Source: Gammaproteobacteria bacterium (GTDB lineage: Bacteria > Pseudomonadota > Gammaproteobacteria > GCA-001735895). Taken from it: a stretch of DNA of 64,000 nucleotides. Where the stretch lies: contig JBNKUM010000085.1 of NCBI GenBank assembly GCA_050298595.1, forward strand, positions 83,971 to 147,970, in the 5' to 3' direction. The notes beneath the pieces are model-generated. The model was not told the DNA's origin. It saw nothing but the letters and a program-made list of their open reading frames with translations, and searched no databases. Below are positions 1 to 64,000 of the stretch, piece by piece. Positions within the stretch are counted from its first letter, which is position 1; each line of letters begins with the position of its first letter. The position numbers and the translations under genes are program-made.

Positions 1-1
1 T

Positions 2-205
2 CTGTTTGGTGAATTTAGCATCGCAGATTGCATGTTCGCCCCAATGGCCTCTCGCTTTAATACTTACCGACCTGAACTCAGTGAGACCAGTCAAAACTAC
101 GTCAAATCCGTAATTAATAATCCCGCTATGCAACAATGGTACGCACAGGCTGCTCAGGAAACAGAGGTACTAGAGAAAGAAGAAGCCGGTCAACCTCGAA
201 TCTAA
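2..205 (+). CDS. 3' end of a glutathione S-transferase family protein (partial; continues upstream of window)
   Basis: In-frame translation from position 2 gives ...FGEFSIADCMFAPMASRFNTYRPEL..., typical of a GST C-terminal domain. Stop codon at 203-205. Confidence 0.45.
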   Translation: MFGEFSIADCMFAPMASRFNTYRPELSETSQNYVKSVINNPAMQQWYAQAAQETEVLEKEEAGQPRI

Positions 206-215
206 CCTGGCCTGT

Positions 216-2012
216 ATGTCAGTCAGAAAATCTTCCAAAATCATTACCCTGACCGGGGTTCTACTGATGTTATCGGTAGCTTCCTGGGTCAGCTATGTGC
301 TGAGCTGGCGCAGTGGAATTGATCAACTAAGCGCGCATAATCAGCAGCAACTGGAACAATTTGTAGGCCACCTTGAATCCCAACTGGCGCGCTTTCAATT
401 TATCCCCGAGTTGATTGCCAAAAACCAGCTGCTAATTGAAGCGCTCAACGACCCTGGAAATAGCGCGCGCATGAATCTGGTGAATCACTTTCTCGAGGAA
501 GTAAATATCATAACCGGCGCATCAGATACTTATCTTATGGATAAAGGGGGCATGACCCTGGCTGCCAGCAACTGGCAGGAAAAACCCACTTTTGTCGGAC
601 GCAATTTCAGTTTCCGTCCTTACTTCATCGAAGCTATGCAAGGTAAGCGAGGGCATTACTTCGCACTCGGCACTACCTCTGGTGAACGTGGATATTATTT
701 TGCATACCCGCTGGTTTATGCCGCTGAAGTGATTGGCGTCATCGTGCTTAAAATGGATCTTACTCATATCGAACAACGCTGGTCAAATCGTGAAACTCAA
801 TTCATGGTAGTAGATGATGATGGCATCATATTTATAACCACTCAGCCAGACTGGCTGTATCACAGCATTCATCCTTTATCACAGCAAAAAGTAGAACAGA
901 TCTTATCCAGTCGTCGCTATGGCGATATCCGCATCAAACCAATGAGCTATCAAACCAGCCCCTTATCTTTTGAGCAAAACATCATCACCCAGATAGTCAG
1001 CCCAGCAACTGAAAAACCACAACAGTACCTGACACACAGCTACGCTATGCCAAAAGCTGGCTGGACCGTCTACATTCTGGCACCTTTAGATAAAACCAAT
1101 CAGGGCAGTGTCATTGCCATGATTATCATACTGTTAATTGGAATACTAATGATACTGACCGCGGCACTGACCTGGCAAAGACGCCGCAGACGACAGGAGC
1201 GTGATCGTTTTCAACTTGAATCTCAGAAAAAACTGGAGCAGGAAGTCAGCATACGCACAGCCGATCTGGTGAATGAAATCGAGGAGCATAAGCATACCGA
1301 ACAAATTCTACGCGACACTCAGCATGAATTAATCCAGACTGCTAAACTTGCGGTTCTAGGTCAGATGTCAGCCAGCATTAGTCATGAATTGAATAACCCC
1401 CTGGCTGCCATTCGCAGCTATGCCGATAATGCACGACAATTCCTCAACCTGAATAAAATCACTCAGGCCGATGAAAACCTGTCACGCATTGCTGATCTCA
1501 CTGAACGCATGGGAAAAATCAGTTCACAGCTAAAATTCTTTGCGCGCAAATCTAGTGGCAACCTGGAAACTGTGTTCATCGAATATGTCATTCAGAGCTC
1601 TATCGATATTACTTCGCCACAACGAAAAAATTCCAGTATCAAATTTTTTACCGATAATATTCAAGCTGGATTGAGCGTACGAGCAGATCATATTCAACTG
1701 GAACAGGTACTGGTCAACCTGATCAATAATGCAGTAAATGCATTAAGCAATCAGCAGCAGGGAGAAGTTCATATCTCTACCGAGAAAATGAATACTCAGG
1801 TGATGATACATGTGGCAGATAATGGTCCTGGCATCGATGAAGACAATCTTGAATGCATCTTTGACCCGTTTTTTACCACACGCAAGTCCGGCCTTGGTCT
1901 TGGCCTGTCTATTTCCTCCAGAATTATCGACAGTATGAATGGTAAACTATCAGCAGTTAATCAAAAACAGGGCGGCGCATGTTTTAGCATTGCCTTACCC
2001 AGCGCGGAGTAA
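216..2012 (+). CDS. Sensor histidine kinase, DctB/NtrB-like, with N-terminal TM, periplasmic sensor region and second TM
   Basis: 598 aa ORF. H-box [13 protein letters not shown]-box region NLINNAV...DNGPGI...GLGLGLS. Coiled-coil linker. Immediately followed by a sigma-54 activator gene. Confidence 0.8.
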
Positions 2013-2016
2013 AAAG

Positions 2017-3366
2017 ATGTCACAGCAGGCAGAAGTATTCTTTATCGACGATGAACAGGATTTGCGCCTGGCCAATGAGCAGACCCTGCAACTGGCAGGC
2101 CTGTCGGTTGAGTTGTTTGAAAAAGCCGAAGATGCCTTACCCTTACTGGATAAAAACTGGACTGGCGTAGTCGTCTGCGATATACGCTTACCCGGCATGG
2201 ATGGCCTGAGTCTGCTCAATCAAACCCAGCTGATGGACAAAGATTTACCGGTGATCTTAATCACTGGACACGGCGATATATCGATGGCAGTAGATGCCAT
2301 GCAAAAGGGTGCCTACGACTTTATCGAAAAGCCATTTTCTGCTGAACGCTTACTGGATACGGTTCGCCGCGCACTGGAAAAGCGCCGTCTGACTCTGGAG
2401 AACCGAAAACTCAAAAGCGAATTACAGGTTCAGGATGTACTCGGCCCCAGGATTATTGGTAAAACTCCTGTGATTCAGGCACTTCGGGACACCATCAATC
2501 AACTTGCGGATACCCGTGCAGATATTCTGTTATTGGGCGAAACCGGTACTGGCAAGGAATTAGTAGCGCGCTCCTTACACGAACAAAGCAGTCGGCGTGA
2601 TAAAAACTTCGTTGCGGTCAATTGTGGCGCGATCCCCGAAAACCTGATCGAAAGCGAATTATTCGGCCACCAGAAAGGTGCCTTTACCGGCGCGGAAACC
2701 GAGCGTATTGGCAAGTTTGAATACGCCGAAGGCGGCACAGTTTTTCTGGATGAAATTGAATCCATGCCCTTACCCGCTCAGGTACGCCTGTTAAGGGTAT
2801 TACAGGAACGAGCGCTAGAAAGGCTAGGCTCTAATGAATCCATTCAGCTGGATATTCGAATCATTGCAGCCAGTAAGGTCGATCTTCGCCAGGCTTCAGA
2901 TGCAGGAACCTTTCGTGAAGATCTGTATTACCGTTTGAATGTAGTCACCCTCGAACTACCCCCATTACGCGAGCGGCGCGAAGATATTCCCCGATTATTC
3001 CAGCACTTCCTGTTAGTTGCCTCTGCCCGTTACGGTAAAGAAGCACCTGCCATGCCACCCCAGATTAGCCAGAAACTAATGGCATTCAACTGGCCTGGCA
3101 ATGTGCGTGAACTGCGTAATACCGCCGAGCGCTATGTATTACTTGGGGACGGATGTGGCTTAAAACTGGATGACTCGTCGCAGGCACCCTTTTCCGCTAT
3201 GACCCTGCCCGAACATGTTGAGGCCTTTGAACGAGCGCTGATAGAACAGGCTCTGTCTGAAAGTGGAGGCATTATCAAAAACACCATGGAATTACTCGGA
3301 CTGGCACGCAAGACCCTGTACGACAAAATGCAGAAATATGGGCTGGATAAAACCGCGTATAAATGA
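2017..3366 (+). CDS. Sigma-54-dependent response regulator (NtrC/DctD family)
   Basis: Receiver domain (FFIDDEQDLR...VVCDIRLPGMDG). AAA+ sigma-54 interaction domain (GETGTGKELVARSLH, GAFTGA, ESELFGH). C-terminal Fis-type HTH. Start moved to ATG 2017 (MSQQAEVFF), preceded by AAAAAG; the longer ORF overlaps the kinase gene. Confidence 0.85.
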   Translation: MSQQAEVFFIDDEQDLRLANEQTLQLAGLSVELFEKAEDALPLLDKNWTGVVVCDIRLPGMDGLSLLNQTQLMDKDLPVILITGHGDISMAVDAMQKGAYDFIEKPFSAERLLDTVRRALEKRRLTLENRKLKSELQVQDVLGPRIIGKTPVIQALRDTINQLADTRADILLLGETGTGKELVARSLHEQSSRRDKNFVAVNCGAIPENLIESELFGHQKGAFTGAETERIGKFEYAEGGTVFLDEIESMPLPAQVRLLRVLQERALERLGSNESIQLDIRIIAASKVDLRQASDAGTFREDLYYRLNVVTLELPPLRERREDIPRLFQHFLLVASARYGKEAPAMPPQISQKLMAFNWPGNVRELRNTAERYVLLGDGCGLKLDDSSQAPFSAMTLPEHVEAFERALIEQALSESGGIIKNTMELLGLARKTLYDKMQKYGLDKTAYK

Positions 3367-3370
3367 GCCG

Positions 3371-4006
3371 TCAGCTAGCTGTGTGTGCGGCAACCCATAG
3401 TTGAATCAGACGCATGCCAGAGTGCTGTATACTATCACCAAACAGGATTACCCCGTCCTCATGGCCGCCCATTATTAGCGTGTCACATTCAATGAGTTTG
3501 CTGTGCTGATACAGACGCTGCACTTCCTGAGCCATTTTTACTGTACCATATTCCACATCGGCTGCAGTTGTCGGATAGCCATGTTGTAACCCGAATTGCC
3601 ACAACAACGGATCATGAATATGGAACACGCTCTGGATAGCAGGGTTTAGTTGATAAATCATTGCGTGACTTAACGCCTCAGAAGAAGGTGGTAAACAACC
3701 CAACGCCTGTATTCGATTGCTAGCAATATCAAAAGCTTCAACCAGAGTGTAATGCGAGGCATCCAGCTTTGGCACAGACCCGGTCTGCGATGCCGAAATG
3801 ATAAATTGTTCTGTTTTCTCAACACATCTCTGGCTGAGATTTCCGAATCCATAGCCCAGATAACGGTCTTCCTGCTGTCCAATCAAACCCAGACCATACA
3901 TTATTGAGCGCCAGTAATTTAGCTCACTAAGGTCCTGCTGTACAGGCTCTGATGCCTTAAAATCAAGCCGATACTTAATGACGCCTTCTGATTCCTGCAC
4001 AGACAA
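3371..4006 (-). CDS. Class II aldolase/adducin-family protein
   Basis: GNLSQR...IISASQTG (class-II aldolase N-terminal motif), HIHDP and GGHEDGVILFGDS (metal-ligand His motifs). 211 aa. Confidence 0.5.
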   Translation of the reverse strand: MSVQESEGVIKYRLDFKASEPVQQDLSELNYWRSIMYGLGLIGQQEDRYLGYGFGNLSQRCVEKTEQFIISASQTGSVPKLDASHYTLVEAFDIASNRIQALGCLPPSSEALSHAMIYQLNPAIQSVFHIHDPLLWQFGLQHGYPTTAADVEYGTVKMAQEVQRLYQHSKLIECDTLIMGGHEDGVILFGDSIQHSGMRLIQLWVAAHTAS

Positions 4007-4170
4007 ACACCTCGGATATTAGTAAACTATTTCAAAAAAACCACATTATTTGTCTGAGAACTGACATAGGTCAATTAAATTATTTTAAGGGGTCGGAACC
4101 CTTAATTGCCGAGTGTGACCACTTGATATACACTATAGCATCATTTACATATCAGCAAGAGGATTACGCG

Positions 4171-4863
4171 ATGCCGAGAAAACCGAGATTTTATCTTCCG
4201 AATTACCCAGTGCATATCGTTCAACGTGGACATAACAAGAACAATGTATTTTTTGAACCTGATGATTACAAAGTATACCTTGACTGGTTACAGGAAGGTT
4301 CAGAATGGTACGAAGTTCCAATTCATGCCTATGCTTTACTTCCCAATGAGATTCATATTCTGGCCTCTCCAGGCGATAAAGAATCTGCCAGCCGCATGAT
4401 GCAATACCAGGGGCGTAGATACGTTCCATACATCAATAGCACCTATGACAAGACAGGCACTATCTGGCAAGGCCGCTACAAGGCCAGCCTGATCGACCCT
4501 GATACTTATCTGGTTAACTGCATGCTACATATTGAAAGCCTGCCAGTTAAAGAAGGGTTAGCTAAATCACCTGCGCCTTACAAATGGTCTAGTCACAAAG
4601 CTAATGCTCAGGGTAAAAAGAATGCATTGATCACCCCTCATGCTGCTTTTAAGGCTCTAGCCAAAGGTGATGCCAAGCGCATGGAAAAATATACGGCCAT
4701 GGCCAAGACCGGATTGTCAGATGAAATCAATACCAATATTCAGGATGCCTGGCAAACTGGCACGCCATTGGGTTCTGATAAATTCAAAGCCATGGTAGAG
4801 CAAAAGCTGAATATCAAAGTGGGCCACTCTAAACGCGGTCGCCCACGTAAAAGCGCAGCCTGA
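4171..4863 (+). CDS. IS200/IS605-family Y1 transposase-like protein (REP-associated tyrosine transposase, RAYT/COG1943 type)
   Basis: MPRKPRFYLPNYPVHIVQRGHNKNNVFFEPDDYKVYLDWL...YALLPNEIHIL...IWQGRYKASLI are the hallmark HxH / Y1-transposase motifs. Basic C-terminal tail (KRGRPRK). Start taken at ATG 4171 downstream of AGAGGA. Confidence 0.7.
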   Translation: MPRKPRFYLPNYPVHIVQRGHNKNNVFFEPDDYKVYLDWLQEGSEWYEVPIHAYALLPNEIHILASPGDKESASRMMQYQGRRYVPYINSTYDKTGTIWQGRYKASLIDPDTYLVNCMLHIESLPVKEGLAKSPAPYKWSSHKANAQGKKNALITPHAAFKALAKGDAKRMEKYTAMAKTGLSDEINTNIQDAWQTGTPLGSDKFKAMVEQKLNIKVGHSKRGRPRKSAA

Positions 4864-4883
4864 TATTGTACTATCAGCACCAC

Positions 4884-4917
4884 AAAAAAGGCGCCGCTCG
4901 ATTGACCGGCGCCTTTT
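4884..4917. terminator. Bidirectional rho-independent terminator between convergent genes
   Basis: AAAAAAGGCGCCG-ctcgattgac-CGGCGCCTTTT: 7-10 bp GC stem flanked by an A-run and a T-run. Confidence 0.6.
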
Positions 4918-4940
4918 AATGTCAGTTATAAGAAGTGTCG

Positions 4941-5993
4941 TTAGAGCATAGGGGGCTCTTCATTAATATCATCATCATACTGGGGGTTATGCTCTTCCTG
5001 AAACACCTCGACCATTTCTGCAGCACTATCCGGCTCACTAAAAATGGCTATATGAAATAGAGCCTCTCCTTCGTTCACCAATGGCAGGTTAGTTCGACCA
5101 ATCACTATACCGGATGCAGTCGCCAGCACTGCTTGCTCATGTTTTCCCAATGGGTCAGATACCCAGCCGATAACTGCTTTCTTCCTTACCTGGGTACCAA
5201 GTGCAACTATAGATCGTAAGATACCGCTTTGAGGCGCTCGTACCCATAAAGTATTGTTCGCAATCAGCGGCTCTGACATAGCCGTTCGTTTTTTCCTGGA
5301 TGCTGGCAGCATGCCTAAATATCGCATCACACGGGTAATACCTGTAACTCCGGCACGAATGGATAGCTCATTGAATCTCAGCGCTTCACCTGCTTCATAA
5401 AGTAAAACAGGGATACCATCCTCAGCCACAGCTTCACGTAATGAACCATCGCGTAACTCAGCATTAATGATCACTGGCGCACCGAATGCCCGGGCCATTT
5501 CTTCAGTTTGTATAGAGTTATGTACCTTAGCCCTTACTTGCGGCAGATTTTCGCGCCCCTGAGCACCGGTATGGAGGTCAATCCCGTGGGTACATTGCCT
5601 GACTACTTCATGCATAAAGGTATACGCCAGGCGGGCAGCCATCGACCCCTTTTCTGAGCCTGGAAATGAACGGTTTAGATCACGACGATCTGGAAGATAT
5701 CTCGATCGCGTAATGAACCCATACACATTCACCACCGGCACCACAATGAGTGCGCCCTTAATCTTATAGATATTTTTTTTCAGCAGTAACCTGCGAATAA
5801 TTTCAACACCATTAATTTCATCACCGTGAATGGCGGCACTTACAAAAAGTACTGATCCATTACGCTTTCCGTTGATGACATACACCGGCATAGAAACGGG
5901 TGAATGCGAATACAGCTCAGGTAAGGGAATTTCGATAGATTGATGCTGCCCGGGTTCAACCTTTATACCACCCAGAATGATGGTGCCTGGCAT
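4941..5993 (-). CDS. Succinylglutamate desuccinylase/aspartoacylase (M14-like) family protein, RimK-associated
   Basis: AAIHGDEING...DLNRSFPG...HTG motifs of the AstE/AspA zinc-deacylase family. Immediately downstream of rimK in the same orientation. Confidence 0.7.
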   Translation of the reverse strand: MPGTIILGGIKVEPGQHQSIEIPLPELYSHSPVSMPVYVINGKRNGSVLFVSAAIHGDEINGVEIIRRLLLKKNIYKIKGALIVVPVVNVYGFITRSRYLPDRRDLNRSFPGSEKGSMAARLAYTFMHEVVRQCTHGIDLHTGAQGRENLPQVRAKVHNSIQTEEMARAFGAPVIINAELRDGSLREAVAEDGIPVLLYEAGEALRFNELSIRAGVTGITRVMRYLGMLPASRKKRTAMSEPLIANNTLWVRAPQSGILRSIVALGTQVRKKAVIGWVSDPLGKHEQAVLATASGIVIGRTNLPLVNEGEALFHIAIFSEPDSAAEMVEVFQEEHNPQYDDDINEEPPML

Positions 5994-5996
5994 GGC

Positions 5997-6902
5997 TCAC
6001 CCCTTACCCTTGGTTGCAGTTCGTCCCTGTTTGCTGTTAGTTTCGAGAAATCCAATAATCATCCCGGCAACATCCTTGCCAGTAGCTTCTTCAATGCCCT
6101 GTAGTCCAGGAGATGAATTTACTTCCATCACCACTGGACCGTGATTCGAGCGTAATAAGTCAACACCGGCGACATTCAATCCCATGATTTTGGCTGCGCG
6201 TACTGCTGTTGAGCGCTCTTCGGGTGTAATGCGAATCAGTGTCGCAGAACCACCTCTATGCAGGTTAGAGCGGAATTCACCCGCCACCGCCTGTCGTTTC
6301 ATTGCAGCGACTACCTTTCCGCCAATGATAAAACAACGAATATCTGCACCGCCGGCTTCCTTGATATATTCCTGCACCAGAATATCCGCCTTCACGCCCA
6401 TAAAACCTTCGATCACACTTTCGGCTGCTTTCTGGGTTTCTGCCAGCACCACACCTATACCTTGAGTACCCTGCAATAATTTAATCACCAGCGGTGCACC
6501 ACCAACCATTTTAATAAGATCTTTAATATCGTCTGGCTTGTTTGCAAAACCGGTAACTGGCATGCCGATACCGCGTCTCGACAGTAACTGCATGGAACGT
6601 AATTTATCTCTGGAACGGGTAATCGCAACTGATTCATTCAAAGGATATACCCCTCCCATTTCAAACTGCCGTACTACTGAAGTACCATAGAAAGTCACTG
6701 ATGCACCAATACGTGGAATTACTGCATCAAACCCTGTTAATTCTTCGCTTCGATAATGAATGGTGGGCTTATGCGAGGCGATATTCATATAGCATCGTAA
6801 TACATCGATGGTTTGAATTTCATGACCTCGTGCCTTTGCCGCCTCTACCAGACGACGGGTCGAGTAGAGATTCTTATTTCTCGATAATAGTGCAATTTTC
6901 AT
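5997..6902 (-). CDS. rimK: Ribosomal protein S6--L-glutamate ligase RimK (ATP-grasp)
   Basis: [18 protein letters not shown]... closely resembles E. coli RimK (MKIAILSRDGTLYSCKRL). ATP-grasp motifs. Start set at the internal ATG (6902) rather than the longer ORF start at 6977. Confidence 0.85.
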
Positions 6903-6939
6903 AGTACTTATTCCGCAATATGCGTTGAATTTTGAATTT

Positions 6940-7398
6940 CTAGATGCTGTACAAAGCAACTGCGTCCACTCTGCCACATAAGAAAGAGGCCGCTGGATCT
7001 ACCACAATATTTTTCTCCATCGCCTCGCGCCCCAAAAGCATACGAAAGCGCATACTGTCACGGTTGGTGAGTGTTAGCTGTATAGGTATTTTTAGTTCAG
7101 CAAGTTGCATATGTGTTTCTATCACATAGCGCATTTCCCTATGTCCACCCGAATCGGTAACCTGACGCTGATCCAGTAACGGGGCTTCACACTCTACGAC
7201 TAATGAATTGTTTTTCTGCAAAGGATGCATCTTAAAACGCACATAATCCTTACCTGATCTCTGGAAAGGATCAACCTGAAACGCATGCAAAGCTGAAGTT
7301 TTTGCGCCAGTATCCACCTTGGCCTTTATCGCGGGCAAGCCCAAATCAGGTAATGCCAGCCATTCGCGCCAGCCCACAGTAAGTAGACTATTCATCAA
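6940..7398 (-). CDS. RimK-associated ATP-dependent zinc protease (retropepsin-like, DUF785)
   Basis: 152 aa, ...[33 protein letters not shown]... Conserved partner directly upstream of rimK. Confidence 0.65.
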
Positions 7399-7435
7399 TA
7401 TTTACCAGGTTTAAATGCGTTTTTTAGCGCTCAGG

Positions 7436-8356
7436 TTATTCCCATTCCAGTTCAGTATACACCTTCAAGGCGTTACGACCGGCTAAGGTATCGAAGTTTG
7501 ATAAATAGCTGAATTCACTGAAATCCAGCTGTGCAATATCGCTAGCATCACCACCCTCCTGCATAAAAGCAGAGACTTTATCTCGTAGTGCTAACAGATA
7601 AAGATAGGTGTCTTTTTTGGCTACCGCGAGAGCAACAGGGTGTCCATGGCCGGGTACTACATGCTCGGGTTTATAGGCTGCCATCGATTCAAATACCTGC
7701 ACCCAGCTCTTGCTATTAGACTGCTCGCCTACACCCAGCATGCGTTCGACATAAACAATATCACCACTAAACATGACCGATCGATCAGCTAGCCAGATAT
7801 AAGCATCGCCCGGGGTATGTGCCTGTCCTACATGATGAATCTCGAACTTAACTCCACCCAGAATCAGTTCATAATCTTTTTCAAACAGGATATCGGCAAA
7901 CTTTTCCTCAGTGCCTATGAATTTCTCATCGCCAATAAGAGAGGTCAGGTAACTTATCTGGTTACTCACTCGCTGCTGGTGATCAGCTCGCGCATCTTTA
8001 CTGGAAATAATTTTGGCACCCTGAGCGCTGAAATAACTATTACCGAACCAGCGATGATCCTGACCGCCGCTATTGATGACATAGCGCACAGGTTTATCGG
8101 TGACTTTTTTTATCGCCTGATGGATTCTTTGAGCGCCCAGAAAGCTACCGCCAGAATCGATTAATACTACACCCTCGCTAGTGACAACAAAACCAAAGGT
8201 GGCATTATTACCCAGATTCTGTGGTGTTCGATTAGTAATCGGACCCACCAGGGCATACACATTTTTTGCGACCTTAACCAGTTCCAGGTCATCGGCCTGA
8301 GCGACTGAAACAGTCATCAGCGCCAGGAACAAAATACATTGAATGAAAAACCTCAT
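7436..8356 (-). CDS. Secreted metallo-beta-lactamase-fold hydrolase
   Basis: Signal peptide (MRFFIQCILFLALMTVSVAQA). MBL-fold motifs HVGQAHTPGD and PGHG. Confidence 0.65.
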   Translation of the reverse strand: MRFFIQCILFLALMTVSVAQADDLELVKVAKNVYALVGPITNRTPQNLGNNATFGFVVTSEGVVLIDSGGSFLGAQRIHQAIKKVTDKPVRYVINSGGQDHRWFGNSYFSAQGAKIISSKDARADHQQRVSNQISYLTSLIGDEKFIGTEEKFADILFEKDYELILGGVKFEIHHVGQAHTPGDAYIWLADRSVMFSGDIVYVERMLGVGEQSNSKSWVQVFESMAAYKPEHVVPGHGHPVALAVAKKDTYLYLLALRDKVSAFMQEGGDASDIAQLDFSEFSYLSNFDTLAGRNALKVYTELEWE

Positions 8357-8460
8357 CTTTAAATACCTTTATTTTTCTAGTTAAAAGATTGTAAGCTATT
8401 TTTCAATTGCTGGCAGAATCACTCTACCTGCTTTTATGGGTGTGACAATATTTTTTCTGA

Positions 8461-8490
8461 GCAAAAAAAAACCGGGCTTCAAGCCCGGCT
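8461..8490 (-). terminator. Rho-independent terminator downstream of rpsT
   Basis: On the minus strand: CCGGGCTTGAAGCCCGG hairpin followed by a U9 run. Confidence 0.6.
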
Positions 8491-8513
8491 TCTTCGAGAT
8501 TAAATCTGTTAGC

Positions 8514-8774
8514 TTACATTGCCTTGATCTGAGCATTTAGACGGCTCTTATGACGAGCTGCCTTGTTCTTATCGATCAAACCATGTTGCGCTGAGCGATC
8601 CAGTACAGGAACCGCTTTCTTATAAGCAGATTCAGCGGCAGTTTTGTCGCTGCTGGCAATCGCGTTAACTACAGCCTTAAGATAGGTACGCATCATTGAA
8701 CGACGACTAGCGTTGTTTTTACGACGGACTTCTGCCTGACGGGCGCGTTTTTTAGCTGATTGGATGTTGGCCAA
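8514..8774 (-). CDS. rpsT: 30S ribosomal protein S20
   Basis: [20 protein letters not shown]... is canonical S20. Start assigned to a TTG at 8772-8774 preceded by GGAG; the longer ORF extension is not S20-like. Confidence 0.9.
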
Positions 8775-8925
8775 GAGTATCTCCTGAATTCTGCTGTGCA
8801 AAAATAAGGCGCGCATTATCTTTACCTGCGAGCCTGTTGTCAACCGTAAAAAACTAATACGGCGTTAAATTCGGTGATAAAATGCCGCGTTTTTATCTAT
8901 TCCATGCAATTTACCGAGTAAAAGA

Positions 8926-10476
8926 TTGAGCGGGCTAATCAAATCTACCTTTTCTGTGGGCTCCATGACCCTGTTATCCAGAGTACTGGGGCTGGCCAGG
9001 GATATTATCATTGCGCGCTTTTATTCGGCTGGGCTGGAGGCTGACGCCTTCTTTGTCGCGTTTAAAATCCCTAACTTCATGCGTCGCCTGTTCGCTGAAG
9101 GGGCTTTCTCGCTGGCCTTCGTGCCGGTACTCACCGAGTATAAAAACACCCGTACATTAGATGAATGTCGAAACCTGATAAATCAGATCAGCGGCACCCT
9201 GGGTTTATTACTGATTGCGATTATGACCATAGGGGTTGTGGCTTCTCCCGCTCTGGTTTACGTGGTTGCCGCTGGTTTTGTCAAACAGCCAGAGAAGTTC
9301 CAGCTTACCGCTGATCTGCTGCGCATGACCTTTCCTTATATATTTCTGATCTCCATGACTGCAATGGCCGGTGGCATTTTGAATACCTGGAAAAAGTTTG
9401 CTGCACCCGCGTTTACTCCGGTATTACTCAATCTAAGCCTGATTGGCTGTACGCTATGGCTGGCACCTGTTATGGATATTCCGGTACACGCCTTGGGCTG
9501 GGGAGTGTTAATCGCCGGTGTTGTTCAGCTCAGCTTCCAGTTGCCTTTCTTATATAAGCTCGAACTACTACCCAGGCCCGTATGGGCATGGCATCAGCCC
9601 GGCGTTCAAAAGGTCATCAAACTGATGATTCCCGCACTATTCGGCTCATCGGTAGCGCAGATAAATTTATTGTTCGATACCTTTATTGCTTCCTTTCTGG
9701 TCACCGGCTCAGTGTCCTGGCTGTATTACTCGGACCGCCTACTGGAATTCCCATTGGGTGTGTTTGGTATCGCTCTGGCAACCGTGGTGTTACCCAATCT
9801 GTCTGAATCGCACTTTAGTCAGGGCAAGGATCATTTCAACGGCATTCTGAACTGGGCGGCTCAGCTTTCGCTGATGATCTCCTTGCCCGCCGCAATCGGA
9901 CTGATGTTACTCGCGCAACCTATCCTTGCCACACTATTCCAGTATGGAGCATTCGATGAATCAGATACCTTAATGTCGAGCATGAGTCTGATGGCCTACA
10001 GCCTTGGCCTGCCGGCATTTATTCTGATCAAGATTCTGGCGAATGCCTTTTACTCACGGCAGGATAGCAAAACACCGGTTCGCATAGGTATTTTTGCCAT
10101 GCTGGTGAATATGGTGCTGAACGTCATCTTCGTGCTGTTACTGATGAACTACAGCGAGATACCTGCACATGTCGGGCTGGCACTTGCCACCACCGGTTCA
10201 GCCTACTGTAATGCCGGGCTACTAGCCTATAGCCTGAGGAAACAGCAATATCTAACCTTAAGTCGAAGCTTTTTGATCACCGTACTGAAGGTTCTGCTTG
10301 CTACTGCAGGCATGGCACTGCTACTGTTTTACATCGCTGCCGATAGCGCGCAGTGGTCACAGTGGCTGTGGGCTCAAAGGTTGCTACATTTATGCCTGTT
10401 GATTATCCCCGCCATCTTGTGCTACACCCTGCTACTCTGGATAATGGGAATTCGTCGTTCCCATCTAGTACATTAA
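8926..10476 (+). CDS. murJ: Lipid II flippase MurJ (MviN)
   Basis: 516 aa polytopic membrane protein, LLSRVLGLARDIIIARFYSAGLEADAFFVAFKIPNF... Divergent from rpsT as in E. coli. Confidence 0.9.
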   Translation: MSGLIKSTFSVGSMTLLSRVLGLARDIIIARFYSAGLEADAFFVAFKIPNFMRRLFAEGAFSLAFVPVLTEYKNTRTLDECRNLINQISGTLGLLLIAIMTIGVVASPALVYVVAAGFVKQPEKFQLTADLLRMTFPYIFLISMTAMAGGILNTWKKFAAPAFTPVLLNLSLIGCTLWLAPVMDIPVHALGWGVLIAGVVQLSFQLPFLYKLELLPRPVWAWHQPGVQKVIKLMIPALFGSSVAQINLLFDTFIASFLVTGSVSWLYYSDRLLEFPLGVFGIALATVVLPNLSESHFSQGKDHFNGILNWAAQLSLMISLPAAIGLMLLAQPILATLFQYGAFDESDTLMSSMSLMAYSLGLPAFILIKILANAFYSRQDSKTPVRIGIFAMLVNMVLNVIFVLLLMNYSEIPAHVGLALATTGSAYCNAGLLAYSLRKQQYLTLSRSFLITVLKVLLATAGMALLLFYIAADSAQWSQWLWAQRLLHLCLLIIPAILCYTLLLWIMGIRRSHLVH

Positions 10477-10495
10477 TTATTAAGCCTTCCAACGC

Positions 10496-11443
10496 ATGAA
10501 ATTAATTCGAGGATTACATAACCTGACCAACCCATTACCGAGCTGCGTAGCCACTATTGGCAATTTTGACGGGCTGCATCTGGGGCATCAGCATGTCATA
10601 AACCAGCTTAAAACAGTCGCTGAAATCAAGAACCTGCCGACCGTAGTGGTGGTGTTTGAACCACAACCGGTTGAGTTTTTTGCCCCTGAGCAGGCACCCT
10701 TGCGCCTGGCGCGTTTCCGCGACAAAATCATCCGCATGGGAGACATGGGTATAGACTACATGATCTGCCTGCATTTCAATCAGCAACTGGCTAATCTGAG
10801 CGCTGAACAATTCGTCAGCGATATTCTGGTAAAGCGGATGAATATCCGACACCTGGTGATTGGCGATGATTTTCGTTTCGGCAAGGATCGTAGCGGTGAC
10901 TTTAATTATCTGCGTGAACGCGGTCATCAGCATCACTATGAAGTAGAAAATACACACACGCTTCTTATGGATGGTGAGCGTGTCAGCAGCACCCGCATTC
11001 GAGAATGCCTTGCAAAAGACGATATGTTATGTGCTCGCCAGTTACTGGGGCGTCCCTACACCTTATCGGGCAAGGTCGCGCATGGGAAACAGCTCGGACG
11101 GCAACTGGGATTTCCAACCATTAATATAAAAACCGGCAATCGCCCTATCGCCGTGCATGGAATATTTGCGGTCTTGGTCAAAGGGTTGGATAATCGCATA
11201 CTGCGTGGCGTGGCCAGCATAGGCACACGCCCCACAGTAAATGGTGTAGGAACCATTCTGGAAGTTCACATCCTGAATTTTTCCGAACAGATATACGGTC
11301 GTAGTGTGGATATTGAAATACTGCATAAACTACGCAACGAACAGAAATTCGATTCATTAAATGCCCTGACGGTTCAAATCAATCAGGACATCAATGAAGC
11401 AAAAACCTTTTTTGAAGATAACGAGATACTGGAAACAAAGTGA
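10496..11443 (+). CDS. ribF: Bifunctional riboflavin kinase / FMN adenylyltransferase
   Basis: [15 protein letters not shown]... nucleotidyltransferase motif and C-terminal riboflavin-kinase domain. Precedes ileS. Confidence 0.9.
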
Positions 11444-14280
11444 CTGATTACAAATCGACCCTGAATCTGCCCGATACCGGCTTCCCCATGCGTGGGAACT
11501 TGGCCAAGAATGAACCCGCGCGGTTGAAAAACTGGCAGGATAAAGGCCTGTATCAGCGAATTAGGGAATCTCGTAAAGGGCAAACGCCCTTTATACTGCA
11601 CGATGGCCCCCCTTACGCGAATGGTGATATCCATATCGGGCATGCAGTCAACAAGATCCTAAAGGATATGATCGTTAAGGCGCGCACGCTAAATGGTAAC
11701 GATGCACCCTATGTACCCGGTTGGGATTGCCACGGTCTGCCCATCGAACACGCAGTAGAAAAAGAAATCGGTAAGGCTGGTATTGCAGTCGAGCCCGATC
11801 AATTCCGTCAGGCCTGCCGTGACTTTGCTAAAAAGCAGATTGAAAAGCAGAAAACCGATTTCATCCGCCTGGGCATTCTGGGCGACTGGGATAACCCCTA
11901 CCTGACCATGAACTTCGCCACCGAAGCCAACATTATCCGTTCGTTGGGCAAAATCATCGAAAACGGACATCTGCACAAGGGTGAAAAACCCGTGCACTGG
12001 TGTACCGATTGTGGATCTGCACTGGCTGAGGCCGAAGTAGACTATAAGGATAAAACCTCATGCGCCATCGACGTTAAGTTTCTGGTAGAAGATGAGAAAG
12101 CTTTTATTGAATGTTTTCATAACGTGCCCGACTATCATGGTGAAGGCCCACTATCTGTAGTCATCTGGACCACTACACCCTGGACCCTGCCTGCTAATCT
12201 TGCGGTTTCCTTACACCCTGATTTTGAATACGTAATTGTCGAAGTCACTACGGAAGAAGGCAAACAGCGACTGGTACTGGCTGAAGATCTGCTTAAAGAC
12301 TGTATGGCTCGATATGCCATTGAAGACTATAAAGTCATCGCTTACGGCACCGGTAGTGCGCTGGAAAACCAGACCCTGAAACACCCATTCTATGATCGTG
12401 AATCCTTAATCATTATTGGTGATCATGTCACGCTGGAAGCCGGTACTGGAGCCGTACACACAGCCCCTGGTCATGGTCAGGATGACTTTATCATAGGCCA
12501 GAAATATGGCCTGGAGCCCTATAACCCAGTGGGTGATAATGGCTGTTTTCTACCCAATACCGAACTCTTCGCCGGAGAGCATGTATTCAATGCCAACGAT
12601 CATGTGGTTGAGGTATTGCAGGAGCATAACGCACTGATGCATACGGAAAAACTTCTGCATAGCTACCCTCACTGCTGGCGTCATAAAACCCCTATCATCT
12701 TCCGTGCTACCCCGCAGTGGTTTATCAGTATGGAGAAAGAAGGTCTGCGTCAGACCGCTCTTGATGAAATCAAGAATGTACAGTGGATTCCTGACTGGGG
12801 TCAGGCACGTATCACCGGTATGATCGCCAACCGTCCTGACTGGTGTATCTCGCGTCAGCGTTTCTGGGGTGTGCCCATTCCCTTATTTATTCATAAACAG
12901 ACCCAGCAGTTGCATCCAGACACTTCAGCGTTGATTGAAAAGGTCGCGTTACAGATGGAACAGAAAGGTATTGCTGCCTGGTTTGATCTAGATACTACTG
13001 AACTACTGGGCGAGGATGAAGAGAACTACAGCAAGACTACCGATACACTGGATGTATGGTTTGACTCGGGTAGCACTCATTTCAGTGTCATGCATAACGA
13101 TGACCGTTTTCACTTCCCTGCTGACATGTATCTGGAAGGTTCCGACCAGCACCGTGGCTGGTTCCATAGCTCACTGCTCACCTCCTGCGCAATGAATGGA
13201 GTCGCACCATACAAGCAGGTGCTGACACATGGCTTTACCGTTGATGCCAAAGGCATGAAGATGTCCAAGTCGGTGGGTAACGTGGTCGCGCCACAGAAAG
13301 TCTTCAACTCGCTGGGGGCCGATATCCTGCGCCTCTGGGTTGCCTCTACCGATTATTCCGGTGAGATGAGCATCTCGGATGAAATCCTCAAACGCACCTC
13401 CGATTCCTATCGCCGTATCCGCAACACCCTGCGCTTTCTGCTGGCCAACATGAATGGTTTTGAACCCACACAGCACATGGTAGATAAGGACCAGCTATTG
13501 TCACTGGATCACTGGGTGGTGGCACAGACTCTGCAACTGCAGGATGAACTCAGGCAATTGTTTGATAGTTACCAATTTCATATAGCGATGCAGAAGATCA
13601 CCTTCTTCTGCTCTGAAACTCTTAGTGGTTTCTATCTGGATGTCATCAAGGATCGGCAGTACACAACACAGGCAGACTCACTGCCGCGTCGATCCTGCCA
13701 GAGCGCCATGTACCATGTTGCGGAAGCGATGACACGCTGGATTGCGCCCATCCTGAGTTTTACTGCCGATGAGGTCTGGGAAAACCTGCCCGGCGAGCAT
13801 GCTGAACTGGGCGTGTTTACCGCCACCTGGTATGAAGGTCTATTCGACTTCCAGGATTCCGAACTGGGCGATGAAGTTTGGACTCAGCTATTGGCTATTC
13901 GCGAACAGAATACTTTAGTGCTGGAAAAGCTACGTCAGGATGGAAAGATTGGTTCGTCACTGGATGCGGAAGTGACCATTTACTGCGACGATGGCCTCTT
14001 GCGCTCGTTGGAGATGCTAAGCGAAGAGCTGCGCTTTATCCTCATTACATCAGAAGCCACCCTTGCCAAGCTTGAAGAGGCACCAAATGACGTCGTCATG
14101 GTTTCATTGCAAGGTGACAGCCATGAGTTCGCGATACAGGCTACCCCCAGTGAGCATGCCAAATGCGTGCGTTGCTGGCACCATCGCCCAGAAGTCGGCA
14201 GCATTAAAAAGCACCCAGAACTATGCGGTCGCTGTGTAGACAATGTCGACGGTGAGGGTGAAACACGCCAGTATGCTTAA
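11440..14280 (+). CDS. ileS: Isoleucyl-tRNA synthetase
   Basis: HIGH motif ([12 protein letters not shown]), KMSKS motif, C-terminal Zn-finger cysteines. GTG start overlapping the ribF stop. Confidence 0.95.
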
Positions 14281-14761
14281 GTATCTATGGATCAGTGTGC
14301 TGGTCATTATTGCAGACCAGCTCACAAAATGGCTGGCTAACACCCAACTTGAATACCACCAGGCCGTCACTGTGCTACCTTATTTCGAGTGGTTTCTATC
14401 CTACAACCCTGGCGCTGCTTTCAGCTTTCTGTCCGATGCGGGCGGCTGGCAGCGCTGGTTTTTTACTGTGCTAGCTATAGTCATCAGCATCGCACTGTTT
14501 GTGTGGATCAAAAAGCTAAGCAACAACGAAAAGCTTACCGCTATTGCCTTAACACTGATATTGGGTGGCGCTATAGGCAACTTAATCGATCGTGTTCTTT
14601 ACGGCTATGTCATCGATTTCATTCAGGTATGGCTAGGCAGTTATGCCTGGCCGGCTTTTAATATCGCCGACTCAGCTATCTCAGTCGGTGCAGTGGTACT
14701 GCTGACAGCAGGCATACTTAGCCCCTATCTGGATAATACCGATGAAAAAAATCACGCCTGA
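14273..14761 (+). CDS. lspA: Lipoprotein signal peptidase II
   Basis: Membrane protein with LspA motifs ([15 protein letters not shown]). Start chosen at MLKYLW overlapping the ileS stop. Confidence 0.85.
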
Positions 14762-15194
14762 TAGTATCGTCACCCTGCACTATCAGCTTGGTTATACAGA
14801 CGGTAGCCTGCTGGAAGACACCTTCGATCAGGAGCCCATGACATTTCGACTGGGCACTGGCGAATTAGCAGAAGGACTGGAACTGTCTTTAATGGACTTA
14901 TGTGAAGGTGAAGAACAGACCCTGGACATCGGCCCCGATCTTGCGTTTGGATATACCGATCAGGCAATGATCCAGCAGTTGCAAAGGGATGAGTTTGCCG
15001 AAGATTTTGAGCTGGAAGCAGGCTTGATTATAGAGTTCAGCACCCCTGGCGGCGAGACCATTCCCGGCACAATTCTTGAGTTTGATGATAAAAAGGTAAA
15101 GGTCGACTTCAATCATCCTCTGGCCGGGCATGTGGTTAGATACCGGGTCAAGATCGTGCAGATTGAAACCCCCTCCATGGAAACCATTAACTGA
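14742..15194 (+). CDS. fkpB: FKBP-type peptidyl-prolyl cis-trans isomerase (SlpA/FkpB)
   Basis: [28 protein letters not shown]... FKBP domain. Conserved position between lspA and ispH. Confidence 0.8.
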
Positions 15195-16129
15195 TGCAAA
15201 TCCTGCTCGCTAATCCGCGTGGATTTTGTGCCGGAGTGGATCGAGCAATCGATATCGTCGAGCGAGCACTCGAATTATTCGGCGCACCTATCTATGTACG
15301 TCATGAAGTCGTGCATAACCGCTATGTAGTTGACGACCTGAAAAACAAAGGTGCCATATTCGTTGATGAATTGGATCAAATCCCCGATGATCAATATGTC
15401 ATCTTCAGCGCGCACGGGGTTTCCCGCGCGGTACAGGATCAGGCCAGACAACGTGGCCTCAAGGTATTTGATGCCACCTGCCCACTGGTAACCAAGGTTC
15501 ACCTTGAGGTATCTCGATATAGTCTGCAAGGTATAGAAACTATTCTTATAGGTCATAAAGGACATCCTGAGGTTGAAGGCACCATGGGACAATACGATCA
15601 TAGTCACCGGGGAAACATCTATCTGGTAGAGTCCGTTGAGGACGTATCCCAGCTAAAGATTAACAACCCGCAACAGCTCAGGTTTGTCACTCAGACCACG
15701 CTCTCTATGGACGATACAAGCAGAGTGATAGATGCATTACACAAAAATTTTCCGTCCATTAAGGGACCGAAGAAAGACGATATCTGTTATGCCACTCAGA
15801 ATCGTCAGGATGCCGTTAAAAAGCTAACCGAAGACTGTGATTTAATCCTGGTCGTTGGTTCACGCAATAGCTCTAACTCAAACCGCCTGCGTGAAATCGC
15901 GCAAAACCACCAGATTGATGGCTACCTGATTGACGGCGCTGAAGACATAAACCCCGAGTGGCTTAGCGGTAAAAAACGCATTGGTGTAACCGCTGGCGCA
16001 TCAGCGCCTGAATTACTGGTTAAAGGTGTTATCGATTTTCTATGCGGACTGGAACAATTTGAAGTGAAGTCACTGGGGTTCACCGAGAATGTTACTTTTC
16101 AATTACCAAAAGAATTACGCAGAGACTAA
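15194..16129 (+). CDS. ispH: 4-hydroxy-3-methylbut-2-enyl diphosphate reductase
   Basis: [19 protein letters not shown]... canonical IspH/LytB. Confidence 0.9.
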
Positions 16130-16179
16130 GCTCAACCTGCTCATTTTGACTCATCAAGAGTAATTTCAAAGCACGATAA

Positions 16180-18117
16180 TCACCCGCCCGATATCTGCCC
16201 CATAGCCTCCACGCAAGCACTCAGTACCTGAGGGAAAGGCTGATCAGACAATGCGCCGAAGTCGGGGTGTTTCAACGACCCGGCTCTCGACAGACGGGGG
16301 CTGGTGATACCACATAGAAAGCGTGCCAGTTGACGTGGTCGCTCGATCACTTCGGGACATCGCCGATAGTACCCAGCGAAGCTGCGGCTATCCACGTCCT
16401 GGTATTCCGATGTAGGCAACTGCGAGGCCGCTTTTCCACGGCAATGACTGCAATGTCCGCAAGCCTGTGGCCGTTGTTCACCGAAATACGCCATTAGCGC
16501 ATTACTATAACAGCTGTCACTTTCAACCCATCGACAGACTTCCTGCAACCGGTCGATTTCGCGTTGCTCACGTCGAGCGAAGAGTTTGAACATTTTTTCA
16601 CACAAGGCATCGTTGTCAATATTGCTGTCCATACGACGATATCCCTGGCGTACACCGCTTAGTGATAACTCGATCAATCCTTTTTCTTCCAGATAGTTTA
16701 GCGCCTTAACGATGCGCAGCCGTTCTTCTCCGAGAGCTTCGGCAACTTCCCTAGGTTTGACTGTCAGCCACTTTCTCCCTTTTTTACCAGCAGCGAACAC
16801 AGTCCGTAAAAAATCACTGCGGTTCTGATCGAAATGAGAAAAGATCGTTTCGGCTGGTTCGAGAAACTGGATTTTGTAGTCAGTGTAGAACACCGCCGTA
16901 GCCTGGATAATGCCATCCAGTTCGAGATAGGTCAGCAGAGTGGTAATGACCAACGGACGCATGTCGTATTGATAAGATAGCTCGTAGGCAGCCAGATCGA
17001 AGTCACCTGCCAGAGTCATTATCCATTCAATACACTGGCTAAGCGATTCGCGCTCGGGAGTATCGCCGTAAACGAAATTCTGCAGCACCGTCAAATCATC
17101 TCCCGAGGGGATTAGCGTACATTGCGCGGATTGGCCGTCGCGCCCGGCACGACCGATTTCCTGCATGTAGTTTTCCAGCGATTTGGGCAGGTTGTAATGT
17201 ACAATAGCGCGGATATTGGCTTTGTCGATACCCATGCCGAAGGCGATAGTGGCAACAACAATATCAACCTCTCCACGCATGAAGGCTTCCTGGATGGCAT
17301 GACGTACATCATCCTTCAGCCCGGCATGATAAGGCTGGGCTCGCAAGCCTGTTGTGCTCAACCGCTCTGCCACCTGCTCTGCGGTCTTCTGTAATGTGAC
17401 ATACACGATGCTCGGTTCCGCCCCGTGTTTCTGCTGGTGTCCGTTGAGCAGATTTTCGAGGTATTCATCGCGCTGTTCGATGGATTGTGGTGCGATATCG
17501 AGGTCGAGATTGGGGCGGTAAAACCCGGTATGCATCCTGTCCTGCGCCTGAATGTCGAACTGTCGGCAGATATCGTCTGCCACCTCCGGTGTTGCTGTAG
17601 CGGTCAGAGCCAGCACACGTCCGACCCCCAGACTGCGGGAGAGAGGGGCCAGTTTCAGGTAATCAGGGCGAAAGTTATGCCCCCACTCTGAAATGCAGTG
17701 GGCCTCGTCTATAGCCATCATGGCAATTGGCAACTGTGACAACTGGATGATAAAGCGTTCGTTCTTGAAACGCTCCGGAGAAACGTATAGCAGCTTGAGT
17801 TGCCCGTCATGCAGTTGCCGCATGATATCCTGGGTTTGCGCAGGGTTCAGTGAAGAGTCAAGGCGTGCAGCAGGCAAGTGAAGCGCCTGCAACTGATCGA
17901 TCTGGTCTTTCATCAAGGCGATCAATGGAGAGACGACCAGTGTTACCCCCCCCATCAACAACGCTGGTAATTGATAACACAGACTCTTGCCGCCACCAGT
18001 CGGAAAAATTGCCAGGGCCGAACGCCCTTCCAGCAAACTCTGGATGACCTGCTTCTGGCCAGGCCGAAACTCCTTGAAGCCAAAATGCCTGTCTAAGCTT
18101 TGTTCTAGAATATCCAT
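16180..18117 (-). CDS. RecQ-family ATP-dependent DNA helicase (non-canonical C-terminus)
   Basis: FRPGQKQVI...PTGGGKSLCYQLPAL... DEAH (AIDEAHCISEWGHNFRP). Cys cluster CRWVESDSC...CGHCSHC. Start reassigned to MDILEQ (ATG 18117, SD AGGAGAGG); the ORF-track N-terminal extension is not helicase-like. Confidence 0.8.
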   Translation of the reverse strand: MDILEQSLDRHFGFKEFRPGQKQVIQSLLEGRSALAIFPTGGGKSLCYQLPALLMGGVTLVVSPLIALMKDQIDQLQALHLPAARLDSSLNPAQTQDIMRQLHDGQLKLLYVSPERFKNERFIIQLSQLPIAMMAIDEAHCISEWGHNFRPDYLKLAPLSRSLGVGRVLALTATATPEVADDICRQFDIQAQDRMHTGFYRPNLDLDIAPQSIEQRDEYLENLLNGHQQKHGAEPSIVYVTLQKTAEQVAERLSTTGLRAQPYHAGLKDDVRHAIQEAFMRGEVDIVVATIAFGMGIDKANIRAIVHYNLPKSLENYMQEIGRAGRDGQSAQCTLIPSGDDLTVLQNFVYGDTPERESLSQCIEWIMTLAGDFDLAAYELSYQYDMRPLVITTLLTYLELDGIIQATAVFYTDYKIQFLEPAETIFSHFDQNRSDFLRTVFAAGKKGRKWLTVKPREVAEALGEERLRIVKALNYLEEKGLIELSLSGVRQGYRRMDSNIDNDALCEKMFKLFARREQREIDRLQEVCRWVESDSCYSNALMAYFGEQRPQACGHCSHCRGKAASQLPTSEYQDVDSRSFAGYYRRCPEVIERPRQLARFLCGITSPRLSRAGSLKHPDFGALSDQPFPQVLSACVEAMGQISGG

Positions 18118-18133
18118 ATTCCTCTCCTGTTCG

Positions 18134-20049
18134 TTACTGTGTATCAGATAGCGCCAGCAGGCCTGCCATGCTTTGCGCCAGCTTATCGAGTGCCTCTTTT
18201 TCCCTGAATTTGACGGTGAGCTGGTAGCCGCCCTGATCATCAGGCACGATACAGTCCTCCAGGCTTTTTCTGAGCTTTGCGGTAAGTTCGCCAGGCTCCT
18301 GCGCTGGTTGGGGCAGCAGTTCATTCATAAACTCGAATACAGCGCTTAGCATCTGACCGCCAGCCTCCGCGACGCGCTGCTGGCGTTCGAGTTGCTGTCC
18401 AGTTTCTCGTAGAGCGGATGCATCCACCGGGGCTTCAGGCACGGCCCCGAGCAGAATTTCCAGGCGCTGATTCAATTCGTCAAGACCGGAAGACAGATCC
18501 ACCTGATCGATATCGGTATCTGGGTCGAGTGACGCTAGCGCCAACTGGTGTTTGGCGGAGAGTGTGCCCAGCATGCTCTCCTCAATGGTGCCTTCGGTGA
18601 CCAGTATAAAGACCTGTACCGGGCGCTTCTGACCCATGCGGTCGGCACGCGCGATACGCTGTTCCAGCACAGCAGGGTTCCATGGCAGGTCGACATTGAT
18701 GATGGTATTGGCCGCTTGCAGATTAAGACCGGTAGCAACGGCATTGCTGGCCATAAAAACCTGACAGCGCGCACCGGTCTGAAACTGGTTCACAAGTTGC
18801 TGGCGTTGCTTCTGCGGCACGGAGCCATCCAGACGCACGAACCCCAGCCCTGCCTCCCTCACAAGCGGTTCAATCAGATCCAGCATGGTGGTCCATTCGG
18901 AAAACAGTACGATCTTGCGTTCGTCCTCAGCGCCCAGGGTCATCAACAGATTACGTAATTCGTCCAGCTTGCTGGAATAGCCGGGTGCCTGTTTGTCGAT
19001 CTGGTAGGTGCTGTCAGCTGCCATGCGGCACATCAGCAGCGCTTTTTGCAGACGCAGTAGATCCATTTCGCTGATATAACGTTTTTGCAGGATGGCACTG
19101 ACCGTGCGTCTATGACCATCGTGCAGCTCGAGTTGCTCTTCGGTCGGTGTAATGCGAATAACTTCATTATGCCGAGGGGGTAATTGCTGCATGACTGAGG
19201 CACGGGTACGACGTAACAAAATCGGTTCGAGGCGTTTGCGTATGGCAGAGAGATTTTTGTACCCGACGACCTTGCCCTTCTCATCCAGTACACGGTGACT
19301 GTTAAAAAAGCGGTAGGCCGGCCCCAGGCGTCTGTCATCGACGAATTCGACCACCGAATACAAATCGTCGAGCCGGTTCTCCAACGGCGTACCCGATAAA
19401 ACCAGGGCAAAGCGAGAATGCAATGACTTGATCGCCTGCGAGGTTTTCGCCTCCCAGTTCTTGATGCGCTGGCCCTCGTCGAGAATGATCAAATCCCATT
19501 GCTGTGCTGAAACCGTACCGATATCGCGCAGGATTTGTACGTAGTTGCACAGCGTGAAAAAGGCACCACTCGTGTATTGCGCGGTGCGTTCCTGCGCAGA
19601 GCCAATGACAATTTGCGCATCACGCTCACAGAATTTGTAGATTTCCTCACGCCACTGAGATTTCAGCGAGGTCGGCATAATGACCAGAACCCGTTGTATC
19701 CCGGCTTCTCGTGCCAGCCATTCAGCCACGCCGATACCCTGGATGGTCTTACCCAGGCCCATATCGTCAGCAAGGATGGCTCCACCTGCACCAACCGCAA
19801 ACGCGATACCGTATCGCTCAGAAACAGCGTCACCGATGCTCGAGCTCCTAGACTCAGGGACAGCTGTTTACTGCCGAAATCCACCTGCTTGTCTATATCG
19901 ATTTCATAAGCGCCGCCGCTACGTAGCAACGCCGCACCATCAGCCCTCAGTCGCTTGATCGCCTGCTGGTAGGTCAATCTGGACAGCCTGTCGCGGAGGG
20001 TTAGATCTGATGTGGCTTTAACTTGCATGGTATTTTTTAAAGCGCTCAT
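18134..20049 (-). pseudogene. SNF2-family helicase interrupted by a frameshift (two overlapping ORFs 19663-20049 and 18134-19762)
   Basis: The frame containing the downstream ORF reads ...YGIAFAVGAGGAILADDMGLGKT (SNF2 motif I) before its first ATG, but hits TAA at 19868-19870. The N-terminal 128 aa ORF is in a different frame. Downstream part has DEGQRIKN, SGTPLEN and helicase-C motifs. Confidence 0.6.
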
Positions 20050-20237
20050 TACGATATTGTTGTATTTTTATTTGCAGCCCAGAATGGGCTGAAGTTTAGC
20101 GAAAATCCGGCTACAGGTATAGCAGGGGGGGTGAGGGAATGCTGTCAAAAAAGAGGTCAGAGAGTCAAATGCAGGGGCTTTGAGTATACCGGCTCGGAGC
20201 AGCATGTGTATCCAATCTCCTAGTAGGATAGCATGCT

Positions 20238-20864
20238 TCACTTTGCAGCTATCAACACCAAATTAAACGCCAGCATGATAAACACCACACTGACCAGGCG
20301 ATTCATCAACCGTCTGCGTGATGGGGAATGTGTCAGCTTTTCACTATACACACCAGCCAGCATAGCAATGCAACCAAACACTAGTAAGGTCGAGACAATA
20401 AACAGAAAACCCAGAAACACGATTTGAAAAGTAACCGGCCAGCCATCCTGACTCACAAACTGAGGCAGGAAGGCAATAAAAAACAGGCCTACCTTGGGGT
20501 TGGTCAGGTTCATGATCACCCCTCTGAGATAAAGTTTTCCGGGGCCAAGTTGAAGCTGTGGTTTCGCAGCGGAATCATCCGGTAATGCTGTCCAGCTTTG
20601 CCAGGCAAGATAGATCAGATAGGCAACCCCCAGCCATTTGATCATCTGAAAAAGTGTCGGAGAGGCTGCAAGTATCGCAGCGACTCCAAGCGCGACCATA
20701 GCGGTGTGTCCCAGTAAACCAGTGCATAAGCCCAGTGTCACCATCACACCGGATCTTTGCCCATAAGCCAGAGATTGCGAAAGTACGAATATGTTATCCG
20801 GGCCTGGCGTCAGCCCAAGCAATATTGACGCGATAAAAAATACGGAGAGTGTTTCAAATGGCAT
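20238..20864 (-). CDS. LysE/RhtB-family amino-acid exporter
   Basis: 208 aa, six TM segments, ...LGLTPGPDNIFVLSQSLAYGQRSG... typical of the RhtB/LysE family. Confidence 0.8.
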   Translation of the reverse strand: MPFETLSVFFIASILLGLTPGPDNIFVLSQSLAYGQRSGVMVTLGLCTGLLGHTAMVALGVAAILAASPTLFQMIKWLGVAYLIYLAWQSWTALPDDSAAKPQLQLGPGKLYLRGVIMNLTNPKVGLFFIAFLPQFVSQDGWPVTFQIVFLGFLFIVSTLLVFGCIAMLAGVYSEKLTHSPSRRRLMNRLVSVVFIMLAFNLVLIAAK

Positions 20865-21168
20865 TAGAATAAACTTGAAATAAATCTCAACAACTATGGT
20901 ATGTCGATTAAGAAAAAGAGCGTTAGTGTAACCAGAAGAAATATAAATGGCAGCATATATCTGGCGTTCCTTTTTTCTGACTCAACCGATACTCAATATC
21001 ATCAACCTGACGATGCATATCCCGCATCACCTTTTTAGCGACTCGTCGGCGCACAATGTGATCAACCACTACCTAAAAACTGCTCTAAAACAAAGCTCAC
21101 TCAGTTCAGTTAACGTTCATCAAGCATCGATAGACTAGTCCCGAACCTAAACTAAACGGGAGTTCAAA

Positions 21169-21504
21169 ATGAAACTACAAACACTAAAAATAGTTAAACT
21201 TTCCGCCCTGGTACTGGTTGCCAGCCTTGCCGCCACTGTACCTGTTAAATCTATGGCACATGACAGCGGCCATATCAATGCTGAAATTCTGATAAATCTT
21301 TCACCATTACTACATACACATCAAGTTCATCAATATGGACACAGCACTTATTACCCGCGTCAAATCGAACGTCATCATAAACACCATAAAGCCAGATACT
21401 ATGATCGCAGATATCACCATGCAAGGCATCATCAGCCAGAACGCATAGTGCGCAGCTATGACCGTTACTCGGATAATAAAATTATCCGCAAGCACTTTAA
21501 ATAA
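21169..21504 (+). CDS. Small secreted His/Arg/Tyr-rich basic protein
   Basis: Signal peptide MKLQTLKIVKLSALVLVASLAATVPVKSMA, then HDSGHIN...HTHQVHQYGHSTYYPRQIERHHKHHKARYYDRRYHHARHHQPER (about 20% His in the mature part). SD-like GGGAG upstream. Confidence 0.5.
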   Translation: MKLQTLKIVKLSALVLVASLAATVPVKSMAHDSGHINAEILINLSPLLHTHQVHQYGHSTYYPRQIERHHKHHKARYYDRRYHHARHHQPERIVRSYDRYSDNKIIRKHFK

Positions 21505-21521
21505 ATCCTGAAGAGGCGCGA

Positions 21522-22268
21522 GTGATGAAGACTTTAAAAATTATACTGCTGTGTCTATTACCTTCGCTGGCATTTGCTGGCACTACAGAAACTGTATCGG
21601 TACGCAGTGTAGGCAAAATGATAACTGACGATAGTATTAATCTTACTCAACAGCTTGAATTAAGCCCAACAATCAGCCTGCAGAAACCATCTTCATCGCA
21701 AGGCACTGATTTATTATCTCTGCGTCAAAGCAACCGAATAACAATCAGTTATTCAGATCCTGTCCAGTTTGACCTGTTCGATGCCTGGGTAGACCTGAGT
21801 GGAGACCTTGATCAGGATGGTTACTATCATAATATCAAGGTCAGCTTTGATGCCGACGTCAATACACAAACCACCGAGGCTGTGTATGCAAAAATCTATC
21901 TCAGTTATCAGGGCGGCCCCTGGTTTCAATTGAGTACAACAGATTTATTCGAAATTTACAGTAACTCCGCTGATGACAGTTTCGAGATACTCAATGAGCT
22001 GGAACAGGGTTTTGAACCTGGTGATTACGAAGTGTTGATAGAATTGCACAGCCTCTACCATAGCGGTATTGTGAGTCAGAGAATTGTGCAACTTGACCGC
22101 TCGGGTTATCTGATCACTCTGGAAGATTTTGATCACGATCAACCTGCTTATACTGTCGAGTATGTCGATAGTTATGGATATGCGGTTTCAGGAAGTTTTT
22201 CTATTACAGGATTATTACTGATAGGTTTGTTAGGCGTGATTAAATTTCGATTTTCAAACAGGCATTAA
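21522..22268 (+). CDS. Secreted acidic protein with C-terminal hydrophobic segment and basic tail (sorting-signal-like)
   Basis: Signal peptide MMKTLKIILLCLLPSLAFAG. Asp-rich repeats (DLSGDLDQDGYYH). C-terminus ...SGSFSITGLLLIGLLGVIKFRFSNRH. Starts 18 nt after the His-rich gene, so probably co-transcribed. Confidence 0.5.
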   Translation: MMKTLKIILLCLLPSLAFAGTTETVSVRSVGKMITDDSINLTQQLELSPTISLQKPSSSQGTDLLSLRQSNRITISYSDPVQFDLFDAWVDLSGDLDQDGYYHNIKVSFDADVNTQTTEAVYAKIYLSYQGGPWFQLSTTDLFEIYSNSADDSFEILNELEQGFEPGDYEVLIELHSLYHSGIVSQRIVQLDRSGYLITLEDFDHDQPAYTVEYVDSYGYAVSGSFSITGLLLIGLLGVIKFRFSNRH

Positions 22269-22611
22269 AATACCCCAGCACTGTGCATACATGAATAAGG
22301 GAGGGACATGCACAGCCTGGAGTAAAGGGTGAAATCGGTATTCTATAAAATTGATCAGCTCAACTTTTAAAAGGTATAGTGAGCTATTCAATTTAAAATA
22401 ATTCTTCAACTTTAATCACTGGCATCCTTGCCAGTTCTAAAACGCCTCTCCATCGATGCTAAGAATAGGAAAAAACCAGAACCTGGAGAAGTGACAAATT
22501 GTCGCACTCACCCTAAAGCAGTTGATTTGGCGAGTAAAAAACAGGCCTTCAGGGTGATTTAGATACGCGTTGCGGCTACACTACCCCTTGTATTAATTCA
22601 GAGTAGTATTT

Positions 22612-23898
22612 ATGTCGAGCAACGGCATCCAGAGTTCAGCAAGAATACTTCGCCAGCTATACCTGCTACGTAATGTCACCATTATTTTCATTTCACTGAT
22701 GGTGATACTGGCGTTCTACGGCCTCAATATAAACCTGCCTGTCATTCCATTAAGCATCATCTTACTGATTATGGCTGGAACCAATCTACTCACCCGTTTG
22801 ATGATTGACCAGAATAAAGCCATCAGCCAGCGTGTGATTTTTATTCAGTTGATGATCGAGATTATTTCCTTTTCTCTAATCCTTTACTTTGCCGGTGGCG
22901 CCACCAACCCTTTAACCTTCTTTTATCTGATCCCGTTGGCGATTGCTGCCACCGTGATCCCCGGCCGCTACACCTGGACACTCACCCTGTTTACCATCGC
23001 TCTGTATAGTCTGTTACTGGAGTTCTATATCCCGCTTTCCTATCAGATGCATGATCACCAGCATATGCAAGCTGGTGATAGCCAGTTCAATCAGCATGTA
23101 CTGGGCATGTGGTTTGGTTTTCTGGTCAGCGCCTTACTGGTGACCTGGTTTATCACCTATCTGGCTCAGGAACTTAAATCTCGAGACATCGCCATCAACG
23201 AGGCACGTCAAAGAGAGTTACGCGATCAGCAAATGGTCACTCTGGGCACACTGGCCGCTGGTACTGCACATGAGTTGAGTACCCCATTAGCCACACTGGC
23301 TATAGTCAGTGGTGAGCTGACCGATGGTTTCGACCCAGTGAAGCATGAAGAATTGTTTGAGAACCAGCAAATCCTGCGCGACCAGATAGCACGCTGTAAG
23401 GATATTCTGTCTGTATTATCTGAATCTGCCGGTGAGGTGCGAGCCGACGAGGGTTATTTGATACCTGCCGAAGACTTTATCGACCAAACCATTCATCACT
23501 GGCAAAGCCTGCGTGATGGCATGCTGTTCGAGCTTAACAAAGCAGCTATGCCACACCATGCTCGTCTATTATTCGATAAAACCATCAGCCAGTCAGTGAT
23601 CAATCTGCTCAACAATGCAGCCGAAGTATCGACCGACCCGATACTGATAAACACCCAGATCCAGCAGGATATGCTCGAAATTGAGATTATCGATAATGGC
23701 CCAGGCATGAGTGACGAGCAAATAGCAATGGCCGGTGAAACCAGTTTTTCCGATAAACCCCACGGCATGGGCATAGGGTTATTCCTGGCTATCAGCACCC
23801 TGCGCCGGTGTGGTGGTAGTGTCCAGTTTGAACGCTTAACCCATCGGGGTACCTCTACCCTTATCACTATGCCCCTAATTATATCCGAGTCAACATAA
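22612..23898 (+). CDS. Redox-responsive sensor histidine kinase, RegB/PrrB/RoxS family
   Basis: Multi-TM N-terminus. H-box TLAAGTAHELSTPLATLAIV matches the RegB signature (AHELGTPL). HATPase motifs (NLLNNAAE, DNGPGM, GMGIGLFL). Confidence 0.8.
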   Translation: MSSNGIQSSARILRQLYLLRNVTIIFISLMVILAFYGLNINLPVIPLSIILLIMAGTNLLTRLMIDQNKAISQRVIFIQLMIEIISFSLILYFAGGATNPLTFFYLIPLAIAATVIPGRYTWTLTLFTIALYSLLLEFYIPLSYQMHDHQHMQAGDSQFNQHVLGMWFGFLVSALLVTWFITYLAQELKSRDIAINEARQRELRDQQMVTLGTLAAGTAHELSTPLATLAIVSGELTDGFDPVKHEELFENQQILRDQIARCKDILSVLSESAGEVRADEGYLIPAEDFIDQTIHHWQSLRDGMLFELNKAAMPHHARLLFDKTISQSVINLLNNAAEVSTDPILINTQIQQDMLEIEIIDNGPGMSDEQIAMAGETSFSDKPHGMGIGLFLAISTLRRCGGSVQFERLTHRGTSTLITMPLIISEST

Positions 23899-24443
23899 TG
23901 GAAAATAACCCAGACCAGGCCAACCTGTTAGTGGTTGATGATGATGAAGTGCTTTGTCATGTGCTCTCCAGAGCGCTGACTAAAAGACATTTTAATGTGC
24001 AGGTTGCTCACAGCCTTGACCAGGCCCTGATTAGCGCTCATCAAAACCCTCCCGAATTCGCCGTGGTAGATTTACGTATAGGCACTGATTCAGGCTTAAG
24101 CGTGATCAAGGAACTGGTCGCAACTGAGCCAGGCATTCGCATCGTGGTGTTAACGGGATACGCCAGTATCAGTACTGCGGTCGAGTCCATAAAACTGGGT
24201 GCCCAACATTACCTGACCAAACCCGCTGAAGTGGATGACATTATCCAGGCTTTTTATCACGAAGAAGGTCGTACCGAGATCGATATCTCTCCACAGCCCA
24301 TGTCGGTTAAACGCATGGAGTGGGAGCATTTACAGAAAGTCCTGAATGATAATGATGGTAATATTTCAGCCGCTGCACGCGCCATGGGAATGCATCGCAG
24401 AACCCTGCAAAGAAAACTCGCCAAGAAGCCAGTAAAGCAATAA
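23898..24443 (+). CDS. Response regulator, RegA/PrrA/RoxR family
   Basis: Receiver domain (LLVVDDDEV...VVDLRIG). C-terminal HTH NISAAARAMGMHRRTLQRKLAK is nearly identical to the invariant RegA HTH. Translationally coupled to the kinase gene. Confidence 0.85.
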   Translation: MENNPDQANLLVVDDDEVLCHVLSRALTKRHFNVQVAHSLDQALISAHQNPPEFAVVDLRIGTDSGLSVIKELVATEPGIRIVVLTGYASISTAVESIKLGAQHYLTKPAEVDDIIQAFYHEEGRTEIDISPQPMSVKRMEWEHLQKVLNDNDGNISAAARAMGMHRRTLQRKLAKKPVKQ

Positions 24444-24487
24444 AAAAGCCGACTGACGGGGCACTTTCATACAGCATAAAATCACCG

Positions 24488-25852
24488 CTATTTGGTGATT
24501 ATCTCCGGCCCCATCATCAGGGTTGGTAACCAGGTAGAAATCCATGGAATATAGGTAACAAGAATCAGAAACAGGAACATCACACCTAACCAGGGCGCGG
24601 CAGCCCTGACGATATTCAGCATAGACATTCCAGCAACCCCTGCGGTTACGAACAGGTTTAGACCAACCGGTGGGGTTATCATGCCGATCTCCATATTCAC
24701 TACCATGATGATCCCCAGATGTATCGGATCTATACCCAACTGGATGGCAATCGGAAATACCAGAGGCGCAACAATAATCAGCAGCCCAGAAGGCTCCATA
24801 AACTGACCACCGATCAGCAACAGGATATTGACGACGATAAGGAACATGATGGGACCAAAACCTGCTGACAACATGGCTTCGGTAATCATCTGCGGAATAC
24901 GTTCTTCGGTTAACACATGCTTAAGAATCAAAGCATTGGCTATAATGAACAGCAGCATGATGGTTAATTTACCGGCTTCAAACAGGCTCTTCTTGGTGTC
25001 GTGATGCCAGAATACCGACAACCCACGCCACAACAGCATCACTCCGGTTGGTCCTTTTTCCTTAAAAGGCCCCATATCACGATAGATAAAATTAGCTATG
25101 AAAAATGCATAGATTGCAGCCACGGCAGCAGCCTCGGTAGGGGTGAAAATACCACCATATATACCGCCTAGAATGATCACTATCAGCATCAGGCCCCATA
25201 TTGCATCGCGCGCCGCTGCAAATATCTCGCTCCATCCAGCCCAGGGTTGGGCCGGTAAATTCTTATAGCGTGCGAAGGCATAGATAGCCAGCATCAACAT
25301 GCCACCAGCCACCAGACCAGGCACCACACCAGCCAGAAACATGCGCCCGACCGATACATCGGTAGCCGCCGCATAAACCACCATAACGATAGAAGGCGGG
25401 ATCAGAATACCCAGCGTACCCGCGTTACAGATAACGCCTGCAGCAAATTCTTTGGTATAACCGACCTGTACCATACCCGCTATGACTATGCTACCTATCG
25501 CCACCACCGTAGCAGGGGATGAACCCGATAATGCGGCAAACATCATACAGGCGAATACCGAGGCCATTGCCAGCCCACCACGGAATGAGCCCACCACTGC
25601 AATGGCAAAGCGAATAATCCGATGCGCCACACCACCCGTAGACATAAATACAGAAGCTAGAATAAAGAAAGGAATCGCCAGCAGGGTATAATGCCCTTCA
25701 AAGGCTGAAAACAGGGTTTGAGCAACCGAATCCAGCGAGGCATCCGAATGCATCATCAGAAAAATAATGCTCGACAGACCCAGTGATACCGCTATGGGTA
25801 CCCCAATCAACATAAAGCCAACAACCATCAGGAAAAGAATTGCGATATCCAT
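24488..25852 (-). CDS. dctM: TRAP transporter large permease DctM
   Basis: 454 aa, 12+ TM, DctM family. Confidence 0.9.
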   Translation of the reverse strand: MDIAILFLMVVGFMLIGVPIAVSLGLSSIIFLMMHSDASLDSVAQTLFSAFEGHYTLLAIPFFILASVFMSTGGVAHRIIRFAIAVVGSFRGGLAMASVFACMMFAALSGSSPATVVAIGSIVIAGMVQVGYTKEFAAGVICNAGTLGILIPPSIVMVVYAAATDVSVGRMFLAGVVPGLVAGGMLMLAIYAFARYKNLPAQPWAGWSEIFAAARDAIWGLMLIVIILGGIYGGIFTPTEAAAVAAIYAFFIANFIYRDMGPFKEKGPTGVMLLWRGLSVFWHHDTKKSLFEAGKLTIMLLFIIANALILKHVLTEERIPQMITEAMLSAGFGPIMFLIVVNILLLIGGQFMEPSGLLIIVAPLVFPIAIQLGIDPIHLGIIMVVNMEIGMITPPVGLNLFVTAGVAGMSMLNIVRAAAPWLGVMFLFLILVTYIPWISTWLPTLMMGPEIITK

Positions 25853-26580
25853 TATTTTTCCTCCTGATGGGCTTTTACTTCTTCCAGTTCATCCTCTACC
25901 TCATGGCTGGCGATTATCTTATCCAGCTCTCCAGTGAGCACCTTCCAGCCCAGCTCTAAAAATCTAAAGGCCAATAAAAAAATACCCAGCGGCAATGCCA
26001 GATAAGGAAGAAAACGGGGTATTTTTTCGTAAACTATCGGCTCGTATTCATAATCGTTTTCATCTTCATAAGCCTTGCGACAACTGACATCCTGCTCTGA
26101 ATCACTCATCCCGCATTCGTTAACAAACCCTTCAATAAAACGTAACGAATCCGGCATAGGGATATCCTGTGTTTCCAGCCAGGCCCTTTCAGTCGCAAAG
26201 GGGTACCAGTAATTCCACGACCCGATTAATAGCATCACAGAAAAAACAAGGCAGGCAGAAACCGCAATCATGGCCATGATCTTTCGATGCAGGGGGGACA
26301 ACATATTAATCACCACATCTACGCCGATATGGATATGCTTTTTAACCCCGTAAGATGCACCCATCAATACCAGCCAGGCAAACAGGTATACCGTCATTTC
26401 CAGTGCCCACAGGATATTGCTGTTGAATATATAACGTGCGATTACGTTAGCGAAGGTTAACAGGGTCATTAACCCCAGGCAGATGGCAATACTGGTTTCT
26501 TCAATATTATCTGTTATCCGCCCTAGCTTGCTCGTAGCTTGGTGATTCATTGCTGGCTCCCGGAAAGTGTCGGATGACAC
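25852..26580 (-). CDS. dctQ: TRAP transporter small permease DctQ (with unusual ~60 aa hydrophilic insertion before TM4 and acidic tail)
   Basis: Three TM helices, then a Cys/acidic-rich insert (NECGMSDSEQDVSCRKAYEDENDYEYE), then a fourth TM. Start overlaps dctM. Confidence 0.7.
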   Translation of the reverse strand: MSSDTFREPAMNHQATSKLGRITDNIEETSIAICLGLMTLLTFANVIARYIFNSNILWALEMTVYLFAWLVLMGASYGVKKHIHIGVDVVINMLSPLHRKIMAMIAVSACLVFSVMLLIGSWNYWYPFATERAWLETQDIPMPDSLRFIEGFVNECGMSDSEQDVSCRKAYEDENDYEYEPIVYEKIPRFLPYLALPLGIFLLAFRFLELGWKVLTGELDKIIASHEVEDELEEVKAHQEEK

Positions 26581-26718
26581 CGAAAATATCCAGATTTCAC
26601 AGTCAGAAATCGAAAGATATGACGGTCTGTTTTATAATTATGGGTGAACCCAGCGGCCACGTAATGACCACTGGGTCCACTATACTGCTAAAGGTTAATT
26701 AAATTAACCCGATATTCA

Positions 26719-27717
26719 TTACTTATTGGATTTTAAAGCAGCTTGCATCAGATCAGAACCGATATCCTTCTCAAATTTCTTCCATACAGGTTTCATGGCA
26801 TCTACCCAGGCCTGACGTTGAGCGGTAGTCAGGGTACGTACTACGCCACCAGCTTTGATAATATTTTCCTTATTCTGTAGATTCACTCTATTCGATTCAG
26901 CATTACGTGTTTCACTCACTTCTTTCAAAATAGTACTTAACTGGGTGCGCACATCCTTAGGTAAGCCCTTCCACCATTTAGAAGAAGTTACCACCAGATA
27001 ATCCAGAATACCGTGGTTGGTTTCAGTCACCCCGTCCTGCACTTCAAAGAACTTTTTGCCATAGATGTTAGACCAGGTGTTTTCCTGACCATCAACCACT
27101 TTGGTTTGTAGGCCACCGTAAACCTCTTTAAATGACATCTTCTGTGGAGATGCACCTAACTGCTCGAACTGTGCAACCAGCACGTCTGAAGCCTGCACGC
27201 GGAACTTAAGGCCTTTGGCGTCAGAAGGCTTGATCAACGGTTTGTTGGCGGACATCTGCTTCATACCGTTATGCCAGAAAGCCAGACCTTTCAAACCACG
27301 ACGAACCATCGAGTTCTTTAGCCTTTCACCATCTCTGGAATTCTGAAAACGGTCTACCGCATTTACGTCTTCAAATACAAAAGGCAGATCGAAGATACGA
27401 AATTTCTTGGTGAATTTTTCGAATTTTGATAATGAAGGGGCTGCCAAATGAACATCGCCATTCAGCATCGCTTCCAGTACTTTATTATCATCATACAGAG
27501 TAGAGTTAGGGAAAACCTCCATACAGGCTTTACCGTTCATTTCTTCATTGACGCGTTTTTCTAACAGCGATGCGGCAATCCCTTTTGGGTGCTTGTCGGT
27601 ATTGGTCACGTGGCTGAATTTAATGACGATTTCACCTGGGTCGCAGTTTGCCAGAGCAGCAGAACTTGAAACAGCGAGTACAGAAGATACAGCCAGACCG
27701 ATGAGTGCTTTACGCAT
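26719..27717 (-). CDS. dctP: TRAP transporter solute-binding protein DctP
   Basis: Signal peptide, then a DctP-family periplasmic-binding fold (…IKFSHVTNTDKHPKG…). Confidence 0.9.
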   Translation of the reverse strand: MRKALIGLAVSSVLAVSSSAALANCDPGEIVIKFSHVTNTDKHPKGIAASLLEKRVNEEMNGKACMEVFPNSTLYDDNKVLEAMLNGDVHLAAPSLSKFEKFTKKFRIFDLPFVFEDVNAVDRFQNSRDGERLKNSMVRRGLKGLAFWHNGMKQMSANKPLIKPSDAKGLKFRVQASDVLVAQFEQLGASPQKMSFKEVYGGLQTKVVDGQENTWSNIYGKKFFEVQDGVTETNHGILDYLVVTSSKWWKGLPKDVRTQLSTILKEVSETRNAESNRVNLQNKENIIKAGGVVRTLTTAQRQAWVDAMKPVWKKFEKDIGSDLMQAALKSNK

Positions 27718-27782
27718 TTGATAACCTCCGGGGTTTGTTTATTGTTTTGGGGAATGCCCCCCTGATCGAACAAAGCTTTATT

Positions 27783-27798
27783 AGCATAGCCTGTGCCA
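27783..27798 (-). promoter_or_regulatory. Candidate sigma-54 (-24/-12) promoter for dctPQM
   Basis: Minus strand reads cTGGCACaggctATGCt. GG-N10-GC with correct spacing, about 65 nt upstream of the dctP ATG. Confidence 0.5.
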
Positions 27799-28059
27799 GT
27801 TTTTAACGCATGCTGAAACGATCCTGCAAGCCACTGAAATCCAAAGTGTTTTATCGGCTAGCATAATTTTAACCCAAACCATTCATGGGCGGATTTCCAC
27901 CCATTTGACACGATTACATGTTTCCCATCTCACCCAGAGTGATACCTTTAGGCAACTTCGATCAAGGATGAGCGTTATCAACCAGGGATATTCAAATAGC
28001 ATTGGAGAGACGCGTAAAATGGGGTAATCTTGCGCCTGATTTTCAATCTGGACTGGTTC

Positions 28060-28995
28060 ATGTCTCGCTTTCTACAGGCTCTTTTTTCTATCTCATTACT
28101 GCTCTGCGTCCCTCATGCTGTCATTGCGGCACCGCAGGTAGTGGTCACGATAAAGCCGATTCACTCTCTTGTAACCAATGTCATGCAGGGGGTATCTACC
28201 CCACAGCTATTAATAACAGGTAATCACTCGCCGCATACCTTCACCCTGAAGCCCTCGCAGATGCGCCAGCTCGAAACTGCTGACATAATTTTCTGGGTCG
28301 GTGAGTTACTGGAAACTTCACTCGAAAAGACACTGCATCATGCAGCTAAAAACAGTCAGGTTGTAGAACTTATCGAAACCCCAGGTCTGCAGCAACTGGC
28401 AGCCAGAGCTCTGCACAACGGGGCGCAGCTGGAACACAAACCAGTCCTATCTGGACATCAGCATGATTCGTCCATCGATCCACATATCTGGCTATCGCCA
28501 TTTAATGCCAGCAAGATGGTACAACATATCAGCAATACGCTGATCAAGCTTGATCCCGAAAATGCAGCGCAATATCTGGCGAATACTCAACAGACACTGC
28601 AACATATTCAACAGCTGGATCAGCAAATCAGCCATCAATTAAGCCCATTAGCAGGGCGACCCTTTGTAGTGTTTCACGATGCTTACCAGTATTTTGAACG
28701 GCATTACCAGCTAAAATCCATCGCTGCCGTTGCCCTCAGCCCCGACAGGCTACCGGGTGCCCGACACATCAGCAAAATAAAGAAGCGGATTAAAGCACTT
28801 AATGTAGCCTGCATATTTAAAGAAACTCAGTTCAGCTCTCAGCTTGTTAACACCATAAGCGAAGGTAGTAAGGTGAAAACTGGCTCGCTTGACCCACTGG
28901 GAGCCACCCTGACCGCAGGCCCAGACGCCTGGTTTGAGCTAATGCAAAACCTGAGCAACTCGATATCCGATTGTCTAACAACGAATCATGAATAA
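28060..28995 (+). CDS. znuA: Zinc ABC transporter substrate-binding protein ZnuA
   Basis: Signal peptide MSRFLQALFSISLLLCVPHAVIA. ZnuA/cluster A-I SBP motifs, His-containing loop (SGHQHDSSIDPHIW). Start set at ATG 28060 rather than the upstream TTG. Confidence 0.8.
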   Translation: MSRFLQALFSISLLLCVPHAVIAAPQVVVTIKPIHSLVTNVMQGVSTPQLLITGNHSPHTFTLKPSQMRQLETADIIFWVGELLETSLEKTLHHAAKNSQVVELIETPGLQQLAARALHNGAQLEHKPVLSGHQHDSSIDPHIWLSPFNASKMVQHISNTLIKLDPENAAQYLANTQQTLQHIQQLDQQISHQLSPLAGRPFVVFHDAYQYFERHYQLKSIAAVALSPDRLPGARHISKIKKRIKALNVACIFKETQFSSQLVNTISEGSKVKTGSLDPLGATLTAGPDAWFELMQNLSNSISDCLTTNHE

Positions 28996-29090
28996 CCCCT
29001 CCTCTCTGCATTATGTTTAAATGCTGCTACTTTATTATCATTAAGCGATCATGATTCCAGCGCTATTTCCAATTAACTATTGCATCCAGG

Positions 29091-29867
29091 ATGACTGCAA
29101 TGAGCGATAAACCGTGGCTTATCAAGGCCAGCGGGATAGAGGTTAGTTATAACCAACGCAACATCCTGGAGGGCATAGATCTTGAGGTTGCTGAGGGCGA
29201 AATCGTTACCCTGATTGGCCCCAATGGCGCAGGTAAAACCACTCTGGTACGTGTCATGCTGGGGCTGATCAAGCCAACAGCTGGAAAGGTTCAACGTAAA
29301 CCAGATCTCACCATTGGTTATATGCCTCAACGTCTGCAATTACCCGAGACTCTGCCATTGACGGTCGCACGTTTTCTGCGTCTAAGTGGCATTCAGGATA
29401 AACAGAATTATCTGGGACTGGTACAGGAGCTGAGCATTCAACATCTGCTGGACAGCCCAATGATCAAGTTATCCGGGGGTGAAACTCAAAGAGTATTACT
29501 GGCACGCGCTTTGATAAAAAAGCCGCAACTACTTGTTCTGGATGAGCCGGTTCAGGGCGTAGACGTTACCGGACAGTCTGAGCTCTACGCCCTCATAGCG
29601 CGCCTGAGAAAACGCTATCATTGCGGCATTTTGATGATATCTCACGATCTGCATCTGGTGATGGCAACCACCGACCGGGTGCTATGCATTAATCGGCATC
29701 TATGCTGTGTCGGTCATCCAGAAAGTGTCAGTCAGCACCCTGCCTATCTGGAGCTGTTCGGAGCGCCTGTGAGTGAGAACCTGGCCCTGTATACCCATCA
29801 TCACGATCATACCCACGATATCCATGGCAATGTGATAGAACTGGACGAGGATTCATCGCATGGATGA
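29091..29867 (+). CDS. znuC: Zinc ABC transporter ATP-binding protein ZnuC
   Basis: Walker [10 protein letters not shown], signature LSGGETQR, Walker B LLVLDEP. His-rich C-terminus ([11 protein letters not shown]). Confidence 0.85.
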
Positions 29868-30645
29868 TTTTCTATTGCGCGCCATCCTCGCCGGTTGCGG
29901 AGTTGCCATAGTCGCCGCCCCGCTGGGCAGTTTTGTGGTATGGCGTCGCATGTCCTATTTCGGTGACACACTGGCACATTCCGCCCTGCTGGGCGTTGCA
30001 CTGGGGTTTCTATTTGATATCAATCTCAATCTTGCTATTGTTTGCGTTGCTGTCATCATAGCTATGCTAATGCTTGGCCTGCAAAATCGCCGCCTGCTAG
30101 CGAGCGATACATTACTCGGCATACTTTCGCATGGCACCCTGTCGATAGGACTGGTCGTTATAGCGACTCAAGACGATCTGCGCGTCGACCTGATGGGGTA
30201 TCTATTTGGCGATATTCTAGCGGTTACCCCGACTGATTTACTTTGGGTATGGGGAGGCGGCCTGGTGGTGCTCGGGCTTTTGCTAAAGATATGGTACCCC
30301 TTACTCTCCCTGACCGTTCACCAGGACCTGGCTCAGGTAGAAGGGGTTGCGGTTAACAAGGTACAGATGATTTTCATGCTGATGATCGCACTGGTGATTG
30401 CCATATCGATGAAGATCGTTGGGGTTTTATTGATCACCTCAATGCTCATCATCCCGGCTGCTGCCGCGCGTCGCTTTAGTCAGACCCCCGAGCAGATGGC
30501 CCTGATTGCAGCATTGACTGGAGTAACCTCGGTAGGATTAGGATTAACCGCCTCGTGGTTTTGGGATAGCCCGGCTGGGCCATCGATTGTGGTTGCCGCC
30601 ACCTTGCTATTCGTAAGTAGTCAATTATTCAACCGTGTCGATTAG
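29860..30645 (+). CDS. znuB: Zinc ABC transporter permease ZnuB
   Basis: 261 aa, 8 TM, ABC-3 family permease. Overlaps the znuC stop. Confidence 0.85.
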
Positions 30646-30741
30646 TTCATCTTTGATTCAGCAACATGCACCTACTATCTACTCGCTGTAAGCTGCCGAC
30701 TATGACAAAATCCGCCCTTTAACCCGAAACCCAGATTACTC

Positions 30742-32907
30742 TTGCCCGTAACCATCCGATCAATCCTGACTCTATGCTGCCTGGGCCTTACGCTCAATTC
30801 GGTACAGGCCGAGGACTGGAGTCTTTGCTCTGTTCCTGTGATCACCCCTGATCCAGATCTGAACAACTCGAATTTTACCAGTGAAATAACTGCCGACCAG
30901 TTATTCAGCCAGAACAATGATTATCTGTTGTTCACTGGGCAGGTTGAATTCAAACGCAACACAGAATCGATCAATGCGGATAGACTTGAGTTTTATCGAG
31001 ACCCGCAGCATTTACAGGCAAGCGGTAATATTATTTACTCGGACAATTTACTAAAGCTCACCACCAATGCCATGTCATTCAACGATGAGCTAAAACAGGG
31101 ACTGTTTGATAACAGTGATTTCCAGCTGTTTGAGAATCATATACGCGGTTCGGCTGAATACATTGAGCAATCAGATGAGCTACATAGTCAGTTTAAGAAT
31201 GTGAGTTTTACTACCTGCGATCCGGGTGACAATCATTGGTCATTAAGCGCCAGCAAACTTGAGCTGGATAAAGATACGCGTCAGGGTACCGCTCAGAATG
31301 CGCTATTAAAAATCGGCCCGCTGCCGGTATTTTACTTCCCCTGGATGATGTTCCCCCTTGGCGACCAGCGCATGAGTGGGATACTGTCACCCACCATTTC
31401 TGATTCAGACAAAGATGGCACCACTATATCCTTACCGGTTTACTGGAATCAGGCTGAAAACTACGATATGACCATCACTCCGGTGTCATACAGCAAACGT
31501 TCTTTACAGATCAATACCGAGAACCGTTATCTGTTTCAAAATAATCAGGGCCAGCTACAACTGTCATGGCTGGATGACGATATCACTGGAAAAGAGCGCT
31601 GGTACCGTCAGTGGCTGCATGAAATGGATGCCCCCTTGGGCATACACACCTCAATCACCTATCAAAAGGTTTCAGATGAAGCATTTCTGAAAGACTTCGA
31701 ACAGCTGGAATCGGTTACCTATGTTGACTTTCTAAAAAGCTCGATTAGCTTTTCTAACACTTTCGCTGAATGGGATACAAAGCTGCTATTCGAGGAATAT
31801 CAGACTATAGATCTCACACAAAGTGTCGCCTCACGCCCTTACCGGCGCCAGCCGCGTTTGACGATTGACAGGACAAAGGCGCAGGAAGCTTTCAGCCTGA
31901 ATCTAAACTGGCAGAATGAACTGGTTCGCTTTGATCGTGATGACAGCATTACCGGTGACCGACTACATATAAAACCAGCCATCAGCTACCCGATGCAAGG
32001 CGATTATTATTATGTTAACCCCTCGCTACAGCTGGATTTCACCGAATACCGACTGGATAACAACAAAAATGACATCAACTCGATTCAGCGCTCCATCCCG
32101 TTACTGAGTATCGACAGTGGCCTTATCTTTGAACGTGACGCTGGTACAGATGACCTACAGACTCTGGAACCACGGCTTTATCTGCTCTATGTGCCATACG
32201 AAGAGCAGTCGGATATACCGAAATTTGACACCTCTCTAATCGTTGAAAACTATAACAGCCTGTTCATCAACAATCGATTCTCCGGTGCAGACCGCATCGG
32301 CGATACCGAACAGGCCAGCTTTGGGGTCACGACCAGACTACTGGACAAGGAAAAGGGCAACGAATGGTTTAGCGCCAGTATCGCCCAGGCATTTTATGCC
32401 GGAGATCGCAAAGTCAGCCTGGATTCGACTGTCGACGAGCGGCGCAAATCCAACCTGATGACAAACCTTAGCTATAAGCCCAGCCCTGAGTGGAGTCTTC
32501 AACTCAACTCAGCCTATGACCAACAGCTTAAAGAACACCCTTCGTATGATGTCTCATTACGAAGACGTTCCGGGAATCAGGTTTTTAACCTGGAATACCA
32601 TTTCAGAAAAGACTCACTGGAACAATCTACATTATCGATGGTCTACCCTGTCACCCATCGATGGACCAGTTATATCAAACACCAGTATTCATACCTTAAG
32701 CATAGGCCGGTACACAATCTGTTTGGCCTCGAATATGACAGCTGTTGCTGGCGTGTTGACCTGCTGTACGAGGATTCATCGGACGAAGCTTTGACCGAAA
32801 CGGATCACAGTGTTTATTTTCAATTTACCTTTAAAGGTCTGAGTAATGCAGGAAAAGATATCAGTGCAATCCTTGAAGATGGTATCCTTGGCTATACCCC
32901 TGATTAA
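30742..32907 (+). CDS. lptD: LPS-assembly outer-membrane protein LptD (Imp/OstA)
   Basis: 721 aa, signal peptide, OstA N-terminal domain and C-terminal beta-barrel. Followed by surA-pdxA-rsmA as in E. coli. Confidence 0.9.
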   Translation: MPVTIRSILTLCCLGLTLNSVQAEDWSLCSVPVITPDPDLNNSNFTSEITADQLFSQNNDYLLFTGQVEFKRNTESINADRLEFYRDPQHLQASGNIIYSDNLLKLTTNAMSFNDELKQGLFDNSDFQLFENHIRGSAEYIEQSDELHSQFKNVSFTTCDPGDNHWSLSASKLELDKDTRQGTAQNALLKIGPLPVFYFPWMMFPLGDQRMSGILSPTISDSDKDGTTISLPVYWNQAENYDMTITPVSYSKRSLQINTENRYLFQNNQGQLQLSWLDDDITGKERWYRQWLHEMDAPLGIHTSITYQKVSDEAFLKDFEQLESVTYVDFLKSSISFSNTFAEWDTKLLFEEYQTIDLTQSVASRPYRRQPRLTIDRTKAQEAFSLNLNWQNELVRFDRDDSITGDRLHIKPAISYPMQGDYYYVNPSLQLDFTEYRLDNNKNDINSIQRSIPLLSIDSGLIFERDAGTDDLQTLEPRLYLLYVPYEEQSDIPKFDTSLIVENYNSLFINNRFSGADRIGDTEQASFGVTTRLLDKEKGNEWFSASIAQAFYAGDRKVSLDSTVDERRKSNLMTNLSYKPSPEWSLQLNSAYDQQLKEHPSYDVSLRRRSGNQVFNLEYHFRKDSLEQSTLSMVYPVTHRWTSYIKHQYSYLKHRPVHNLFGLEYDSCCWRVDLLYEDSSDEALTETDHSVYFQFTFKGLSNAGKDISAILEDGILGYTPD

Positions 32908-32925
32908 TTTGTTTCTATAAATTCT

Positions 32926-34209
32926 ATGAAGTTAACTCCGAAAATATTACTCCTTTTACTGCTTATGCAGGCTGGTTCGAGTTTTGCAGCCGCACAGTTT
33001 ATCGATGCCGCGATTGCCATCGTAGAAGACGATGTCATTACCAATTATGAGTTGAGCAGGGAAGTTGATCGAATCCGCACGGATTTAGTCAAACAGGGTC
33101 GCAAGATTCCACCCGAGGTATCACTCAACCGTCAGGTGCTGGAATTAATGATCAACAAATCCATACTGCTGCAACAGGCGAATAGCCGAGGCGTTGTCAT
33201 CACCGACACCCAACTAAATTCAACACTGCAAAATATGGCGCGTCGCAATCAAATGACCCTGACGCAATTTCGTAGCGCATTAGTTAATTCTGGGATAGAT
33301 TACAATCGCTTCCGTCAGGATATCAGAGACGAACTGGCCATAAATCACATCAAAAACCAGTATGCGCTACAGAATGTCGAGGTATCGGATCAGGAAGTCG
33401 AAGACTTTCTCGCGCGCAATAGCGAAAACAATAACGCCGAAGAATATAAACTCAGCCATATCCTGATTGCACTACCCGATGCAGCCAGTAGTGAACAGGT
33501 CAGTAAGGCTCGCGAAAGTATAGAAAGCATCAAGCAAAATATCGAACAGGGTGCAGATTTCGCCCAACAGGCCAGTGAATTTTCAGCTGGCGGCAATGCC
33601 CTGCAAGGCGGTGATCTAGGATGGCGCAAGCTGGCTGAAATCCCCAGCTTATTTGCCAATATCGTGCCCAAAATGAAAACCGGTGCCCTCAGTGAAGTAC
33701 TACGCAGTGCCAGTGGCTTTCATATCATCAGGCTGGATGAGAAGCGCAATGGCGAACAGGTTCTGGTTCAACAAACCCATGCGCGACACATCCTGATAAA
33801 AACCGATGAAATCACTGATTTACAACAGGCAAGGCAAAAGCTGGAAGATATCCGCCTGCGCATCATCAACGGTGATGACTTTGCAGAACTGGCCAAACAG
33901 TATTCCGATGACCCTGGCTCAGGTGGACTGGGCGGCGATCTGGGATGGTTTGGAGCAGGAACGATGGTAAAAGAATTTCAGCAGGTAGTGGATGACACCG
34001 CTATTAATGAAGTCAGTGAAGTCTTCCGCTCACCCTTTGGCTGGCATCTGATACAGGTACTTGGACGAAGAACCATCGATGAAACCGATGAAAGCAAACG
34101 CAACAGTATTCGCTCACAGCTGCAGGAACAGAAAAAGAAGGAAGTGCTGGAATTATGGGAGCGTCGACTCAGAGATCAGGCTTTTGTAAAACTCGTCAAT
34201 GCCAGGTAA
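32926..34209 (+). CDS. surA: Periplasmic chaperone / PPIase SurA
   Basis: Signal peptide, SurA N-domain and two parvulin domains (GGDLGW... motifs twice). Confidence 0.9.
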   Translation: MKLTPKILLLLLLMQAGSSFAAAQFIDAAIAIVEDDVITNYELSREVDRIRTDLVKQGRKIPPEVSLNRQVLELMINKSILLQQANSRGVVITDTQLNSTLQNMARRNQMTLTQFRSALVNSGIDYNRFRQDIRDELAINHIKNQYALQNVEVSDQEVEDFLARNSENNNAEEYKLSHILIALPDAASSEQVSKARESIESIKQNIEQGADFAQQASEFSAGGNALQGGDLGWRKLAEIPSLFANIVPKMKTGALSEVLRSASGFHIIRLDEKRNGEQVLVQQTHARHILIKTDEITDLQQARQKLEDIRLRIINGDDFAELAKQYSDDPGSGGLGGDLGWFGAGTMVKEFQQVVDDTAINEVSEVFRSPFGWHLIQVLGRRTIDETDESKRNSIRSQLQEQKKKEVLELWERRLRDQAFVKLVNAR

Positions 34210-35188
34210 ACCCATTATCGCGATTACCAGCGGTGAACCTGCTGGTATAGGCCCAGAATTAATGGCTTCTATTCATGCCAATGAATTTGATGCCCGACTA
34301 GTGGTGCTAGGTGATGAAAATCTGATCCGATCACGCGCTGCATCGATAGACCGCAGCATTCATTTGCAATCCTTTGATCCAGACATAGTCGTTCCCAATG
34401 GTGCGCTGGAAATCAGGCATATTCCCTTACATAAGCCAGCTGTGGCTGGAAAGCTTGATTCAGCAAATGCTGGCTATGTACTGGAAACCCTGGACGATGC
34501 CTGCCATGGCTGCTTAAACAATACCTATCAAGCCATGGTCACAGCCCCCATCCAGAAAGACATCATTAACATAGCCGGCATCCCATTTAGTGGGCATACC
34601 GAATACCTGGCTGAATTATGCAAAGCGCCTAAACCTGTCATGATGCTGGCTACTGATACCTTACGCGTGGCTCTGGCGACCACACATTTACCGCTACGCG
34701 ATGTCGCTGACGCTATCAATTCCGAAGAACTGGAAAACATCATCAACATCATTCATCACGATCTTAAATCCCGCTTCGGCTTAACTCGACCTCATATCAA
34801 GGTATGCGGATTAAACCCTCATGCGGGCGAGAATGGTTATCTTGGTCAAGAAGAGATAGACATCATTATCCCGCTTATCAGGAAAATGCAGTCGGCAGGT
34901 ATCAATGTCAGCGGTCCTTATCCTGCCGATACAGTCTTCACCATTGATTCATTAAAAGATGCCGATATCGTCCTTGCTATGTACCACGATCAGGGCCTAC
35001 CGGTTCTTAAACATGCTGGATTCAACCATTCGATCAATACCACCCTGGGGTTGCCTATCATCCGAACCTCGGTAGATCATGGCACTGCCTTGCATCTTGC
35101 AGGAACTGGAAAAGCTAAACCAGACAGCCTGTTTGCCGCTATCCGTTCAGCCATGAGTCAATGTCAACACCTGCAGCGACTGCAATGA
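34199..35188 (+). CDS. pdxA: 4-hydroxythreonine-4-phosphate dehydrogenase
   Basis: ITSGEPAGIGPE...HGTA canonical PdxA. Confidence 0.9.
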   Translation: MPGKPIIAITSGEPAGIGPELMASIHANEFDARLVVLGDENLIRSRAASIDRSIHLQSFDPDIVVPNGALEIRHIPLHKPAVAGKLDSANAGYVLETLDDACHGCLNNTYQAMVTAPIQKDIINIAGIPFSGHTEYLAELCKAPKPVMMLATDTLRVALATTHLPLRDVADAINSEELENIINIIHHDLKSRFGLTRPHIKVCGLNPHAGENGYLGQEEIDIIIPLIRKMQSAGINVSGPYPADTVFTIDSLKDADIVLAMYHDQGLPVLKHAGFNHSINTTLGLPIIRTSVDHGTALHLAGTGKAKPDSLFAAIRSAMSQCQHLQRLQ

Positions 35189-35961
35189 CTCATAAGGCAC
35201 GTAAACGTTTCGGTCAGCATTTTCTGCACGATCAGAATATCATCCATAAGATCATCTCTGCACTGAACCCGCAGCCGGGGCAGAATATTGTCGAGATTGG
35301 TCCTGGGCAGGGCGCGCTAACCCTGCCCCTGTTAAAGCGCTGTCAGAGGCTCACTGCGATTGAACTGGATCGAGACCTGATTCCGATACTGCAACGCAAA
35401 TCTGCTGACATTGGCGAGTTGACTCTGGTGAATCAGGATGTGCTGAATTTTGATCTGGCGGCGCTTGAATTAGATCCTCCATTCAGGATGGTCGGTAATC
35501 TTCCATACAACATATCCACCCCTTTGATGTTTCATCTATTGAAATCCAGCGCGCTGATCAGCGATATGGTTTTCATGCTGCAAAAAGAGGTCGCACAGCG
35601 CATCATTGCCGACCCGCACAACAAGCTTTACGGTAAATTAACCGTGATGATGCAATACTTCTGCGAAAGTGAGTATTTGTTCGATGTACCCCCCGGCTGT
35701 TTCTCTCCCCCACCCAGGGTGGATTCGGCGGTGATACGTCTGCGTCCACACGCCACTTTACCTGCCAATGTGGATGTCGATGAACTCGAAAAAGTGGTCT
35801 CAGCCGCTTTTAACCAACGCAGAAAAACTATCAGTAATTCACTTAAAAACCTGATCGACAGGAGTATAATAAATAGTTTAGGAATAGACCCATCTGCTCG
35901 AGCAGAAAATTTGTCCCTGACCCATTTTGTACAACTAACACAGGCAATGCTGAATCAATAA
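35161..35961 (+). CDS. rsmA: 16S rRNA (adenine1518/1519-N6)-dimethyltransferase
   Basis: ARKRFGQHFLHDQNII...VEIGPGQGALT... KsgA/RsmA. Confidence 0.9.
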   Translation: MSTPAATAMTHKARKRFGQHFLHDQNIIHKIISALNPQPGQNIVEIGPGQGALTLPLLKRCQRLTAIELDRDLIPILQRKSADIGELTLVNQDVLNFDLAALELDPPFRMVGNLPYNISTPLMFHLLKSSALISDMVFMLQKEVAQRIIADPHNKLYGKLTVMMQYFCESEYLFDVPPGCFSPPPRVDSAVIRLRPHATLPANVDVDELEKVVSAAFNQRRKTISNSLKNLIDRSIINSLGIDPSARAENLSLTHFVQLTQAMLNQ

Positions 35962-35962
35962 C

Positions 35963-36454
35963 ATGACCACATCTCTTTCAATTATCTGTGCTATGGATCA
36001 GAACCGGCTGATTGGCAAGAATAATGCCTTACCCTGGCACCTGCCTGCTGACCTGGCATTTTTTAAGCAAAACACCCTGGGGAAACCGATTGTGATGGGG
36101 CGCAAGACCTATGAATCGATTGGACGCCCCCTGCCCGGCAGGCAAAATATAATCATCACACGCGATGCTAATTACCGGGCCGAAGGTTGTGATTGCTGCT
36201 CAAGTATCGAAGCCGCGCTTGAGCTGGCCCGCGATCATGCTGAAGTGATGCTGATCGGTGGCGCAAGCCTCTATCAACAAACGCTGGAAAAGGCACAGCA
36301 CCTCTACTTAACTCGAATTCACTCAAGCTTTGAAGGCGACGCCTGGTTTCCAGAAATTAACCCTGATGACTGGAAGGAGATCTGGCGCGAAGACCACCGC
36401 TCGGATGAAAAAAATATATGCGATTTCTCTTTTGTTAAATATTCCAGAAAATAA
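35963..36454 (+). CDS. folA: Dihydrofolate reductase
   Basis: ISLIAAM-type N-terminus (LSIICAMDQNRLIGKNNALPW), GRKTYESIGRPLPGR. Confidence 0.85.
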   Translation: MTTSLSIICAMDQNRLIGKNNALPWHLPADLAFFKQNTLGKPIVMGRKTYESIGRPLPGRQNIIITRDANYRAEGCDCCSSIEAALELARDHAEVMLIGGASLYQQTLEKAQHLYLTRIHSSFEGDAWFPEINPDDWKEIWREDHRSDEKNICDFSFVKYSRK

Positions 36455-36522
36455 ACGACCAGCGCGCTTGGCTTATCAACATTGATTTACTAGAATGACC
36501 GTCCATTTAATGAGAGAGCGCT

Positions 36523-36807
36523 ATGGAGCTAGATAAAATGGAAAGCCGCACCTACATTATTGGTAGAGAAGGGCATATATATCTGAACGACAAAACTGTC
36601 AGTAAGCAGCATGCAGAGATTCAGATTATGAACGGCGAAATATACCTGAGAGATCTTGAGTCCACCAACGGTACCTATCTGGTAAAAAATAATCGTCTGG
36701 TTGCTTTTGCTGAAGGTTATGTACAGCTTAACCAGGCAATAGTTATTGGAAATAAGCAATACACGATTAAGAAATTACTGGAAATGGCCGGGGCTATCGC
36801 TGCCTGA
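36523..36807 (+). CDS. Stand-alone FHA-domain protein
   Basis: 94 aa. YIIGREGHIYLNDKTVSKQHAEIQIMNGEIYLRDLESTNGTYLV is a textbook FHA core (GR...SR.HA...DL.S.NGT). Confidence 0.7.
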   Translation: MELDKMESRTYIIGREGHIYLNDKTVSKQHAEIQIMNGEIYLRDLESTNGTYLVKNNRLVAFAEGYVQLNQAIVIGNKQYTIKKLLEMAGAIAA

Positions 36808-36845
36808 TTGAGGACATTATTCACCCTTTCGCAACACCTGTTCAG

Positions 36846-37127
36846 CTAGCTGATCGCTTTTTTCTGGCTTCTTTCATCGATAAAAACAGCAGAAGAATCA
36901 ACAGTTTCAACGACTCTCATCTCCATCTCTTCTAACTCACCAGGCGCCAGATAGTAGACCATATCAATTTGATGTCGGATATATCTTGATGGTAATCGTG
37001 TTAATGAATAACAGGCGACATCGAGAAAAAACTCTTCATCATGCTGTGGGTATTTGTCCACCAGAGTTTGACTAATATACTCAAACACCAGATTTTCGTA
37101 ATAATTATACAAACTGGCAAAATTCAT
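36846..37127 (-). CDS. ComFB-like small protein (putative cyclic-nucleotide receptor family)
   Basis: 93 aa. NYYENLVFEYISQTL...FLDVACYSLTRLPSRY pattern resembles the ComFB domain (PF10719). Last gene of the GAF-FecR operon. Confidence 0.45.
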   Translation of the reverse strand: MNFASLYNYYENLVFEYISQTLVDKYPQHDEEFFLDVACYSLTRLPSRYIRHQIDMVYYLAPGELEEMEMRVVETVDSSAVFIDERSQKKAIS

Positions 37128-37143
37128 TCGACTTACCTCTTTG

Positions 37144-38184
37144 TTATAGCCCTAGTCCAAATAGCGCACCACCTATTAACCAGGGCCAGAGTCCATTTTC
37201 TTCTTCTGGTGGTTTTGCATTCTGGTAAATTTTTGATTCTGCTTCGTTCAGCAGCCCAGGAACTGGTTCTTGATTATCCATCTTCTGCACCTTGCCCCAG
37301 TCTGCCACAGCATATTGCCCCTGAGCAAGCTCTCCCTGCACACCTTCTTCATCTTTCAAAGTAATCGCCCCCTTCAGTACCGCCACATGCAAACGGCTGT
37401 CTTCAGATGCACTGTTTGCTGAGTGTTCACAGTCATTAACTTGACATAGCATTAGCACATAATCAGTGCCGCGTACGCCAATAGTCATGACTCCTGCACT
37501 AACCCGATAAATACTTAAGGGATTAGCCGCAATAGCCCCGGTAATTTTACGCAACCCCCCCTTGATTAGATCAATGATACTGCGGCTGCCTTTTTCAAAG
37601 GCTGACTTCATCACGTACTCAGTAATACGTACAGAACTATCCGTTTTTAAATACAACTTTGCACCATCAACCATATCTATAGCTACCGTACTATCTGTGG
37701 AAGTTTTTATCCTGTCACCTTCATATACCGGAGAGTTTTGCTGGAGTGCATTCTGCTTTCCATTTTTATCGGTAGCTATAACATAACCATTAACACCTTT
37801 GATGACGCCTACCTGGACAAATCGATTAACCGCATTGAGTTTAGCGGGTTTACCGGGTTCACGGAGTTCACGGAGTTCATGGATTTTTTTAATGGTAACC
37901 ATTTTTAACGATGACCCTACGATCAGTTGACCAGTAAAACTGTCAAACGCTTCAGGGTTAAACTCCTGTATCTTCTGTTTTATCTGCGGCCAGAGGGGCT
38001 TATGCTCCGCATATATCTGCTCCACCAGTTTATCCAGAGTTTGATCTGGCCCAACTCGCATAATTTGGCGTGAAGATTCTACAAATTCGTAATGAATTTC
38101 CTCTGCATTTAGCGGGGTAAGTAAACAAATAAACACCAGAAAAAATCCAAACCCCAGAACACTCCTGGGTAAATAATGAATCAT
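37144..38184 (-). CDS. FecR-domain protein (secreted/periplasmic, single FecR domain)
   Basis: N-terminal hydrophobic segment. FecR-type beta-sandwich (VYEGDRIKTSTDSTVAIDMVDGAKLYLKTDSSVRI). IKGGLRKITGAI...IGVRGTDY motifs shared with the FecR protein inside the TPS operon. Start overlaps the GAF gene. Confidence 0.6.
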   Translation of the reverse strand: MIHYLPRSVLGFGFFLVFICLLTPLNAEEIHYEFVESSRQIMRVGPDQTLDKLVEQIYAEHKPLWPQIKQKIQEFNPEAFDSFTGQLIVGSSLKMVTIKKIHELRELREPGKPAKLNAVNRFVQVGVIKGVNGYVIATDKNGKQNALQQNSPVYEGDRIKTSTDSTVAIDMVDGAKLYLKTDSSVRITEYVMKSAFEKGSRSIIDLIKGGLRKITGAIAANPLSIYRVSAGVMTIGVRGTDYVLMLCQVNDCEHSANSASEDSRLHVAVLKGAITLKDEEGVQGELAQGQYAVADWGKVQKMDNQEPVPGLLNEAESKIYQNAKPPEEENGLWPWLIGGALFGLGL

Positions 38185-38825
38185 TTTGGCTCTCCATCAA
38201 TAAAGGTTAATTTTTGCACGCATTCAAGTACCTGACTGGCCATCCTGCCTGCAACATGCAGAATATTCAAGTCATTGATATCAAATGCAGCATCCTGTTT
38301 GTGGTTGACTACTTCAATCGCGCCAACAACCTCGTCTTCGATAGTCACGGGAGTACACATCAGTGAAGATGTTTGGAAATTAAGGCGTTCATCGATTGAC
38401 GCTGACCATTGCTTAGAGGCATGAACGTCTTCAACGAGCAATGCCTCTTTAGTCTTTATCACATGCCCAACCAATCCAGTATCTAGTGAAATCCGGTGAT
38501 TAAGTAAGTGATCATGCGATTCACCAACGACCGCGACGAACTCTAATTCACTGGTTTCCTCATCGATGAGTATTAACGAACCATTTTCGGTATTACAGGC
38601 ATGCATCACCATCTCCAATAATTCATTGAGCAATTCTGGAAGCTCCAGATTTATACTCATCGAGTGGGTCCTGGTATCAAGCTCTGCCAGTACTCGAAAC
38701 GCCTGTTGATGCCTGGCAAGTTTTTTACTGACCTGCTGGTTACGCACTTTCAGCAGATCATTCTCATCCCGTAGCATCTGAATAATATCGCGCCGATTAA
38801 TTGCCATATAGATAAATCCATTCAC
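38181..38825 (-). CDS. Coiled-coil + GAF-domain protein
   Basis: N-terminal coiled coil (LRDENDLLKVRNQQVSKKLARHQQAFRVLAELD). GAF fold (GSLILIDEETSELEFVAVVGES...GLVGHV...MCTPV...VGAIEVVN). Confidence 0.6.
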   Translation of the reverse strand: MNGFIYMAINRRDIIQMLRDENDLLKVRNQQVSKKLARHQQAFRVLAELDTRTHSMSINLELPELLNELLEMVMHACNTENGSLILIDEETSELEFVAVVGESHDHLLNHRISLDTGLVGHVIKTKEALLVEDVHASKQWSASIDERLNFQTSSLMCTPVTIEDEVVGAIEVVNHKQDAAFDINDLNILHVAGRMASQVLECVQKLTFIDGEPK

Positions 38826-38959
38826 AAAGTGTGCATAATATGATAGAGGACGACCGCTAAAAACACCAATCGTGTTAACATACTGAATTTAAAGGCCAGA
38901 CGGTTAGGTTATTCGACAAAATGCATTATTTCTTGCGTAAGAGGAATGCGTTTAATCAA

Positions 38960-39808
38960 TTAACGGGAAGATTTTCTTTCTGATGTGGCAGTTTTTTCGC
39001 AGGAAAGACTAAACCAGCGTGGTGTTTTCTTATCGATACGTAGAGCTGTGATGCGCCCGCCCCATAAGCAACCACTGTCAATAGCAAAACAACCGCCATA
39101 CTGATTGGTGGGCAAGGTTGACCAGTGACCGAAAGCCAGGCGGTTATGCTTGATAGCAGATTGACTAAATTCAAACCAGGGATTGACATCGCTGGAGTTA
39201 ACTTTTTGCGGCGCACCTTTGATTTCAAGATCAAGGCTGCCATCATTTCGCAGGTAACGCATGCGGGTAAATACGTTGGTAATAAAGCGCAGCCTTTCCA
39301 TTCCGTCGAGTTGATCTGACCAAATTGCGGGATGATTACCGTACATTTCCCTTAGAAAATCGACTATGCGTTCTCCACGTAACGCTTGCTCAACTTCCCG
39401 TGCGCACTCATAAGCCTGGGTAAGACTCCATCCAGGGTAAATACCCGCATGAACCATGGCAAAATTCAACCCAATATCGTAATGCAGAAGCGGTCTGAAC
39501 CTGAGCCACTCAATCAATTCCTTGCAGTCATCAGCTTGCAGAATCTGGTTTAAGCTATTACTTGATTTAACTTTGACCTGCCCATAATAGAGTGCCAGTA
39601 AGTGCAGATCATGGTTACCCAATACGCTGACCGCGCTATCGCCCAAAGAGCGCACAAAACGTAATGTTTTCAAGGACTGTGGCCCACGATTGACCAGATC
39701 TCCGACGAACCATAATTGATCCGTTTGCTGATCATAATTTATCGCTTTGAGCAGCTTTTTCAGGTTGCTGTAACAACCCTGTACATCGCCAATCACATAA
39801 ACAGCCAT
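38960..39808 (-). CDS. apaH: Bis(5'-nucleosyl)-tetraphosphatase (symmetrical)
   Basis: MAVYVIGDVQGCYSNLKKLL...GDLVNRGP...GNHD, canonical ApaH. Confidence 0.9.
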   Translation of the reverse strand: MAVYVIGDVQGCYSNLKKLLKAINYDQQTDQLWFVGDLVNRGPQSLKTLRFVRSLGDSAVSVLGNHDLHLLALYYGQVKVKSSNSLNQILQADDCKELIEWLRFRPLLHYDIGLNFAMVHAGIYPGWSLTQAYECAREVEQALRGERIVDFLREMYGNHPAIWSDQLDGMERLRFITNVFTRMRYLRNDGSLDLEIKGAPQKVNSSDVNPWFEFSQSAIKHNRLAFGHWSTLPTNQYGGCFAIDSGCLWGGRITALRIDKKTPRWFSLSCEKTATSERKSSR

Positions 39809-39815
39809 CTCAGCC

Positions 39816-40433
39816 TCATTCAGCAGACGCTGATTTTTTTAATTCAATATAACGAAACCAGCCATTTGCCAGGGCTGGCTCATCACTTACTAATGTGAGC
39901 TGATTGCATTTAGCCAGTAAATGCTCAAATACCACATTGGTTTTGGTGGCAAAATGTCTAATCAGAGGATTGATCAAACGACGTCCTAATGCCAGCTGTC
40001 CGGGACGTAAGAATTTATCGACAATCAGTAATTGCCCGCCAGGCTTTAATATTCTGCTAGCTTCAGTCAGGGCCTTAAATGAGTCGGGAACGATGGCGAG
40101 TATTAAATGCATGATGACCGCATCAAAGGCATTATCTTCAAACGGCAATTTCATTGCATCCGCCTGTTGAAGCGTGAGATCAAGATCATCACGCTGGGCA
40201 GCTCGGTTACGTGCTTTAGCTAACATCGCAGGTGTTATATCAATGCCAGTATAGCTGGCTTTTGGGTTGAGAAAAGGTATATCCAGCCCGGTACCGATAC
40301 CGACAATTAACGTGTCTGGGGTACCCTGATGATTCAGACGTAGCAGGCTCTTCTGCCTTAGCGGCCTGGTTGCACTATCTACCATGACATCGTAAATGGG
40401 TGCCAGTAACGTATAGCTGTGTTTTAGCGCCAC
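39816..40433 (-). CDS. Class I SAM-dependent methyltransferase
   Basis: [10 protein letters not shown] (motif I), ...AVIMHLIL..., PGGQLLIV. Inserted between apaG and apaH. Confidence 0.65.
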
Positions 40434-40804
40434 TAATGTAATACTCTGGGTGTAGATAATACAAACTCATCAATAGTCGCATCGAATAACTTGCCATCTT
40501 CAGCCCGCATTTCATAACTGCCGCGCATGGTACCTATAGAGGTTTCCAGCATGGTTCCAGAGGTATACACAAACTGTTCACCCGGTTTTAAATGTGGTTG
40601 CTCACCTACCACACCTTCTCCGCGAACCTCCTGCACCTTTTGGTTGGAGTCGGTGATTATCCAGTGCCTGTTGATTAATTTCGCCGCCTGGTCACCCTTG
40701 TTGACAATAGTGATGGTATAGGCAAATACATAATAATCCTGCTCTGGATTGGATTGCTCTTCGATATAATGGGTTTGCACATCAACCTGTATGTTATTCA
40801 TCAA
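40433..40804 (-). CDS. apaG: ApaG (DUF525) protein
   Basis: 123 aa, ...[46 protein letters not shown]... ApaG family. Confidence 0.85.
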
Positions 40805-40818
40805 TCGCTCCTTAGTCG

Positions 40819-41613
40819 TTAAACGGCTACCGGTGCCTTGATATGCTCATGACATTGATACCCCAGTAGCTCAAAATCATCGTATTTAAAATTATATATA
40901 TCCTTAACATCTGGATTGAGACGCATTTCTGGTAATGGAAATGTGTCACGCGATAACTGCAGATCAGTTTGCTGCAGATGGTTAGAATACAGGTGTGCAT
41001 CACCCAGAGTATGCACAAACTCTCCCACTTTTAAATCGCATACCTGCGCAACCATCATCAGCAACAAAGCATAAGAAGCTATATTAAACGGCACACCCAG
41101 GAAAATATCCGCACTTCGCTGATATAATTGGCAGGATAGTTTACCTTCGGCGATATAAAACTGAAAAAAGGCATGGCAGGGCGGTAAAGCCATATTGTCC
41201 AGCTCACCCACGTTCCATGCACTGACAATCAAACGTCTTGAATCTGGATTCGTCTTAATCTGTTCTATCAATTGAGAGATCTGATCTATATGCCGACCAT
41301 CTGCCGACGTCCATGAGCGCCACTGGGAGCCATATACAGGCCCGAGATTACCTTCTTCATCCGCCCATTCGTCCCAGATACTGACGCCATTCTGTTTCAG
41401 ATAATCGATATTAGTATCACCTTTCAGGAACCAGAGTAGCTCATGAATAATCGACCGTAAGTGCAACTTTTTAGTCGTTACTACAGGAAAACCTTCTGCC
41501 AGGTCAAAACGCATCTGGTAACCAAATACCGAACGCGTACCGGTACCTGTGCGGTCTGTTTTTTTTACACCATGATCGCGTACATGACGCATGAGTTCGA
41601 GATATTGCTGCAT
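40819..41613 (-). CDS. thyA: Thymidylate synthase
   Basis: [38 protein letters not shown]...PCH... canonical ThyA, 264 aa. Confidence 0.95.
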
Positions 41614-42473
41614 TAATTCGCCCTTCTTCTATAGGCTAGCGTGATAATAATTATACCCAGCAAAAGCATAGGCAAAGATAACAGCATACCCATTGTTAAC
41701 CAGCTTGTATCTATCAGATAACCTAGATTTGCGTCTGGTAGCCGAATCGTTTCAACCAATGACCTGAACAGGCCATAACCCACTAAAAACAACCCCGAAG
41801 TGGCCATTAAAGGGCGCGGTCGAGAAGTATAGAGCCATAATATTATGAACAATACAAAACCTTCCAGAATCATTTCATAAAGCATTGAGGGATGCCGCGG
41901 TGTAGAACATAGTGCGCCTGCAAAATCAGAATAGCGTTGAGGCGGGTATTGATCGCAGGGCAATTTCATCGCCCAGGGTAAGCTAGATGGCCCGCCCCAT
42001 AACTCACCATTGATAAAATTACCCAAACGTCCGGCCGCTAGCCCCAATGGTGCCAAAGGCGCAATAAAATCTGTAATCTGAAAAAAACTACAACCGAGTT
42101 TCCTACGGTACACCTCCATCGCTACCATTACGCCGAGAAAGCCCCCATGAAAAGACATCCCGCCCTTCCAGATTTTGAACAGATAAAGCGGGTTAGCTAG
42201 AAAGCTATCCAGATTATAGAAAAACACCGAACCAATTCGACCGCCTAACACAACTCCAATAGCACCATAGAAGATCAGATCATCCACTTGCTGAGGAGAA
42301 ATTAAGCCATCAGAGGTCACTGCCCGTTTTTTCCCCAGCCACCAGGCTGAAGCAAAAGCGCATACATACATCACGCCATACCAGTGAATTTGGAGTGGGC
42401 CAAACTCGTACGAGAATATATTGAACGGACCAAGTTCAAGTAAAACTGGGTCTATAGAGGGGTAAGCAATCAT
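41613..42473 (-). CDS. lgt: Prolipoprotein diacylglyceryl transferase
   Basis: Lgt signature (HGGFLG, YGxxR). Overlaps the thyA start as in E. coli. Confidence 0.9.
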
Positions 42474-42580
42474 ATAACGGGGAATTCTCTTGGAATACTT
42501 TAATAGCGTTGATTATGCCTTATTCAACTGCGTTTCTCATCTTCAATAGGATAAAAACTTTAGATCAATGAAGCCCAACT

Positions 42581-42943
42581 TCAGAAGAACAATACCAGCA
42601 TCCAGGTGAGAACCACTATGGAAATAGCGATAAATACCGCAGCCGAACCCATGTCCTTCGCACGGCCAGAAAGCTCATGCTGCTCTCCACCAAAACGGTC
42701 AACAACAGCTTCTATGGCAGAATTTAACACTTCAACCAACAGTAATAGCAACACACTAACAACCAGCACTACCTTTTCAACGCCACCTTCTCCCAGATAA
42801 AGTCCGAGCGGGATCAGTACCAGAGCCAACATTAGCTCCTGACGAAATGCCTCTTCATTTTTATACGAAGCCTTCAACCCCTGCCAGGAGTAGACCGTTG
42901 CCTTGAGAATTCTATTGAGACCAGTATTGCCGCTGTCTGCCAT
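42581..42943 (-). CDS. dgkA: Diacylglycerol kinase
   Basis: 120 aa, 3 TM, ...EAFRQEL...VEVLNSAIEAVVDR... DgkA family. Confidence 0.85.
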   Translation of the reverse strand: MADSGNTGLNRILKATVYSWQGLKASYKNEEAFRQELMLALVLIPLGLYLGEGGVEKVVLVVSVLLLLLVEVLNSAIEAVVDRFGGEQHELSGRAKDMGSAAVFIAISIVVLTWMLVLFF

Positions 42944-42950
42944 GTTTATC

Positions 42951-44141
42951 CTACTGCAGTTGTGAGTTTCGGTGCTGCAGTATAAACATTTCTATCAATC
43001 GATGCAGTTGCTCAAAATTTAGCAGATGTAAGTTTGCGAGAGTTATTTTTAAATATTGATCTAGAAGCTGGATTCCCAATCTAATCGGCAGCTCACTCAG
43101 GCTGACCAATAACTGATCAATAAACTTGCTGTTAGCCATTTCATTTTCTATCAGTATCACACAGCGCCCTGCTGCCTCGGGTACCTCTTCAGTTTTTATA
43201 CCCGCCTGATTAAATTGTTGCCTCAGGTAGCTAGCCATAACCATAGATTGAACAGCCTGTTGTTGAAGCGCAGAAAAACCTTGCATACGGAAATAAATCA
43301 AACAATGTAAGGTAGCCTGAGGATCTAGCGAAGCGTCGGATAGCATGCCAACCGATAAGGGATTTTCTGCCAGCGTTTTCCATTGATAGGTTTCATCATT
43401 CTTACCCGCCATAGGAACAGGCAGATAACCTGAAAATTTAGCATTCGATAAGACTGCATTGCAGCCTTTATCCAGGCCGCATATATAAGCCACATCCAGA
43501 TGCAGGATGTCGGCCCTGAGCCATTCGGAAGCTTCACTTAGTGCCAATAGATATTGTCCTGATCCATCTAAATATAAAGGGATATCGAGTTGATCCAGCT
43601 TACCCCTGATGGACTCCAGATAGTTAACATTATCATCAATACCTGGCAGTGACACCACCAGCGCAGCACAATCATCATTGAGAAAATCTGTAATATTTTC
43701 CGGATTTAAAAACCTTACTCTCAGATTCAACTCTTTGGCCACATCAGCAACCTCATCCAGCCCCTTCATCAATACGATCTGATTTCTCTGCCGCCTGTTT
43801 TTCTGTTGATACTTAATCACCATAGACAGACAAGCAAAGATAGCCATGCGGCGATTTAATGCTGCCAGTGATACAGAAGGGTAACCGGTAAATACAGCTA
43901 TACGTTGTTGTAAATCAAAAATTGTCGATAGCACACCCTGTTGCCTCGAATCAGGAATCTTTGAGTTATAGCCTTCCGGACATATTTTATTAGCTATGCG
44001 AGATGCCGTTAATATTGCATTACTCTCTAGTGCAATCGACTGATACAACGCATTCATCTGCTCACCCGAATTCGAACAAAGCGATTCGATATCTTTTATG
44101 CCACGCAGTTGATCAGCAGAAATTTCAGGTAATAAATTCAT
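42951..44141 (-). CDS. Highly divergent glycine dehydrogenase subunit 2 (GcvPB)-like protein, probably non-catalytic
   Basis: Colinear resemblance to GcvPB: IPLYLDGSGQ ~ VQLYYDGANL; ILHLDVAYICGL at the position of the PLP-Lys motif HLNLHKTF; YLPVPMAG ~ YLPVPLVE. The Gly-rich PHGGGGPG loop is absent. Confidence 0.4.
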   Translation of the reverse strand: MNLLPEISADQLRGIKDIESLCSNSGEQMNALYQSIALESNAILTASRIANKICPEGYNSKIPDSRQQGVLSTIFDLQQRIAVFTGYPSVSLAALNRRMAIFACLSMVIKYQQKNRRQRNQIVLMKGLDEVADVAKELNLRVRFLNPENITDFLNDDCAALVVSLPGIDDNVNYLESIRGKLDQLDIPLYLDGSGQYLLALSEASEWLRADILHLDVAYICGLDKGCNAVLSNAKFSGYLPVPMAGKNDETYQWKTLAENPLSVGMLSDASLDPQATLHCLIYFRMQGFSALQQQAVQSMVMASYLRQQFNQAGIKTEEVPEAAGRCVILIENEMANSKFIDQLLVSLSELPIRLGIQLLDQYLKITLANLHLLNFEQLHRLIEMFILQHRNSQLQ

Positions 44142-44171
44142 GAATTAGTCATCGCATCTAATGCCGATATT

Positions 44172-45488
44172 TCATGTGAATTTTGGTTTAACGGGGCAAC
44201 CCGCAGTAGAAAGGTTTTTAACCACGGTAGCCATCTTTTGTACAAAGCGATCAATCATCGATAGATCGTGTTGATCAGTACAGTGAATCAATAAACAGTT
44301 CTCCAGCTCAGGGAATTCATCCCCCAAAGGGTAGCCAGCCAGGATATTGTGACCAGCCAGAATTTGCAGGGCACGGTTCAGGTCGATGCTATCGAAATGG
44401 ATTACACACTCATGGGTAAACGCTGATTCAAACTTCAAGCTGACAGCAGGAATCTGGACTAATTTCTCTATCAGACTGGTTAAATTTTGCTGCGCCAGTT
44501 TACCTGCTTGCTGGATTTGATTAGCAGATTGGCAGGCGAAAAACGACTGGATAGTCATCAACTCGTTTATTAATAAGCCAGGCTCTATAGTTTTATCTAG
44601 CCTAGCTTTATCTACATTGGCTTTTTCTGAGTTAGCAGAATCAGCTCGCAGCGTAAGCGCATTACCTTTCCTGCTCAAAGGGAAGCCAAGGGGTTGTAAA
44701 TCGCACAAGGTATAATCAATATATTCACTCAACTGGGCAGGAGGTTTCAGATAAGTAAGTGATAAAGCATCAGACAGCACGATGGTTTTAATGCCGTATT
44801 GTTGCGCCCAATCTGCAACGTCAGCGACATTTTCCAGTACACCGAAAAAATTTGGATAAGGCAATAAGATAGCCAACAGGTCATCAGCAACCAACTCTTC
44901 TAGCTGTGACCGGGAAACCTGCCCTGTTAGCGTATCAAAACCGATAACTACAGTCTCTATACACTGGTATTTTAACTGTGTTCGTAGCGCCGAACGCAGG
45001 CCTGGCGGCATGCTTGCTGCGAGCAAAACCTTTTGTCTTATCCCTGTGCCAGCCTGCTGCTCATGACTATACAGCTCAAGCAGTAAATCTTTTAACACCT
45101 GGCTTAGACACTCACCCAGCACTTTAGCATTTTCCATGCCTACGAGTTGCGCAAGTTTCGACTCGACCCCCTTTTTTATTTCCTGATAACTTTCCAGTGA
45201 GGCCCCACAAGCTGGGTATGGCATTAATCGAGAGATTGAATCCAGGGCTTGAAGCGCAACCGGTCTGTAGAAATCATAAGATCCTGCAGCAAGAAAGTTC
45301 ATACCAGCTCCATCCCGAGACAATAGCTCAACACAGGAAAGAACGAGATCTTTTTCTGTTTCAACAGGGCGAATTTGTTCTGCTGGCAACTTCAATCTGG
45401 GCAGTGATATACCGCTTTCAGATGCCAGCTTCTGCAGTTGATTTTCGGTTAACATAAAGGCATATATTGTCAGTGTGTTAAGAAGCAA
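44172..45488 (-). CDS. Highly divergent glycine dehydrogenase subunit 1 (GcvPA)-like protein
   Basis: FLAAGSYDFYRPVALQAL ~ FLGGGxxxHxVPxVVQAL. MPYPACGASLESYQ at the position of the conserved TAYTPYQPEVSQG. The alternative start at MLTENQ would give 427 aa. Confidence 0.45.
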   Translation of the reverse strand: MLLNTLTIYAFMLTENQLQKLASESGISLPRLKLPAEQIRPVETEKDLVLSCVELLSRDGAGMNFLAAGSYDFYRPVALQALDSISRLMPYPACGASLESYQEIKKGVESKLAQLVGMENAKVLGECLSQVLKDLLLELYSHEQQAGTGIRQKVLLAASMPPGLRSALRTQLKYQCIETVVIGFDTLTGQVSRSQLEELVADDLLAILLPYPNFFGVLENVADVADWAQQYGIKTIVLSDALSLTYLKPPAQLSEYIDYTLCDLQPLGFPLSRKGNALTLRADSANSEKANVDKARLDKTIEPGLLINELMTIQSFFACQSANQIQQAGKLAQQNLTSLIEKLVQIPAVSLKFESAFTHECVIHFDSIDLNRALQILAGHNILAGYPLGDEFPELENCLLIHCTDQHDLSMIDRFVQKMATVVKNLSTAGCPVKPKFT

Positions 45489-45493
45489 ACATA

Positions 45494-45517
45494 AAAGCCC
45501 TGAAAACAGGGCTTTTT
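45494..45517 (-). terminator. Hairpin/terminator between tpsA and the GcvPA-like gene
   Basis: AAAAGCCCTG-aaaa-CAGGGCTTTT, a perfect 10-bp stem with a U-run on the minus strand. Confidence 0.5.
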
Positions 45518-45547
45518 GTTAATCGACATGCCATCTGAATAGATCAA

Positions 45548-48500
45548 CTACTTACACACCAGCCTGGGAGCGCGCTTTTTCTCGTCATCTTCTTCATCCT
45601 CAGTTTCAATACTGGCAACCTTGTCAACAAAGCTCATTGTCTTAACCATCTGTTGATGATCTAGCTCTCCACTATCAAACAACGTTTCAAGCAGATTCGA
45701 AACTTTATCCATATCTTCATTAGAAACCACAACCGTATCTTTAAATGTAAACGTCCCCTGATTGATTATTCTGAAAGGATTATTGATTTGTAAAATAGAA
45801 GTATCGGGAGAAAACCAGTTAACCGTCCCGGTAGGTGTGATCAGCCAGTCAGTACCTAAAACTCCACTAACCAAATCTACGCGACCAGAAGTTGTCAAAC
45901 CTGTACCATTAATAGTTCCCGTATCCCACAACATGTCGCCCGCATAGTTTAGGTTATTAGCTTTAAGCGTCCCTCCTACAAGTTCTATCCTGGCAATTTG
46001 GAGTGGCGTATTGGCAACTAAAGACGACCCTGATGAAATCGATATACTTCCTCCACCGGTCAAGCTTGACATAGCATTAACAGTTAACTCAGTGTTATTT
46101 AGAGCTAAAACTTTACCTTGCTGCACCTGTATTGATGAAGCCTGGACAGCAACTAACAGAGGATTTTGTGTATTGCTACCTATAAAACTACCCCCATCGA
46201 CGATTACGGATGTAGATGCAGAAATCACCAGATTCCCTTCAGCCTGAATTTCGCTACTACCCGACATCGTCACGCTCGTTGGCAAGACAGGAATGTTCTG
46301 CACTCTGGAAACCACTCCATCAACCAACTCCCAGTTTATGGTCGTATCGTAAACAAGGGGATGAATATCTACAGCAAACTCAGAAGTATTGTTTAAGGAT
46401 AAAAGTCCTGAACCTAAAAACTGGGCGTTACTGCTGGCTGATGACAGGGAGACACCATCTGATAAGGAAAGTTGTGCGCCATTCGCCCAGGACATAATGC
46501 CTTTATTGTCTATAGAGCCTGTACCGGTAAAGACATTAGTTCCACTACTGGCATCTATCGCAAACAATGCATTGTTCACCAGATTGCCATTTATCTGAAA
46601 GGGAGTACCTACACTGGTTTGAATTTCACCCCAGTTAACAGCGTCAGCAGACAGGGTGCCCTGATCAAGTTTAAGCGTTGCACCTAAATTATATAAAACA
46701 CCTGTACCCGTTCTGGACACTAAGGCATCGGATGCAGAAATGGCTAACCCACCACTACCATTGAACGGATCAAGTATAAAAGCATTGCCACTTATATCAA
46801 GGCTACCACCAGCGCCTACTTTGATCTGGCCATGCGCCTGAATTCCTCTAACAGCAGCAGTAGAGGTGATATCAACAACTGGGGTAGTTGTTCCATCAAT
46901 AAATACATCCGTGCTTGAATCAGGCGCCACCGTCGCAGTAAGCCCAGTAGAGAGATCCATCCAGTTATCTAGATCACTCCAACTGGTTGGAGAAGTAGAT
47001 GATAACCCCGTCCATTGATAGATATTACTGGTATCTATGCTACCAATTGTATAACTGGCCGTATCAGCAATAACTGATCCATAATCAACAGTGCCTGCTG
47101 AAGTTGTCGCAATAGGGTCAACAATGGTGTCAAAGCCACTCCCTGAAAAACAACCAGTACCCGTGCAACCAACTACCGATACAGTGTTGCTAGAACTATC
47201 AGCAGCTAGTACAGCTGAGCTATCTTGCCAGTTCAAAATCAAATCACCACCATTAATAGCAACAGTATTCGCACTCACATAACTTGACACCATGCCATCT
47301 GATGCCGCCAGGACTGAATATAAGCCCCCAGAATTAAACACTAGATCACCATTAATAGTTAATGTGCCTGGGCTTGTTGAGTCATCTCCACCAGCGATCA
47401 CGCCACCATTCACGGTTACACTGCTGTTTATAGCAGCCCATCCAGAACTACTGAGACCTGAACCAGGTCCGAGCTCAAGCACTCCTCCAGTTAAAGTCAG
47501 CGTATTGTTATCCTGTATGTCGATCCATCCTGGATTTTTGAAATTTATAAACTGAGTATCTATAGTCGAGATAGAAGTAGTAAAGCTATTAAGATTAATA
47601 TTCCCCTTATTATAAAACTGCCCTGTACCTGTGATACTGGCATTCTCCATATTGATATCACCGCCATTGGTCAACATTGAAGTGGCGTCTAAATCTAGTG
47701 TTGTAAACTGCATATCGATCGAATGTCCCTGCTGCACATTCCAGCTGGTATTTTGTAGTTTTAGAGCACCGCCTCCGGTTATTGATGTATTACCATTTAC
47801 CATTAAGCTACCAGCATTGGTAGCAAGATCTACATTAAAACTTGCGGTTGAAGCAAACGTTTTAAAGTTAACCAGACCTGAGCCATCATTATCTATGTCT
47901 GGATTCAATATAAGGTTTAATGCACCGGTGCCTGTTGCAGAGATAGTGAGATTACTAGCAGCTGCATCAAAAATAATGTCATTGTGTGCATTTAACGTAA
48001 GTGAAACAGCGCTACTCGATAGAGAATTGATATCCGCCAGGATGGTAATATCACCTGCTTGACTATTACCCCCAGCTGTAGCTGTTGAAACAGTGACATT
48101 TGTGCCTGCGTTGAGAGCAGCTTCTATAGATGCGACACTCAAATAAGCACTGTCACCCGTTGAAATAAAATCAGGGTCACCTGTGATGAGAGCATCTGCA
48201 GTCGAACTAATTGTTATATTATTTGGATCAATCAACCACTCACCTGCATTACCATTAAGTGCCGAGGCATCCGGCACCGATGTAATATCCAGATAGTGTT
48301 TACCAGAGGTTTCTATAAACCCACCATCACCACTAACCGCACCACCACGCGCAGTTACTTCACCATGTACGTGCACATCTTTCTCTGCAAATACGATGAC
48401 TTTGCCTCCATTTCCTGTCGTGTCGGCATCAGCATTGACACTGGCACCGGCAGCTATCGTGGTTGAGCTTGCATTGTGGATCTCGGGATTCAACCCCTGC

Positions 48501-49414
48501 TGATCACCACCGATAAGAATCTCTCCACCAGCAGTATCACCAGATGCATTGATATTCGCACCCTCATCAATGTTGACTGTATCGCCAAGTATCTCGATAT
48601 ACCCGCCCTGAATACCTGAGGCGTCTACGCGGCCACTAACCTGATTGGTAGCTTTGGCAACCAGGCTGATACTTCCATCAGCATTCTGCACCAGACCTCC
48701 AGCACGAATTGAACCACTGTGCTTCAAGGCCCCTGCAAACAAACTGGCACTACCCTGATTCGCTAAAATTTTACCCAGATTGGTCACCGTGTTTTCACTT
48801 CCAGTAACTTCAAACTGTATGGCCGGATTCTCCAGACTGCTGATGGTAATCGATTGCCCTGCCGCCAGTATGATATTTCCATTATCGACTTCGATAACGC
48901 CACCGTTTTCGATATTCGGTGCGATCAATACAATATTGCCATTATCTCCTGCATGGATATAGCCCTGATTGCTAATTCCAGCTGAGCTATCACCTTCAAA
49001 CTTTAGATTTCCATTCAGGTAATCACTATCTGTTATATTCAATGTGGAAGCGAAAAAACCGGCTGTATTGATTTGCGCACCAGCCCCAACAAGGAGGCCA
49101 TGTTGATTAATCAGAAATACCTTACCATTTGAATTCAAATTACCCAGCAACTGGCTAGGGTTATTGGATATCACGCGATTTAATACGGAACTCGCCGCAG
49201 AGGGCTGAATAAAATTGGTGGTTTGTCCGGCGCCGATATTGAACGATTGCCAGTTGATGATGGCATTATTACTGTTCGTAACATTTAAAACATTTACACT
49301 GGGATTAGAAAAGGTAGCCGAGCCGTGAACAACCTGCCCACCCGCAGGGTTGGCGTTGGCCATTTGACTACTCAGAATCAGACTGATGGTAAAAGCTAGC
49401 GTATTGTATTTCAT
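45548..49414 (-). CDS. Two-partner-secretion exoprotein (TpsA; filamentous-haemagglutinin-type beta-helical protein)
   Basis: Signal peptide then TPS domain (NPAGGQVVHGSATFSNP...AIINWQSFNIGAGQTTNF...SAASSVLNRV...NGKVFLINQHGLLVGAGAQIN). About 1100 aa of Gly/Asn/Thr/Ser-rich beta-helix repeats. Acidic C-terminus. Confidence 0.8.
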   Translation of the reverse strand: MKYNTLAFTISLILSSQMANANPAGGQVVHGSATFSNPSVNVLNVTNSNNAIINWQSFNIGAGQTTNFIQPSAASSVLNRVISNNPSQLLGNLNSNGKVFLINQHGLLVGAGAQINTAGFFASTLNITDSDYLNGNLKFEGDSSAGISNQGYIHAGDNGNIVLIAPNIENGGVIEVDNGNIILAAGQSITISSLENPAIQFEVTGSENTVTNLGKILANQGSASLFAGALKHSGSIRAGGLVQNADGSISLVAKATNQVSGRVDASGIQGGYIEILGDTVNIDEGANINASGDTAGGEILIGGDQQGLNPEIHNASSTTIAAGASVNADADTTGNGGKVIVFAEKDVHVHGEVTARGGAVSGDGGFIETSGKHYLDITSVPDASALNGNAGEWLIDPNNITISSTADALITGDPDFISTGDSAYLSVASIEAALNAGTNVTVSTATAGGNSQAGDITILADINSLSSSAVSLTLNAHNDIIFDAAASNLTISATGTGALNLILNPDIDNDGSGLVNFKTFASTASFNVDLATNAGSLMVNGNTSITGGGALKLQNTSWNVQQGHSIDMQFTTLDLDATSMLTNGGDINMENASITGTGQFYNKGNINLNSFTTSISTIDTQFINFKNPGWIDIQDNNTLTLTGGVLELGPGSGLSSSGWAAINSSVTVNGGVIAGGDDSTSPGTLTINGDLVFNSGGLYSVLAASDGMVSSYVSANTVAINGGDLILNWQDSSAVLAADSSSNTVSVVGCTGTGCFSGSGFDTIVDPIATTSAGTVDYGSVIADTASYTIGSIDTSNIYQWTGLSSTSPTSWSDLDNWMDLSTGLTATVAPDSSTDVFIDGTTTPVVDITSTAAVRGIQAHGQIKVGAGGSLDISGNAFILDPFNGSGGLAISASDALVSRTGTGVLYNLGATLKLDQGTLSADAVNWGEIQTSVGTPFQINGNLVNNALFAIDASSGTNVFTGTGSIDNKGIMSWANGAQLSLSDGVSLSSASSNAQFLGSGLLSLNNTSEFAVDIHPLVYDTTINWELVDGVVSRVQNIPVLPTSVTMSGSSEIQAEGNLVISASTSVIVDGGSFIGSNTQNPLLVAVQASSIQVQQGKVLALNNTELTVNAMSSLTGGGSISISSGSSLVANTPLQIARIELVGGTLKANNLNYAGDMLWDTGTINGTGLTTSGRVDLVSGVLGTDWLITPTGTVNWFSPDTSILQINNPFRIINQGTFTFKDTVVVSNEDMDKVSNLLETLFDSGELDHQQMVKTMSFVDKVASIETEDEEDDEKKRAPRLVCK

Positions 49415-49442
49415 AATGATGGCTCCTCTGGTCTACAGTAAA

Positions 49443-50909
49443 TTACTGCAGACGGCATTCAAACTCCTCTTTATCACTACCTTTGGCACCAAACAAATTA
49501 ATCTTTTTCTGCATTTTCAGTGACAACTGTGAAGGCACAGGGATCTTGTCAAACTTCTGGAAAGGCGGAACAAAGTTCAGGCGTATGGTCTTCCCGGCAA
49601 GCCCTGCTAAACCAGCCTCACCCTTACCCAGATTAACAACACTGCCATCGACACCCTCAACCGCAACATCACCGTCTCGCACATTAACATATAACCCCGG
49701 CTCAATATTCTGTCTATCTGAGCCACTAAACAGATCATCTCTAATTGTGATTCGATCAGGTCTGGGCGCATTACCCATGGTACGAAGATGGACCGGAAAA
49801 TCAGGTATGATCACCGGTTTGGTGAATCCATTTTTGACAAATGCTGCCTTACCATTTTCCAGTAGCATTTTGCCGCCTTCAAATTGCAACTCTATGGCAC
49901 CACTCCACACCCTGGCATACATGCCACTGCCGCTTAAGGCATAAGCTGGTTTCAAAAAGAATTGCAACAGTTTTGCAACCACCGTTTCACTCAGTGGGTC
50001 CTGCAATGCCGTGTTGTCCACACAATCACCATCACAGGCCAGGTCAAAGCCAGTACCACGGATACCTATGGTTGCTGTTGGCGTTGCCACTCGATAGGAG
50101 CGCTCATTCAAGCGCCCAATAGCGCCAGTGATCAGACGCAAGCCACCTCGAATAAACCTTAAAAATGCATTATTCTCTGCTGGCACTTCAGGCTTATAGT
50201 AATGTTCTTCAATCTTAAAGGCTGAAGACGGACTCATCGTGATACGGCTTTTATCGTTAAACACTAAAACAGCAAACGATTTAATTCCGGTTTGTATTTG
50301 ATCAAGCTCGTATACTGCTGCACCAGTCGATAAGGGGCGTGATTTATTATTAGCGTCCAGTGCACTGGCCTTACCCTGCATTAAAGCAATACGGCCGATA
50401 ACCTTTGATTCATTCTGCGAATTCTTATTCAGTGCTCGATTTTCTTCATCACACTCAGCACTTTCACACAGTCGGGCGTCAAATTCAGTACCCCGAATAC
50501 CGATGGTGGCTACTCGAGTATTGATACGAAAAGCACTGGGGCGACTTTTACTGATGAGACCTGTTATGGCTCGAAAGCCGCCTCGAATCAAATTCATCAA
50601 TGCGCTTTCACTACCCTTAGTCGTATTTACGTCCTCAATTTTAAACGTTGTATTAGGTCGAAGCGTCATGCGCGTACCGTCTTCCAGTTTGATCACGGCA
50701 AAGCTGCTAGTGCCTGTATTCAAAGTTTCACCTTTATACAATGACCCACCTTTGCCCAGAATCTGGAGAGCATCATTGCCAACCTGCCCTGTTAGCACTC
50801 CTCGGGTATAAGCCACCTCACCTACTTCAGTCGCGGCAAATACAGAACCTTGCAGGCACAGTAAAAATGAGAAAAACAAACTACGGTGAATCATGCTTTT
50901 TCTATCCAT
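49443..50909 (-). CDS. Secreted tandem FecR-domain protein encoded between tpsB and tpsA
   Basis: Signal peptide. Two FecR-type domains (FAVIKLEDGTRMTLRPNTTFKIED...IGIRGTEFD and FAVLVFNDKSRITMSPSSAFKIEE...IGIRGTGFD). Cys pairs CESAECDEE and CDGDC. RGGxRxITGxI motifs. Confidence 0.7.
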   Translation of the reverse strand: MDRKSMIHRSLFFSFLLCLQGSVFAATEVGEVAYTRGVLTGQVGNDALQILGKGGSLYKGETLNTGTSSFAVIKLEDGTRMTLRPNTTFKIEDVNTTKGSESALMNLIRGGFRAITGLISKSRPSAFRINTRVATIGIRGTEFDARLCESAECDEENRALNKNSQNESKVIGRIALMQGKASALDANNKSRPLSTGAAVYELDQIQTGIKSFAVLVFNDKSRITMSPSSAFKIEEHYYKPEVPAENNAFLRFIRGGLRLITGAIGRLNERSYRVATPTATIGIRGTGFDLACDGDCVDNTALQDPLSETVVAKLLQFFLKPAYALSGSGMYARVWSGAIELQFEGGKMLLENGKAAFVKNGFTKPVIIPDFPVHLRTMGNAPRPDRITIRDDLFSGSDRQNIEPGLYVNVRDGDVAVEGVDGSVVNLGKGEAGLAGLAGKTIRLNFVPPFQKFDKIPVPSQLSLKMQKKINLFGAKGSDKEEFECRLQ

Positions 50910-50917
50910 AGCCTGCC

Positions 50918-52465
50918 TCAGAATCGGTAAATCAAGTTAAAGTGGGCCTTATCGTCACCATCCTGGTTGATCGTGGCATCAGGACCACCACCTTTATTGA
51001 TGACAGCATAATCAAGCGCAACACTTAGCTGTTCTTTCCAGCTCCAGCGTAACCCGACTCCATAGGAAGAAAGATCGTAATCTCCACTGTCGTTAAATTT
51101 GACCTTAGCCTGATCAATAAAAACCAGATAGCGCATATTTGCAAAGGCCGGGGTCCAGATTTCAAAAGAAGTTTGATAGCCGCTATCACCGATTACGGAA
51201 CGTTCTTCAAAACCACGCAGCGTAGAACTACCACCCACACCAAATTGTTCGCCTGAAATCAGTAAATCACTACTACTTTGCCCACTTAAACCCGCGTGCA
51301 AGAGCCAGTCTTTAGAGAAAATCAGATCATAAGCAAGGTTGTATCGTATAGCAGTCCAGTCATTTTTGGCGCCTGTACGGAGCAGTTCATAATCCTCATC
51401 ACTATTGTTACTGCCAGAATCAATATTCAAATCATAGAAAAAATCACCACTAATGGAGCTTGATTTGGCTGTATAGGTAAAACCATAACCCAGTTCTAGA
51501 GGAAAACTCCCTACATCGGCATTTGATACGTTCCCATTAATATCAATCTCATTCTCGAAGAGTTTATTTTGAAACCCAACAGACCACTGGTGATTAAAGT
51601 TGGTATCGGTCAACATCGGACGCGAATAAGTAAAACCAAATACCGAGCCCTTTCCGGTAATAGCTACACCTCCACCCACTTCACCAGAATTGACCTCCGA
51701 ATCTGAAAATATAAAATCCAGATTGGCACCATGTGAATATAGCGGTATATGGTAGCTCAGACCAAACTGATTGGTGGCATCCGGGTCTTCTGGAGCTACG
51801 GTCAAGGTTGCGGTTATCGTGTGATCGCGGTTGAATAGATTGCCATTCTGATATCCCAGAGTACTGCGGAATTCACTGGTATCTTTGCTACCAGTATTAT
51901 CCAGCGTCAGGAAAAAAAGCTGCGGGTTACGATCATTGACGGTTAAATTAGCATCAATGGTATCTCCCTCGTCACCTTCCTTAAACTTAAGCACCATATT
52001 CTTGGAAGCGTGATTATTAGCAAGTTTCAAAGAACGCGACAATTCCCTGGTATTTGGTGTACTACCAACACTTAACTCAGGAAGAGAGCTACGGATATTC
52101 CGTTCATTAAAGAACTTATTACCCGATATATTTATCGCCCCGATAGTAAAATGAATAACATTCAACTCGACGGTACCAGAGATTAATTGCTGAGGAGGCA
52201 GGGACACTCGGTGAAAACTATAACCCTGTTTAATAATTTCCTGTTCCAGGGCATCAGCCGCAGCAGATAACCCATCCAGACCATAATGCTCACCTAGATA
52301 GGATTGCAGTACTTTTTGCGCTTTGTCCGCTATTGGGTTATCACCAGTGACGTCAAAGCTAGAAACCGTAAAACGCATTGGCGTATAAGTAGTTTGGGCA
52401 TACCCTACCATTGGCAACAGAGTAACAAAAAATAAAACAAAGGCACTTCCCTGAGGTATTCGCAT
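50918..52465 (-). CDS. TpsB outer-membrane transporter (ShlB/FhaC/HecB family, POTRA + 16-strand barrel)
   Basis: Signal peptide at the internal start MRIPQGSAFVLFFVTLLPMVGYA. POTRA-region motifs. C-terminal beta-barrel ending in ...FNLIYRF (terminal aromatic residue). Confidence 0.8.
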   Translation of the reverse strand: MRIPQGSAFVLFFVTLLPMVGYAQTTYTPMRFTVSSFDVTGDNPIADKAQKVLQSYLGEHYGLDGLSAAADALEQEIIKQGYSFHRVSLPPQQLISGTVELNVIHFTIGAINISGNKFFNERNIRSSLPELSVGSTPNTRELSRSLKLANNHASKNMVLKFKEGDEGDTIDANLTVNDRNPQLFFLTLDNTGSKDTSEFRSTLGYQNGNLFNRDHTITATLTVAPEDPDATNQFGLSYHIPLYSHGANLDFIFSDSEVNSGEVGGGVAITGKGSVFGFTYSRPMLTDTNFNHQWSVGFQNKLFENEIDINGNVSNADVGSFPLELGYGFTYTAKSSSISGDFFYDLNIDSGSNNSDEDYELLRTGAKNDWTAIRYNLAYDLIFSKDWLLHAGLSGQSSSDLLISGEQFGVGGSSTLRGFEERSVIGDSGYQTSFEIWTPAFANMRYLVFIDQAKVKFNDSGDYDLSSYGVGLRWSWKEQLSVALDYAVINKGGGPDATINQDGDDKAHFNLIYRF

Positions 52466-52988
52466 GACTATAAATTCTTCATTCTCGAATTTAAAATCAT
52501 ATCGACTGGTGATTACATTGTCCATGATAAACTGGCTCAGGACATGCTATTTAGAGTACTTTCTATTAACTTGGACTTAATAAAGGATACTCTGTCTAGA
52601 ATTATCATACCCACATGACAAATCTAAATAGTAAAACCATTTTGCTGCGCATAAACATGCTTTAACGCAGTAATAAACATACTTTGCCATAACTGTTTCG
52701 GCTTTGCGCTGACTCTCAAAACCTCTCAAACACTTCGATTGATACAGGTAATCACCAGCATCCAATAATAGCCCAGCCTGCAGATCCAGAGCCTGAAACA
52801 TTTTTACCAATAACAGCGATAGCGCTATAGAAGGAACATCTAGTGCACTTTTCCAGGATCCTGTCGGATTTAGGGTGAATCTACTGCGGAAAAGGCATTT
52901 TGGCCAACAATCCGATCATTTTCGTTAAATAGGCTCACTATTCGCCTCAAATGATCGAAATATTTCGACTCAAAATACCGTTCCTTCG

Positions 52989-54320
52989 CTACGATAACCT
53001 AAACCCGACAGACTCCTGGCTCGCCATCAATGCTTCAATATCCTTTACACTGCTAGGCACCCCAGCGGTCAGCACTTCATGCCCTTTTGGCGTTACCAGA
53101 ACATCATCTTCAATACGAATACCGATATCCCACCATTTACGATGCACCCCTTTACTCTGAGCAGGGATATAGATACCCGGTTCAACGGTCAGAACCATCC
53201 CCGGCTCCAGTAAACGCCATTGATCACCCACTTTATAGTCCCCAACATCGTGCACATCGAGCCCTAACCAGTGCCCCGTGCGATGCATGTAAAAACGTCG
53301 GCAAGCATGTTCTTTCAACAGCTTGGGCAGCGTACCTTTGAGTATCTTAAGCTCCAGCAAACCTTTGGTAATGACACGTACTGCTGCATTATGCGGATCG
53401 TTCCAGTGATTCCCTGGCATTACCTTTTTAATTGCCGCCTGTTGCGCCTGTAAAACAATTTCATAAACATCTCTCTGCGCCGAAGAAAACTTCCCATTTA
53501 CAGGGAAAGTTCGTGTGATATCGGAAGCATAACCATCAACCTCACAACCGGCATCGATTAGCAATAAATCACCATCTTTCAGAGCATCGGTATTTTCAGT
53601 GTAATGCAGAATGCAGCCATTGCGCCCACCACCCACTATCGGTGGATAGGCATGCTCTGCTCCATTTCGACTGAATTCATAGTTATATTCTGCTTCGATA
53701 CTGTACTCAAACAGTCCCGGCTTACAAGCTTGCATAGCCTTTGTATGAGCCGCAACGCTAATTTTCGCCGCCTTTTTCATCGCACTTAGCTCAGCGCGGC
53801 TCTTATACAAACGCATATCGTGCAAAAGATGGTCTAGCGAAACGAATTCGTAGGGTACATGTACACCGGAACGCGATTGCGCCTTAATTTGATTCACCCA
53901 CCCCATCAGCCGTGCATCAAACTCCGGATAACGCCCCATCACCTGAAAAACCTTTTCTCGATCCTCCAGTAGCCCCGGCAGAATATCGTCGATATCATCA
54001 ATGGGGAAAGAGTCATCAGCACCATATTGCTCAATCGCACCCTGCTGGCCTGCACGGCGGCCGTGCCAGGTTTCCTGCTCAGGGTCATTTTCACGGCAAA
54101 ACAGGATGAATTCTCCGTGCTTACGCCCAGGTACAAGCACCAGTACCGAATCGGGTTCTCTAAAACCAGTTAAATACAGAAAATCACTATCCTGACGAAA
54201 CGGGTATTCGACATCGCGATTTCTAACCTGTGAGGACGCCGAAGAAACGATAGCTATGCTGCCTTTACCGATCATCTTCATTAACTGTGCACGACGGCGC
54301 TTAAATTCACTTGCATTCAT
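52989..54320 (-). CDS. pepP: Xaa-Pro aminopeptidase
   Basis: N-terminal AMP_N domain and M24 pita-bread domain (HGxGHxLGLDVHD, EPGxY). Downstream of ygfB as in E. coli. Confidence 0.9.
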   Translation of the reverse strand: MNASEFKRRRAQLMKMIGKGSIAIVSSASSQVRNRDVEYPFRQDSDFLYLTGFREPDSVLVLVPGRKHGEFILFCRENDPEQETWHGRRAGQQGAIEQYGADDSFPIDDIDDILPGLLEDREKVFQVMGRYPEFDARLMGWVNQIKAQSRSGVHVPYEFVSLDHLLHDMRLYKSRAELSAMKKAAKISVAAHTKAMQACKPGLFEYSIEAEYNYEFSRNGAEHAYPPIVGGGRNGCILHYTENTDALKDGDLLLIDAGCEVDGYASDITRTFPVNGKFSSAQRDVYEIVLQAQQAAIKKVMPGNHWNDPHNAAVRVITKGLLELKILKGTLPKLLKEHACRRFYMHRTGHWLGLDVHDVGDYKVGDQWRLLEPGMVLTVEPGIYIPAQSKGVHRKWWDIGIRIEDDVLVTPKGHEVLTAGVPSSVKDIEALMASQESVGFRLS

Positions 54321-54322
54321 TA

Positions 54323-54865
54323 TTAATGGACCTGTGTGTTCACTGCTATAGGATTCATCTCTTCATTCATAAAAATCACCGACAACCGAACATGTTCGAC
54401 TACCTCTGCATAAACCGTTTCCGCGTCATCCGTTTCTTCCTCATCGTGACTCAATTGACTGATCTGAAGTAGATCATCCATGCATTCCCGCCCCTGCTCA
54501 GACAGATTGTTCAATCTGGCCTCGCCATTTACCGCCAGGCCATAAAGATACCCCTGACACCAGCTACCCAGTCCCAGCAAGCGCAGGGCAAACTCCTGAT
54601 CCTCATCGGGCAGCAATAACTCGAATGTCATATCATCCGAATTTAACTGTACCTTAGTTTGATTAAATAATTCCTGTAGTATTTCTAGCGACTCTTTGGC
54701 TAGCAGGTCATTCGGGTCGGGAAGCTTTTCTAGCGTAAACCCTAACCAACGAGCAAAATCATCCCCGCCCAGTAATAAACCACATAAAGTACCGTGGGCT
54801 TCGGCTGCGTCGGTCATTGCATCCAGTTGCTGCAAACTATTTTGTACCTGATCAAAATCTATCAT
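54323..54865 (-). CDS. ygfB: UPF0149 family protein YgfB
   Basis: 180 aa acidic protein, conserved neighbour of pepP. Confidence 0.75.
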   Translation of the reverse strand: MIDFDQVQNSLQQLDAMTDAAEAHGTLCGLLLGGDDFARWLGFTLEKLPDPNDLLAKESLEILQELFNQTKVQLNSDDMTFELLLPDEDQEFALRLLGLGSWCQGYLYGLAVNGEARLNNLSEQGRECMDDLLQISQLSHDEEETDDAETVYAEVVEHVRLSVIFMNEEMNPIAVNTQVH

Positions 54866-55033
54866 TGTGTAAATTCAACTTGTTCGTATAATTTTCGCAT
54901 TCTATCACCCGGGTATGCTTTTCTCATTAGTACCAGGCCTGAAGTGGCTCTGTTTAATGATAAATCAGAATCCTGATGATTATGGATTATAATCAGCTGT
55001 TGACAGTTAATCTTTCATCCCCAAAAATGCGCT

Positions 55034-55264
55034 ATGGATTCAGATAATAAAGCTTTTACAGAATCAGACCTGCTCAAACTGGAAAATCAGATCGATGCCC
55101 TGATTGATACCGTTAGCCAACTGAAGCAGGAAAACAGTAACCTCCGCCACCAGCAGGACAGCCTGATGTCTGAGCGATCCCAATTGATAGAAAAAACCGA
55201 GTTAGCGCGCAGCCGCGTTGAAGCGATGATCACTCGCCTCAGATCTCTGGAATTACATTCATGA
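55034..55264 (+). CDS. Small coiled-coil protein preceding zapA (ZapB-like / TIGR02449 family)
   Basis: 76 aa, continuous heptad coiled coil (LENQIDALIDTVSQLKQENSNLRHQQDSLMSERSQL...). Overlaps the zapA start. Confidence 0.5.
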   Translation: MDSDNKAFTESDLLKLENQIDALIDTVSQLKQENSNLRHQQDSLMSERSQLIEKTELARSRVEAMITRLRSLELHS

Positions 55265-55572
55265 GCAAACCATTAGCGATTAATATCTCCATTCTGGATA
55301 AAGAATACAAGATTGCCTGCCCATCTGGTGAACAACCAGCACTACTGGCATCGGCTGAATATCTGGACAGCAAGATGCGAGAAGTACGTGATAGTGGAAG
55401 CATTATTGGCTCGGAAAGGATTGCAGTAATAACCGCACTAAACATTGCACATGAGCTTTTAAACTCCAGCCAGCAGAGCGACAAACTTGACAAGGGCCTG
55501 TCTCCGCGCCTTAAAAATCTGGAAATCAAGATCAGTGATGCCTTGCAGAAAGTGCGCCAGCTTGAAATCTAA
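55261..55572 (+). CDS. zapA: Cell division protein ZapA
   Basis: MSKPLAINISILDKEYKIACPSGEQPALLASAEYLDSKMREV... canonical ZapA. Confidence 0.8.
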   Translation: MSKPLAINISILDKEYKIACPSGEQPALLASAEYLDSKMREVRDSGSIIGSERIAVITALNIAHELLNSSQQSDKLDKGLSPRLKNLEIKISDALQKVRQLEI

Positions 55573-55689
55573 CCCACCAATTAACTCTAATTATGCGCTT
55601 GCCCCGCAAATTTTATAAATTTAATTTGACACTCAGGGTCATAAAAAAAATCTACAACATAGCCGGTGCAATTATTTTAGAAGTGTCGT

Positions 55690-55895
55690 ATAGTTTATTA
55701 AACCAACTGCGGTGTTAGTTAGCTTCTATAAGATCCTTGAGCCTAATTATCAACTTCGGGGCGATCAGTGTCATACTGGTGTGCATGCCCGAGATTTTTC
55801 GGGAAGCCTGATGGATGCCCTCTTGCCCCACCTGAACCTTCTGGTTCAAGGTTGATAGTCTGCGACGGCATCGCGGTTGGTATTTTCTCCTTCTA
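55690..55895 (+). ncRNA. ssrS: 6S RNA (SsrS)
   Basis: Conserved zapA-ssrS-ygfA locus. CTGGTGTGCATGCCCGAG...CACCTGAACCTTCTGGTTCAAGGTTGATAGTCTGCGACGGCATCGCGG closely parallels the E. coli 6S 3' half (GGUGAGCAUGCUCGG...CACCUUGAACCAAGGGUUCAAGGGUUACAGCCUGCGGCGGCAUCUCGG). A 5' segment ACCAACTGCGGTG can pair with the 3' CGCGGTTGGT closing stem. Ends are approximate. Confidence 0.7.
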
Positions 55896-55905
55896 ATAAT
55901 AAAGT

Positions 55906-56490
55906 ATGCTGCCGCAACAGATTCGCCAACATTACCGCCGTCTACGTAAAAACCTCTCTTACCTGGAACAGCAGTCCAACGCTCAGCGCCTGGCTGACAA
56001 TATCAATGATTACCTGGGTAATTATAAGCGCTATAAGATTGCCGCTTATCTGGCTGTGCAGGGAGAGATTTCTTTAGCAAACTGGATGGCATCGCAATTG
56101 CTGCATAGTATTTATCTTCCAAAACTCTACGAACCCATTCAGCCGAATTTACGTTTTGCCCCATTAACCGAGCAAACTGCCTGGGTTAAAAATCGATTTA
56201 ACATCATAGAACCTAAAGCTCACTGGGGTGAGACACTGCACTCCAGAGAACTGGATATCATCCTGATGCCGTTAGTGGCCTTCGACAGGTCTGGAAATAG
56301 AATGGGTATGGGAGCCGGCTATTATGATCGAGCGCTCGCATTTAAACGCGCTCGTCAACACTATACTAAACCCATTCTTATCGGGGTGGCTCATAGCATA
56401 CAGGAGCACCCGGAATTAATAAGCAATAAATGGGACATAGGCATGGATTACATTATCACCGAAAAAGAGGTTATTCAGCCAACCACCTGA
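55906..56490 (+). CDS. ygfA: 5-formyltetrahydrofolate cyclo-ligase
   Basis: ...LMPLVAFDRSGNRMGMGAGYYDR... 5-FTHF cyclo-ligase signature. Follows ssrS as in E. coli. Confidence 0.85.
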   Translation: MLPQQIRQHYRRLRKNLSYLEQQSNAQRLADNINDYLGNYKRYKIAAYLAVQGEISLANWMASQLLHSIYLPKLYEPIQPNLRFAPLTEQTAWVKNRFNIIEPKAHWGETLHSRELDIILMPLVAFDRSGNRMGMGAGYYDRALAFKRARQHYTKPILIGVAHSIQEHPELISNKWDIGMDYIITEKEVIQPTT

Positions 56491-56503
56491 CCTTTGAAAA
56501 CGC

Positions 56504-58027
56504 TTATTGCAGGAATAAGCGATAGGCTGAGTTATCACTTTCATCCCAATAAGGAAACTCCAGTGACGCAAGGCAATGCCTGAATTCCTGATATTCAGCC
56601 CTATCCACCTGTATACCCATCAGGACACGACCATAGTCTGCGCCATGATTTCTATAGTGAAAAAGGCTGATATTCCAACGCCTGCCAATCTCTGAGAGAA
56701 ACTTTAATAACGCGCCAGGCTTTTCCGGGAACTGAAAACGGTAAAGCAGCTCATTATCGACCCCAGGACCTGGATGGCCACCGACCATATAACGCGTATG
56801 CAGTTTGGCAACCTCGTTATCGGTCATATCCTCGACCAGATAATTCCTGTCCGTCAAATGCTTGATAATCTGCTCTTTTTCTTCAATACCCCGAGATAAC
56901 TGTATCCCCGCAAACACTCTTGCCTTTTTCGAGTCGGCATATCGATAATTGAATTCGGTAATCTGACGCTTGCCAATAATCTGGCAAAACTGCTTAAAAC
57001 TGCCTGGCTTTTCTGGAATTTCTACAGCAATTAAAGCTTCGCGCTGCTCACCAATCTCCGCACGCTCAGAAACATGGCGCAAACGATCAAAGTTCATATT
57101 GGCGCCACTATTGATAGCGACCAATGTTTTACCTGATAGCTTTTTCTTCTCCACATACTTTTTCAACCCGGCCAAAGACACTGCCCCAGCAGGTTCACAG
57201 ATTGCACGAGTATTATCATAGGTATCCTTGATTGCTGCACAGATTTGATCAGTCGAAACCGTCATCACTTCATCAACCAGATTGCGGATCATTTTAAAAG
57301 TATTCTGGCCAACCTGACGCACTGCAACACCATCAGCAAATATACCGACTTCATTTAGGCACACTCGTCGTTTTGCTTTCATCGCGGCATACAGGCACGC
57401 CGCATCTTCAGGCTCCACACCTATCACTTTGATAGAAGGTTTGACGGCTTTTATAAATCCAACAATACCGGCGAGCAAACCACCACCACCTACCGGCACA
57501 AATATCGCATCGATGTTATCGGGGTTCTGACGAATTATTTCATGCGCAATGGTCGCCTGACCGGCCATCACATCAATATCGTCATATGGATGAATAAAAG
57601 ATAAACTTTCCTGTTCGGCCAATTCCAGTGAGTGCTCATAAGCCTCATCAAAATTCTCCCCGAACAAAACCGTTTTTGCACCGCGTGATTTTACTGCATT
57701 GACCTTAATAGTCGGCGTTGTTGCTGGCATAACAATCACCGCCTGCATATTTAACTTGTTAGCTGCCAGCGCCACCCCCTGAGCATGATTCCCTGCTGAA
57801 GCTGCAATCACGCCTTTTAAATCAGGGTTTTGTCGCTTCATCTGATAGGCTTTATTAAATGCACCACGCAATTTAAAAGAAAAAACGGGCTGCAAATCCT
57901 CCCTTTTCAACAACACCTCATTATTCAATCTCAGTGATAGCTCTGGCATAGGATCCAATGGCGTTTCATTAGCCACATCATAGACTCGGGCAGTGAGCAC
58001 TTTTTCGAGAAATTTAGCAGGTGTCAT
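56504..58027 (-). CDS. ilvA: Threonine dehydratase, biosynthetic (two C-terminal regulatory domains)
   Basis: PLP-Lys motif SFKLRGA. 507 aa with duplicated ACT-like C-terminal domains. Confidence 0.9.
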   Translation of the reverse strand: MTPAKFLEKVLTARVYDVANETPLDPMPELSLRLNNEVLLKREDLQPVFSFKLRGAFNKAYQMKRQNPDLKGVIAASAGNHAQGVALAANKLNMQAVIVMPATTPTIKVNAVKSRGAKTVLFGENFDEAYEHSLELAEQESLSFIHPYDDIDVMAGQATIAHEIIRQNPDNIDAIFVPVGGGGLLAGIVGFIKAVKPSIKVIGVEPEDAACLYAAMKAKRRVCLNEVGIFADGVAVRQVGQNTFKMIRNLVDEVMTVSTDQICAAIKDTYDNTRAICEPAGAVSLAGLKKYVEKKKLSGKTLVAINSGANMNFDRLRHVSERAEIGEQREALIAVEIPEKPGSFKQFCQIIGKRQITEFNYRYADSKKARVFAGIQLSRGIEEKEQIIKHLTDRNYLVEDMTDNEVAKLHTRYMVGGHPGPGVDNELLYRFQFPEKPGALLKFLSEIGRRWNISLFHYRNHGADYGRVLMGIQVDRAEYQEFRHCLASLEFPYWDESDNSAYRLFLQ

Positions 58028-58207
58028 GGAGTAACCTCAAATAACGATCTGGCATTATCAGGAAACACTTGTAATTAGGCAATAGCCGCGGCCTTAAGAT
58101 TCAGAATGAACAGGTTGTGTAAAACTTACCTCATGATTCCTGATTACCGATGACATTTCCCACCGCTATCGTTACTATTCACATTTTTATAATAAGGTTA
58201 TAAATTT

Positions 58208-58870
58208 ATGGATGCTGACGCTAAAAAGAAAATGGCTGCACAGGCTGCTCTGGATTATGTGATACCCGGCACGATAATAGGCGTGGGTACCGGCTCCACG
58301 GTCAACCACTTTATCGACGCCCTGGCTGAAAAAATGAAAACCGCTGTCGAGGCTGCGGTATCCAGTTCTGAAGCCTCAACAGAGCGACTCAAGCAGCACG
58401 GCATTCCAGTCATTGATTTAAATTCAGCCGGGCAACTTTCCATTTACGTGGATGGCGCTGATGAATCAAATCGACAACTGCATCTGATAAAAGGTGGTGG
58501 TGGCGCACTCACCCGTGAGAAAATTGTCGCTGCCGCCAGTGACACCTTCGTTTGTATTGCGGACGAAAGTAAACTGGTCGATCACCTTGGCGCATTTCCA
58601 TTACCGGTTGAAGTTATCCCTATGGCCAGAAGTCTGGTTGCTCGAGAACTGACCAAGCTCGGCGGACAACCCAAATGGCGGGAAAACTTTGTAACCGATA
58701 ATGGCAATGACATACTCGATGTGCACAATTTAAAAATTATGGACCCGATGAAAATTGAGACACTGATTAATCAGATTGCTGGTGTTGTAACCGTTGGCAT
58801 TTTTGCTCATCGCCCGGCCGACGTCCTGCTACTAGGCGGTGACAATGGTATTACCACAATAAAACCCTGA
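58208..58870 (+). CDS. rpiA: Ribose-5-phosphate isomerase A
   Basis: [33 protein letters not shown]...[11 protein letters not shown] canonical RpiA. Confidence 0.9.
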
Positions 58871-58875
58871 ATAAC

Positions 58876-58912
58876 AAAAGCCCCCCTGACCCGACCTGCG
58901 GGGGCTTTTTTA
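58876..58912. terminator. Bidirectional rho-independent terminator (rpiA / rhodanese gene)
   Basis: AAAAGCCCCCC-tgacccgacctgc-GGGGGCTTTTTT. Confidence 0.65.
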
Positions 58913-58924
58913 GAATAAAACCAT

Positions 58925-59632
58925 CTATTCTTCCGGCACCACAACCGTCAGACCCAGTGACTGCCAGGCCTGCATACCACCGCGATAGTAATATAGTTTC
59001 TCGGCTGGATAGCCTAACTTCAATAACCCTTGTAGAGCATGTGGGGACTGAGCACACCACATGCCGTTGCACCAAAGCATCAGCTTCTTGACATTGGTAA
59101 AATCCCATTCATCATTTTTCTGGTTTCCACCCAATAAACCCAGGGTTTCAATACTACGCGTAAAGTCGCTAACATCTCCGCGTCTTTTTGCACCTAATTC
59201 GTGCATAGTTTCTATCAGCAGCGGGTCATCTCTATCCAGTGTAAATACTGTAAATGGAATATTCACTGAACCAGGGATAGTACCTCGCTTCCACCAGGCA
59301 GGAGTTCTCGCATCAATAATTACCCCAGTCCCATCCAGCAATTCATGCTCCATAAAATCAAACATCTCAAGCTGACCGACCGTTGTGACCCCGTCACCAG
59401 CAGACATTGGCTGTATACAGAAGGGCGGGCATTTGCGTGATGTCCTGGCAAACCCACCCTCAAGAATATGATCCTGATCTTGAATACGTTCGATTTTAAT
59501 CAGCTTGCTTTGATGGATGACCTCAACAAATTCCTTGTCAGGGGTAAGTTTGACATCTAGCGCCTGGACACTTGCAACTGAAGTTATAGATACAAGTAGA
59601 AACAACCATTTAGTTATTGAGTACCTCATCAT
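58925..59632 (-). CDS. Periplasmic rhodanese-domain (sulfurtransferase-like) protein
   Basis: Signal peptide. Rhodanese fold with active-site loop LWCNGMWCAQSP near the C-terminus. Confidence 0.6.
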   Translation of the reverse strand: MMRYSITKWLFLLVSITSVASVQALDVKLTPDKEFVEVIHQSKLIKIERIQDQDHILEGGFARTSRKCPPFCIQPMSAGDGVTTVGQLEMFDFMEHELLDGTGVIIDARTPAWWKRGTIPGSVNIPFTVFTLDRDDPLLIETMHELGAKRRGDVSDFTRSIETLGLLGGNQKNDEWDFTNVKKLMLWCNGMWCAQSPHALQGLLKLGYPAEKLYYYRGGMQAWQSLGLTVVVPEE

Positions 59633-60045
59633 TTTTTGCTCACCTTTTGAATTATATCTCGCACCGAATCTGGATCCGGATTTCCCTGATAAGACGCGTA
59701 AACTTCGTCTTTCTGGCCATTATTGAGGCGCTTATAAAACAGATAACTACCTATATAGTTTTGCTGCAGGACTTTTTCAAACTGTTCAATGGTTAATCCG
59801 CTAACCAATCTACCGGGTGAACCGCCTGAGTCCAATTTACTAGCAACAGTCTTTGAAACACTGCTCGTAGAGCCAGCCTTTGTTTGCTTATCCAGAGTTA
59901 CGCTTTCAGCTTCCCCCTTCAGCGACTTTAAATAATCTGCATTTGACTGGGCCACAGCAGAACCCACAACAAACCCCAGAGCGACAAATAGCATAAAGCG
60001 CACACTCCCTTTCCTCAAGCACATGTCCAAAGTTACACTCAACAA
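59629..60045 (-). CDS. Small secreted hypothetical protein (co-transcribed with the rhodanese gene)
   Basis: Signal-peptide-like MLFVALGFVVGSAVAQS. No recognisable domain. 4-nt overlap with the downstream gene. Confidence 0.35.
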   Translation of the reverse strand: MLSVTLDMCLRKGSVRFMLFVALGFVVGSAVAQSNADYLKSLKGEAESVTLDKQTKAGSTSSVSKTVASKLDSGGSPGRLVSGLTIEQFEKVLQQNYIGSYLFYKRLNNGQKDEVYASYQGNPDPDSVRDIIQKVSKK

Positions 60046-60313
60046 GTAAACACCTTTTTTTATTTTTATGGGAATAATACCAGCCCATTTTTATAGATTT
60101 TGTGGCTTTTAATAATTTTTTTTACTTTGATAAATTCAGATTAGTCGCTTGCCAGGCCTGTGTCAAGAAGTCACAGACTCATTAATATCTTTAATTACAT
60201 AATGTTACATCACCTATTTCGACTTCATATTAACAAAATAACAATTTTGACGTGGACAAAAAAAACCCGCTAAAAAGCAGGCTTTTTTAGAATAAACAGC
60301 TTTAAAAAACTGA

Positions 60314-60706
60314 TTAACGTTTGGAAAACTGGGTCGCTCTACGAGCTTTTCTTAGACCAACTTTCTTACGTTCAACTTCTCTTGCATCACGAGTAACAAA
60401 GCCTTCTTTTCTCAGTGCCGATCTAAATGTTTCATCATACTGCATCAGGGCACGAGTAATACCCAGGCGAATCGCGCCAGCTTGTCCACTTGGACCACCA
60501 CCAGAAACATTTACATTAATATCAAACTTTGAAACCAGATCAACCGTTTCTAATGGCTGGCGAACAACCATACGAGAAGTTTCACGTCCGAAATAATCTT
60601 CAATAGATTTTTTGTTGACGGTAATGTTTCCACTGCCTTCAGTCATATACACACGAGCTGCTGAGCTTTTGCGACGACCTGTTCCGTAATACTGTTCTGC
60701 AGACAT
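60314..60706 (-). CDS. rpsI: 30S ribosomal protein S9
   Basis: ...[19 protein letters not shown]...[17 protein letters not shown] canonical S9. Confidence 0.95.
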
Positions 60707-60717
60707 ATCTGATTCTC

Positions 60718-61146
60718 TTAAATATCTAGTATCTGAGGCTGTTGTGCAGAGTGATTATGATTTTCACCCGCATACACCTTAAGTTTCTTAAACATGGCTC
60801 GACCCAGTGGATTCTTTGGCAACATACCTTTTACAGCAGTTTCCAGAATTCGCTCAGGATGAGTCGCACGTAACTTTGACAGGTTAACAGACTTCAGGTT
60901 ACCAATGTATCCAGTATGATGATGATACATTTTATCCTGCTCTTTATTACCAGTCACTTTCACCTTCTCAGCATTAACCACGACGATATAATCACCTGTG
61001 TCTACATGCGGTGTATATTCAGGCTTGTGTTTACCACGCAGTCTGCGTGCAATTTCAGTCGAAAGACGGCCTAACGTCTTATCTGTAGCATCAACTAGGA
61101 ACCAGTCACGTTTTACCGATTCGGGTTTTGCACTAAAGGTTTTCAT
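60718..61146 (-). CDS. rplM: 50S ribosomal protein L13
   Basis: [56 protein letters not shown] canonical L13. Confidence 0.95.
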
Positions 61147-61320
61147 AATTTTTCCTAAACTCGCTTAAATGCGTTTGTCTTCTCGAAGAAAGGGCGCGAA
61201 TACTAACGGATTCATCCGCAATTGACAAGGTCTATCAAACGCTTTATTCAGATTTTCTCTCTCATTGAGCTGAATCGGCTTGGATAACTAATATTTATTG
61301 ATTCTGAAGTAAAAAATTGT

Positions 61321-61350
61321 TAAAAAAAGGCGTGGCTGGTAGGCCACGCC
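61321..61350 (-). terminator. Strong hairpin terminator about 265 nt downstream of osmC
   Basis: Minus strand: GGCGTGGC-ctacca-GCCACGCC followed by U7. Confidence 0.45.
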
Positions 61351-61614
61351 AATACCACCAAAGGAGGATGGAGGAGTTATGCTGGGGAGGCCAAAGGGCG
61401 CCTCCTGATTCAGCATATAAGGATTATCTAATGCAGATACCTTATTGTCAACCTGGACACTCCCTCATTTGCGCCTACCAGCCCACAGTTAACAAATGTT
61501 TTACTTATATCGATAACAATTCATAACCTCAAACACTTTCGCTCTACTGCGACTTACACTTCCACCCAACCGGATGGACATCCTTAATTCTATAAGTTAA
61601 GCATAGAGCCCACT

Positions 61615-62043
61615 TTATTCAGCTGCCCCACTTTGGCGAATCTCAAAATCATGGGTAATGACTGCAGTTTTGCCCAGCATCACAGAAGCAGAGCAATATT
61701 TCTCGGCAGAAAGGTTTATTGCCTTTTCCACCTTGCTTGCATCCAGGTTGTTTCCAGTGACCACAAAGTGCATATGAATCTTTGTGAAAACCTTCGGCTC
61801 CACATCTGCGCGCTCATATTCTAGTTCAAGCTCGCAATTCTCCACCTGCTGCCTGGATTTTTTCAGGATCAAAATAACATCAAAGGAGCTACACCCGCCT
61901 AAGCCCAGTATCAACATTTCCATTGGCCGAATCCCAAGATTGCGCCCACCAAACTCGGGGGGGCCATCCATCACTACCGCATGACCACTCGCCGATTCCC
62001 CGACAAATGTCATGTTATCTAGCCACTTTACTTTTGATTTCAT
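61615..62043 (-). CDS. OsmC/Ohr-family peroxiredoxin-like protein
   Basis: 142 aa, ...LILGLGGCSSFDVILILKK...KYCSASVMLGK... two conserved Cys typical of the OsmC family. Confidence 0.8.
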   Translation of the reverse strand: MKSKVKWLDNMTFVGESASGHAVVMDGPPEFGGRNLGIRPMEMLILGLGGCSSFDVILILKKSRQQVENCELELEYERADVEPKVFTKIHMHFVVTGNNLDASKVEKAINLSAEKYCSASVMLGKTAVITHDFEIRQSGAAE

Positions 62044-62094
62044 TAATCTCGCCTATTCTCGTCTTGTTAAACAACTGAATTATGGTATGTTATC

Positions 62095-62775
62095 GTGAAT
62101 TTAGAATTTATAAAAAAAGGAACTGTTGTGAGCTTAGAGCCTATCCAAAAAATACCACCGACAGAAAACCCCGCCCTGGACAGTTTTCTTAAACATTGCC
62201 ACCGCAAAACTCTGCCCGCTCGACAAACAATCATCCATGCTCGCGATGAATCGCATACATTGTATTACATTATCGATGGCTCGGTTAGCGTGGTCATCGA
62301 GGATGAAGACTGCAACGAAATTGTGCTGGCTTATCTAAACTCGGGTGACTTTTTTGGAGAAATGGGACTTTTTGAAGAAAACCTGAAACGCAGCGCCTGG
62401 GTCATCACCCGAACTCAATGTGAAATTGCTGAAATTCATTACAATCAGTTCATGCAACTAGCCAGAGACACCCCTGAAATTCTGTTCCAACTATCTGCTC
62501 AGCTTGCCGCCCGATTACGCAATACCAGTCGCAAGGTCAGCAACCTGGCGTTTATGGATGTGACAGGTCGTGTAGCAAGAACTTTACTTGATCTGGCCAA
62601 ACAGCCAGACGCTATGACCCATCCTGACGGCATGCAAATCAAGGTTACACGTCAGGAAATTGCAAAGATTGTGGGTTGTTCAAGAGAAATGGCTGGCCGT
62701 GTGATCAAGACACTGGAAGAGGACAACCTGATCTCTGCTCATGGTAAAACTATAGTAGTTTTTGGTACTCGCTAA
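62095..62775 (+). CDS. crp: cAMP receptor protein CRP (Vfr-like global regulator)
   Basis: Near-identity to E. coli CRP across the cNMP-binding domain and HTH ([41 protein letters not shown]). The N-terminus is about 15 aa longer than E. coli CRP, so the true start may be internal. Confidence 0.9.
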
Positions 62776-62790
62776 CGCAATAAGCGCCTT

Positions 62791-63594
62791 CTAAACAGAG
62801 AATATTGCAGCCAGTTCGCTTCCAGGATCTGGCGCTCGCATAAAAGCTTCACCTACTAGAAAAGCATTCACCTGATGACTTCGCATCAAAGCGACATCTG
62901 CTTGACTATGAATTCCACTCTCAGTAACCACAAAACAATTGTCAGGCACCATACTTAGCATATTGATCGTAGTCTGCAAACTGGTTTCGAAGGTTCGTAG
63001 ATTTCGATTATTGATGCCAACCATAGGTAGATCAATCCGCAAGGCCCGTTCCATTTCCGCCTCATCGTGTACCTCAACCAGTACATCCAGTGATAGCTCT
63101 TGCGCGCACTGATAAAGATCCAGTAATTGAGGCTGATCTAACGCTGCAACAATCAACAGGATACAGTCTGCCTCTAATGCACGCGCCTCATGTATCTGAT
63201 AGGTATCGATGATAAAGTCCTTGCGAATAACCGGTAGAGAACAGGCTGCACGTGCCTGCTGCAGGTATGCATCACTACCCTGGAAAAAATCCACATCGGT
63301 TAATACTGAAAGGCAGGCAGCCCCACCTTGCTGGTAGGACCTGGCTATCTCTGGCGGATTAAAGTCTGGCCGAATGACACCTTTACTGGGTGAGGCCTTT
63401 TTAATTTCCGCAATTACCGCTGACTGATTGCTGGAAATTTTATTTTGAAGCGCATTGACAAAACCTCGCACTGTTGAAGCCTGCTGAATGCGTTGCTGTA
63501 ACTCATTTATCGAGGTTTGAGATTGACGCTGAGTTATTTCCTCGACCTTACGTGCGAGAATTTTAGTGAGGATATTAGACACTGGTTTGCTCAA
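62791..63594 (-). CDS. trpC: Indole-3-glycerol phosphate synthase
   Basis: ILTKILARK...[16 protein letters not shown]...(beta/alpha)8 IGPS motifs. Confidence 0.9.
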
Positions 63595-64000
63595 TCAGCT
63601 TCTTAAGAACTTCGGAAGCGGATCCATCATCTATAACTTTAGCCGCCATTTCGACGCCCTGATGGTGCGAATCTGCAAGCCCGGAAACATAGATAGCAGC
63701 CCCTGCATTGAGGCAAACAATATCTCGTGCCGGCCCGGGCTGCTTATCAAATACCGAGTGAATCATCGCCAGGCTTTGCTCAACACCATCGACTCGAATG
63801 CCTTCGATATCGGCTATTTGCATACCAAAATCCTGTGGAGAAATAGTATAGGTACTAACAACACCATCCTTCAGCTCGGCAACTTGAGTAGTAGTTGAAA
63901 TACTGATTTCATCCATCCCATCATCGGCATGCACCACCATCACATGACGGCTACCTAACTGCTTGAGTACCTGCGCCATGGTTTCTACCAGCTCGGCATC
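63575..64000 (-). CDS. trpD: Anthranilate phosphoribosyltransferase (C-terminal part; gene continues beyond window end)
   Basis: ...[28 protein letters not shown], TrpD C-terminus. ORF is open to the window edge. Confidence 0.8.

Follow-up and report, generated by a model that had tools for sequence, protein, structure and literature searches.

The window considered here, that is, the whole 64,000-nucleotide stretch of gammaproteobacterial DNA that was analysed, carries on its forward strand two short adjacent genes, the first coding for a small basic protein rich in His, Arg and Tyr and the second for an acidic protein whose C-terminal tail recalls a sorting signal; the question raised by this arrangement is what the two products do together in the cell envelope, how the acidic one is held there and what switches their genes on. 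The answer that we favour, to which we would give a good chance but one short of even, is that the pair is an inducible, membrane-tethered acidic/basic two-gene envelope module binding or buffering cations or metals.

The gene pair and its conservation

The gene of the small protein (21169..21504, + strand) encodes an exported product of 111 aa; that of the acidic protein, assigned to the choice-of-anchor H family (NF038116) and having 56 database homologs, occupies 21522..22268 (+), its reading frame starting either at GTG 21522 (248 aa) or at ATG 21525 (247 aa), the latter being the start called in NCBI assemblies. The intergenic gap amounts to 17-20 nt, and AAGAGG precedes the start of the acidic gene. 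Both N-termini read as signal peptides, as pointed out in an initial annotation of this DNA, with putative cleavage sites at VKSMA/HD in the small protein and at SLAFA/GT in the acidic one; both products are read as Sec-exported. Co-transcription of the two genes, suggested on the same occasion, is probable, given the shared strand, the short gap and the similarly tight spacing in nearly all homologous loci (-4 to +45 nt, mostly -4 to +28).

Of 82 related loci, spread over many species of Gammaproteobacteria, 70 contain the pair; 76 of the 82 are testable, in having enough DNA upstream of the acidic gene, and among these the His-rich gene lies directly upstream of the acidic one in 70 and nowhere else in the loci. 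Six lineages have the acidic protein without a His-rich partner. This recurrence and the purifying selection acting on both genes (dN/dS 0.10-0.24 for the small gene and 0.09-0.20 for the acidic one) go far beyond what chance open reading frames would give, and both frames can be taken as real. Absence of the His-rich frame from related strains had been named beforehand as a sign that it is not under selection; since the frame is conserved there and selection on it is purifying, this objection falls away. The two genes, whose products carry export signals, lie side by side with little space between them and are inherited together in many species. Their products are oppositely charged in all pairs (median pI 10.4 for the small protein and 4.1 for the acidic one), and across 62 pairs the net charges of the partners do not co-vary (Spearman rho about 0). 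Many of the hosts are sediment bacteria or sulfur-oxidising symbionts.

The small histidine-rich protein

The small protein has a predicted signal peptide (aa 1-30) and a mature N-terminus at His31-Asp. Its mature chain contains 19% His, 12% Arg and 10% Tyr (pI 10.05), in line with the composition described in the initial annotation, and the 20-residue segment quoted there is indeed present, with a His content of 40%. The chain is predicted to be disordered except for a short helix (aa 36-48), and near its C-terminus it carries the conserved motif RSYDRYSDNK, which corresponds to R-R-x-S-x-S-H-G-G-Y in the family; what the relatives keep is a His as the first or second mature residue, the short hydrophobic helix and a motif of the latter type. 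Searches with the 111-aa protein and eight diverse relatives found no Pfam-A or NCBIfam family at E <= 1 beyond noise, and the database relatives are all named 'hypothetical'; the small protein belongs to an unannotated family. The hydrophobic segment INAEILINLSPLL was considered as a transmembrane anchor and rejected for the window copy, being too polar and too short, with a helix of low confidence.

Small His-rich proteins with a signal peptide, partly or fully disordered and located in the envelope, are exemplified by SilE/PcoE and ZraP, and the mature chain of ZraP starts with His-Gly-Gly-His, to be compared with the early mature His of the present family. The small protein is nevertheless unrelated to them in sequence, without a match in Pfam or NCBIfam; it lacks Met-rich motifs and the LTxxQ fold, and it is paired with an anchored acidic protein, not with an efflux or sensor system.

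The cationic His/Tyr/Arg-rich composition and the short amphipathic helix might also suit a histatin-like toxin or antimicrobial peptide, with the acidic anchored protein, made in step with it and obligately linked to it, as a neutralising carrier or immunity partner. Such a role appears quite improbable: the pair sits in a housekeeping-gene setting and is apparently inherited vertically, without toxin-like polymorphism or mobility; no export or processing machinery is encoded nearby; selection is steadily purifying instead of diversifying; and the six lineages mentioned above retain the acidic protein alone.

The acidic protein

The acidic protein matches NF038116 at 114.1 bits (E 4.4e-33) over model positions 2-124 of 124, the curated cut-off being 53 bits, and all 31 aligned homologs match the same model; this match, above threshold and over the full length, places it in the choice-of-anchor H family. 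This family is named without a described function, and no mention of it was found in the literature searched; its definition (Sden1266 domain) includes neither the linked His-rich partner nor the promoter box described below. What has so far been a name only gains here a linked partner, a promoter element and a candidate processing site, Gly224.

As read from its sequence, the protein begins with a signal peptide (aa 1-19) and closes with a tripartite anchor of the sorting type, its last residues being SGSFSITGLLLIGLLGVIKFRFSNRH. The choice-of-anchor H domain (aa 83-206; 21768..22139, +) has a beta-sandwich core; in the AlphaFold2 model (pLDDT 85) the predicted sandwich spans residues 82-199 and is accompanied by a disordered linker and by helices at 2-16 and 227-244. 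Fold comparison returned generic Ig-like matches only, and a profile search of PDB sequences gave no match. The acidity reported in the initial annotation is borne out (ectodomain net charge -24, pI 4.05), but 'Asp-rich' overstates a modest Asp content, aspartate making up 8.5% of the whole protein and 10.3% of its ectodomain; likewise, the supposed DLSGDLDQDGYYH repeats come down to one copy of the motif, a single DxDxDG loop. This loop, D95-L-D97-Q-D99-G100 (21804..21821, +), falls in columns that are invariant in two alignments (A1 and A2) and is placed by the model between strands 82-92 and 103-112; the invariant residues in the family alignments are D95, D97, D99, G100, D110 and D112. From the motif we infer that the loop may support calcium-type binding.

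The C-terminal tail

The tail is composed of SGSFS, ITGLLLIGLLGVI and KFRFSNRH (22188..22265, +), that is, of a small-residue motif, a transmembrane stretch (helix 227-244 of the model) and basic residues at the extreme C-terminus. It had been described as a sorting-signal-type element that matches no named motif exactly: the former statement agrees with the tripartite architecture and with its position in the same alignment columns as the GlyGly-CTERM of homologs, whereas the latter has to be given up, the column alignment indicating the GlyGly-CTERM class and orthologs passing the corresponding model, TIGR03501. Most members of the family have HGGGG, YGGGG or HGGS ahead of the helix (GG to GGGG), while the window clade has VSGSFS, GAGSFS or HTGSFS, with one invariant Gly; the window tail aligns column for column with the canonical ones, its first Gly being replaced (SGS), and two consecutive glycines, often found as SGGS, give way to V-S-G-S. 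Gly224 is invariant among the 56 homologs and the tail has no Cys. For GlyGly-CTERM, the curation criteria of Haft and Varghese (PMC3237569) are a transmembrane stretch, a basic residue, one Gly or more and the absence of Cys; the window tail agrees with them on every point.

Against TIGR03501, whose cut-off is 15.5 bits, the window protein gives no match at E <= 10, either as a whole or as the tail alone. The model matches 6 of 31 homologs, and on tails alone it yields 27.0 bits (Paraglaciecola type), 16.9 (a 48%-identical ortholog belonging to the RegB/RegA-linked clade of the window), 15.4 (another ortholog) and, for closer relatives of the window protein, 14.0 and 12.8; the comparison with sorting-domain models proposed in the initial annotation is thus positive for orthologs, at 16.9 and 27.0 bits, and negative for the window copy. 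An exosortase-type tail, also envisaged there, is discounted, PEP-CTERM being excluded by the absence of Pro-Glu-Pro and of any PEP-CTERM match; the LPXTG signature is absent from the window tail too, and one relative gives a sub-threshold LPXTG_anchor match. By its alignment, then, the window tail is a divergent GlyGly-CTERM (rhombosortase)-type signal.

The reference members of this class, the mechanism of which has been described (PMC6219818, PMC13393428, PMC3237569), are the rhombosortase substrates VesB, VesA, VesC, Xds and VC1485 of Vibrio cholerae (TIGR03501). The acidic protein shares with them the signal peptide, the disordered linker and the succession of Gly/Ser motif, hydrophobic helix and C-terminal basic residues; it differs in having SGS instead of GG and failing TIGR03501, in carrying as passenger a small acidic, non-enzymatic beta-sandwich rather than a protease or a nuclease, and in having a dedicated basic partner gene, none being reported for GlyGly-CTERM proteins in PMC3237569, PMC6219818 and PMC13393428.

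It may be asked whether the signal still works in the window clade, where the tail could instead be read as a plain C-terminal membrane anchor in which the GlyGly signal has decayed (GG to SG), without any action of a rhombosortase (TIGR03902), the acidic domain being held in the inner membrane by its own helix and the partner and regulation being as in the explanation that we favour. The TIGR03501 scores do drop steadily toward the window (27, 16.9, 14.0, 12.8, none), neither the window protein nor its closest relatives reaching the cut-off, and no rhomboid gene accompanies the pair: the Pfam lists covering the 64-kb window contain no Rhomboid-family gene, and phmmer with E. coli GlpG detected none in the window and none within about 6 kb of the gene in 79 related loci. 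Rhombosortase genes, however, are usually distant from their targets in genomes with several of them, and the criteria cited above ask for only one Gly (PMC3237569); moreover, the 48%-identical ortholog of the same clade does pass TIGR03501, and G-S-F-S with the invariant Gly is kept across orthologs of only about 45% identity despite a hypervariable preceding linker. A plain anchor is, on these grounds, rather unlikely. The occurrence of an SG variant among relatives with unmistakable GG signals provides a natural experiment on what rhombosortase recognises.

Proposed function of the pair

In the tethered cation-binding module that we favour, a rhombosortase would cut the acidic protein after the invariant Gly224, by analogy with VesB of Vibrio cholerae, and the new C-terminus would be joined to a glycerophosphoethanolamine lipid; cleavage after Gly with attachment of this lipid, and surface display dependent on the T2SS, are known only for VesB (PMC6219818). 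The acidic domain would stay membrane-tethered, in the periplasm or, should the protein carry a type II secretion signal, at the cell surface, and the polycationic small protein would dock on the polyanionic domain through its helix, its motif and its charge; the resulting layer would bind or buffer divalent cations, with the acidic domain taking up Ca2+ and the His-rich chain transition metals.

The same charges could instead serve a structural purpose, the polycationic chain and the Ca2+-binding polyanionic domain condensing in a coacervate-like manner into an extracellular or periplasmic material, such as an adhesive, a matrix or a mineral- or granule-associated envelope coat, and not into a metal buffer. 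The extreme opposition of charge and the Tyr/Gly/His-rich composition would fit such a material, as would the sediment or sulfur-oxidising life of many hosts, the LEA_2 lipoprotein gene found behind the pair in some loci and the presence, in one genome, of the same promoter box ahead of another secreted low-complexity protein (both detailed below). We consider it unlikely, the protein being small and of a single domain, with no homology or experimental link to any known matrix, adhesin or sulfur-globule protein.

The promoter box

The conserved RTTCAG box upstream of the pair is a new observation. In the window it is the tandem direct repeat GTTCAGT-TAAC-GTTCAT (21104..21120, +; RTTCA with an 11-bp period), followed by the -10-like hexamer TAGACT (21131..21136, +; family consensus TAAGCT). 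The family version, RTTCAGC-N4-RTTCAG, stands about 64 nt upstream of the ATG of the small gene, and an exact TTCA-N7-TTCA occurs 61-68 nt upstream of that ATG in about 40 of 62 loci. With a 34-nt weight matrix (PWM) of the box and a threshold of 12 bits, 58/61 loci have a match ahead of the small ORF, and matches are almost absent from the rest of 1.54 Mb; the window box scores 23.9 bits. The box overlaps the predicted -35 position. The hexamer lies 9-10 nt past the second repeat and, with the spacing unchanged, retains T at position 1, A at position 2 and T at position 6 in 35-37 of the 42 seed sites.

Direct-repeat half-sites of 11-bp period, at a predicted -35 and about 10 nt ahead of a -10-like element, make up the layout of OmpR/PhoB-type sites. 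The box resembles in particular that of BqsR/CarR in Pseudomonas aeruginosa, TTAAG-N6-TTAAG overlapping the -35, which is bound by an OmpR-like regulator responsive to Fe2+ and Ca2+ (PMC4358008, PMC13522522): both have pentamer direct repeats, a 6-nt spacer and overlap with the -35 of activated promoters, and the half-sites match at 4/5 bases. The half-site here is, however, TTCAG instead of TTAAG, no OmpR-family regulator is encoded near the pair, and RTTCAG is identical neither to the characterised TTAAG (BqsR) nor to CTGTCAT (PhoB); a literature search on the TTCAG repeat gave nothing informative. We regard the box as a candidate binding site of an OmpR/PhoB-type response regulator, with a layout closest to the BqsR box. 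A Pho box was considered and rejected, the half-sites being different and canonical Pho boxes occurring separately in two related loci (L066 and L077).

In the module that we favour, a response regulator of the OmpR/PhoB family, with its gene at another place in the genome, would activate transcription; its site resembles the Fe2+/Ca2+-responsive BqsR/CarR box. A wider proposal, more doubtful than the module itself, is that pair and box define a hitherto unrecognised regulon and envelope system of sediment and sulfur-oxidising Gammaproteobacteria. In it, an acidic, Ca2+-binding beta-sandwich tethered by a lipid would keep the new family of His-rich disordered proteins at the membrane, where they would act as a buffer or scavenger responsive to metals or cations; induction would come from a BqsR-like two-component system sensing Fe2+, Ca2+ or a related cation. 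The box is specific enough for genome-wide use, and could lead to the regulator and the other members of its regulon in the symbionts of lucinid clams and in uncultured bacteria of sediments. In one genome the same box precedes a gene for another secreted Gly/Tyr/Asp/Lys-rich low-complexity protein (L074, 10176-10607); a second PWM match occurs in the window at 30645, where the geometry relative to lptD differs.

The genomic neighbourhood

Directly downstream of the pair, on the same strand, lie two genes that by their best NCBIfam matches are RegB/RegA-like (ActS/PrrB and ActR/PrrA in other nomenclature), with scores below the cut-offs of those families (203.7 against 350 for RegB and 182.8 against 250 for RegA). 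The adjacency noted in the initial annotation is real in the window and recurs in 12 other species-level loci; it is a clade-limited synteny (15 loci, 13 species-level). The pair might be accessory to this redox two-component system, acting for instance as its periplasmic co-sensor or forming one of its target operons, as the same-strand arrangement in 13 species-level loci and the family matches of the neighbours would suggest. This is highly improbable: the adjacency is found in none of the other clades in which the pair occurs with the same box, and a 343-nt gap with a promoter-like site separates the pair from regB. For regulators of the RegA type, with a Fis-HTH, GC-rich dyad sites are reported, unlike the direct repeat of the box, and RegA was judged unlikely as its regulator because the box also occurs in clades where RegB/RegA are not adjacent.

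No metal-homeostasis gene is consistently linked to the pair in the related loci. The 8-bp hairpin described behind the acidic gene does exist (22281..22315, +, approximately; 19-nt loop), but it folds no better than shuffled sequences (z = -0.55) and is unsupported as a feature; as a terminator it was rejected, having no T-run and not being called by a terminator scan. In 23 loci, a gene for a LEA_2 lipoprotein follows the pair.

Two exported proteins of opposite, extreme charge

The locus encodes two exported proteins of opposite and extreme charge, tightly spaced and co-inherited, behind one conserved, predicted activator-type promoter. The first ORF (21169-21504, + strand) encodes a small protein of 111 aa; the second, on the same strand, runs from 21522 (GTG, 248 aa) or 21525 (the ATG called in NCBI assemblies, 247 aa) to 22268, its start being preceded by AAGAGG and the spacing between the two ORFs being 17-20 nt. 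Both N-termini are signal-peptide-like: the small protein has a basic n-region ahead of a hydrophobic core and the cleavage motif S-M-A/H-D, the acidic protein the cleavage motif A-F-A/G-T. The secreted pair of the initial annotation is supported, as is the His/Arg/Tyr-rich, basic nature of the small product, whose mature form contains 19% His, 12% Arg and 10% Tyr (pI 10.05; K+R-D-E charge +8, plus 15 His). The second protein, described as Asp-rich, is indeed acidic (ectodomain pI 4.05, net charge -24), but its Asp excess is modest (10% of the ectodomain), and the DLSGDLDQDGYYH motif, said to be repeated, occurs just once. The 8-bp hairpin placed after the pair is not supported: its fold is no better than that of shuffled sequences (z = -0.55), it carries no T-run and a terminator scan did not call it.

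The His-rich partner family

Neither the small protein nor eight diverse relatives match any model in Pfam or NCBIfam. In the loci retrieved by searching with the acidic protein, a His/Arg/Tyr-rich ORF with a signal peptide (87-145 aa) lies on the same strand directly upstream of the acidic gene; a family HMM detects it in 70 of 82 loci, each time adjoining that gene, and hence in 70 of the 76 testable ones, since 6 of the 12 remaining loci have no upstream DNA. The partner is not detectable in six loci with upstream DNA (two Paraglaciecola, one Woeseiaceae and three unclassified). Against four relatives, dN/dS is 0.10-0.24 for the small gene and 0.09-0.20 for the second; the comparative genomics proposed as a check on the pair therefore bears out its conservation, and the small gene is a real, selected and specific partner of the acidic protein.

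The conserved plan opens with an A-x-A signal-peptidase site, after which the first or second mature residue is a His (HD, HH, DH, NH); a hydrophobic segment spanning ~13-15 residues leads to a His/Tyr/Arg/Gly-rich stretch whose length varies, then to the motif R-R-x-S-x-S-H-G-(G)-Y (RSYDRYSD in the window) and a basic tail. Beyond the signal helix, AlphaFold2 predicts a single helix (36-48), the remainder having pLDDT < 50. A profile search of 5.8 billion proteins returned 58 relatives (93-115 aa), all unnamed or "hypothetical", and exhaustive HMMER over 1.84 billion cluster representatives just 90 at E <= 1e-3, nearly all of 87-127 aa. Such a pair might alternatively be a peptide plus its immunity partner, or structural or adhesive material.

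The acidic protein

The acidic protein belongs, as a new member, to a family named yet uncharacterised: over its full length it matches NCBIfam NF038116, "choice-of-anchor H family protein" (114.1 bits, E 4e-33; cut-off 53 bits), a name of which no mention was found in the literature searched. A Pfam search gave no match, and only two of 56 homologs from a database search are labelled choice-of-anchor H, the others being unnamed. Invariant in the alignments are D95, D97, D99 and G100 (the DxDxDG loop), D110, D112, D152, E174 and Gly224; judging from its motif, the loop would bind Ca2+. In the AlphaFold2 model (pLDDT 85, pTM 0.74) the signal helix is followed by a small N-terminal element (23-53), then by a low-confidence linker leading into a beta-sandwich (82-199); a second linker, disordered (~205-225), joins this to the helix at the C-terminus (227-244). 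Searched with this model, the PDB yields only generic Ig-like, FnIII and LEA14-type sandwiches in Foldseek (TM-scores < 0.5), among them a weak match to plant LEA14 (1yyc), and a profile search gave no match to any PDB sequence.

The C-terminal sorting signal

At its C-terminus the acidic protein carries a GlyGly-CTERM-type signal. In 79 family members drawn from species-representative genomes, the helix is mostly preceded by HGGGG, YGGGG, HGGGS or HGGS, after which come a hydrophobic stretch and then 2-8 basic residues; members of the window's clade have VSGSFS, VSGGFS, GAGSFS, HAGSFT or HTGSFS, and Gly224 is the one invariant glycine of the tail in the alignment of homologs. TIGR03501 (GlyGly-CTERM) matches 6 of 31 aligned homologs; with isolated tails (cut-off 15.5 bits), the Paraglaciecola type scores 27.0 bits, an ortholog of 48% identity within the window's own clade, the RegB/RegA-linked one, 16.9 bits and closer relatives 14.0 and 12.8 bits, while the tails of the window copy and its nearest relative give no match. 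Because homolog tails and scores are graded, and because the window tail shows what Haft and Varghese, for whom the signature is "often SGGS", ask of a curated signal (one or more Gly, no Cys, a transmembrane stretch and a basic residue; PMC3237569), this tail is best read from its sequence as the divergent end of the GlyGly-CTERM continuum and not as an unnamed motif. The sorting-type tail of the initial annotation accordingly stands, but it falls in a named class, although the window copy itself gives no TIGR03501 match. The rival reading of this hydrophobic, basic tail as a plain membrane anchor has to be set against the conservation of GSFS beside a hypervariable preceding linker, which argues for a putative recognition motif over a mere anchor. 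The PEP-CTERM and LPXTG classes were excluded.

In Vibrio cholerae VesB is cut after a Gly, which is then joined to a glycerophosphoethanolamine-containing moiety (PMC6219818); a GlyGly-CTERM signal is enough for membrane association, outer-membrane translocation requiring a second secretion signal (PMC13393428). By analogy, VesB-type processing may extend to the window protein: a rhombosortase would process it at Gly224, and lipid tethering would follow. The Pfam gene lists that span the 64-kb window contain no Rhomboid-family product, and phmmer with E. coli GlpG finds no match in the window or any fetched locus.

A large subclade (loci L017, L027-L038, L041-L043 and others) carries a distinct, highly conserved tail, GGGS/GAGS-x3-LL-x-FFLIIQVVIAARGALALSPCK..., with a Gln within the helix and a Cys after it, to which TIGR03501 is blind; it may be a separate sorting-signal variant.

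The promoter box

The ATG of the small gene is preceded, at a distance of ~64 nt, by a direct repeat, RTTCAGC-N4-RTTCAG (in the window GTTCAGTTAACGTTCA, 21104-21119), with a -10-like hexamer, TAGACT (consensus TAAGCT; 21131-21136), 9-10 nt downstream. Exact TTCA-N7-TTCA occurs 61-68 nt upstream of the ATG in ~40 of 62 loci; over both strands of 1.54 Mb, a 34-nt matrix built from such sites gave 71 matches at >= 12 bits, 60 of them 40-90 nt upstream of the small ORF and covering 58 of 61 loci. Nearly all the others likewise precede the module, at mis-called starts, small ORFs outside the first filter, or directly 5' of partner-less acidic genes (e.g. Paraglaciecola). The layout (two half-sites, an 11-bp period, an end ~10 nt before the -10) is that of class II activation by OmpR/PhoB-family regulators; within ~6 kb, none of the loci encodes an OmpR-family regulator. 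The closest characterised site found, the BqsR/CarR box (TTAAG-N6-TTAAG overlapping the -35; PMC4358008, PMC13522522), differs by one base per half-site. The literature searched holds no description of this box, of the SG sorting-signal variant or of the dedicated His-rich partner family.

Identity with the Pho box was rejected, because canonical Pho boxes (CTGTCAT-TTAA-TTGTCAA) stand separately in two related loci (L066, 5020; L077, 4865), 5' of a conserved 96-aa Cys-rich protein whose gene closely precedes the pair in 17 Thiodiazotropha-type loci. The lone clear extra box in related loci (L074, 10110) stands 66 nt ahead of a 143-aa ORF (to 10607) for a secreted low-complexity protein (signal peptide, Gly/Tyr/Asp/Lys-rich, xGYxxGY repeats; sole matches weak and sub-threshold, Yae1_N and FliH), which suggests that the regulon encodes several such proteins. 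A second match in the window (30645-30678, +, 17.4 bits; GTTCATCTTTGATTCAGC, then TACTAT at the right spacing) directly follows the znuB stop and precedes the called lptD start (30838) by ~190 nt; this could mark a second member of the regulon or be a chance match, and 0.5 occurrences of the simple pattern are expected per window.

Genomic context and possible role

The RegB/RegA-like genes beside the pair (22612-24443, +) have the RegB/RegA families as best NCBIfam matches, well below the equivalog cut-offs (204 against 350 bits; 183 against 250 bits), and represent a divergent gammaproteobacterial version, not standard RegB/RegA. The adjoining genes reported initially are present, under a name that their scores do not reach; they lie 3' of the pair in the window's clade only (15 loci, including same-species copies), a distribution that speaks against the rival reading of the pair as a RegB/RegA accessory. 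The other neighbours are housekeeping genes (murJ, ribF, ileS, lspA, ispH, TRAP transporter genes, znuABC, lptD), and therefore the conserved unit is the two-gene pair.

Regarding function, the basic, disordered partner would dock on the acidic domain, and the pair would bind or buffer cations or metals in the envelope; confidence in this role is low, because net charge shows no co-variation between the partners and the pair has no consistent metal-gene neighbour across loci.

In 23 Thiodiazotropha/Sedimenticolaceae loci a LEA_2 (late embryogenesis abundant/WHy) lipoprotein gene lies 3' of the pair (L045-L081; ~70 nt downstream, same strand, Pfam E 3e-16). Elsewhere in the window, a two-partner secretion locus on the minus strand (45548-52525) comprises genes for a TPS-domain exoprotein of 1288 aa (45548-49414), for a protein with a FecR domain (49443-50909) and for a ShlB/TpsB transporter (50918-52525), and an IS200/IS605-type Y1 transposase gene (PF01797; 4171-4863, +) lies between AstE/AspA-like and class II aldolase genes.

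Follow-up and report, generated by a model that had tools for sequence, protein, structure and literature searches.

Loosely linked sensor-type genes, plausibly of second-messenger signalling, between folA and apaH in uncultured marine Gammaproteobacteria

Here we analyze four small sensor-type open reading frames, encoding FHA, ComFB, FecR and GAF domains, that fill the junction between folA and apaH in a deep lineage of marine Gammaproteobacteria known only from uncultured members. The explanation that we prefer, and to which we give about an even chance, is that of a lineage-specific accessory signalling islet at a convergent folA/apaH junction, composed of two separately inherited units with the workings proposed below. 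The first unit would be a gaf-fecR-comFB operon that lies downstream of apaH on the same strand and travels with it, encoding a coiled-coil GAF protein of the cNMP type, a membrane-tethered periplasmic LysM-like/FecR protein and a ComFB/CdgR receptor. The second would be a canonical pThr-binding FHA protein, encoded by the last gene of the lptD-surA-pdxA-rsmA-folA block. Since related genomes retain or lose the genes independently, we see here a loose association of signalling parts of familiar kinds rather than a new machine of fixed composition. A first-pass annotation had read the same genes as a relay for small-molecule sensing; its second-messenger theme is plausible for the cluster, but the four-part relay is not supported.

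Gene layout at the junction

The features are listed below in the coordinates of the window, by which we mean the whole 64-kb stretch of DNA that was analyzed.

35963-36454, plus strand: folA, the flank on the FHA side
36455..36522, plus strand: folA-FHA spacer, 68 nt, with no terminator-like site and two weak promoter-like sites
36523..36807, plus strand: stand-alone FHA protein, 94 aa (Pfam FHA PF00498)
36808..36845, no strand: convergent FHA/ComFB 3' junction, 38 nt, with no intrinsic-terminator hairpin
36846..37127, minus strand: single-domain ComFB/CdgR-family protein, 93 aa (Pfam PF10719)
37144..38184, minus strand: envelope protein, 346 aa, made up of a signal peptide, a LysM-like domain, a beta domain of FecR type and a hydrophobic tail at the C-terminus
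38181..38184, minus strand: GAF/FecR overlap, ATGA, combining the GAF stop and the FecR start codon
38181..38807, minus strand: stand-alone GAF protein of the cytoplasm, 208 aa, in which a conserved N-terminal helix (~1-50) precedes the GAF domain (~55-196)
38808..38959, minus strand: apaH-GAF spacer, 152 nt, with no minus-strand promoter-like or terminator-like consensus
38960-39808, minus strand: apaH, the flank on the GAF side

All four ORFs were found where they had been annotated, between the housekeeping folA (plus) and apaH (minus) blocks, and each of the four domain assignments scores above its Pfam gathering threshold. The exception concerns the GAF start. The ORF proposed at 38181-38825 is present, but translation most likely begins not at 38825 but at the conserved Met of MAINRR (38807), since orthologs have in-frame stops upstream and the gene callers choose this start. 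The three minus-strand genes do overlap or abut, with a 4-nt GAF/FecR overlap and a 16-nt FecR/ComFB gap, and FHA converges on them across the 38-nt spacer to ComFB.

The lack of a terminator-like site in the folA-FHA spacer is consistent with FHA being transcribed together with the surA-pdxA-rsmA-folA block. FHA always comes after folA on the same strand, and closely so in almost every locus that covers the two genes; 54-87 nt separate folA from the conserved FHA core in almost every locus, and 21 nt in a single exception. On the other strand, gaf-fecR-comFB may be transcribed by read-through from apaH. The ATGA overlap couples GAF and FecR translationally, and wherever both genes are intact, across deep divergence, their junction measures -8 to +2 nt and is mostly the 4-nt overlap, a range biased toward short values by the choice of the start codon nearest the upstream stop. 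The FecR-ComFB spacing, 16 nt in the window, varies from 12 to 154 nt across related loci, always on the same strand. For the FHA/ComFB junction, the RNA fold z-score is -0.37 and no terminator-like site was found; in relatives, these two 3' ends lie 1-63 nt apart. None of the four proteins matches any PADLOC anti-phage defence model.

Conservation and loss across related loci

The first-pass annotation had named two grounds for reading the arrangement as chance, namely a 93-aa ORF that does not match ComFB by profile and the absence of the linkage from any related genome. Neither applies, since the ComFB profile match is clear (see below) and the slot is filled likewise in dozens of relatives, both genomes and contigs from metagenomes.

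Of 58 related loci, 50 have an intact FecR, 25 an intact ComFB and 22 an intact GAF, and remnants are also present, GAF being truncated or disrupted in 11 loci and ComFB in two. The four genes stand together in 13 of the 58, in genomes that share only 50-65% identity in their housekeeping proteins, and every subset of the four is met as well. FHA persists where the other three genes have been lost, the slot being empty in two loci (L096 and L122) where FHA stays, and in a further locus (L013) apaH-GAF-FecR-ComFB is kept with FHA/folA absent downstream. With every subset occurring, GAF and ComFB pseudogenes, two empty slots and an operon without FHA, the four genes do not make up an obligate module or relay.

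Among deeply diverged relatives, identity to the window has a median of 76% for FHA, about 61% for ComFB, about 50% for GAF and 39% for FecR, to be compared with 76% for thyA, 61% for folA, 55% for apaH and 49% for surA. By this measure FHA evolves as slowly as thyA and apaG, and the comparison with the housekeeping genes indicates that all four genes are real and constrained where present. It should be noted that the linkage evidence all comes from one syntenic lineage, so that conservation of the neighbourhood is confounded with vertical inheritance.

We now consider two alternatives on which these data bear directly. In an integrated four-component relay, FecR would sense an envelope cue, GAF and ComFB would read cyclic mono- and dinucleotides, and FHA would dock on a phosphorylated member of the operon. 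The sharing of one slot by all four genes in 13 loci, despite the low housekeeping identity, argues for such a relay, as do the close FHA/ComFB 3' ends, which without a terminator allow overlapping transcripts. Fusions of FHA with c-di-GMP modules are also known: the FHA-GGDEF protein DgcB is among the PDB matches, and an FHA-PilZ gene lies near FecR/CHASE2 loci. However, the FHA portion of that FHA-PilZ protein shows no specific relation to the window FHA (E=11), divergent FHA homologs occur in unrelated gene contexts, and no kinase is encoded nearby. The repeated pseudogenization of GAF and ComFB, set against the slow evolution of FHA, together with the loci that have FHA alone or the operon alone, makes us consider the relay unlikely.

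The second alternative is chance juxtaposition, that is, a permissive folA/apaH site at which unrelated accessory genes accumulated, are kept only by vertical inheritance and share no function beyond co-transcription. The presence/absence mosaic speaks for it, as does the variable FecR-ComFB spacing. Outside the syntenic lineage, distant homologs of each family, those of ComFB, FecR and FHA included, have unrelated neighbours, and ComFB genes usually stand alone with varied neighbours (PMC12448109). The start-stop overlap of GAF and FecR, on the other hand, is kept across deep divergence and points to a functional pair. In addition, three of the four families independently suggest nucleotide second-messenger signalling, a coincidence that seems to us, on qualitative grounds, unlikely for random accessory genes. 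We regard chance juxtaposition as somewhat unlikely and retain the two-unit islet. The mosaic loss is also a caution, in that a 'module' seen in a single genome resolves into independently dispensable parts once relatives are compared.

The four proteins and a proposed mechanism

The ComFB call is secured by PF10719 (E=1e-15, 58 bits with a gathering score of 25, covering positions 2-81 of the 83 in the profile). The sequence places the protein firmly within the family of c-di-NMP receptors, and it is presumed to be such a receptor itself. ComFB proteins are experimentally established c-di-GMP/c-di-AMP receptors (PMC12448109, PMC10068817), and a V. cholerae member binds c-di-GMP with a Kd of 1.4 uM (PMC12448109). 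The roles of individual residues in ComFB/CdgR are taken from PMC10068817 and PMC12448109. In a profile alignment to 8HJA, N8, E11 and Y49 align with the dimer residues N64, E67 and Y106 of Syn_CdgR and N4, E7 and Y46 of BsComFB; N8 and Y49 are invariant, and E11 is Glu in 40 of the 41 ComFBs of the clade. Mutagenesis has identified as c-di-GMP contacts D93, Y97, N100, R101, T108, T/S109, Y115 and Q116 in CdgR and D33, N40 and K41 in BsComFB (PMC10068817, PMC12448109). The ligand residues conserved in the window protein are D36, Y40, R44 and Y58, while the positions of CdgR T108/S109 are R51/H52 and Q116 is not conserved. T43 aligns with N100 of CdgR and N40 of BsComFB, where an Asn-to-Ala change cripples binding or dimerization (PMC10068817, PMC12448109); this position is Thr in 38 of 41 clade members, compared with Asn in 33 of 44 other proteobacterial ComFBs. 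The AF2 model has four helices (pLDDT 86), and its top two PDB matches are 8HJA and 4WAI, with weak scores (E 0.39 and 1.5, TM about 0.45).

The FecR-domain protein matches Pfam FecR PF04773 over residues 157-274 (E=4e-11, 43.6 bits against 24), and its parts are as follows.

38101..38184, minus strand: signal peptide, residues 1-28, ending ...PLNA|EE, with a hydrophobic N-terminus, a family-wide A-[ED] site and a predicted helix 7-26
37879..38097, minus strand: LysM-like domain, residues 30-102, of beta-alpha-alpha-beta topology, with the motif NP.AF.RYTG.L.PG.RL
37282..37815, minus strand: FecR-type beta-sandwich, residues 124-301, with the Pfam FecR match and an NCBIfam LapA retention-module match
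37147..37194, minus strand: C-terminal hydrophobic tail, residues 331-346, LWPWLIGGALFGLGL, which ends the protein

We describe the N-terminal domain as LysM-like on the basis of its model (pLDDT 83-93 in AF2) and a weak, in-register hhalign match to the LysM of MltD (E=0.002, probability 13%); it was not recovered by Pfam or PDB profile search. For the FecR-type domain, Foldseek returns 4M0N (BDI_1681), 6OVK (PupR CCSSD) and 5IX9 (MpIBP anchoring domain) at E 3e-5 to 2e-4, with about 4e-5 for 6OVK and 4M0N. C247 and C252 are invariant in the alignment and probably form a periplasmic disulfide. In the tail, W333, P334 and W335 are invariant or nearly so, all orthologs terminate 1-3 residues from the hydrophobic stretch, and a helix 334-345 is predicted at low pLDDT; the tail is probably a membrane tether. 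The signal peptide, the invariant Cys pair and the fold common to periplasmic CCSSD domains bear out the proposal that this protein faces the periplasm. It has no cytoplasmic domain by which to communicate with GAF or ComFB, a point that weighs against the scheme proposed below.

The Pfam match and the fold, which resembles the periplasmic domains of PupR and BDI_1681, would also fit an anti-sigma regulator of cell-surface signalling, one linking a TonB-dependent transducer with an ECF sigma factor in iron or siderophore signalling. However, the N-terminus is a signal peptide followed by the LysM-like domain and not a cytoplasmic anti-sigma domain with a mid-protein TM helix, and neither an ECF sigma factor nor a TonB-dependent receptor is encoded next to it in the window or in the related loci inspected. 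Anti-sigma identity is effectively refuted by this architecture, and we consider the explanation extremely improbable. A different association is suggested by three distinct distant FecR homologs (P0098, P0109 and P0101), which adjoin genes for CHASE2 class-III cyclases. Proteins combining LysM and FecR are known as operon partners of CHASE2 kinases (PMC5192318), and in S. meliloti CHASE2 cyclases drive the Clr/cAMP regulon, among whose targets is a FecR-domain protein (PMC5498481). No CHASE2, cyclase, GGDEF/EAL or Ser/Thr kinase genes are found in the 64-kb window.

The GAF protein matches Pfam GAF, GAF_2 and GAF_3 (E about 1e-13, about 53 bits). Its best PDB matches are 5W10 (7e-18), PDE2A GAF-B (4e-13) and CyaB2 (7e-12), and the top 11 are all cNMP-GAF proteins, which agrees with the earlier suggestion of a relation to cyclic-nucleotide binders. 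Three of the six side-chain positions that we take to contact the nucleotide in PDE2A GAF-B (S424, F438, D439, D485, T488 and T492; after Martinez et al. 2002) are matched, namely the Ser, D485 and T492, while F438, D439 and T488 are replaced by A, V and L. The T488-equivalent position is hydrophobic in all GAF orthologs inspected. Because key contacts are substituted both here and in ComFB (Asn to Thr), ligand binding is not assured. Full-length stand-alone relatives of this protein are rare, only about five among 1.84 billion cluster representatives.

The FHA protein matches PF00498 with E=1.4e-13 (51.5 bits against a gathering score of 20.7). The canonical pThr-binding residues are present (G14-R15, S27-x-x-H30 and N49-G50), and all six named positions are invariant in 24 orthologs; the C-terminal tail LLE[IM]AGA[FLI]AA is likewise invariant. 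Relatives in the PDB include ArnA, OdhI/GarA and the FHA domain of DgcB. The first-pass annotation had pointed to a cognate Ser/Thr kinase or to T6SS components as possible users of this protein; the Pfam annotation, which covers most of the 64 kb, contains no such kinase and no PP2C phosphatase, and no T6SS components were found in the window.

The latter point also bears on whether FHA could be a TagH/Fha1-like T6SS or YscD-like T3SS part, with the cluster regulating secretion. The protein weakly matches Yop-YscD_cpl (35.8 bits, cut-off 33.2) and TIGR03354 VI_FHA (24.6 bits), and ~7 kb from the cluster is a two-partner secretion operon that includes a FecR gene of its own. However, the VI_FHA score is far under the cut-off of 120, the 94-aa protein consists of FHA only, T3SS genes are likewise absent from the window, and the constant neighbour of FHA is folA. 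A role in secretion is therefore very improbable.

What the data show directly are the domain identities, the structure of the genes, cues to topology, and how the genes are conserved or lost. For the ligands, partners and outputs of the four proteins in the two-unit islet, we infer the following scheme. ComFB would dimerize, bind c-di-GMP or a related cyclic dinucleotide, and alter the activity of a partner by direct contact, as has precedent in CdgR with DevH and in the motility control exerted by BsComFB and SoComFB. The GAF protein may bind a small ligand, possibly cAMP or cGMP, and act with the FecR protein. The latter, like the COG4254 partners of CHASE2 sensors, probably helps a CHASE2 cyclase or kinase encoded elsewhere. 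FHA would read a Thr-phosphorylation mark set by a kinase that is also encoded elsewhere, with no mechanistic tie to the operon.

A bolder interpretation is that the GAF-LysM-like/FecR pair and ComFB form an undescribed joining of envelope or peptidoglycan, cyclic mononucleotide and cyclic dinucleotide inputs, in which Thr43 of ComFB retunes specificity or is a phospho-site read by FHA. We consider this quite improbable; if Thr43 were such a phospho-site, c-di-NMP signalling would be in crosstalk with Ser/Thr kinases at ComFB. The wide occurrence of ComFB as a c-di-NMP receptor was recognized only in 2023-2025, and proteobacterial partners for it are scarcely characterized. The predicted operon gives it fixed neighbours, a cNMP-type GAF and a periplasmic FecR protein, and thus concrete candidate partners, and it hints that signalling by cyclic mononucleotides and by cyclic dinucleotides may be in crosstalk. 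With every component drawn from a known family and a host not in culture, the practical impact is modest.

Comparison with known systems

The closest solved relatives of the FHA protein are the stand-alone adaptors OdhI/GarA of Actinobacteria and ArnA of Sulfolobus, with which it shares a single FHA domain and the canonical pThr residues. It lacks the N-terminal phospho-acceptor tail of the GarA type, and in contrast to these adaptors it is gammaproteobacterial and always encoded after folA, without a kinase or phosphatase gene nearby.

Among solved structures, the GAF protein is best matched by the cNMP GAFs of Leptospira Lcd1 (5W10), PDE2A GAF-B (1MC0/3IBJ), Anabaena CyaB2 (1YKD) and PDE5/PDE10 (E 7e-18 to 2e-9). 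It shares with them the G-x-x-G-H-V loop and, of the contact positions, the Ser, the Asp and the second Thr, but the window protein stands alone with an N-terminal helix instead of being the sensor domain of an enzyme, and the TG dipeptide before the conserved aromatic is LN, a position variable among its orthologs.

With the ComFB/CdgR family (4WAI, 8HJA, V. cholerae, S. oneidensis), the window ComFB shares the stand-alone form of ~90 aa that typifies the Pseudomonadota cluster, the single conserved Cys, the dimer N, E and Y and the ligand D, R/K and Y/F. It differs in the clade-specific Thr43 at CdgR N100/BsComFB N40 and in R51/H52 at T108/S109, and its position after GAF and FecR is a neighbourhood absent from the list of the ComFB family survey (PMC12448109).

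The FecR/PupR anti-sigma regulators have the periplasmic domain fold in common with the window FecR protein, which is however without their cytoplasmic anti-sigma domain and FecI/FecA-type neighbours. In the periplasmic COG4254 LysM-FecR proteins (PA4035 type), and in connection with S. meliloti SMc02177 of the CyaD1/Clr cAMP system, the proposed counterpart is a signal peptide, then a LysM-type domain, then a FecR domain outside the cytoplasm; in the window protein the signal peptide and the FecR domain are clear, and the LysM likeness is structural and weak. Whereas COG4254 proteins pair with CHASE2, no CHASE2 gene is present in the cluster or in the 64-kb window; the window FecR is instead coupled translationally to a cytoplasmic GAF gene, and it carries in addition the invariant W-P-W hydrophobic tail at its C-terminus.

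Gene layout at the folA–apaH junction

The cluster is flanked by lptD-surA-pdxA-rsmA-folA on the plus strand and by lgt-thyA-apaG-methyltransferase-apaH on the minus strand. All four open reading frames of the first-pass annotation were found, at the positions it gave except for the GAF start, and the domain calls FHA, ComFB, FecR and GAF each lie above their own Pfam gathering score.

36523-36807, plus strand: FHA gene, Pfam 51.5 bits
36846-37127, minus strand: ComFB-like gene, PF10719, 58 bits over profile positions 2-81 of 83
37144-38184, minus strand: gene for the FecR-domain protein, Pfam FecR 43.6 bits
38181-38807 (corrected), minus strand: GAF gene, 208 aa, Pfam GAF families ~53 bits

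The GAF start, previously placed at 38825, is replaced by the conserved MAINRR Met (end 38807), because orthologs carry in-frame stops upstream of this residue and gene callers pick it. Four seeming GAF stops in relatives were rejected as artefacts of the over-long GTG start or of a natural stop codon. In E. coli, folA and apaH are themselves convergent neighbours, so the cluster appears to have been inserted at a junction that is already old. The UbiE-like methyltransferase gene between apaH and apaG (39816-40433, minus strand) occurs only in the seven closest relatives, not in the deeper lineage.

For comparison, two scans (a ComFB alignment against GTDB species genomes, an FHA alignment against metagenomes) and twelve locus contexts gave about 160 loci, designated by L-numbers. 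The GAF and FecR genes overlap by ATGA in the window, and in all loci with both intact their junction spans -8 to +2 nt, mostly a 4-nt start-stop overlap or TAATG, a measure biased toward short distances because, of the possible start codons, the one closest to the preceding stop was taken. This junction is the strongest sign of a putative functional pair. The FecR–ComFB spacing is 16 nt in the window and 12-154 nt among loci, always on one strand, while the convergent FHA and ComFB 3' ends are 38 nt apart in the window and 1-63 nt among loci. Wherever a locus captures both, FHA lies downstream of folA and shares its strand, with 54-87 nt from folA to the conserved FHA core in nearly all and 21 nt in an outlier.

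No terminator hairpin, bidirectional ones included, was found at the FHA/ComFB junction, and no promoter-like or terminator-like consensus between apaH and GAF or between folA and FHA; read-through transcription out of the housekeeping blocks is therefore plausible. A terminator-like hairpin with a T-rich tract (38153-38169, minus strand) lies 12 nt past the GAF stop, within the 5' FecR coding end, and could attenuate FecR/ComFB expression. Terminator-like sites in the region are not in excess (3 found, 1.8 expected from shuffling).

Properties of the four proteins

The ComFB family comprises established c-di-GMP/c-di-AMP receptors; proteins from B. subtilis, T. brockii, V. cholerae (Kd 1.4 uM) and T. 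denticola have been shown to bind, and effects on motility are known in B. subtilis and S. oneidensis (PMC12448109). The window protein belongs securely to this family by its profile match, as the first-pass annotation had proposed. Its AF2 model has four helices (pLDDT 86), with weak scores for the top PDB matches, 8HJA and 4WAI. In a profile alignment to 8HJA, the CdgR dimer residues N64, E67 and Y106 (window N8, E11, Y49) and the ligand residues D93, Y97, R101 and Y115 (window D36, Y40, R44, Y58) are conserved. Substituted are N100, which serves both ligand and dimer (window T43), and the ligand residues T108 and S109 (window R51, H52). Position 43 is Thr in 38/41 clade members and Asn in 33/44 other proteobacterial ComFBs; on these alignments, Thr43 is clade-specific. 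Asn-to-Ala at the equivalent position weakens binding in CdgR (PMC10068817) and impairs binding and dimerisation in BsComFB (PMC12448109). Ligand binding by the window protein is predicted as probable. CdgR itself acts by binding DevH, a transcription factor, in a manner sensitive to c-di-GMP (PMC10068817).

The best PDB matches of the GAF protein are all cyclic-nucleotide GAFs (5W10, PDE2A GAF-B, CyaB2, PDE5, PDE10). Leptospira 5W10 matches at E=7e-18, and its protein is cAMP-dependent. The PDE2A GAF-B contact residues are S424, F438, D439, D485, T488 and T492; the window protein agrees at S424, D485 and T492 and has A, V and L at F438, D439 and T488. The protein also begins with a conserved helix, about 50 residues long. 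Among the matches listed from an exhaustive HMMER search of 1.84 billion cluster representatives, ~5 are full-length stand-alone relatives, and the remainder are almost all larger proteins, mostly tandem-GAF. The 5W10 structure is Lcd1 of Leptospira (PMC11800159).

For the FecR-domain protein, an alignment of 32 orthologs and an AF2 model (pLDDT 78.5) give an N-terminal signal peptide, a beta-alpha-alpha-beta domain with a FimV/LysM-like motif (residues 30-102), a disordered linker, the FecR beta domain, in which two Cys are invariant, and a hydrophobic tail with an invariant W-P-W at the extreme C-terminus. Residues 30-102 would be LysM-like judging from the model; neither Pfam at E up to 10 nor a PDB profile search matches LysM by sequence. 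Foldseek matches are PupR (6OVK) and BDI_1681 (4M0N), in both cases the periplasmic domain, and 5IX9, an adhesin retention module. The protein has no cytoplasmic anti-sigma domain, and neither an ECF sigma gene nor one for a TonB-dependent receptor adjoins its gene; it is therefore not a FecR-type anti-sigma factor, and we consider anti-sigma and secretion readings of the cluster very improbable.

A second FecR-domain gene of the window lies inside a two-partner-secretion operon, and a Nitrosomonadales MAG (L069) has this ShlB/FecR/TPS trio around a distant FecR homolog:

45548-49414, minus strand: 1288-aa TPS exoprotein
49443-50909, minus strand: second FecR-domain protein, 488 aa, Pfam FecR 90.8 bits
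50918-52525, minus strand: ShlB/TpsB transporter

In the FHA orthologs G14-R15, S27-x-x-H30 and N49-G50 are invariant and match the canonical phosphothreonine-binding set with Rad53 FHA1 spacing. Among solved structures, the nearest relatives are ArnA, OdhI/GarA and the FHA domain of DgcB, a diguanylate cyclase. The ortholog alignment (A2) also has an invariant tail, LLE[IM]AGA[FLI]AA, with a short acidic extension in some members; its terminal hydrophobic-Ala-Ala is similar to a ClpXP degron of the ssrA type. In L162 (8842-9536) and L163 (7640-8334), on the minus strand of both, a gene fusing FHA to PilZ (PilZ 65 bits) lies ~4 kb from a TPR-FecR/CHASE2-cyclase cluster, beyond a radA-like gene, and is a second site where a FecR gene has both an FHA and a c-di-GMP receptor domain in its vicinity. 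It was rejected as a Rosetta-stone link, its FHA not being specifically related to that of the window (E=11).

Over most of the 64-kb window, the part that the precomputed Pfam annotation covers, there are no kinase, phosphatase, T6SS/T3SS, GGDEF/EAL or cyclase genes, and thus none of the Ser/Thr kinases or T6SS components for which a search had been suggested. The only signalling genes noticed elsewhere in the window are a PilS-like histidine kinase accompanied by a short response regulator of the NtrC type, and a cNMP-binding regulator of the Crp family (22612-24450 and 62095-62775, plus strand). Rfam gives no riboswitch, its only family in the window being 6S (SsrS) RNA (55701-55883, plus strand; RF00013, 101 bits). 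A defence-system reading was dropped, PADLOC giving no matches for the cluster.

Conservation and loss among relatives

Several NCBI MAGs carry the identical locus, and the entire neighbourhood is syntenic inside a deep lineage labelled only 'Gammaproteobacteria bacterium', most of whose members derive from metagenomes of marine sediment and the water column (by sample names) and whose housekeeping proteins are 50-65% identical to those of the window. The linkage, whose absence from relatives was to suggest chance, recurs within this lineage. Pure juxtaposition of the genes is, with the tight GAF–FecR junction on one side and the mosaic slot described below on the other, unlikely.

Presence was counted, after correction of the four false stop calls, over 58 loci capturing both FHA and apaH, which include some near-duplicates and are phylogenetically non-independent. 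FecR is intact in 50/58 (with one split copy, L127), ComFB in 25/58 (remnants in 2) and GAF in 22/58 (truncated or disrupted in 11). All three are intact in 13 loci and FecR stands alone in 12; ComFB+FecR, FecR+GAF, ComFB+GAF, ComFB alone and GAF alone also occur, and the slot is empty in L096 and L122. In L013 the apaH-GAF-FecR-ComFB block is intact, with unrelated genes in place of FHA/folA. The folA–apaH slot is a mosaic within the lineage. The proposed four-gene module is not supported by this comparison: subsets are common, and FHA and the operon each persist without the other. A truly integrated four-part relay, for which the shared linkage might speak, is quite unlikely.

GAF remnants are short fragments of 15-62% coverage (L075, L076, L095, L102, L103, L121, L130, L132, L142), further copies being disrupted by a frameshift or stop (L091, L141); ComFB remnants have 36% coverage (L077, L078). 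They lie in the FecR–apaH or the FHA–FecR interval, and look like ongoing gene decay rather than clean absence. In L013, L017, L018, L027 and L079, the thyA slot holds a gene ~33% identical to the window ThyA (~283 aligned residues versus 264), which suggests a different ThyA type swapped at the same position.

Median identity to the window protein, across deep-divergence relatives, is 76% for FHA, about 61% for ComFB, about 50% for GAF and 39% for FecR; the housekeeping values are 79% (apaG), 76% (thyA), 61% (folA), 55% (apaH) and 49% (surA). FHA is therefore among the slowest-evolving genes of the region. FecR is the fastest of the cluster; envelope proteins often evolve fast.

Linkage outside the lineage was sought from three anchors and rejected for each. 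Forty-four more distant ComFB loci (35-48% identity), from Neiella, Psychrobium, Thalassotalea, Rubrivivax and others, have no homolog of any other window gene. In that identity range the homologs of cultured Alteromonadales, Chromatiales and Burkholderiales stand beside unrelated genes (ccoN, tryptophan dioxygenase, others). Around distant FecR homologs the gene order is htpG-FecR-hslR or TPS-FecR-ShlB, apart from three next to CHASE2 cyclases that were retained as a lead. FHA homologs of 56-62% identity have LuxR-type regulators, IS66 elements, a CoA-transferase and an EamA transporter around them.

Two proposed units and their known counterparts

The reading we favour, to which we give about an even chance, is that two units share one junction and that the cluster is an accessory, modulatory set. 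One would be a gaf-fecR-comFB operon, the other the FHA gene, belonging with the folA block and needing none of the other three. It is the individual dispensability of the parts that argues for an accessory set and against a machine. The operon would be tied to nucleotide second messengers by three independent lines, namely membership of the ComFB family, a GAF of the cNMP type, and FecR relatives with CHASE2 cyclases as neighbours. Of the distant homologs of the window FecR protein, three distinct ones adjoin CHASE2 class-III cyclase genes.

LysM+FecR proteins of the COG4254, PA4035 type are known as operon partners of CHASE2 histidine kinases (PMC5192318), and in S. meliloti a FecR-domain protein is a Clr/cAMP target, CHASE2 cyclases driving the Clr cascade (PMC5498481). 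ComFB with FHA, or FecR and GAF with FHA, were not found combined in the searchable literature, and the arrangement is absent from the accessible part of the ComFB neighbourhood survey (PMC12448109). The cluster gives testable partner candidates for proteobacterial ComFB, which will be unsurprising to a specialist. All four families are already known; what is new is a predicted cNMP-type GAF gene whose overlap couples its translation to that of a LysM-like/FecR gene, with ComFB next in line.

Follow-up and report, generated by a model that had tools for sequence, protein, structure and literature searches.

Organization of the Locus

Two adjacent genes on the minus strand of the 64,000-nucleotide stretch of gammaproteobacterial DNA analyzed here (the window) encode relatives of the two subunits of a split glycine decarboxylase P-protein: a GcvPA-like (alpha-like) protein, PA-like, followed by a GcvPB-like (beta-like) protein, PB-like (Table 1). 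Both open reading frames (ORFs) lie where the initial annotation had placed them, with one revision of length. The 438-residue reading of PA-like begins at a TTG (45488) that falls inside the tail of the upstream terminator, and in every PA-like homologue the start is an ATG lying 11 codons further on (ML[ST]..); the longer ORF is thus probably too long, the homologue starts pointing to a protein of 427 residues. The two genes are adjacent in all loci, with a spacing that ranges from 30 nt to a 4-nt overlap, and their products diverge in step across loci. Neither protein has a signal peptide.

Table 1. Features of the PA-like/PB-like locus (positions in the window)
Feature	Position	Strand	Remarks
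TpsA (TPS-domain exoprotein)	45548..49414	-	1288 aa; upstream of the pair; context gene
Intrinsic terminator after tpsA	45493..45516	-	10-bp stem, 4-nt loop, T-rich tail
GcvPA-like (alpha-like) pseudoenzyme subunit	44172..45455	-	427 aa from ATG; best structural matches GcvPA 9a73_A, 1wyt_A
Degenerate alpha-subunit active-site loop of PA-like, LMPYPACGASLESYQ	45183..45227	-	Replaces TPYQPE(I/V)SQG; unconserved within the family
AGHN patch (H369-N370), PA-like C-terminal domain	44346..44357	-	Invariant in all tail-bearing members; gone in L022
Family-specific PA-like C-terminal tail, VVKNLSTAGCPVKPKFT	44175..44225	-	17-aa extension, absent from canonical GcvPA
GcvPB-like (beta-like) pseudoenzyme subunit	42951..44141	-	396 aa
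Former PLP-lysine strand of PB-like, DILHLDVAYICG	43476..43511	-	Y219 at the Schiff-base lysine position; subsequent GGGGPG loop deleted
dgkA (diacylglycerol kinase)	42581..42943	-	7 nt past the PB-like stop codon; closes the PA-like/PB-like/dgkA unit in this clade

The 10-bp hairpin that separates tpsA from the pair, previously considered a possible attenuator, is present (-17.3 kcal/mol, z = -5.4). Most relatives have it too, and in locus L012 a compensatory change has turned G:C into U:A; the hairpin represents a conserved intrinsic terminator, not a special attenuator. The gene arrangement indicates that PA-like, PB-like, and dgkA form a tight transcription unit of their own, behind the terminator closing the shlB-fecR-tpsA operon. 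No gcvT, gcvH, or gcvP was found among the subset of window ORFs scanned, nor within 10 kb in relatives. A glycine riboswitch or other RNA upstream of the pair was considered and dismissed, as no glycine riboswitch was found in the window and its sole Rfam match is 6S RNA. A role in anti-phage defense was likewise rejected, PADLOC giving no match for the pair, TpsA, FecR, or ShlB.

Relationship to Split P-Proteins

The colinearity of the two proteins with GcvPA and GcvPB, first proposed from the window, is borne out by profile matches and by Foldseek comparison of AF2 models. PA-like matches the NCBIfam GcvPA model at 3.6e-35 (121.7 bits), without reaching the equivalog cut-off of 364, and passes the Pfam GDC-P cut-off (48.8 bits versus 26). 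PB-like matches NCBIfam GcvPB at 3.4e-11 (42.5 bits, below the equivalog cut-off of 441) and fails the Pfam GDC-P cut-off (13.3 bits versus 26); the PB-like family profile matches 1wyt_B at 4.5e-21. The top Foldseek matches are GcvPA 9a73_A (4.9e-25) and 1wyt_A for the PA-like model (pLDDT 76.6), and GcvPB 1wyt_B (3e-17) and 1wyu_B for the PB-like model (pLDDT 82.9). The GcvP-type fold-type-I PLP fold is thus found with its alpha and beta parts on adjacent genes. The homology to the split P-protein is real, though far under the family cut-offs, the scores lying 3-10 times below the equivalog ones. Public annotation by JGI names the two proteins "glycine dehydrogenase subunit 1/2".

As in the split GcvPA/GcvPB of Thermus thermophilus (PDB 1WYT/1WYU; NF001696, NF003346; PF02347), the adjacent genes run alpha then beta and the fold is the same. 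PA-like has the PNFFG motif of the canonical alpha subunit and, like it, Gln at the pseudo-lysine position, and PB-like shares QG, DG, LPxP, and P.SIG with the beta subunit. In contrast to the split enzyme, the pair lacks the Schiff-base lysine, the loops that bind the PLP phosphate and ring, the active-site loop of the alpha subunit, and the REQHIRREKATSNICT block, and no gcvT or gcvH was found nearby among the ORFs scanned; PB-like is shorter at both ends, missing an N-terminal arm of about 45 aa and a C-terminal extension of about 40 aa, and PA-like has gained an invariant 17-residue cysteine tail.

Loss of Catalytic and Cofactor-Binding Motifs

The erosion of hallmark motifs that the initial annotation described in the two window proteins holds across the family. 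In PB-like the PLP-lysine motif HLNLHKTF is replaced by HLDVAYICG, with Y219 in place of the lysine, and the PHGGGGPG loop is deleted. Alignment of the PB-like family gives Y, H, A, Q, L, or N at the Schiff-base position, and there is no conserved lysine nearby. No family member retains the motifs that bind the PLP phosphate and ring (GAHGE, AHGTNP, and PHGGGGPG), which are either deleted or replaced, and PB-like has also lost GSCTMKYNP, HPPT, and the R.DE..AAR motif of the C-terminal extension. In PA-like the TREQHIRREKATSNICTNQ block is deleted; of the alpha-subunit signature, comprising TPYQPE(I/V)SQG and the TREQHIRREKATSNICT block, the loop is swapped for non-conserved sequence and the block (about 30 aa) is gone. 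Both losses are family-wide. No lysine is invariant anywhere, K423 being Gln in P0003 and K425 being Arg in P0012.

The erosion is not complete, since D192-G193 of PB-like, which aligns with the canonical DGAN motif, is still present in most core members; judging from the fold, an aspartate of the D192 type would contact the PLP ring nitrogen. H214 and Q68 are also kept in most core members, and no block of PB-like is better conserved in the core clade than the former active-site strand. D192, D216, and C221 are not preserved in distant members. The fold matches together with the family-wide loss of motifs provide solid support for the proposal that PA-like and PB-like are pseudo-enzymes on a GcvP fold-type-I PLP scaffold. 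Both halves are dead, and therefore the complex cannot be a glycine decarboxylase.

A lysine-less PLP fold has a natural precedent in the alpha (N-terminal) half of canonical P-proteins, e.g. human GLDC, which carries Gln at the lysine position (PMC7259800). In GLDC-type proteins, as here, the scaffold tolerates a dead site, and the dead half is kept as a structural partner of the active half. However, the GLDC-type enzyme works with one half dead, whereas in the present pair both halves are.

Maintenance under Purifying Selection

The family is tiny, with about 20 clusters among 1.84 billion proteins, all from uncultured Gammaproteobacteria. Within it about 22 distinct loci have intact ORFs, with members down to about 22-34% identity, and 20 to 40 positions are invariant. 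The dN/dS ratio is 0.25 for PA-like and 0.28 for PB-like (0.2-0.28 in every measurable pair) as against 0.02-0.12 for neighboring genes, and is 3-5 times that of the neighboring enzyme genes. The two genes are not pseudogenes; they are kept by purifying selection in a small clade. Loss of catalytic and cofactor residues is thus accompanied by purifying selection and by a newly conserved tail and His-Asn patch, the pattern of a pseudoenzyme.

A C-Terminal Cysteine Tail and a His-Asn Patch

The family-specific tail of PA-like has the consensus ...LSTA(G/A/P)CPVKPKF. This short peptide is now the best-conserved part of the pair. In its core, (G/A/P)CPVKPKF, the amino acid sequence is invariant but the synonymous sites all vary, which rules out constraint on the RNA or DNA. 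The tail is kept in L025 (64% GC, 28% overall identity; ...ACPVKPKF*), in L035, and in a clade of 58% GC. In the AF2 model of the PA-like monomer a helix (398-418) is followed by a low-confidence coil formed by the tail, on which Cys420 is predicted to be exposed. This candidate redox cysteine is present in all members but L022 and is the single universally conserved cysteine candidate. C221 of PB-like and C387 and C392 of PA-like are unconserved in distant members, and hence Cys420 has no obvious disulfide partner.

The His-Asn patch of the PA-like C-terminal domain accompanies the tail. In L022, where 12 of 64 conserved positions are changed versus 2-5 in controls, nine of the 12 changes are H369D, N370S, E383Q, and six substitutions of tail residues including C420R. 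L022 is the one lineage that persists without the tail cysteine, and it has also lost the otherwise invariant His-Asn patch.

Several other readings of the tail were considered and rejected. A Ser-derived pyruvoyl cofactor at L-S-T is ruled out by the absence of this Ser in L025 and L035. The lipobox that STAGC might represent, with lgt nearby, is ruled out because the motif is C-terminal and PA-like has no signal peptide; the pairing of lgt with thyA reflects general synteny, and insertions part lgt from the unit in L007 and L008. An intramolecular Cys/His metal site (H369, C387, C392, H396, and C420) is unsupported, since C387, C392, and H396 are lost in distant members and the AF2 model puts C420 at the distal end of a helix of 21 residues. 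As a side observation, the tail shows a possible resemblance to the C terminus of fused-type P-proteins (GDRNLVCSCPP) and to the N-terminal LIFE.S..GR arm of GcvPB; given how short the stretches are, these are leads only.

A Thiol Peroxidase Gene between the Subunit Genes

In four lineages (L006/L013, L024, L025/L026, and L035), the most distant ones among them, a bona fide tpx gene separates the genes for PA-like and PB-like; this arrangement is seen in only 4 of about 22 distinct loci. The Tpx proteins score 170-233 bits against NF001808 (cut-off 123) and are 49-65% identical to one another; that of L006 has lost the resolving cysteine. In the window tpx is absent both from the operon and from the whole 64 kb. 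Tpx prefers alkyl (lipid) hydroperoxides. The cysteine tail and the recurrent tpx, neither of which figured in the initial annotation, are the most informative features of the locus.

Proposed Function and Alternatives

The interpretation that we favor, tentatively and at a little less than even confidence, is that of a PLP-free, catalytically dead P-protein pair whose alpha-like cysteine tail takes part in a thiol/peroxide-linked switch or relay with Tpx. The PLP-free, catalytically dead alpha-like and beta-like subunits descend from the split P-protein and most probably continue to form a heteromer. The functional center would have moved from the old PLP pocket to the PA-like C-terminal domain, with its His-Asn patch and its flexible, invariant peptide ...(G/A/P)-C-P-V-K-P-K-F. 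Cys420 on this tail may be redox-active, and the complex may work together with Tpx; the link to Tpx is solely one of gene neighborhood, and TpsA and DgkA, equally constant neighbors, could instead be the true partners. A bolder and distinctly less probable version has the P-protein turned into a peroxide sensor: Tpx would oxidize the tail cysteine, and the arm would lock onto or unlock from the His-Asn patch or the beta-like partner, thereby controlling TpsA secretion or surface display, or lipid recycling by DgkA.

Of the two constant neighbors, TpsA has drawn attention before, the pair having been proposed to serve it as immunity proteins or chaperones. A tpsA gene whose product ends in R(A/F)(P/A)RLVCK does precede the pair in 15/15 loci with visible upstream sequence (clades of 37 to 58% GC), which bears out the co-occurrence of the pair with TPS loci in relatives. 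Insertions are never seen at the tpsA/PA-like junction, whereas other junctions have them, and L014 shows a joint fall to 42-60% identity in PA-like, PB-like, and the 3' end of tpsA, between flanks at 83-95%. A TPS accessory, acting as a cytoplasmic chaperone or regulator of TpsA (e.g. via the C-terminal ...EKKRAPRLVCK) or as an immunity-like neutralizer, nevertheless seems unlikely to us, at about one chance in a handful. Like CdiA-CT/CdiI modules, the pair sits directly downstream of tpsA and diverges faster than its flanks, but the C-terminal 60-100 residues of TpsA are conserved across loci rather than polymorphic, with a clade-invariant EKKRAPRLVCK (45551-45583). No Pfam toxin or pretoxin domain was found in the TpsA C termini, so that a polymorphic-toxin reading of TpsA was rejected. 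A strong conserved terminator and 92-150 nt intervene between tpsA and the pair, which comprises two proteins of ~400 residues, far bigger than known immunity proteins, rather than one small one, and which is without a signal peptide while TpsA is exported. The adjacency is itself weak evidence because all these loci belong to a single clade of moderate depth, across which synteny extends over the entire region (Lgt 71-91% identical), and it may simply be inherited; moreover, in the distant relative L025, for which only the downstream side is visible, the pair has other neighbors there, with PfkB and no dgkA. The immunity/chaperone proposal is thus unsupported. As for the other neighbor, in about 18 loci dgkA begins 2-24 nt after PB-like; it lies on the pair's side of the terminator, with either insertions or some 100 nt between it and lgt. 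It is conceivable, at low probability, that the pair and DgkA work together in the homeostasis of membrane lipids or the envelope, the pair serving e.g. as a soluble regulator or docking partner of the membrane kinase, and the substrate preference of Tpx would fit such a lipid theme. However, a 699-residue TPR/GT41 gene sits between PB-like and dgkA in L020/L032, PfkB takes the place of dgkA in L025, and L021 has no dgkA; no sequence feature links the pair to lipids, the lipobox-like STAGC being C-terminal in a protein without a signal peptide.

The remaining alternatives concern the proteins themselves. The retention of D192-G193, H214, and Q68 in most core members, the conservation of the former active-site strand, and the lysines and cysteine of the tail would be compatible with an enzyme of altered chemistry that employs non-covalent PLP, a tail lysine in trans, or another carbonyl cofactor (e.g. 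a cysteine-derived pyruvoyl). We consider this improbable, and the diverged decarboxylase with novel chemistry envisaged earlier is unlikely because no lysine is invariant and the PLP-binding loops, both phosphate-binding and ring-stacking, are deleted or replaced. D192, D216, and C221 are moreover lost in distant members, the missing LST serine excludes a Ser-derived pyruvoyl, and dN/dS is well above that of neighboring enzyme genes. At the other extreme, the genes might be decaying, functionless relics of a redundant gcvPA/gcvPB duplicate, as their fast divergence (42-52% identity where flanks show 83-95%) and a frameshift in PA-like of L024 might suggest. This is very improbable and already contradicted by the dN/dS values, the intact ORFs, the invariant positions, and a 100% conserved tail with free synonymous variation; past the L024 frameshift the reading frame is entirely intact, suggesting that the shift is a sequencing error.

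Comparison with Known Systems and Implications

Antizyme inhibitor, a pseudoenzyme derived from ornithine decarboxylase, neither binds PLP nor catalyzes, and is conserved for partner binding. The present pair resembles it in being a dead homologue of a PLP decarboxylase, for which a partner may be proposed; antizyme inhibitor differs in being of fold type III rather than I, eukaryotic, and a single chain with a known partner. The favored switch or relay with Tpx has parallels in the peroxiredoxin thiol relays Orp1-Yap1 and Tpx1-Pap1, and in thioredoxin reductase and MerA, whose C-terminal redox tails are flexible. As in those systems, a single conserved cysteine lies on a flexible terminal peptide, and Tpx is encoded in the operon in four lineages. 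Contrary to them, the putative acceptor is a dead PLP enzyme known from its sequence, with no second cysteine partner identified, and tpx is missing from the operon in most members, including that of the window.

A literature search found no report of a P-protein relative with both halves dead yet kept by selection. Given the names "glycine dehydrogenase subunit 1/2", metabolic reconstructions of these metagenome-assembled genomes would wrongly credit the organisms with a P-protein. The natural experiment in L022 points to where the new function sits. The (G/A/P)CPVKPKF peptide and its recurrent operonic link to tpx provide a handle on what may be a new thiol-relay module of uncultured Gammaproteobacteria from marine or sediment settings; if true, the peroxide-sensing reading would represent the first bacterial redox relay from Tpx to a pseudoenzyme and the first fully non-catalytic P-protein.

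Homology to Split P-Protein and Loss of Catalytic Residues

The adjacent PA-like and PB-like genes are firmly established as encoding a two-subunit derivative of glycine decarboxylase (P-protein) that is PLP-free, does not decarboxylate and is maintained by selection: a PLP-fold pseudoenzyme and GcvP paralogue. For the PA-like protein, NCBIfam GcvPA scores 121.7 bits (3.6e-35), below its cut-off of 364, and Pfam GDC-P 48.8, above its cut-off of 26; for the PB-like protein, NCBIfam GcvPB (42.5 bits, 3.4e-11; cut-off 441) and GDC-P (13.3; cut-off 26) both fall below. A PB-like profile built from 15 sequences matched the T. thermophilus beta subunit (1wyt_B) at 4.5e-21 (residues 57–315). The AlphaFold2 models (PA-like, pLDDT 76.6, pTM 0.75; PB-like, pLDDT 82.9, pTM 0.82) gave GcvPA (9a73_A, 4.9e-25; 1wyt_A, 2.2e-22) and GcvPB (1wyt_B, 3e-17), respectively, as top Foldseek matches. 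The colinear homology to GcvPA/GcvPB proposed in the initial annotation is therefore real. The PA-like ORF lies where it was annotated, but its 438-residue reading is probably too long, because all homologues start at the later ATG (ML[ST]..), which gives 427 residues.

The erosion of catalytic motifs, also part of that annotation, is borne out in both families. Alignment with eleven canonical GcvPBs and comparison with the solved structure place Tyr219 of the PB-like protein at the Schiff-base lysine of HLNLHKTF (Y/H/A/Q/L among relatives). The beta-like family has the PHGGGGPG loop deleted, lacks GSCTMKYNP, GAHGE, AHGTNP, TNPNT and HPPT.YFPL, and has lost the C-terminal R.DE..AAR extension; it keeps Q68, D211, H214, LPxP, P.SIG and the Asp-Gly pair D192-G193, which aligns with the canonical DGAN motif. 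We take D192, by analogy to fold-type-I enzymes, to be the PLP ring-nitrogen ligand. In the alpha-like family, non-conserved sequence stands in place of the TPYQPE(I/V)SQG loop, and a block of ~30 residues containing TREQHIRREKATSNICTNQ is deleted. No invariant lysine occurs in either family alignment. Even in the canonical P-protein, the alpha half is a PLP fold without the lysine (PMC7259800); in the present pair both halves are dead. Two borderline homologues, P0067 (HFNLHNTF, GGGG loop missing) and P0072 (lysine kept, AHGTNP lost), look like evolutionary intermediates.

Selection, Divergence and Distribution

Between the window and the related locus L012, the sole unsaturated pair, PA-like has a dN/dS of 0.25 and PB-like one of 0.28, compared with 0.02–0.12 for ten neighbouring genes; other sequence pairs gave 0.20–0.25. 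Intact ORFs are present at ~22 distinct loci. The genes are not pseudogenes, and selection on them is purifying, 3- to 5-fold more relaxed than on their housekeeping neighbours.

The divergence of the pair departs from a clock-like pattern. Between the window and L014, flanking genes are 83–95% identical (dN 0.03–0.10), PA-like 52% (dN 0.44) and PB-like 42% (dN 0.56), the drop extending from the 3′ end of tpsA to exactly the start of dgkA. In comparison with L012 across window positions 36000–55000, the dS minimum of the region (0.16–0.19) lies in PA-like/PB-like, and values climb to 0.6–1.2 upstream. This mosaic points to recombination of the cassette or to its allelic exchange, and shows that PA-like and PB-like move together.

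The PB-like profile, searched exhaustively with HMMER against 1.84 billion cluster representatives, recovered 19 proteins at E ≤ 1e-30; ~20 have the expected length (360–410 residues), and canonical GcvPBs appear from near 1e-25. The family occurs in 8 genomes of a GTDB species scan, all Gammaproteobacteria MAGs, and at 9 loci of a JGI metagenome scan.

The C-Terminal Cysteine Tail

It is firmly established that constraint on the pair is strongest in a new, cysteine-containing peptide at the C-terminus of the alpha-like subunit. This 17-residue extension (...TVVKNLSTAGCPVKPKF), absent from canonical GcvPA, is predicted as low-confidence coil after the last helix. Its core is 100% conserved across sequences 32–91% identical overall, and synonymous variation is seen in every codon type (Leu, Ser, Thr, Ala, Gly, Cys, Pro, Val, Lys and Phe), so it is the peptide that is constrained. 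The 58%-GC clade (L020, L028, L030), L035 and L025 (64% GC, only 28% identical overall) all keep the core (G/A/P)CPVKPKF; the intermediate L021 ends ...GAACNLRPKGF.

The only other elements universal to tail-bearing members are the His-Asn of 'AGHN' and PEL, in the C-terminal domain. In the L022/L023 lineage the tail reads NLSTDSRPVGPKRLA, and 12 of 64 highly conserved positions are changed, compared with 2–5 in four control sequences; nine of the 12 L022 changes are H369D, N370S, E383Q and six tail residues including C420R. As both are altered together in this single lineage, the tail and His-Asn patch thus appear to behave as one functional unit. In L024 (3504–4752), the PA-like gene carries a 1-nt frameshift directly after 'AGH', explained either by a sequencing error or by a mutation that arose very recently; the 80 codons that follow, the tail GTVVKNLSTAACPVKPKFS among them, stay intact in the next frame.

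Gene Neighbourhood

The order in the window's clade is constant: shlB-fecR-tpsA-terminator-PA-like-PB-like-dgkA-lgt-thyA-apaG-.... In the window the gaps are 92 nt (tpsA stop to PA-like start), 30 nt (PA-like to PB-like), 7 nt (PB-like to dgkA) and 107 nt (dgkA to lgt). The TPS exoprotein gene tpsA precedes the pair at 15/15 loci with upstream sequence visible, and dgkA (diacylglycerol kinase) follows within 2–24 nt at ~18 loci; in L020 it is placed after a TPR/GT41 insertion. At the thyA position, L007, L008, L016, L017, L019 and L031 encode a 283-residue protein ~33% identical to the window's 264-residue ThyA (81–98% in other relatives), which looks like an in-place swap for a different ThyA type.

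The hairpin after tpsA (AAAAGCCCUG-UUUN-CAGGGCUUUU with a U-rich tail; −17.3 kcal/mol, z = −5.4), suggested earlier to be a possible attenuator, is instead an ordinary intrinsic terminator conserved among relatives: it is kept in the window, L004, L006, L007, L014 and L019, carries a compensatory G:C to U:A change in L012, and is replaced by a different GC-rich terminator in L011. The same intergenic region of L008 (~5445–5525) holds about eleven tandem CCAACTG heptamers in place of the hairpin, resembling a phase-variation-type repeat.

TpsA proteins vary from 1288 to 3271 residues, yet every one has a conserved C-terminal module that terminates in (D/E)n-EKKRAPRLVC(K/R), and no Pfam toxin domain was found in them, which argues against the proposal of an immunity pair for TpsA in a CDI-like toxin/immunity system. 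This ending, seen in L004, L006, L007, L008, L010, L011, L014, L022, L024 and L028-L030, with RKKRFARLVCK as the version of the 58%-GC clade, gives the locus another invariant C-terminal peptide with a cysteine, besides the PA-like tail.

In four lineages (L006/L013, L024, L025/L026, L035), a gene of 166–167 codons between the PA-like and PB-like genes encodes a bona fide thiol peroxidase, Tpx (NF001808, 170–233 bits, cut-off 123). These copies are mutually 49–65% identical; that of L006 is without the resolving cysteine. No tpx lies within the 64 kb of the window. No family members diverge further than L025 and L035, so PA-like-tpx-PB-like is the arrangement common to the deepest branches; it is plausibly ancestral, in which case tpx would have left the operon several times. 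Downstream, L025 differs in having PfkB, DUF1249 and no dgkA.

The helicase ORFs (table) lie in the window's highest-GC stretch (0.52–0.55 versus ~0.45) and may represent a single disrupted gene or foreign DNA. The GAF/FecR/ComFB/FHA cluster, a second conserved one, lies a few kb away from the TPS locus in every relative and may form a signalling module related to the TPS-operon FecR protein.

Coordinates of features in the window
Feature	Position	Strand	Remarks
IS200-like Y1 transposase ORF	4123-4863	plus	PF01797, 1.6e-7
SNF2-related helicase and DEAD/Helicase_C/RecQ_Zn_bind ORFs	16180-19762	minus	overlap ~190 nt
Conserved cluster: GAF protein, FecR-domain protein (346 aa), ComFB, FHA-domain protein	37144-38825 and downstream in relatives	minus	
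PB-like ORF	42951-44141	minus	396 aa; co-directional with PA-like
PA-like ORF as listed	44172-45488	minus	start TTG within tail of upstream hairpin
PA-like, revised start	44172-45455	minus	427 aa from ATG 11 codons downstream of TTG
TpsA C-terminal peptide	45551-45583	minus	EKKRAPRLVCK after acidic run
FecR-domain protein	49443-50909		C-terminus ...EEFECRLQ
6S (SsrS) RNA	55701-55883	plus	101 bits; only Rfam gathering-level match in window

Proposed Role and Alternatives

That the PA-like and PB-like proteins form a heteromer is suggested by the adjacency of their genes, which overlap by 4 nt in L022, by their co-divergence and by the structural motifs they retain. The tail cysteine may be redox-active, and could partner Tpx in a relay or switch linked to thiols and peroxide. 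As precedents, peroxiredoxins operate in relays, and thioredoxin reductase and MerA carry redox tails at their C-termini. In the Synechocystis P-protein, a region near the active site is found in disulfide-bridged and open forms (PMC7259800).

Among the alternatives to a redox role, an accessory function linked to the TPS system carries the most weight, although it is unlikely: tpsA constantly adjoins the pair, but inheritance rather than function may account for this, since the loci share a broadly syntenic region (Lgt 71–91% identical). A role with DgkA or envelope lipids, which ranks next, is improbable; dgkA follows the pair closely, and is missing downstream of it in L025. Residual novel enzymology, placed third, is similarly improbable, with Q68, D192-G193 and H214 retained in most core members and no lysine invariant. 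Decay comes last and is very improbable, the fast divergence being accompanied by intact ORFs and purifying selection.

Our literature search found no paper linking tpx to gcvPA/gcvPB and no description of a lysine-less P-protein pair. The pair is rare and confined to uncultured bacteria, and its functional handle is unusually sharp and testable. The consequence for annotation is immediate, as these genes are now labelled glycine dehydrogenase subunits.

Follow-up and report, generated by a model that had tools for sequence, protein, structure and literature searches.

To our knowledge, how two-partner secretion (TPS) adhesins are retained or released is understood for only a few pathogens, through the prodomain of FHA and the disulfide loop of HMW1 and HxuA. 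In the HMW1/HMW1B and HxuA/HxuB systems of Haemophilus influenzae (TPS adhesin or haem piracy), the TpsA protein stays on the cell, held by a small C-terminal periplasmic domain, and an intramolecular disulfide locks its C-terminus at TpsB (PMC5422565). Several type Vb operons also join the TpsA/TpsB pair to a dedicated accessory gene, as in CdiBAI, BcpAIOB, EtpBAC/HMW1ABC and HxuCBA; what these genes encode is an immunity protein, the small lipoprotein BcpO, a cytoplasmic glycosyltransferase or a TonB-dependent receptor, and in no case a periplasmic FecR-domain protein (PMC5422565). HMW1C, the third partner of HMW1, is a cytoplasmic glycosyltransferase and is unrelated to FecR.

The locus described here, which lies in a 64,000-nt stretch of a gammaproteobacterial contig (JBNKUM010000085.1, positions 83,971 to 147,970; “the window”), encodes a type Vb (two-partner) secretion module with three components and likewise carries a dedicated accessory gene in the same operon as its TpsA/TpsB pair. 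The original prediction had described a TPS operon with a secreted tandem-FecR gene inserted between tpsB and tpsA, unlike the two-gene unit; the three ORFs lie exactly where it placed them, separated by gaps of 8 and 28 nt, and the conserved linkage described below strengthens it. The features are as follows:

52526-52988, minus strand: non-coding region 5' of tpsB, between pepP and tpsB (463 nt; no ORF of 80 aa or more)
50918-52525, minus strand: tpsB, encoding an Omp85-family TpsB transporter with two POTRA domains and a ShlB-type barrel (Pfam matches)
49443-50909, minus strand: gene for the putatively periplasmic tandem-FecR protein, 488 aa (Pfam FecR 7.8e-26, two stretches)
50832-50909, minus strand: predicted signal peptide of the FecR protein, residues 1-26, cleavage between VFA and AT (from sequence)
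50466-50828, minus strand: FecR domain 1, residues ~28-148, followed by a conserved C148-x4-C153 pair
50022-50396, minus strand: FecR domain 2, residues ~172-296, ending in a C292-x3-C296 pair
49446-49922, minus strand: C-terminal module of the FecR protein, residues ~330-488, a beta-rich domain followed by a flexible tail
49455-49457, minus strand: codon of the only unpaired cysteine, Cys485, at the C-terminus of the FecR protein (tail ...FECRLQ)
45548-49414, minus strand: tpsA, encoding a TPS-domain exoprotein of 1288 aa with no toxin module (Pfam TPS 3.5e-27)
48641-49309, minus strand: TPS secretion domain of TpsA, residues 36-258 (best stretch of Pfam PF05860)
45551-45607, minus strand: C-terminal tail of TpsA, ETEDEEDDEKKRAPRLVCK, charged and of low complexity, ending in the lone Cys1287 (codon 45554-45556)
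45493-45516, minus strand: intrinsic-terminator-like hairpin, AAAAGCCCTG-TTTT-CAGGGCTTTT followed by a T-rich tract (10 stem pairs; no stronger site in the scanned region)

Read in the order tpsB, FecR gene, tpsA, these genes form a compact unit in which tpsA and tpsB share a strand and are parted by the FecR gene alone, an arrangement kept in related loci. Given the short gaps, the 463 nt of non-coding DNA upstream and the hairpin directly 3' of tpsA (45516-45493, 10-bp stem), the three look like one bounded transcription unit. The 463-nt region is presumed to hold the promoter; it contains sigma-70-like matches at 52628-52601 and 52524-52496, but such sites are no more numerous in it than expected from shuffled sequence. 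The neighbors of the unit in the window are pepP, a UPF0149 gene, zapA/zapB, GcvP-like genes, dgkA, lgt and thyA. The tpsB ORF spans 535 codons, but translation probably starts at an internal ATG at 52465, which gives a 515-aa protein with a normal signal peptide (MRIPQGSAFVLFFVTLLPMVGYA, cleaved before Q).

TpsB matches Pfam ShlB (7.2e-21), POTRA_2 (3.3e-12) and POTRA (3.4e-5) and, by phmmer, the CdiB structures 6wim and 6wil (4e-11 and 1.8e-10, respectively). Aligned to CdiB, it lacks the N-terminal H1 plug helix and linker present in FhaC and CdiB: the alignment to 6wim begins at about the third mature residue of TpsB but at residue 49 of the CdiB chain, and only about eight mature residues precede POTRA1. 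This short N-terminus recurs in about 70 homologues as well as in related TpsBs that have no FecR neighbor. TpsB contains no cysteine and so cannot be a disulfide partner.

TpsA is the putative substrate of TpsB. A signal peptide (MKYNTLAFTISLILSSQMANA, cleaved before N) precedes its TPS domain, which carries an NPNL/NPNGI-type motif region (NNPSQLLG...INQHGLLVG), and the protein matches TIGR01901 (adhes_NPXG) at 6.8e-21; it is probably a beta-helical adhesin. As the original prediction held, no CDI/VENN toxin module is present: TpsA has no VENN motif, and residues 260-1288 match no Pfam family. CdiBAI was considered as an identity for the locus and rejected on these two findings together with the terminator directly after tpsA.

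The FecR protein is the unusual component. Its first FecR domain follows directly on the cleavable 26-residue signal peptide (homologues carry variable hydrophobic N-termini ending in AxA), and a periplasmic location is what we infer for it. The two FecR domains that had been called from the sequence were recovered by HMM search and clearly stem from an internal duplication (99.8% probability in hhalign, E 3.6e-30). The C-terminal module, with its PGLYVNVRDGDV and FVPPFQKFD motifs, has no Pfam match and is unrelated to the FecR domains (hhalign against domains 1 and 2 was negative). An AF2 model of the whole protein reached a pLDDT of 77.8 and a pTM of 0.73, with low pLDDT over residues 446-488; its secondary structure is what marks the C-terminal module as beta-rich. 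Far from being a pseudogene, the gene is intact and its product has a mean column identity of 67% over 31 orthologues; FecR domains this strongly conserved probably bind something specific, which is more than plugging alone would ask of them.

In fold, the FecR domains resemble two kinds of protein: the anti-sigma FecR/PupR regulators, with which they share a periplasmic FecR-fold domain, and the retention domain of a type 1-secreted adhesin. The regulators differ in several ways: the window protein has no cytoplasmic anti-sigma domain, membrane anchor, transmembrane helix or output domain (from sequence and alignment), its FecR domain is duplicated, the C-terminal module that comes next is unrelated and bears a cysteine tail, and no ECF sigma factor or TonB-dependent transducer is encoded nearby. 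The NF007296 FecR equivalog model gives the protein 15.8 bits, where its cutoff is 385. As to the adhesins, the FecR domains share the fold of the N-terminal anchoring domain of MpIBP/LapA (MpIBP region I, PDB 5ix9), and domain 2 matches the LapA-type retention model NF033682 over residues 173-236 with 36.5 bits (E 4.9e-9), which is below the NCBIfam cutoff of 50. A LapA/LapE-type retention module, however, forms the N-terminal end of its own adhesin, leaves the cell through a type 1 system and is freed by LapG proteolysis, whereas here it would be a protein in its own right, 488 aa long and encoded in a type Vb operon, and the system has no LapG, LapD or di-alanine site, unlike LapA-type RTX adhesins.

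Relatives of the FecR protein are encoded in at least 579 species-representative genomes; there are 1465 homologues at E<=1e-5, and the best 120 are all ~485 aa long. We took 82 non-redundant loci encoding a homologue for the linkage counts. A tpsB gene lies beside the FecR homologue in 77 of these, always on the same strand and within 700 nt in 74, and a TpsA-like gene adjoins it in 51. Three gene orders occur (B-F-A, A-F-B and A-B-F), so the linkage has outlasted rearrangement, and since the same triplet recurs around a FecR protein of 59% identity whose genomic context is unrelated, with dozens of further loci besides, it is not a chance juxtaposition. A full-text literature search found no paper describing the tpsB-FecR-tpsA triplet, in line with the view that it is not an already characterized family.

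In about 30 of the 82 loci, mostly from Comamonadaceae (Ramlibacter, Caenimonas, Variovorax), the FecR gene is paired with tpsB and no tpsA is in view, even though 14 of these have ~10 kb or more of flank on both sides. The cysteine tail of the FecR protein is still conserved there, which implies either that the partner is encoded elsewhere or that the cysteine has another role, e.g., homodimerization. A Variovorax plasmid TPS locus shows the modularity of the system, with separate genes for a TpsA ending in ..KKMYCN, a single-FecR protein and a stand-alone 108-aa “PGLYV” protein (ending in ..AVDCEVR) that corresponds to the distal C-terminal module from the PGLYV motif onward, including the cysteine tail. 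In two other homologues (P0140 and P0247) an OmpA-like outer-membrane barrel takes the place of the cysteine tail; these fusions would put the module on the periplasmic side of the outer membrane and, being in loci without TpsB, indicate that it is not strictly tied to TPS.

Lone cysteines recur at the C-termini of both proteins. Cys485 of the FecR protein is invariant in both of our alignments (A1, 31 sequences; A2, 48 sequences, down to 30% identity), and all 66 FecR partners have a cysteine within their last eight residues, in every case the only one in the last 45. TpsA mirrors this: 37 of 40 complete adjacent TpsAs have a cysteine within the last six residues, compared with 11% of other ORFs (Fisher p 1.6e-28), the three exceptions looking like a frameshift, a fragment and an N-run, and 42 of 43 related TpsAs have just one cysteine in the last 45 residues. 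The original prediction had noted the acidic TpsA tail ending in LVCK but missed its terminal cysteine as a conserved feature. Total cysteine counts are odd in 33 of 37 TpsAs and equal to five in 43 of 66 FecR proteins; the remaining cysteines in the window fall into evident local pairs, which are C148 with C153 and C292 with C296 in the FecR protein and C750 with C755 (C-x4-C) in TpsA. As a small control (n = 3), TpsAs that accompany related TpsBs but have no FecR neighbor were compared: two end in two cysteines (..GDCTTEEVRRGKEGCGG and ..SPCPPNDPDCAR) and one has none.

On this evidence, the reading we favor, tentatively and at a little short of an even chance, is that the FecR protein is a periplasmic stopper linked in trans, by a disulfide, to the C-terminus of TpsA. 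The TpsA adhesin would be exported across the outer membrane by TpsB, while the FecR protein, exported by Sec, would fold in the periplasm into two FecR beta-sandwich domains and the C-terminal module, too bulky to enter the TpsB pore. C485 of the FecR protein and C1287 of TpsA would then form an intermolecular disulfide, leaving the charged, low-complexity TpsA tail threaded in the pore and the adhesin held on the cell surface; reduction of the disulfide could free it. The tails of the TpsAs (28% charged residues vs. 9% in the body) are what one would expect of a segment threaded through a pore. Several observations weigh against this reading: the FecR-TpsB pairs with no tpsA in view, the OmpA-barrel fusions in loci that lack TpsB, the strong conservation of the FecR domains, the sub-cutoff LapA match and the small size of the control set.

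Such a stopper would be a trans version of the cis-disulfide anchor of HMW1 and HxuA. The systems would have in common type Vb export, a TpsA that stays on the cell, a periplasmic C-terminus and cysteine chemistry. They differ in where the cysteines lie: HMW1 and HxuA carry both within TpsA and need no extra protein, whereas here TpsA would supply one terminal cysteine and a separate periplasmic protein the other. The two-cysteine C-terminal loop of the HMW1/HxuA type is absent from the window TpsA, which has a single cysteine in its last 45 residues. Gate, chaperone, sensor and cargo were the roles originally put forward for the FecR protein; our evidence points more narrowly to a periplasmic partner close to the outer membrane, and a disulfide-linked stopper or anchor for the TpsA C-terminus was not on that list.

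It is unlikely, though worth weighing, that the protein is instead a periplasmic gate or chaperone which docks on the POTRA domains of TpsB and/or on unfolded TpsA and so controls or assists entry into the pore, with the terminal cysteines as auxiliaries. Docking of this kind would be comparable to the way in which FecR/PupR domains bind the STN domain that TonB-dependent transducers carry. The tightest linkage is indeed with TpsB (77 of 82 loci, among them the pairs that have no TpsA close by), conservation is far higher in the FecR domains than in the TpsA passengers, which range from ~1,250 aa to >3,300 aa, and a TpsB without the CdiB-like H1 plug makes a gate acting in trans conceivable. 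Because related TpsBs with no FecR neighbor share the H1-less N-terminus, however, its absence is not a specific adaptation, and gating explains neither the lone cysteine kept at the extreme C-terminus of both TpsA and the FecR protein nor the replacement of the tail by an outer-membrane barrel.

We think it improbable that TpsB exports the FecR protein too, as a substrate or co-cargo that would be exposed at the surface and possibly disulfide-linked as the tip or base of the adhesin. The FecR-TpsB pairs without an adjacent tpsA, in the typical order of substrate then transporter, would suit that reading, as would weak matches to the NCBIfam models of two Leptospira FecR-domain proteins, Lsa33, whose name marks it as a surface adhesin, and LipL45, a lipoprotein. 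Yet the FecR protein has no TPS domain (Pfam), the element by which TpsB recognizes its substrates, and a protein of compact beta-sandwiches, with two cysteine pairs that probably form intramolecular disulfides, would be hard to fit through the pore. The fusions to OmpA-type barrels, too, imply a periplasmic location, assuming that the soluble part faces the periplasm, as that of OmpA does.

Most doubtful of all is a signaling device which, by analogy with FecA-FecR-FecI and FecR-CHASE2 operons, would sense the state of TpsA/TpsB (e.g., contact or secretion) and relay it to a putative inner-membrane partner: the fold does match that of anti-sigma regulators, and Burkholderia encodes periplasmic FecR-domain proteins in operons with CHASE2 histidine kinases (PMC5192318), but the cleavable signal peptide, the lack of any anti-sigma, transmembrane or output segment, and the absence of an ECF sigma factor, TonB-dependent transducer, CHASE2 or other conserved signaling gene from both the window neighborhood and the recurrent neighbor families of 80 loci argue against it.

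Taking the disulfide-linked stopper as the preferred reading, it is conceivable, and we put it forward with some reserve, that these loci represent a widespread and undescribed class of type Vb systems in which a tandem-FecR anchor acts in trans, is disulfide-linked and potentially redox-releasable, and does for type V secretion what the LapA retention module does for type 1; tandem-FecR/“PGLYV” proteins might then be a general periplasmic plug for outer-membrane barrels, including the OmpA-type barrels to which they are also fused. Type Vb systems with such a conserved third partner in the periplasm would form a new subclass and, if the reading is true, FecR domains would gain a role outside anti-sigma signaling. 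It would also provide an annotation rule for genes now labeled “FecR domain-containing protein”: a TpsA with a lone C-terminal cysteine, accompanied by a FecR or PGLYV partner. Most of the hosts are uncultured Gammaproteobacteria from the sea or Betaproteobacteria from fresh water or soil, so the module may play a part in attachment to particles and in environmental biofilms.

The TPS locus of the window comprises three minus-strand genes whose positions match the original prediction exactly, with intergenic gaps of only 8 and 28 nt, and profile HMM searches recovered the domains expected of each: ShlB and POTRA in the transporter gene tpsB, FecR in the middle gene and TPS in the exoprotein gene tpsA:

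50918-52525, minus strand: tpsB (Pfam ShlB 7.2e-21, POTRA_2 3.3e-12, POTRA 3.4e-5)
49443-50909, minus strand: gene for the FecR protein, 488 aa (Pfam FecR 7.8e-26, two stretches)
45548-49414, minus strand: tpsA, 1288 aa, signal peptide and TPS domain (Pfam TPS 3.5e-27; TIGR01901 6.8e-21)
45516-45493: terminator-like hairpin AAAAGCCCTG-TTTT-CAGGGCTTTT, directly past the tpsA stop and the best such hairpin of the region

The 515-aa form of TpsB proposed earlier was accepted, since translation from the internal ATG at 52465 yields a normal signal peptide. The 463 nt upstream of tpsB are non-coding and, together with the hairpin right after tpsA, delimit a unit of three genes only. The downstream GcvPA/GcvPB-like genes were considered as further members and ruled out, because the terminator lies in between and they are absent from other contexts; this neighboring pair (42951-45488, minus strand; 427/438 aa and 396 aa) is a divergent, split glycine-dehydrogenase-like PLP enzyme pair with weak matches to GcvPA (121.7 bits vs a cutoff of 364) and GcvPB (42.5 vs 441). 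Past its TPS domain, TpsA matched no Pfam family, and a sequence search for the VENN motif agreed with the earlier reading that it has none. None of the three proteins was matched by any PADLOC model, and membership of a defense system was dropped on that ground. Elsewhere in the window, 6S RNA (ssrS; Rfam RF00013, 101 bits) is encoded at 55701-55883 (plus strand) in an ordinary arrangement, between zapA and ygfA-like genes with a 5-formyltetrahydrofolate cyclo-ligase gene downstream; the window contains no tRNA genes.

A word-indexed protein search (E<=1e-5) returned 1465 matches to the FecR protein, the best 120 of which are all about 485 aa long, share 55% identity or more and belong to uncultured Gammaproteobacteria, mostly marine. 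An exhaustive search against representatives at 50% identity yielded 353 clusters (E<=1e-30), the majority full-length at 30-48% identity. With one genome scanned per species, at least 579 loci hold relatives, in Gammaproteobacteria MAGs, many Betaproteobacteria (Ramlibacter, Rhodoferax, Caenimonas, Variovorax, Gallionella, Sideroxydans and Iodobacter among them) and one Desulfobacterales. A tblastn search of the FecR protein against plasmids, which could have revealed a relative on a megaplasmid, gave no match. NsrA/CyaK of S. meliloti was considered as a possible FecR-barrel fusion and set aside, the papers examined describing no domain layout.

We searched 86 loci with the window TpsB, TPS domain and FecR protein and clustered the neighboring ORFs, 82 loci remaining once near-duplicates were removed. 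The linkage behind the predicted tpsB-FecR-tpsA triplet recurs: TpsB is encoded in 77 of the 82 loci, on the same strand every time and within 700 nt of the FecR gene in 74, and a TpsA-like gene adjoins in 51. Contig ends cut four of the five loci that have no TpsB, and L066 alone is a real exception. The order of the genes differs by lineage, being tpsB-FecR-tpsA (as in the window), tpsA-FecR-tpsB (as in the cultured Iodobacter violaceini) or tpsA-tpsB-FecR, and about 30 of the 82 loci, chiefly in Comamonadaceae including Ramlibacter, Caenimonas and Variovorax, hold a FecR-TpsB pair only, amid housekeeping genes (DUF3683 FAD oxidase, Tim44-like protein, ubiB-like ABC1-family kinase and aspartyl-tRNA synthetase). 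The conserved core of the module is the FecR protein plus TpsB. The window triplet has pepP on one side and the GcvP-like genes on the other, and an orthologue at 59% identity is flanked by proB and a sulfotransferase cluster; these different flanks indicate that the module moves as a unit. LysM-FecR proteins pair with CHASE2 sensors in Burkholderia (PMC5192318); a CHASE2 link for the tandem-FecR/TpsB family was dropped, since no CHASE2 gene recurs among the neighbors of the sampled loci. A plasmid of Nostoc sp. UHCC 0302 (L096, 9635-21835) carries a cyanobacterial multi-component TPS-like arrangement of a CHASE2 protein, DUF928, an S-layer-family (TpsA-like) protein, TpsB, a CHAT-domain protein and a further TPS-domain protein, with no FecR.

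Judged by sequence and alignment, the FecR protein begins with a cleavable signal peptide (cut between …SVFA and ATEVG) and has neither an anti-sigma domain nor a membrane anchor. An AlphaFold2 model built from 31 orthologues (mean pLDDT 77.8, pTM 0.73) divides it as follows:

Residues about 28-148 and 172-296: beta-sandwich domains 1 and 2
Residues 299-327: disordered linker
Residues about 330-445: third beta-rich domain
Residues 446-488: low-confidence tail

The two Pfam stretches and the two folded domains of the model bear out the tandem FecR domains originally assigned to the middle gene, and by hhalign domain 2 is an internal duplicate of domain 1 (probability 99.8%, E 3.6e-30). With no Pfam match and an hhalign probability below 1%, the third domain was ruled out as a degenerate FecR repeat. 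The NCBIfam model of the LapA retention module matches domain 2 at E 4.9e-9, under its curated cutoff.

In the window, TpsA ends in …RAPRLVCK and the FecR protein in …FECRLQ, the cysteine of the latter (C485) being conserved without exception in alignments that extend to 30% identity. A cysteine lies within the last six residues of 37 of the 40 complete TpsAs that adjoin a FecR or TpsB gene (ends such as LVCK, LICR, PVCQ, PMCN, EICR and DVCTR), the other three resembling a frameshift, a fragment and an N-run, and within the last eight residues of all 66 complete FecR homologues; the background, from the 539 remaining ORFs of these loci, is 11% (Fisher p 1.6e-28). It is the sole cysteine of the last 45 residues in 42/43 TpsAs and 66/66 FecR proteins, and the cysteine total is odd in 33/37 TpsAs and mostly five in the FecR proteins. 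The other cysteines of the window proteins fall into obvious local pairs, C148-x4-C153 and C292-x3-C296 in the FecR protein (one after each FecR domain) and C750-x4-C755 in TpsA, and the TpsB sequence contains zero cysteines. The 40 residues preceding the TpsA cysteine are charged and of low complexity (D/E/K/R 28% vs 9% in the body). Since the two proteins are nearly always co-encoded and each has one unpaired C-terminal cysteine, the simplest reading is that an intermolecular disulfide, formed in the periplasm, would join them.

Known systems supply both halves of such a model. In HMW1 and HxuA, a small C-terminal periplasmic domain keeps the protein on the cell, and an intramolecular disulfide knob locks the C-terminus at TpsB (PMC5422565). 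Adhesins of the LapA type have a folded retention module in the periplasm that keeps them in their outer-membrane channel (PMC10990149), and it is the fold of this module that the FecR domains of the window protein resemble. From these two precedents we propose, tentatively and at somewhat less than even probability, that the tandem-FecR protein serves TpsA in trans as a disulfide stopper. TpsA would be threaded outward via TpsB with its charged tail left in the pore, and its terminal cysteine would be oxidized onto C485; the folded FecR protein, unable to pass the pore, would then hold the adhesin fixed at the surface, from which release by reduction is conceivable. The FecR-TpsB pairs without a nearby TpsA lend some support to a gate or chaperone that binds POTRA or TPS domains, a role we consider unlikely, and also to the FecR protein being co-cargo, which seems improbable. 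A signaling relay is weakened by the lack of a membrane anchor, sigma factor or sensor gene and is very doubtful. Whether or not the disulfide stopper is the right mechanism, the FecR protein is very probably a periplasmic component dedicated to this TPS subclass.

Three relatives (P0121, P0123 and P0127, about 700 aa) have three FecR domains instead of two; a three-FecR copy in Desulfobacterales (L086, 9998-12109, 704 aa) is flanked by TpsB and a TpsA longer than 3300 aa that ends in TRLICR. Plasmid 4 of Variovorax sp. SRS16 (L087, NZ_LR594669.1, 8929-14096) carries a split module, with tpsB, a tpsA product ending in …KKMYCN, a 156-aa single-FecR protein that lacks the terminal cysteine, and a 108-aa secreted protein that has the 'PGLYV' motif of the window FecR protein's C-terminal module and ends in …AVDCEVR; with its own gene on this plasmid, the Cys-tailed end of the C-terminal module is separable. 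In the distant relatives P0140 (L097, 5979-8126) and P0247 (L098, 10001-11824; paralogue 13610-15331), the tandem FecR and third domains are followed by an OmpA-like eight-stranded outer-membrane barrel that replaces the Cys tail, and in these fusions the module would lie against the outer membrane on its inner side; no TpsB adjoins either gene. L098 also has a TPR/SlipAM (Slam-like) gene next to another FecR protein. TpsAs with related TpsBs and no FecR neighbor form a very small control (n=3), in which two end in two cysteines (…GDCTTEEVRRGKEGCGG and …SPCPPNDPDCAR; C-x12-C in L089, a Methylomagnum plasmid, TpsA end at 23962, and C-x6-C in L091, an Aquabacterium plasmid, TpsA end at 24842) and the third has none. 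Both two-Cys ends resemble the cis-disulfide anchor of HMW1/HxuA.

The H1 plug helix and linker of FhaC/CdiB are missing from TpsB of the window (50918-52465) and of the sampled loci L001-L086, and only 5-25 residues, often Ala/Pro-rich in Betaproteobacteria, separate the signal peptide from POTRA1 in this clade. Lack of H1 as a specific adaptation was ruled out, since related TpsBs without a FecR neighbor are likewise H1-less. Another recurrent TPS cluster, on plasmids of Klebsiella quasipneumoniae (L088), Cupriavidus (L090) and Methylosinus (L092), contains tpsB, an exbB/tolQ-like gene, exbD, tonB, a putative porin gene, a hypothetical gene and a YbjN-domain gene, as well as a peptidyl-prolyl isomerase gene whose place varies; L088 and L092 also show a huge tpsA, none being visible in L090. 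Ahead of the Methylosinus cluster lie genes for an ECF sigma factor and an STN-domain protein, along with a true FecR-type gene.

The window locus has the defining features of type Vb secretion, the H1 plug helix of TpsB excepted. It is neither a FecR/FecI/FecA cell-surface signaling system nor a CDI system, its TpsA is not cis-anchored as in HMW1, and its FecR protein is not a LapA retention module in the curated sense. Full-text searches, in a literature that includes few subscription journals, turned up no paper tying a FecR-domain protein to a TpsA/TpsB pair, so that an earlier description is possible; a 2017 TPS review mentions no FecR-domain protein, and the protein appears in source databases under no name other than 'FecR domain-containing protein' or 'hypothetical protein'. 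The locus is a real, conserved three-component variant of two-partner secretion, apparently uncharacterized to date, for which the mechanistic hypothesis is concrete and testable.
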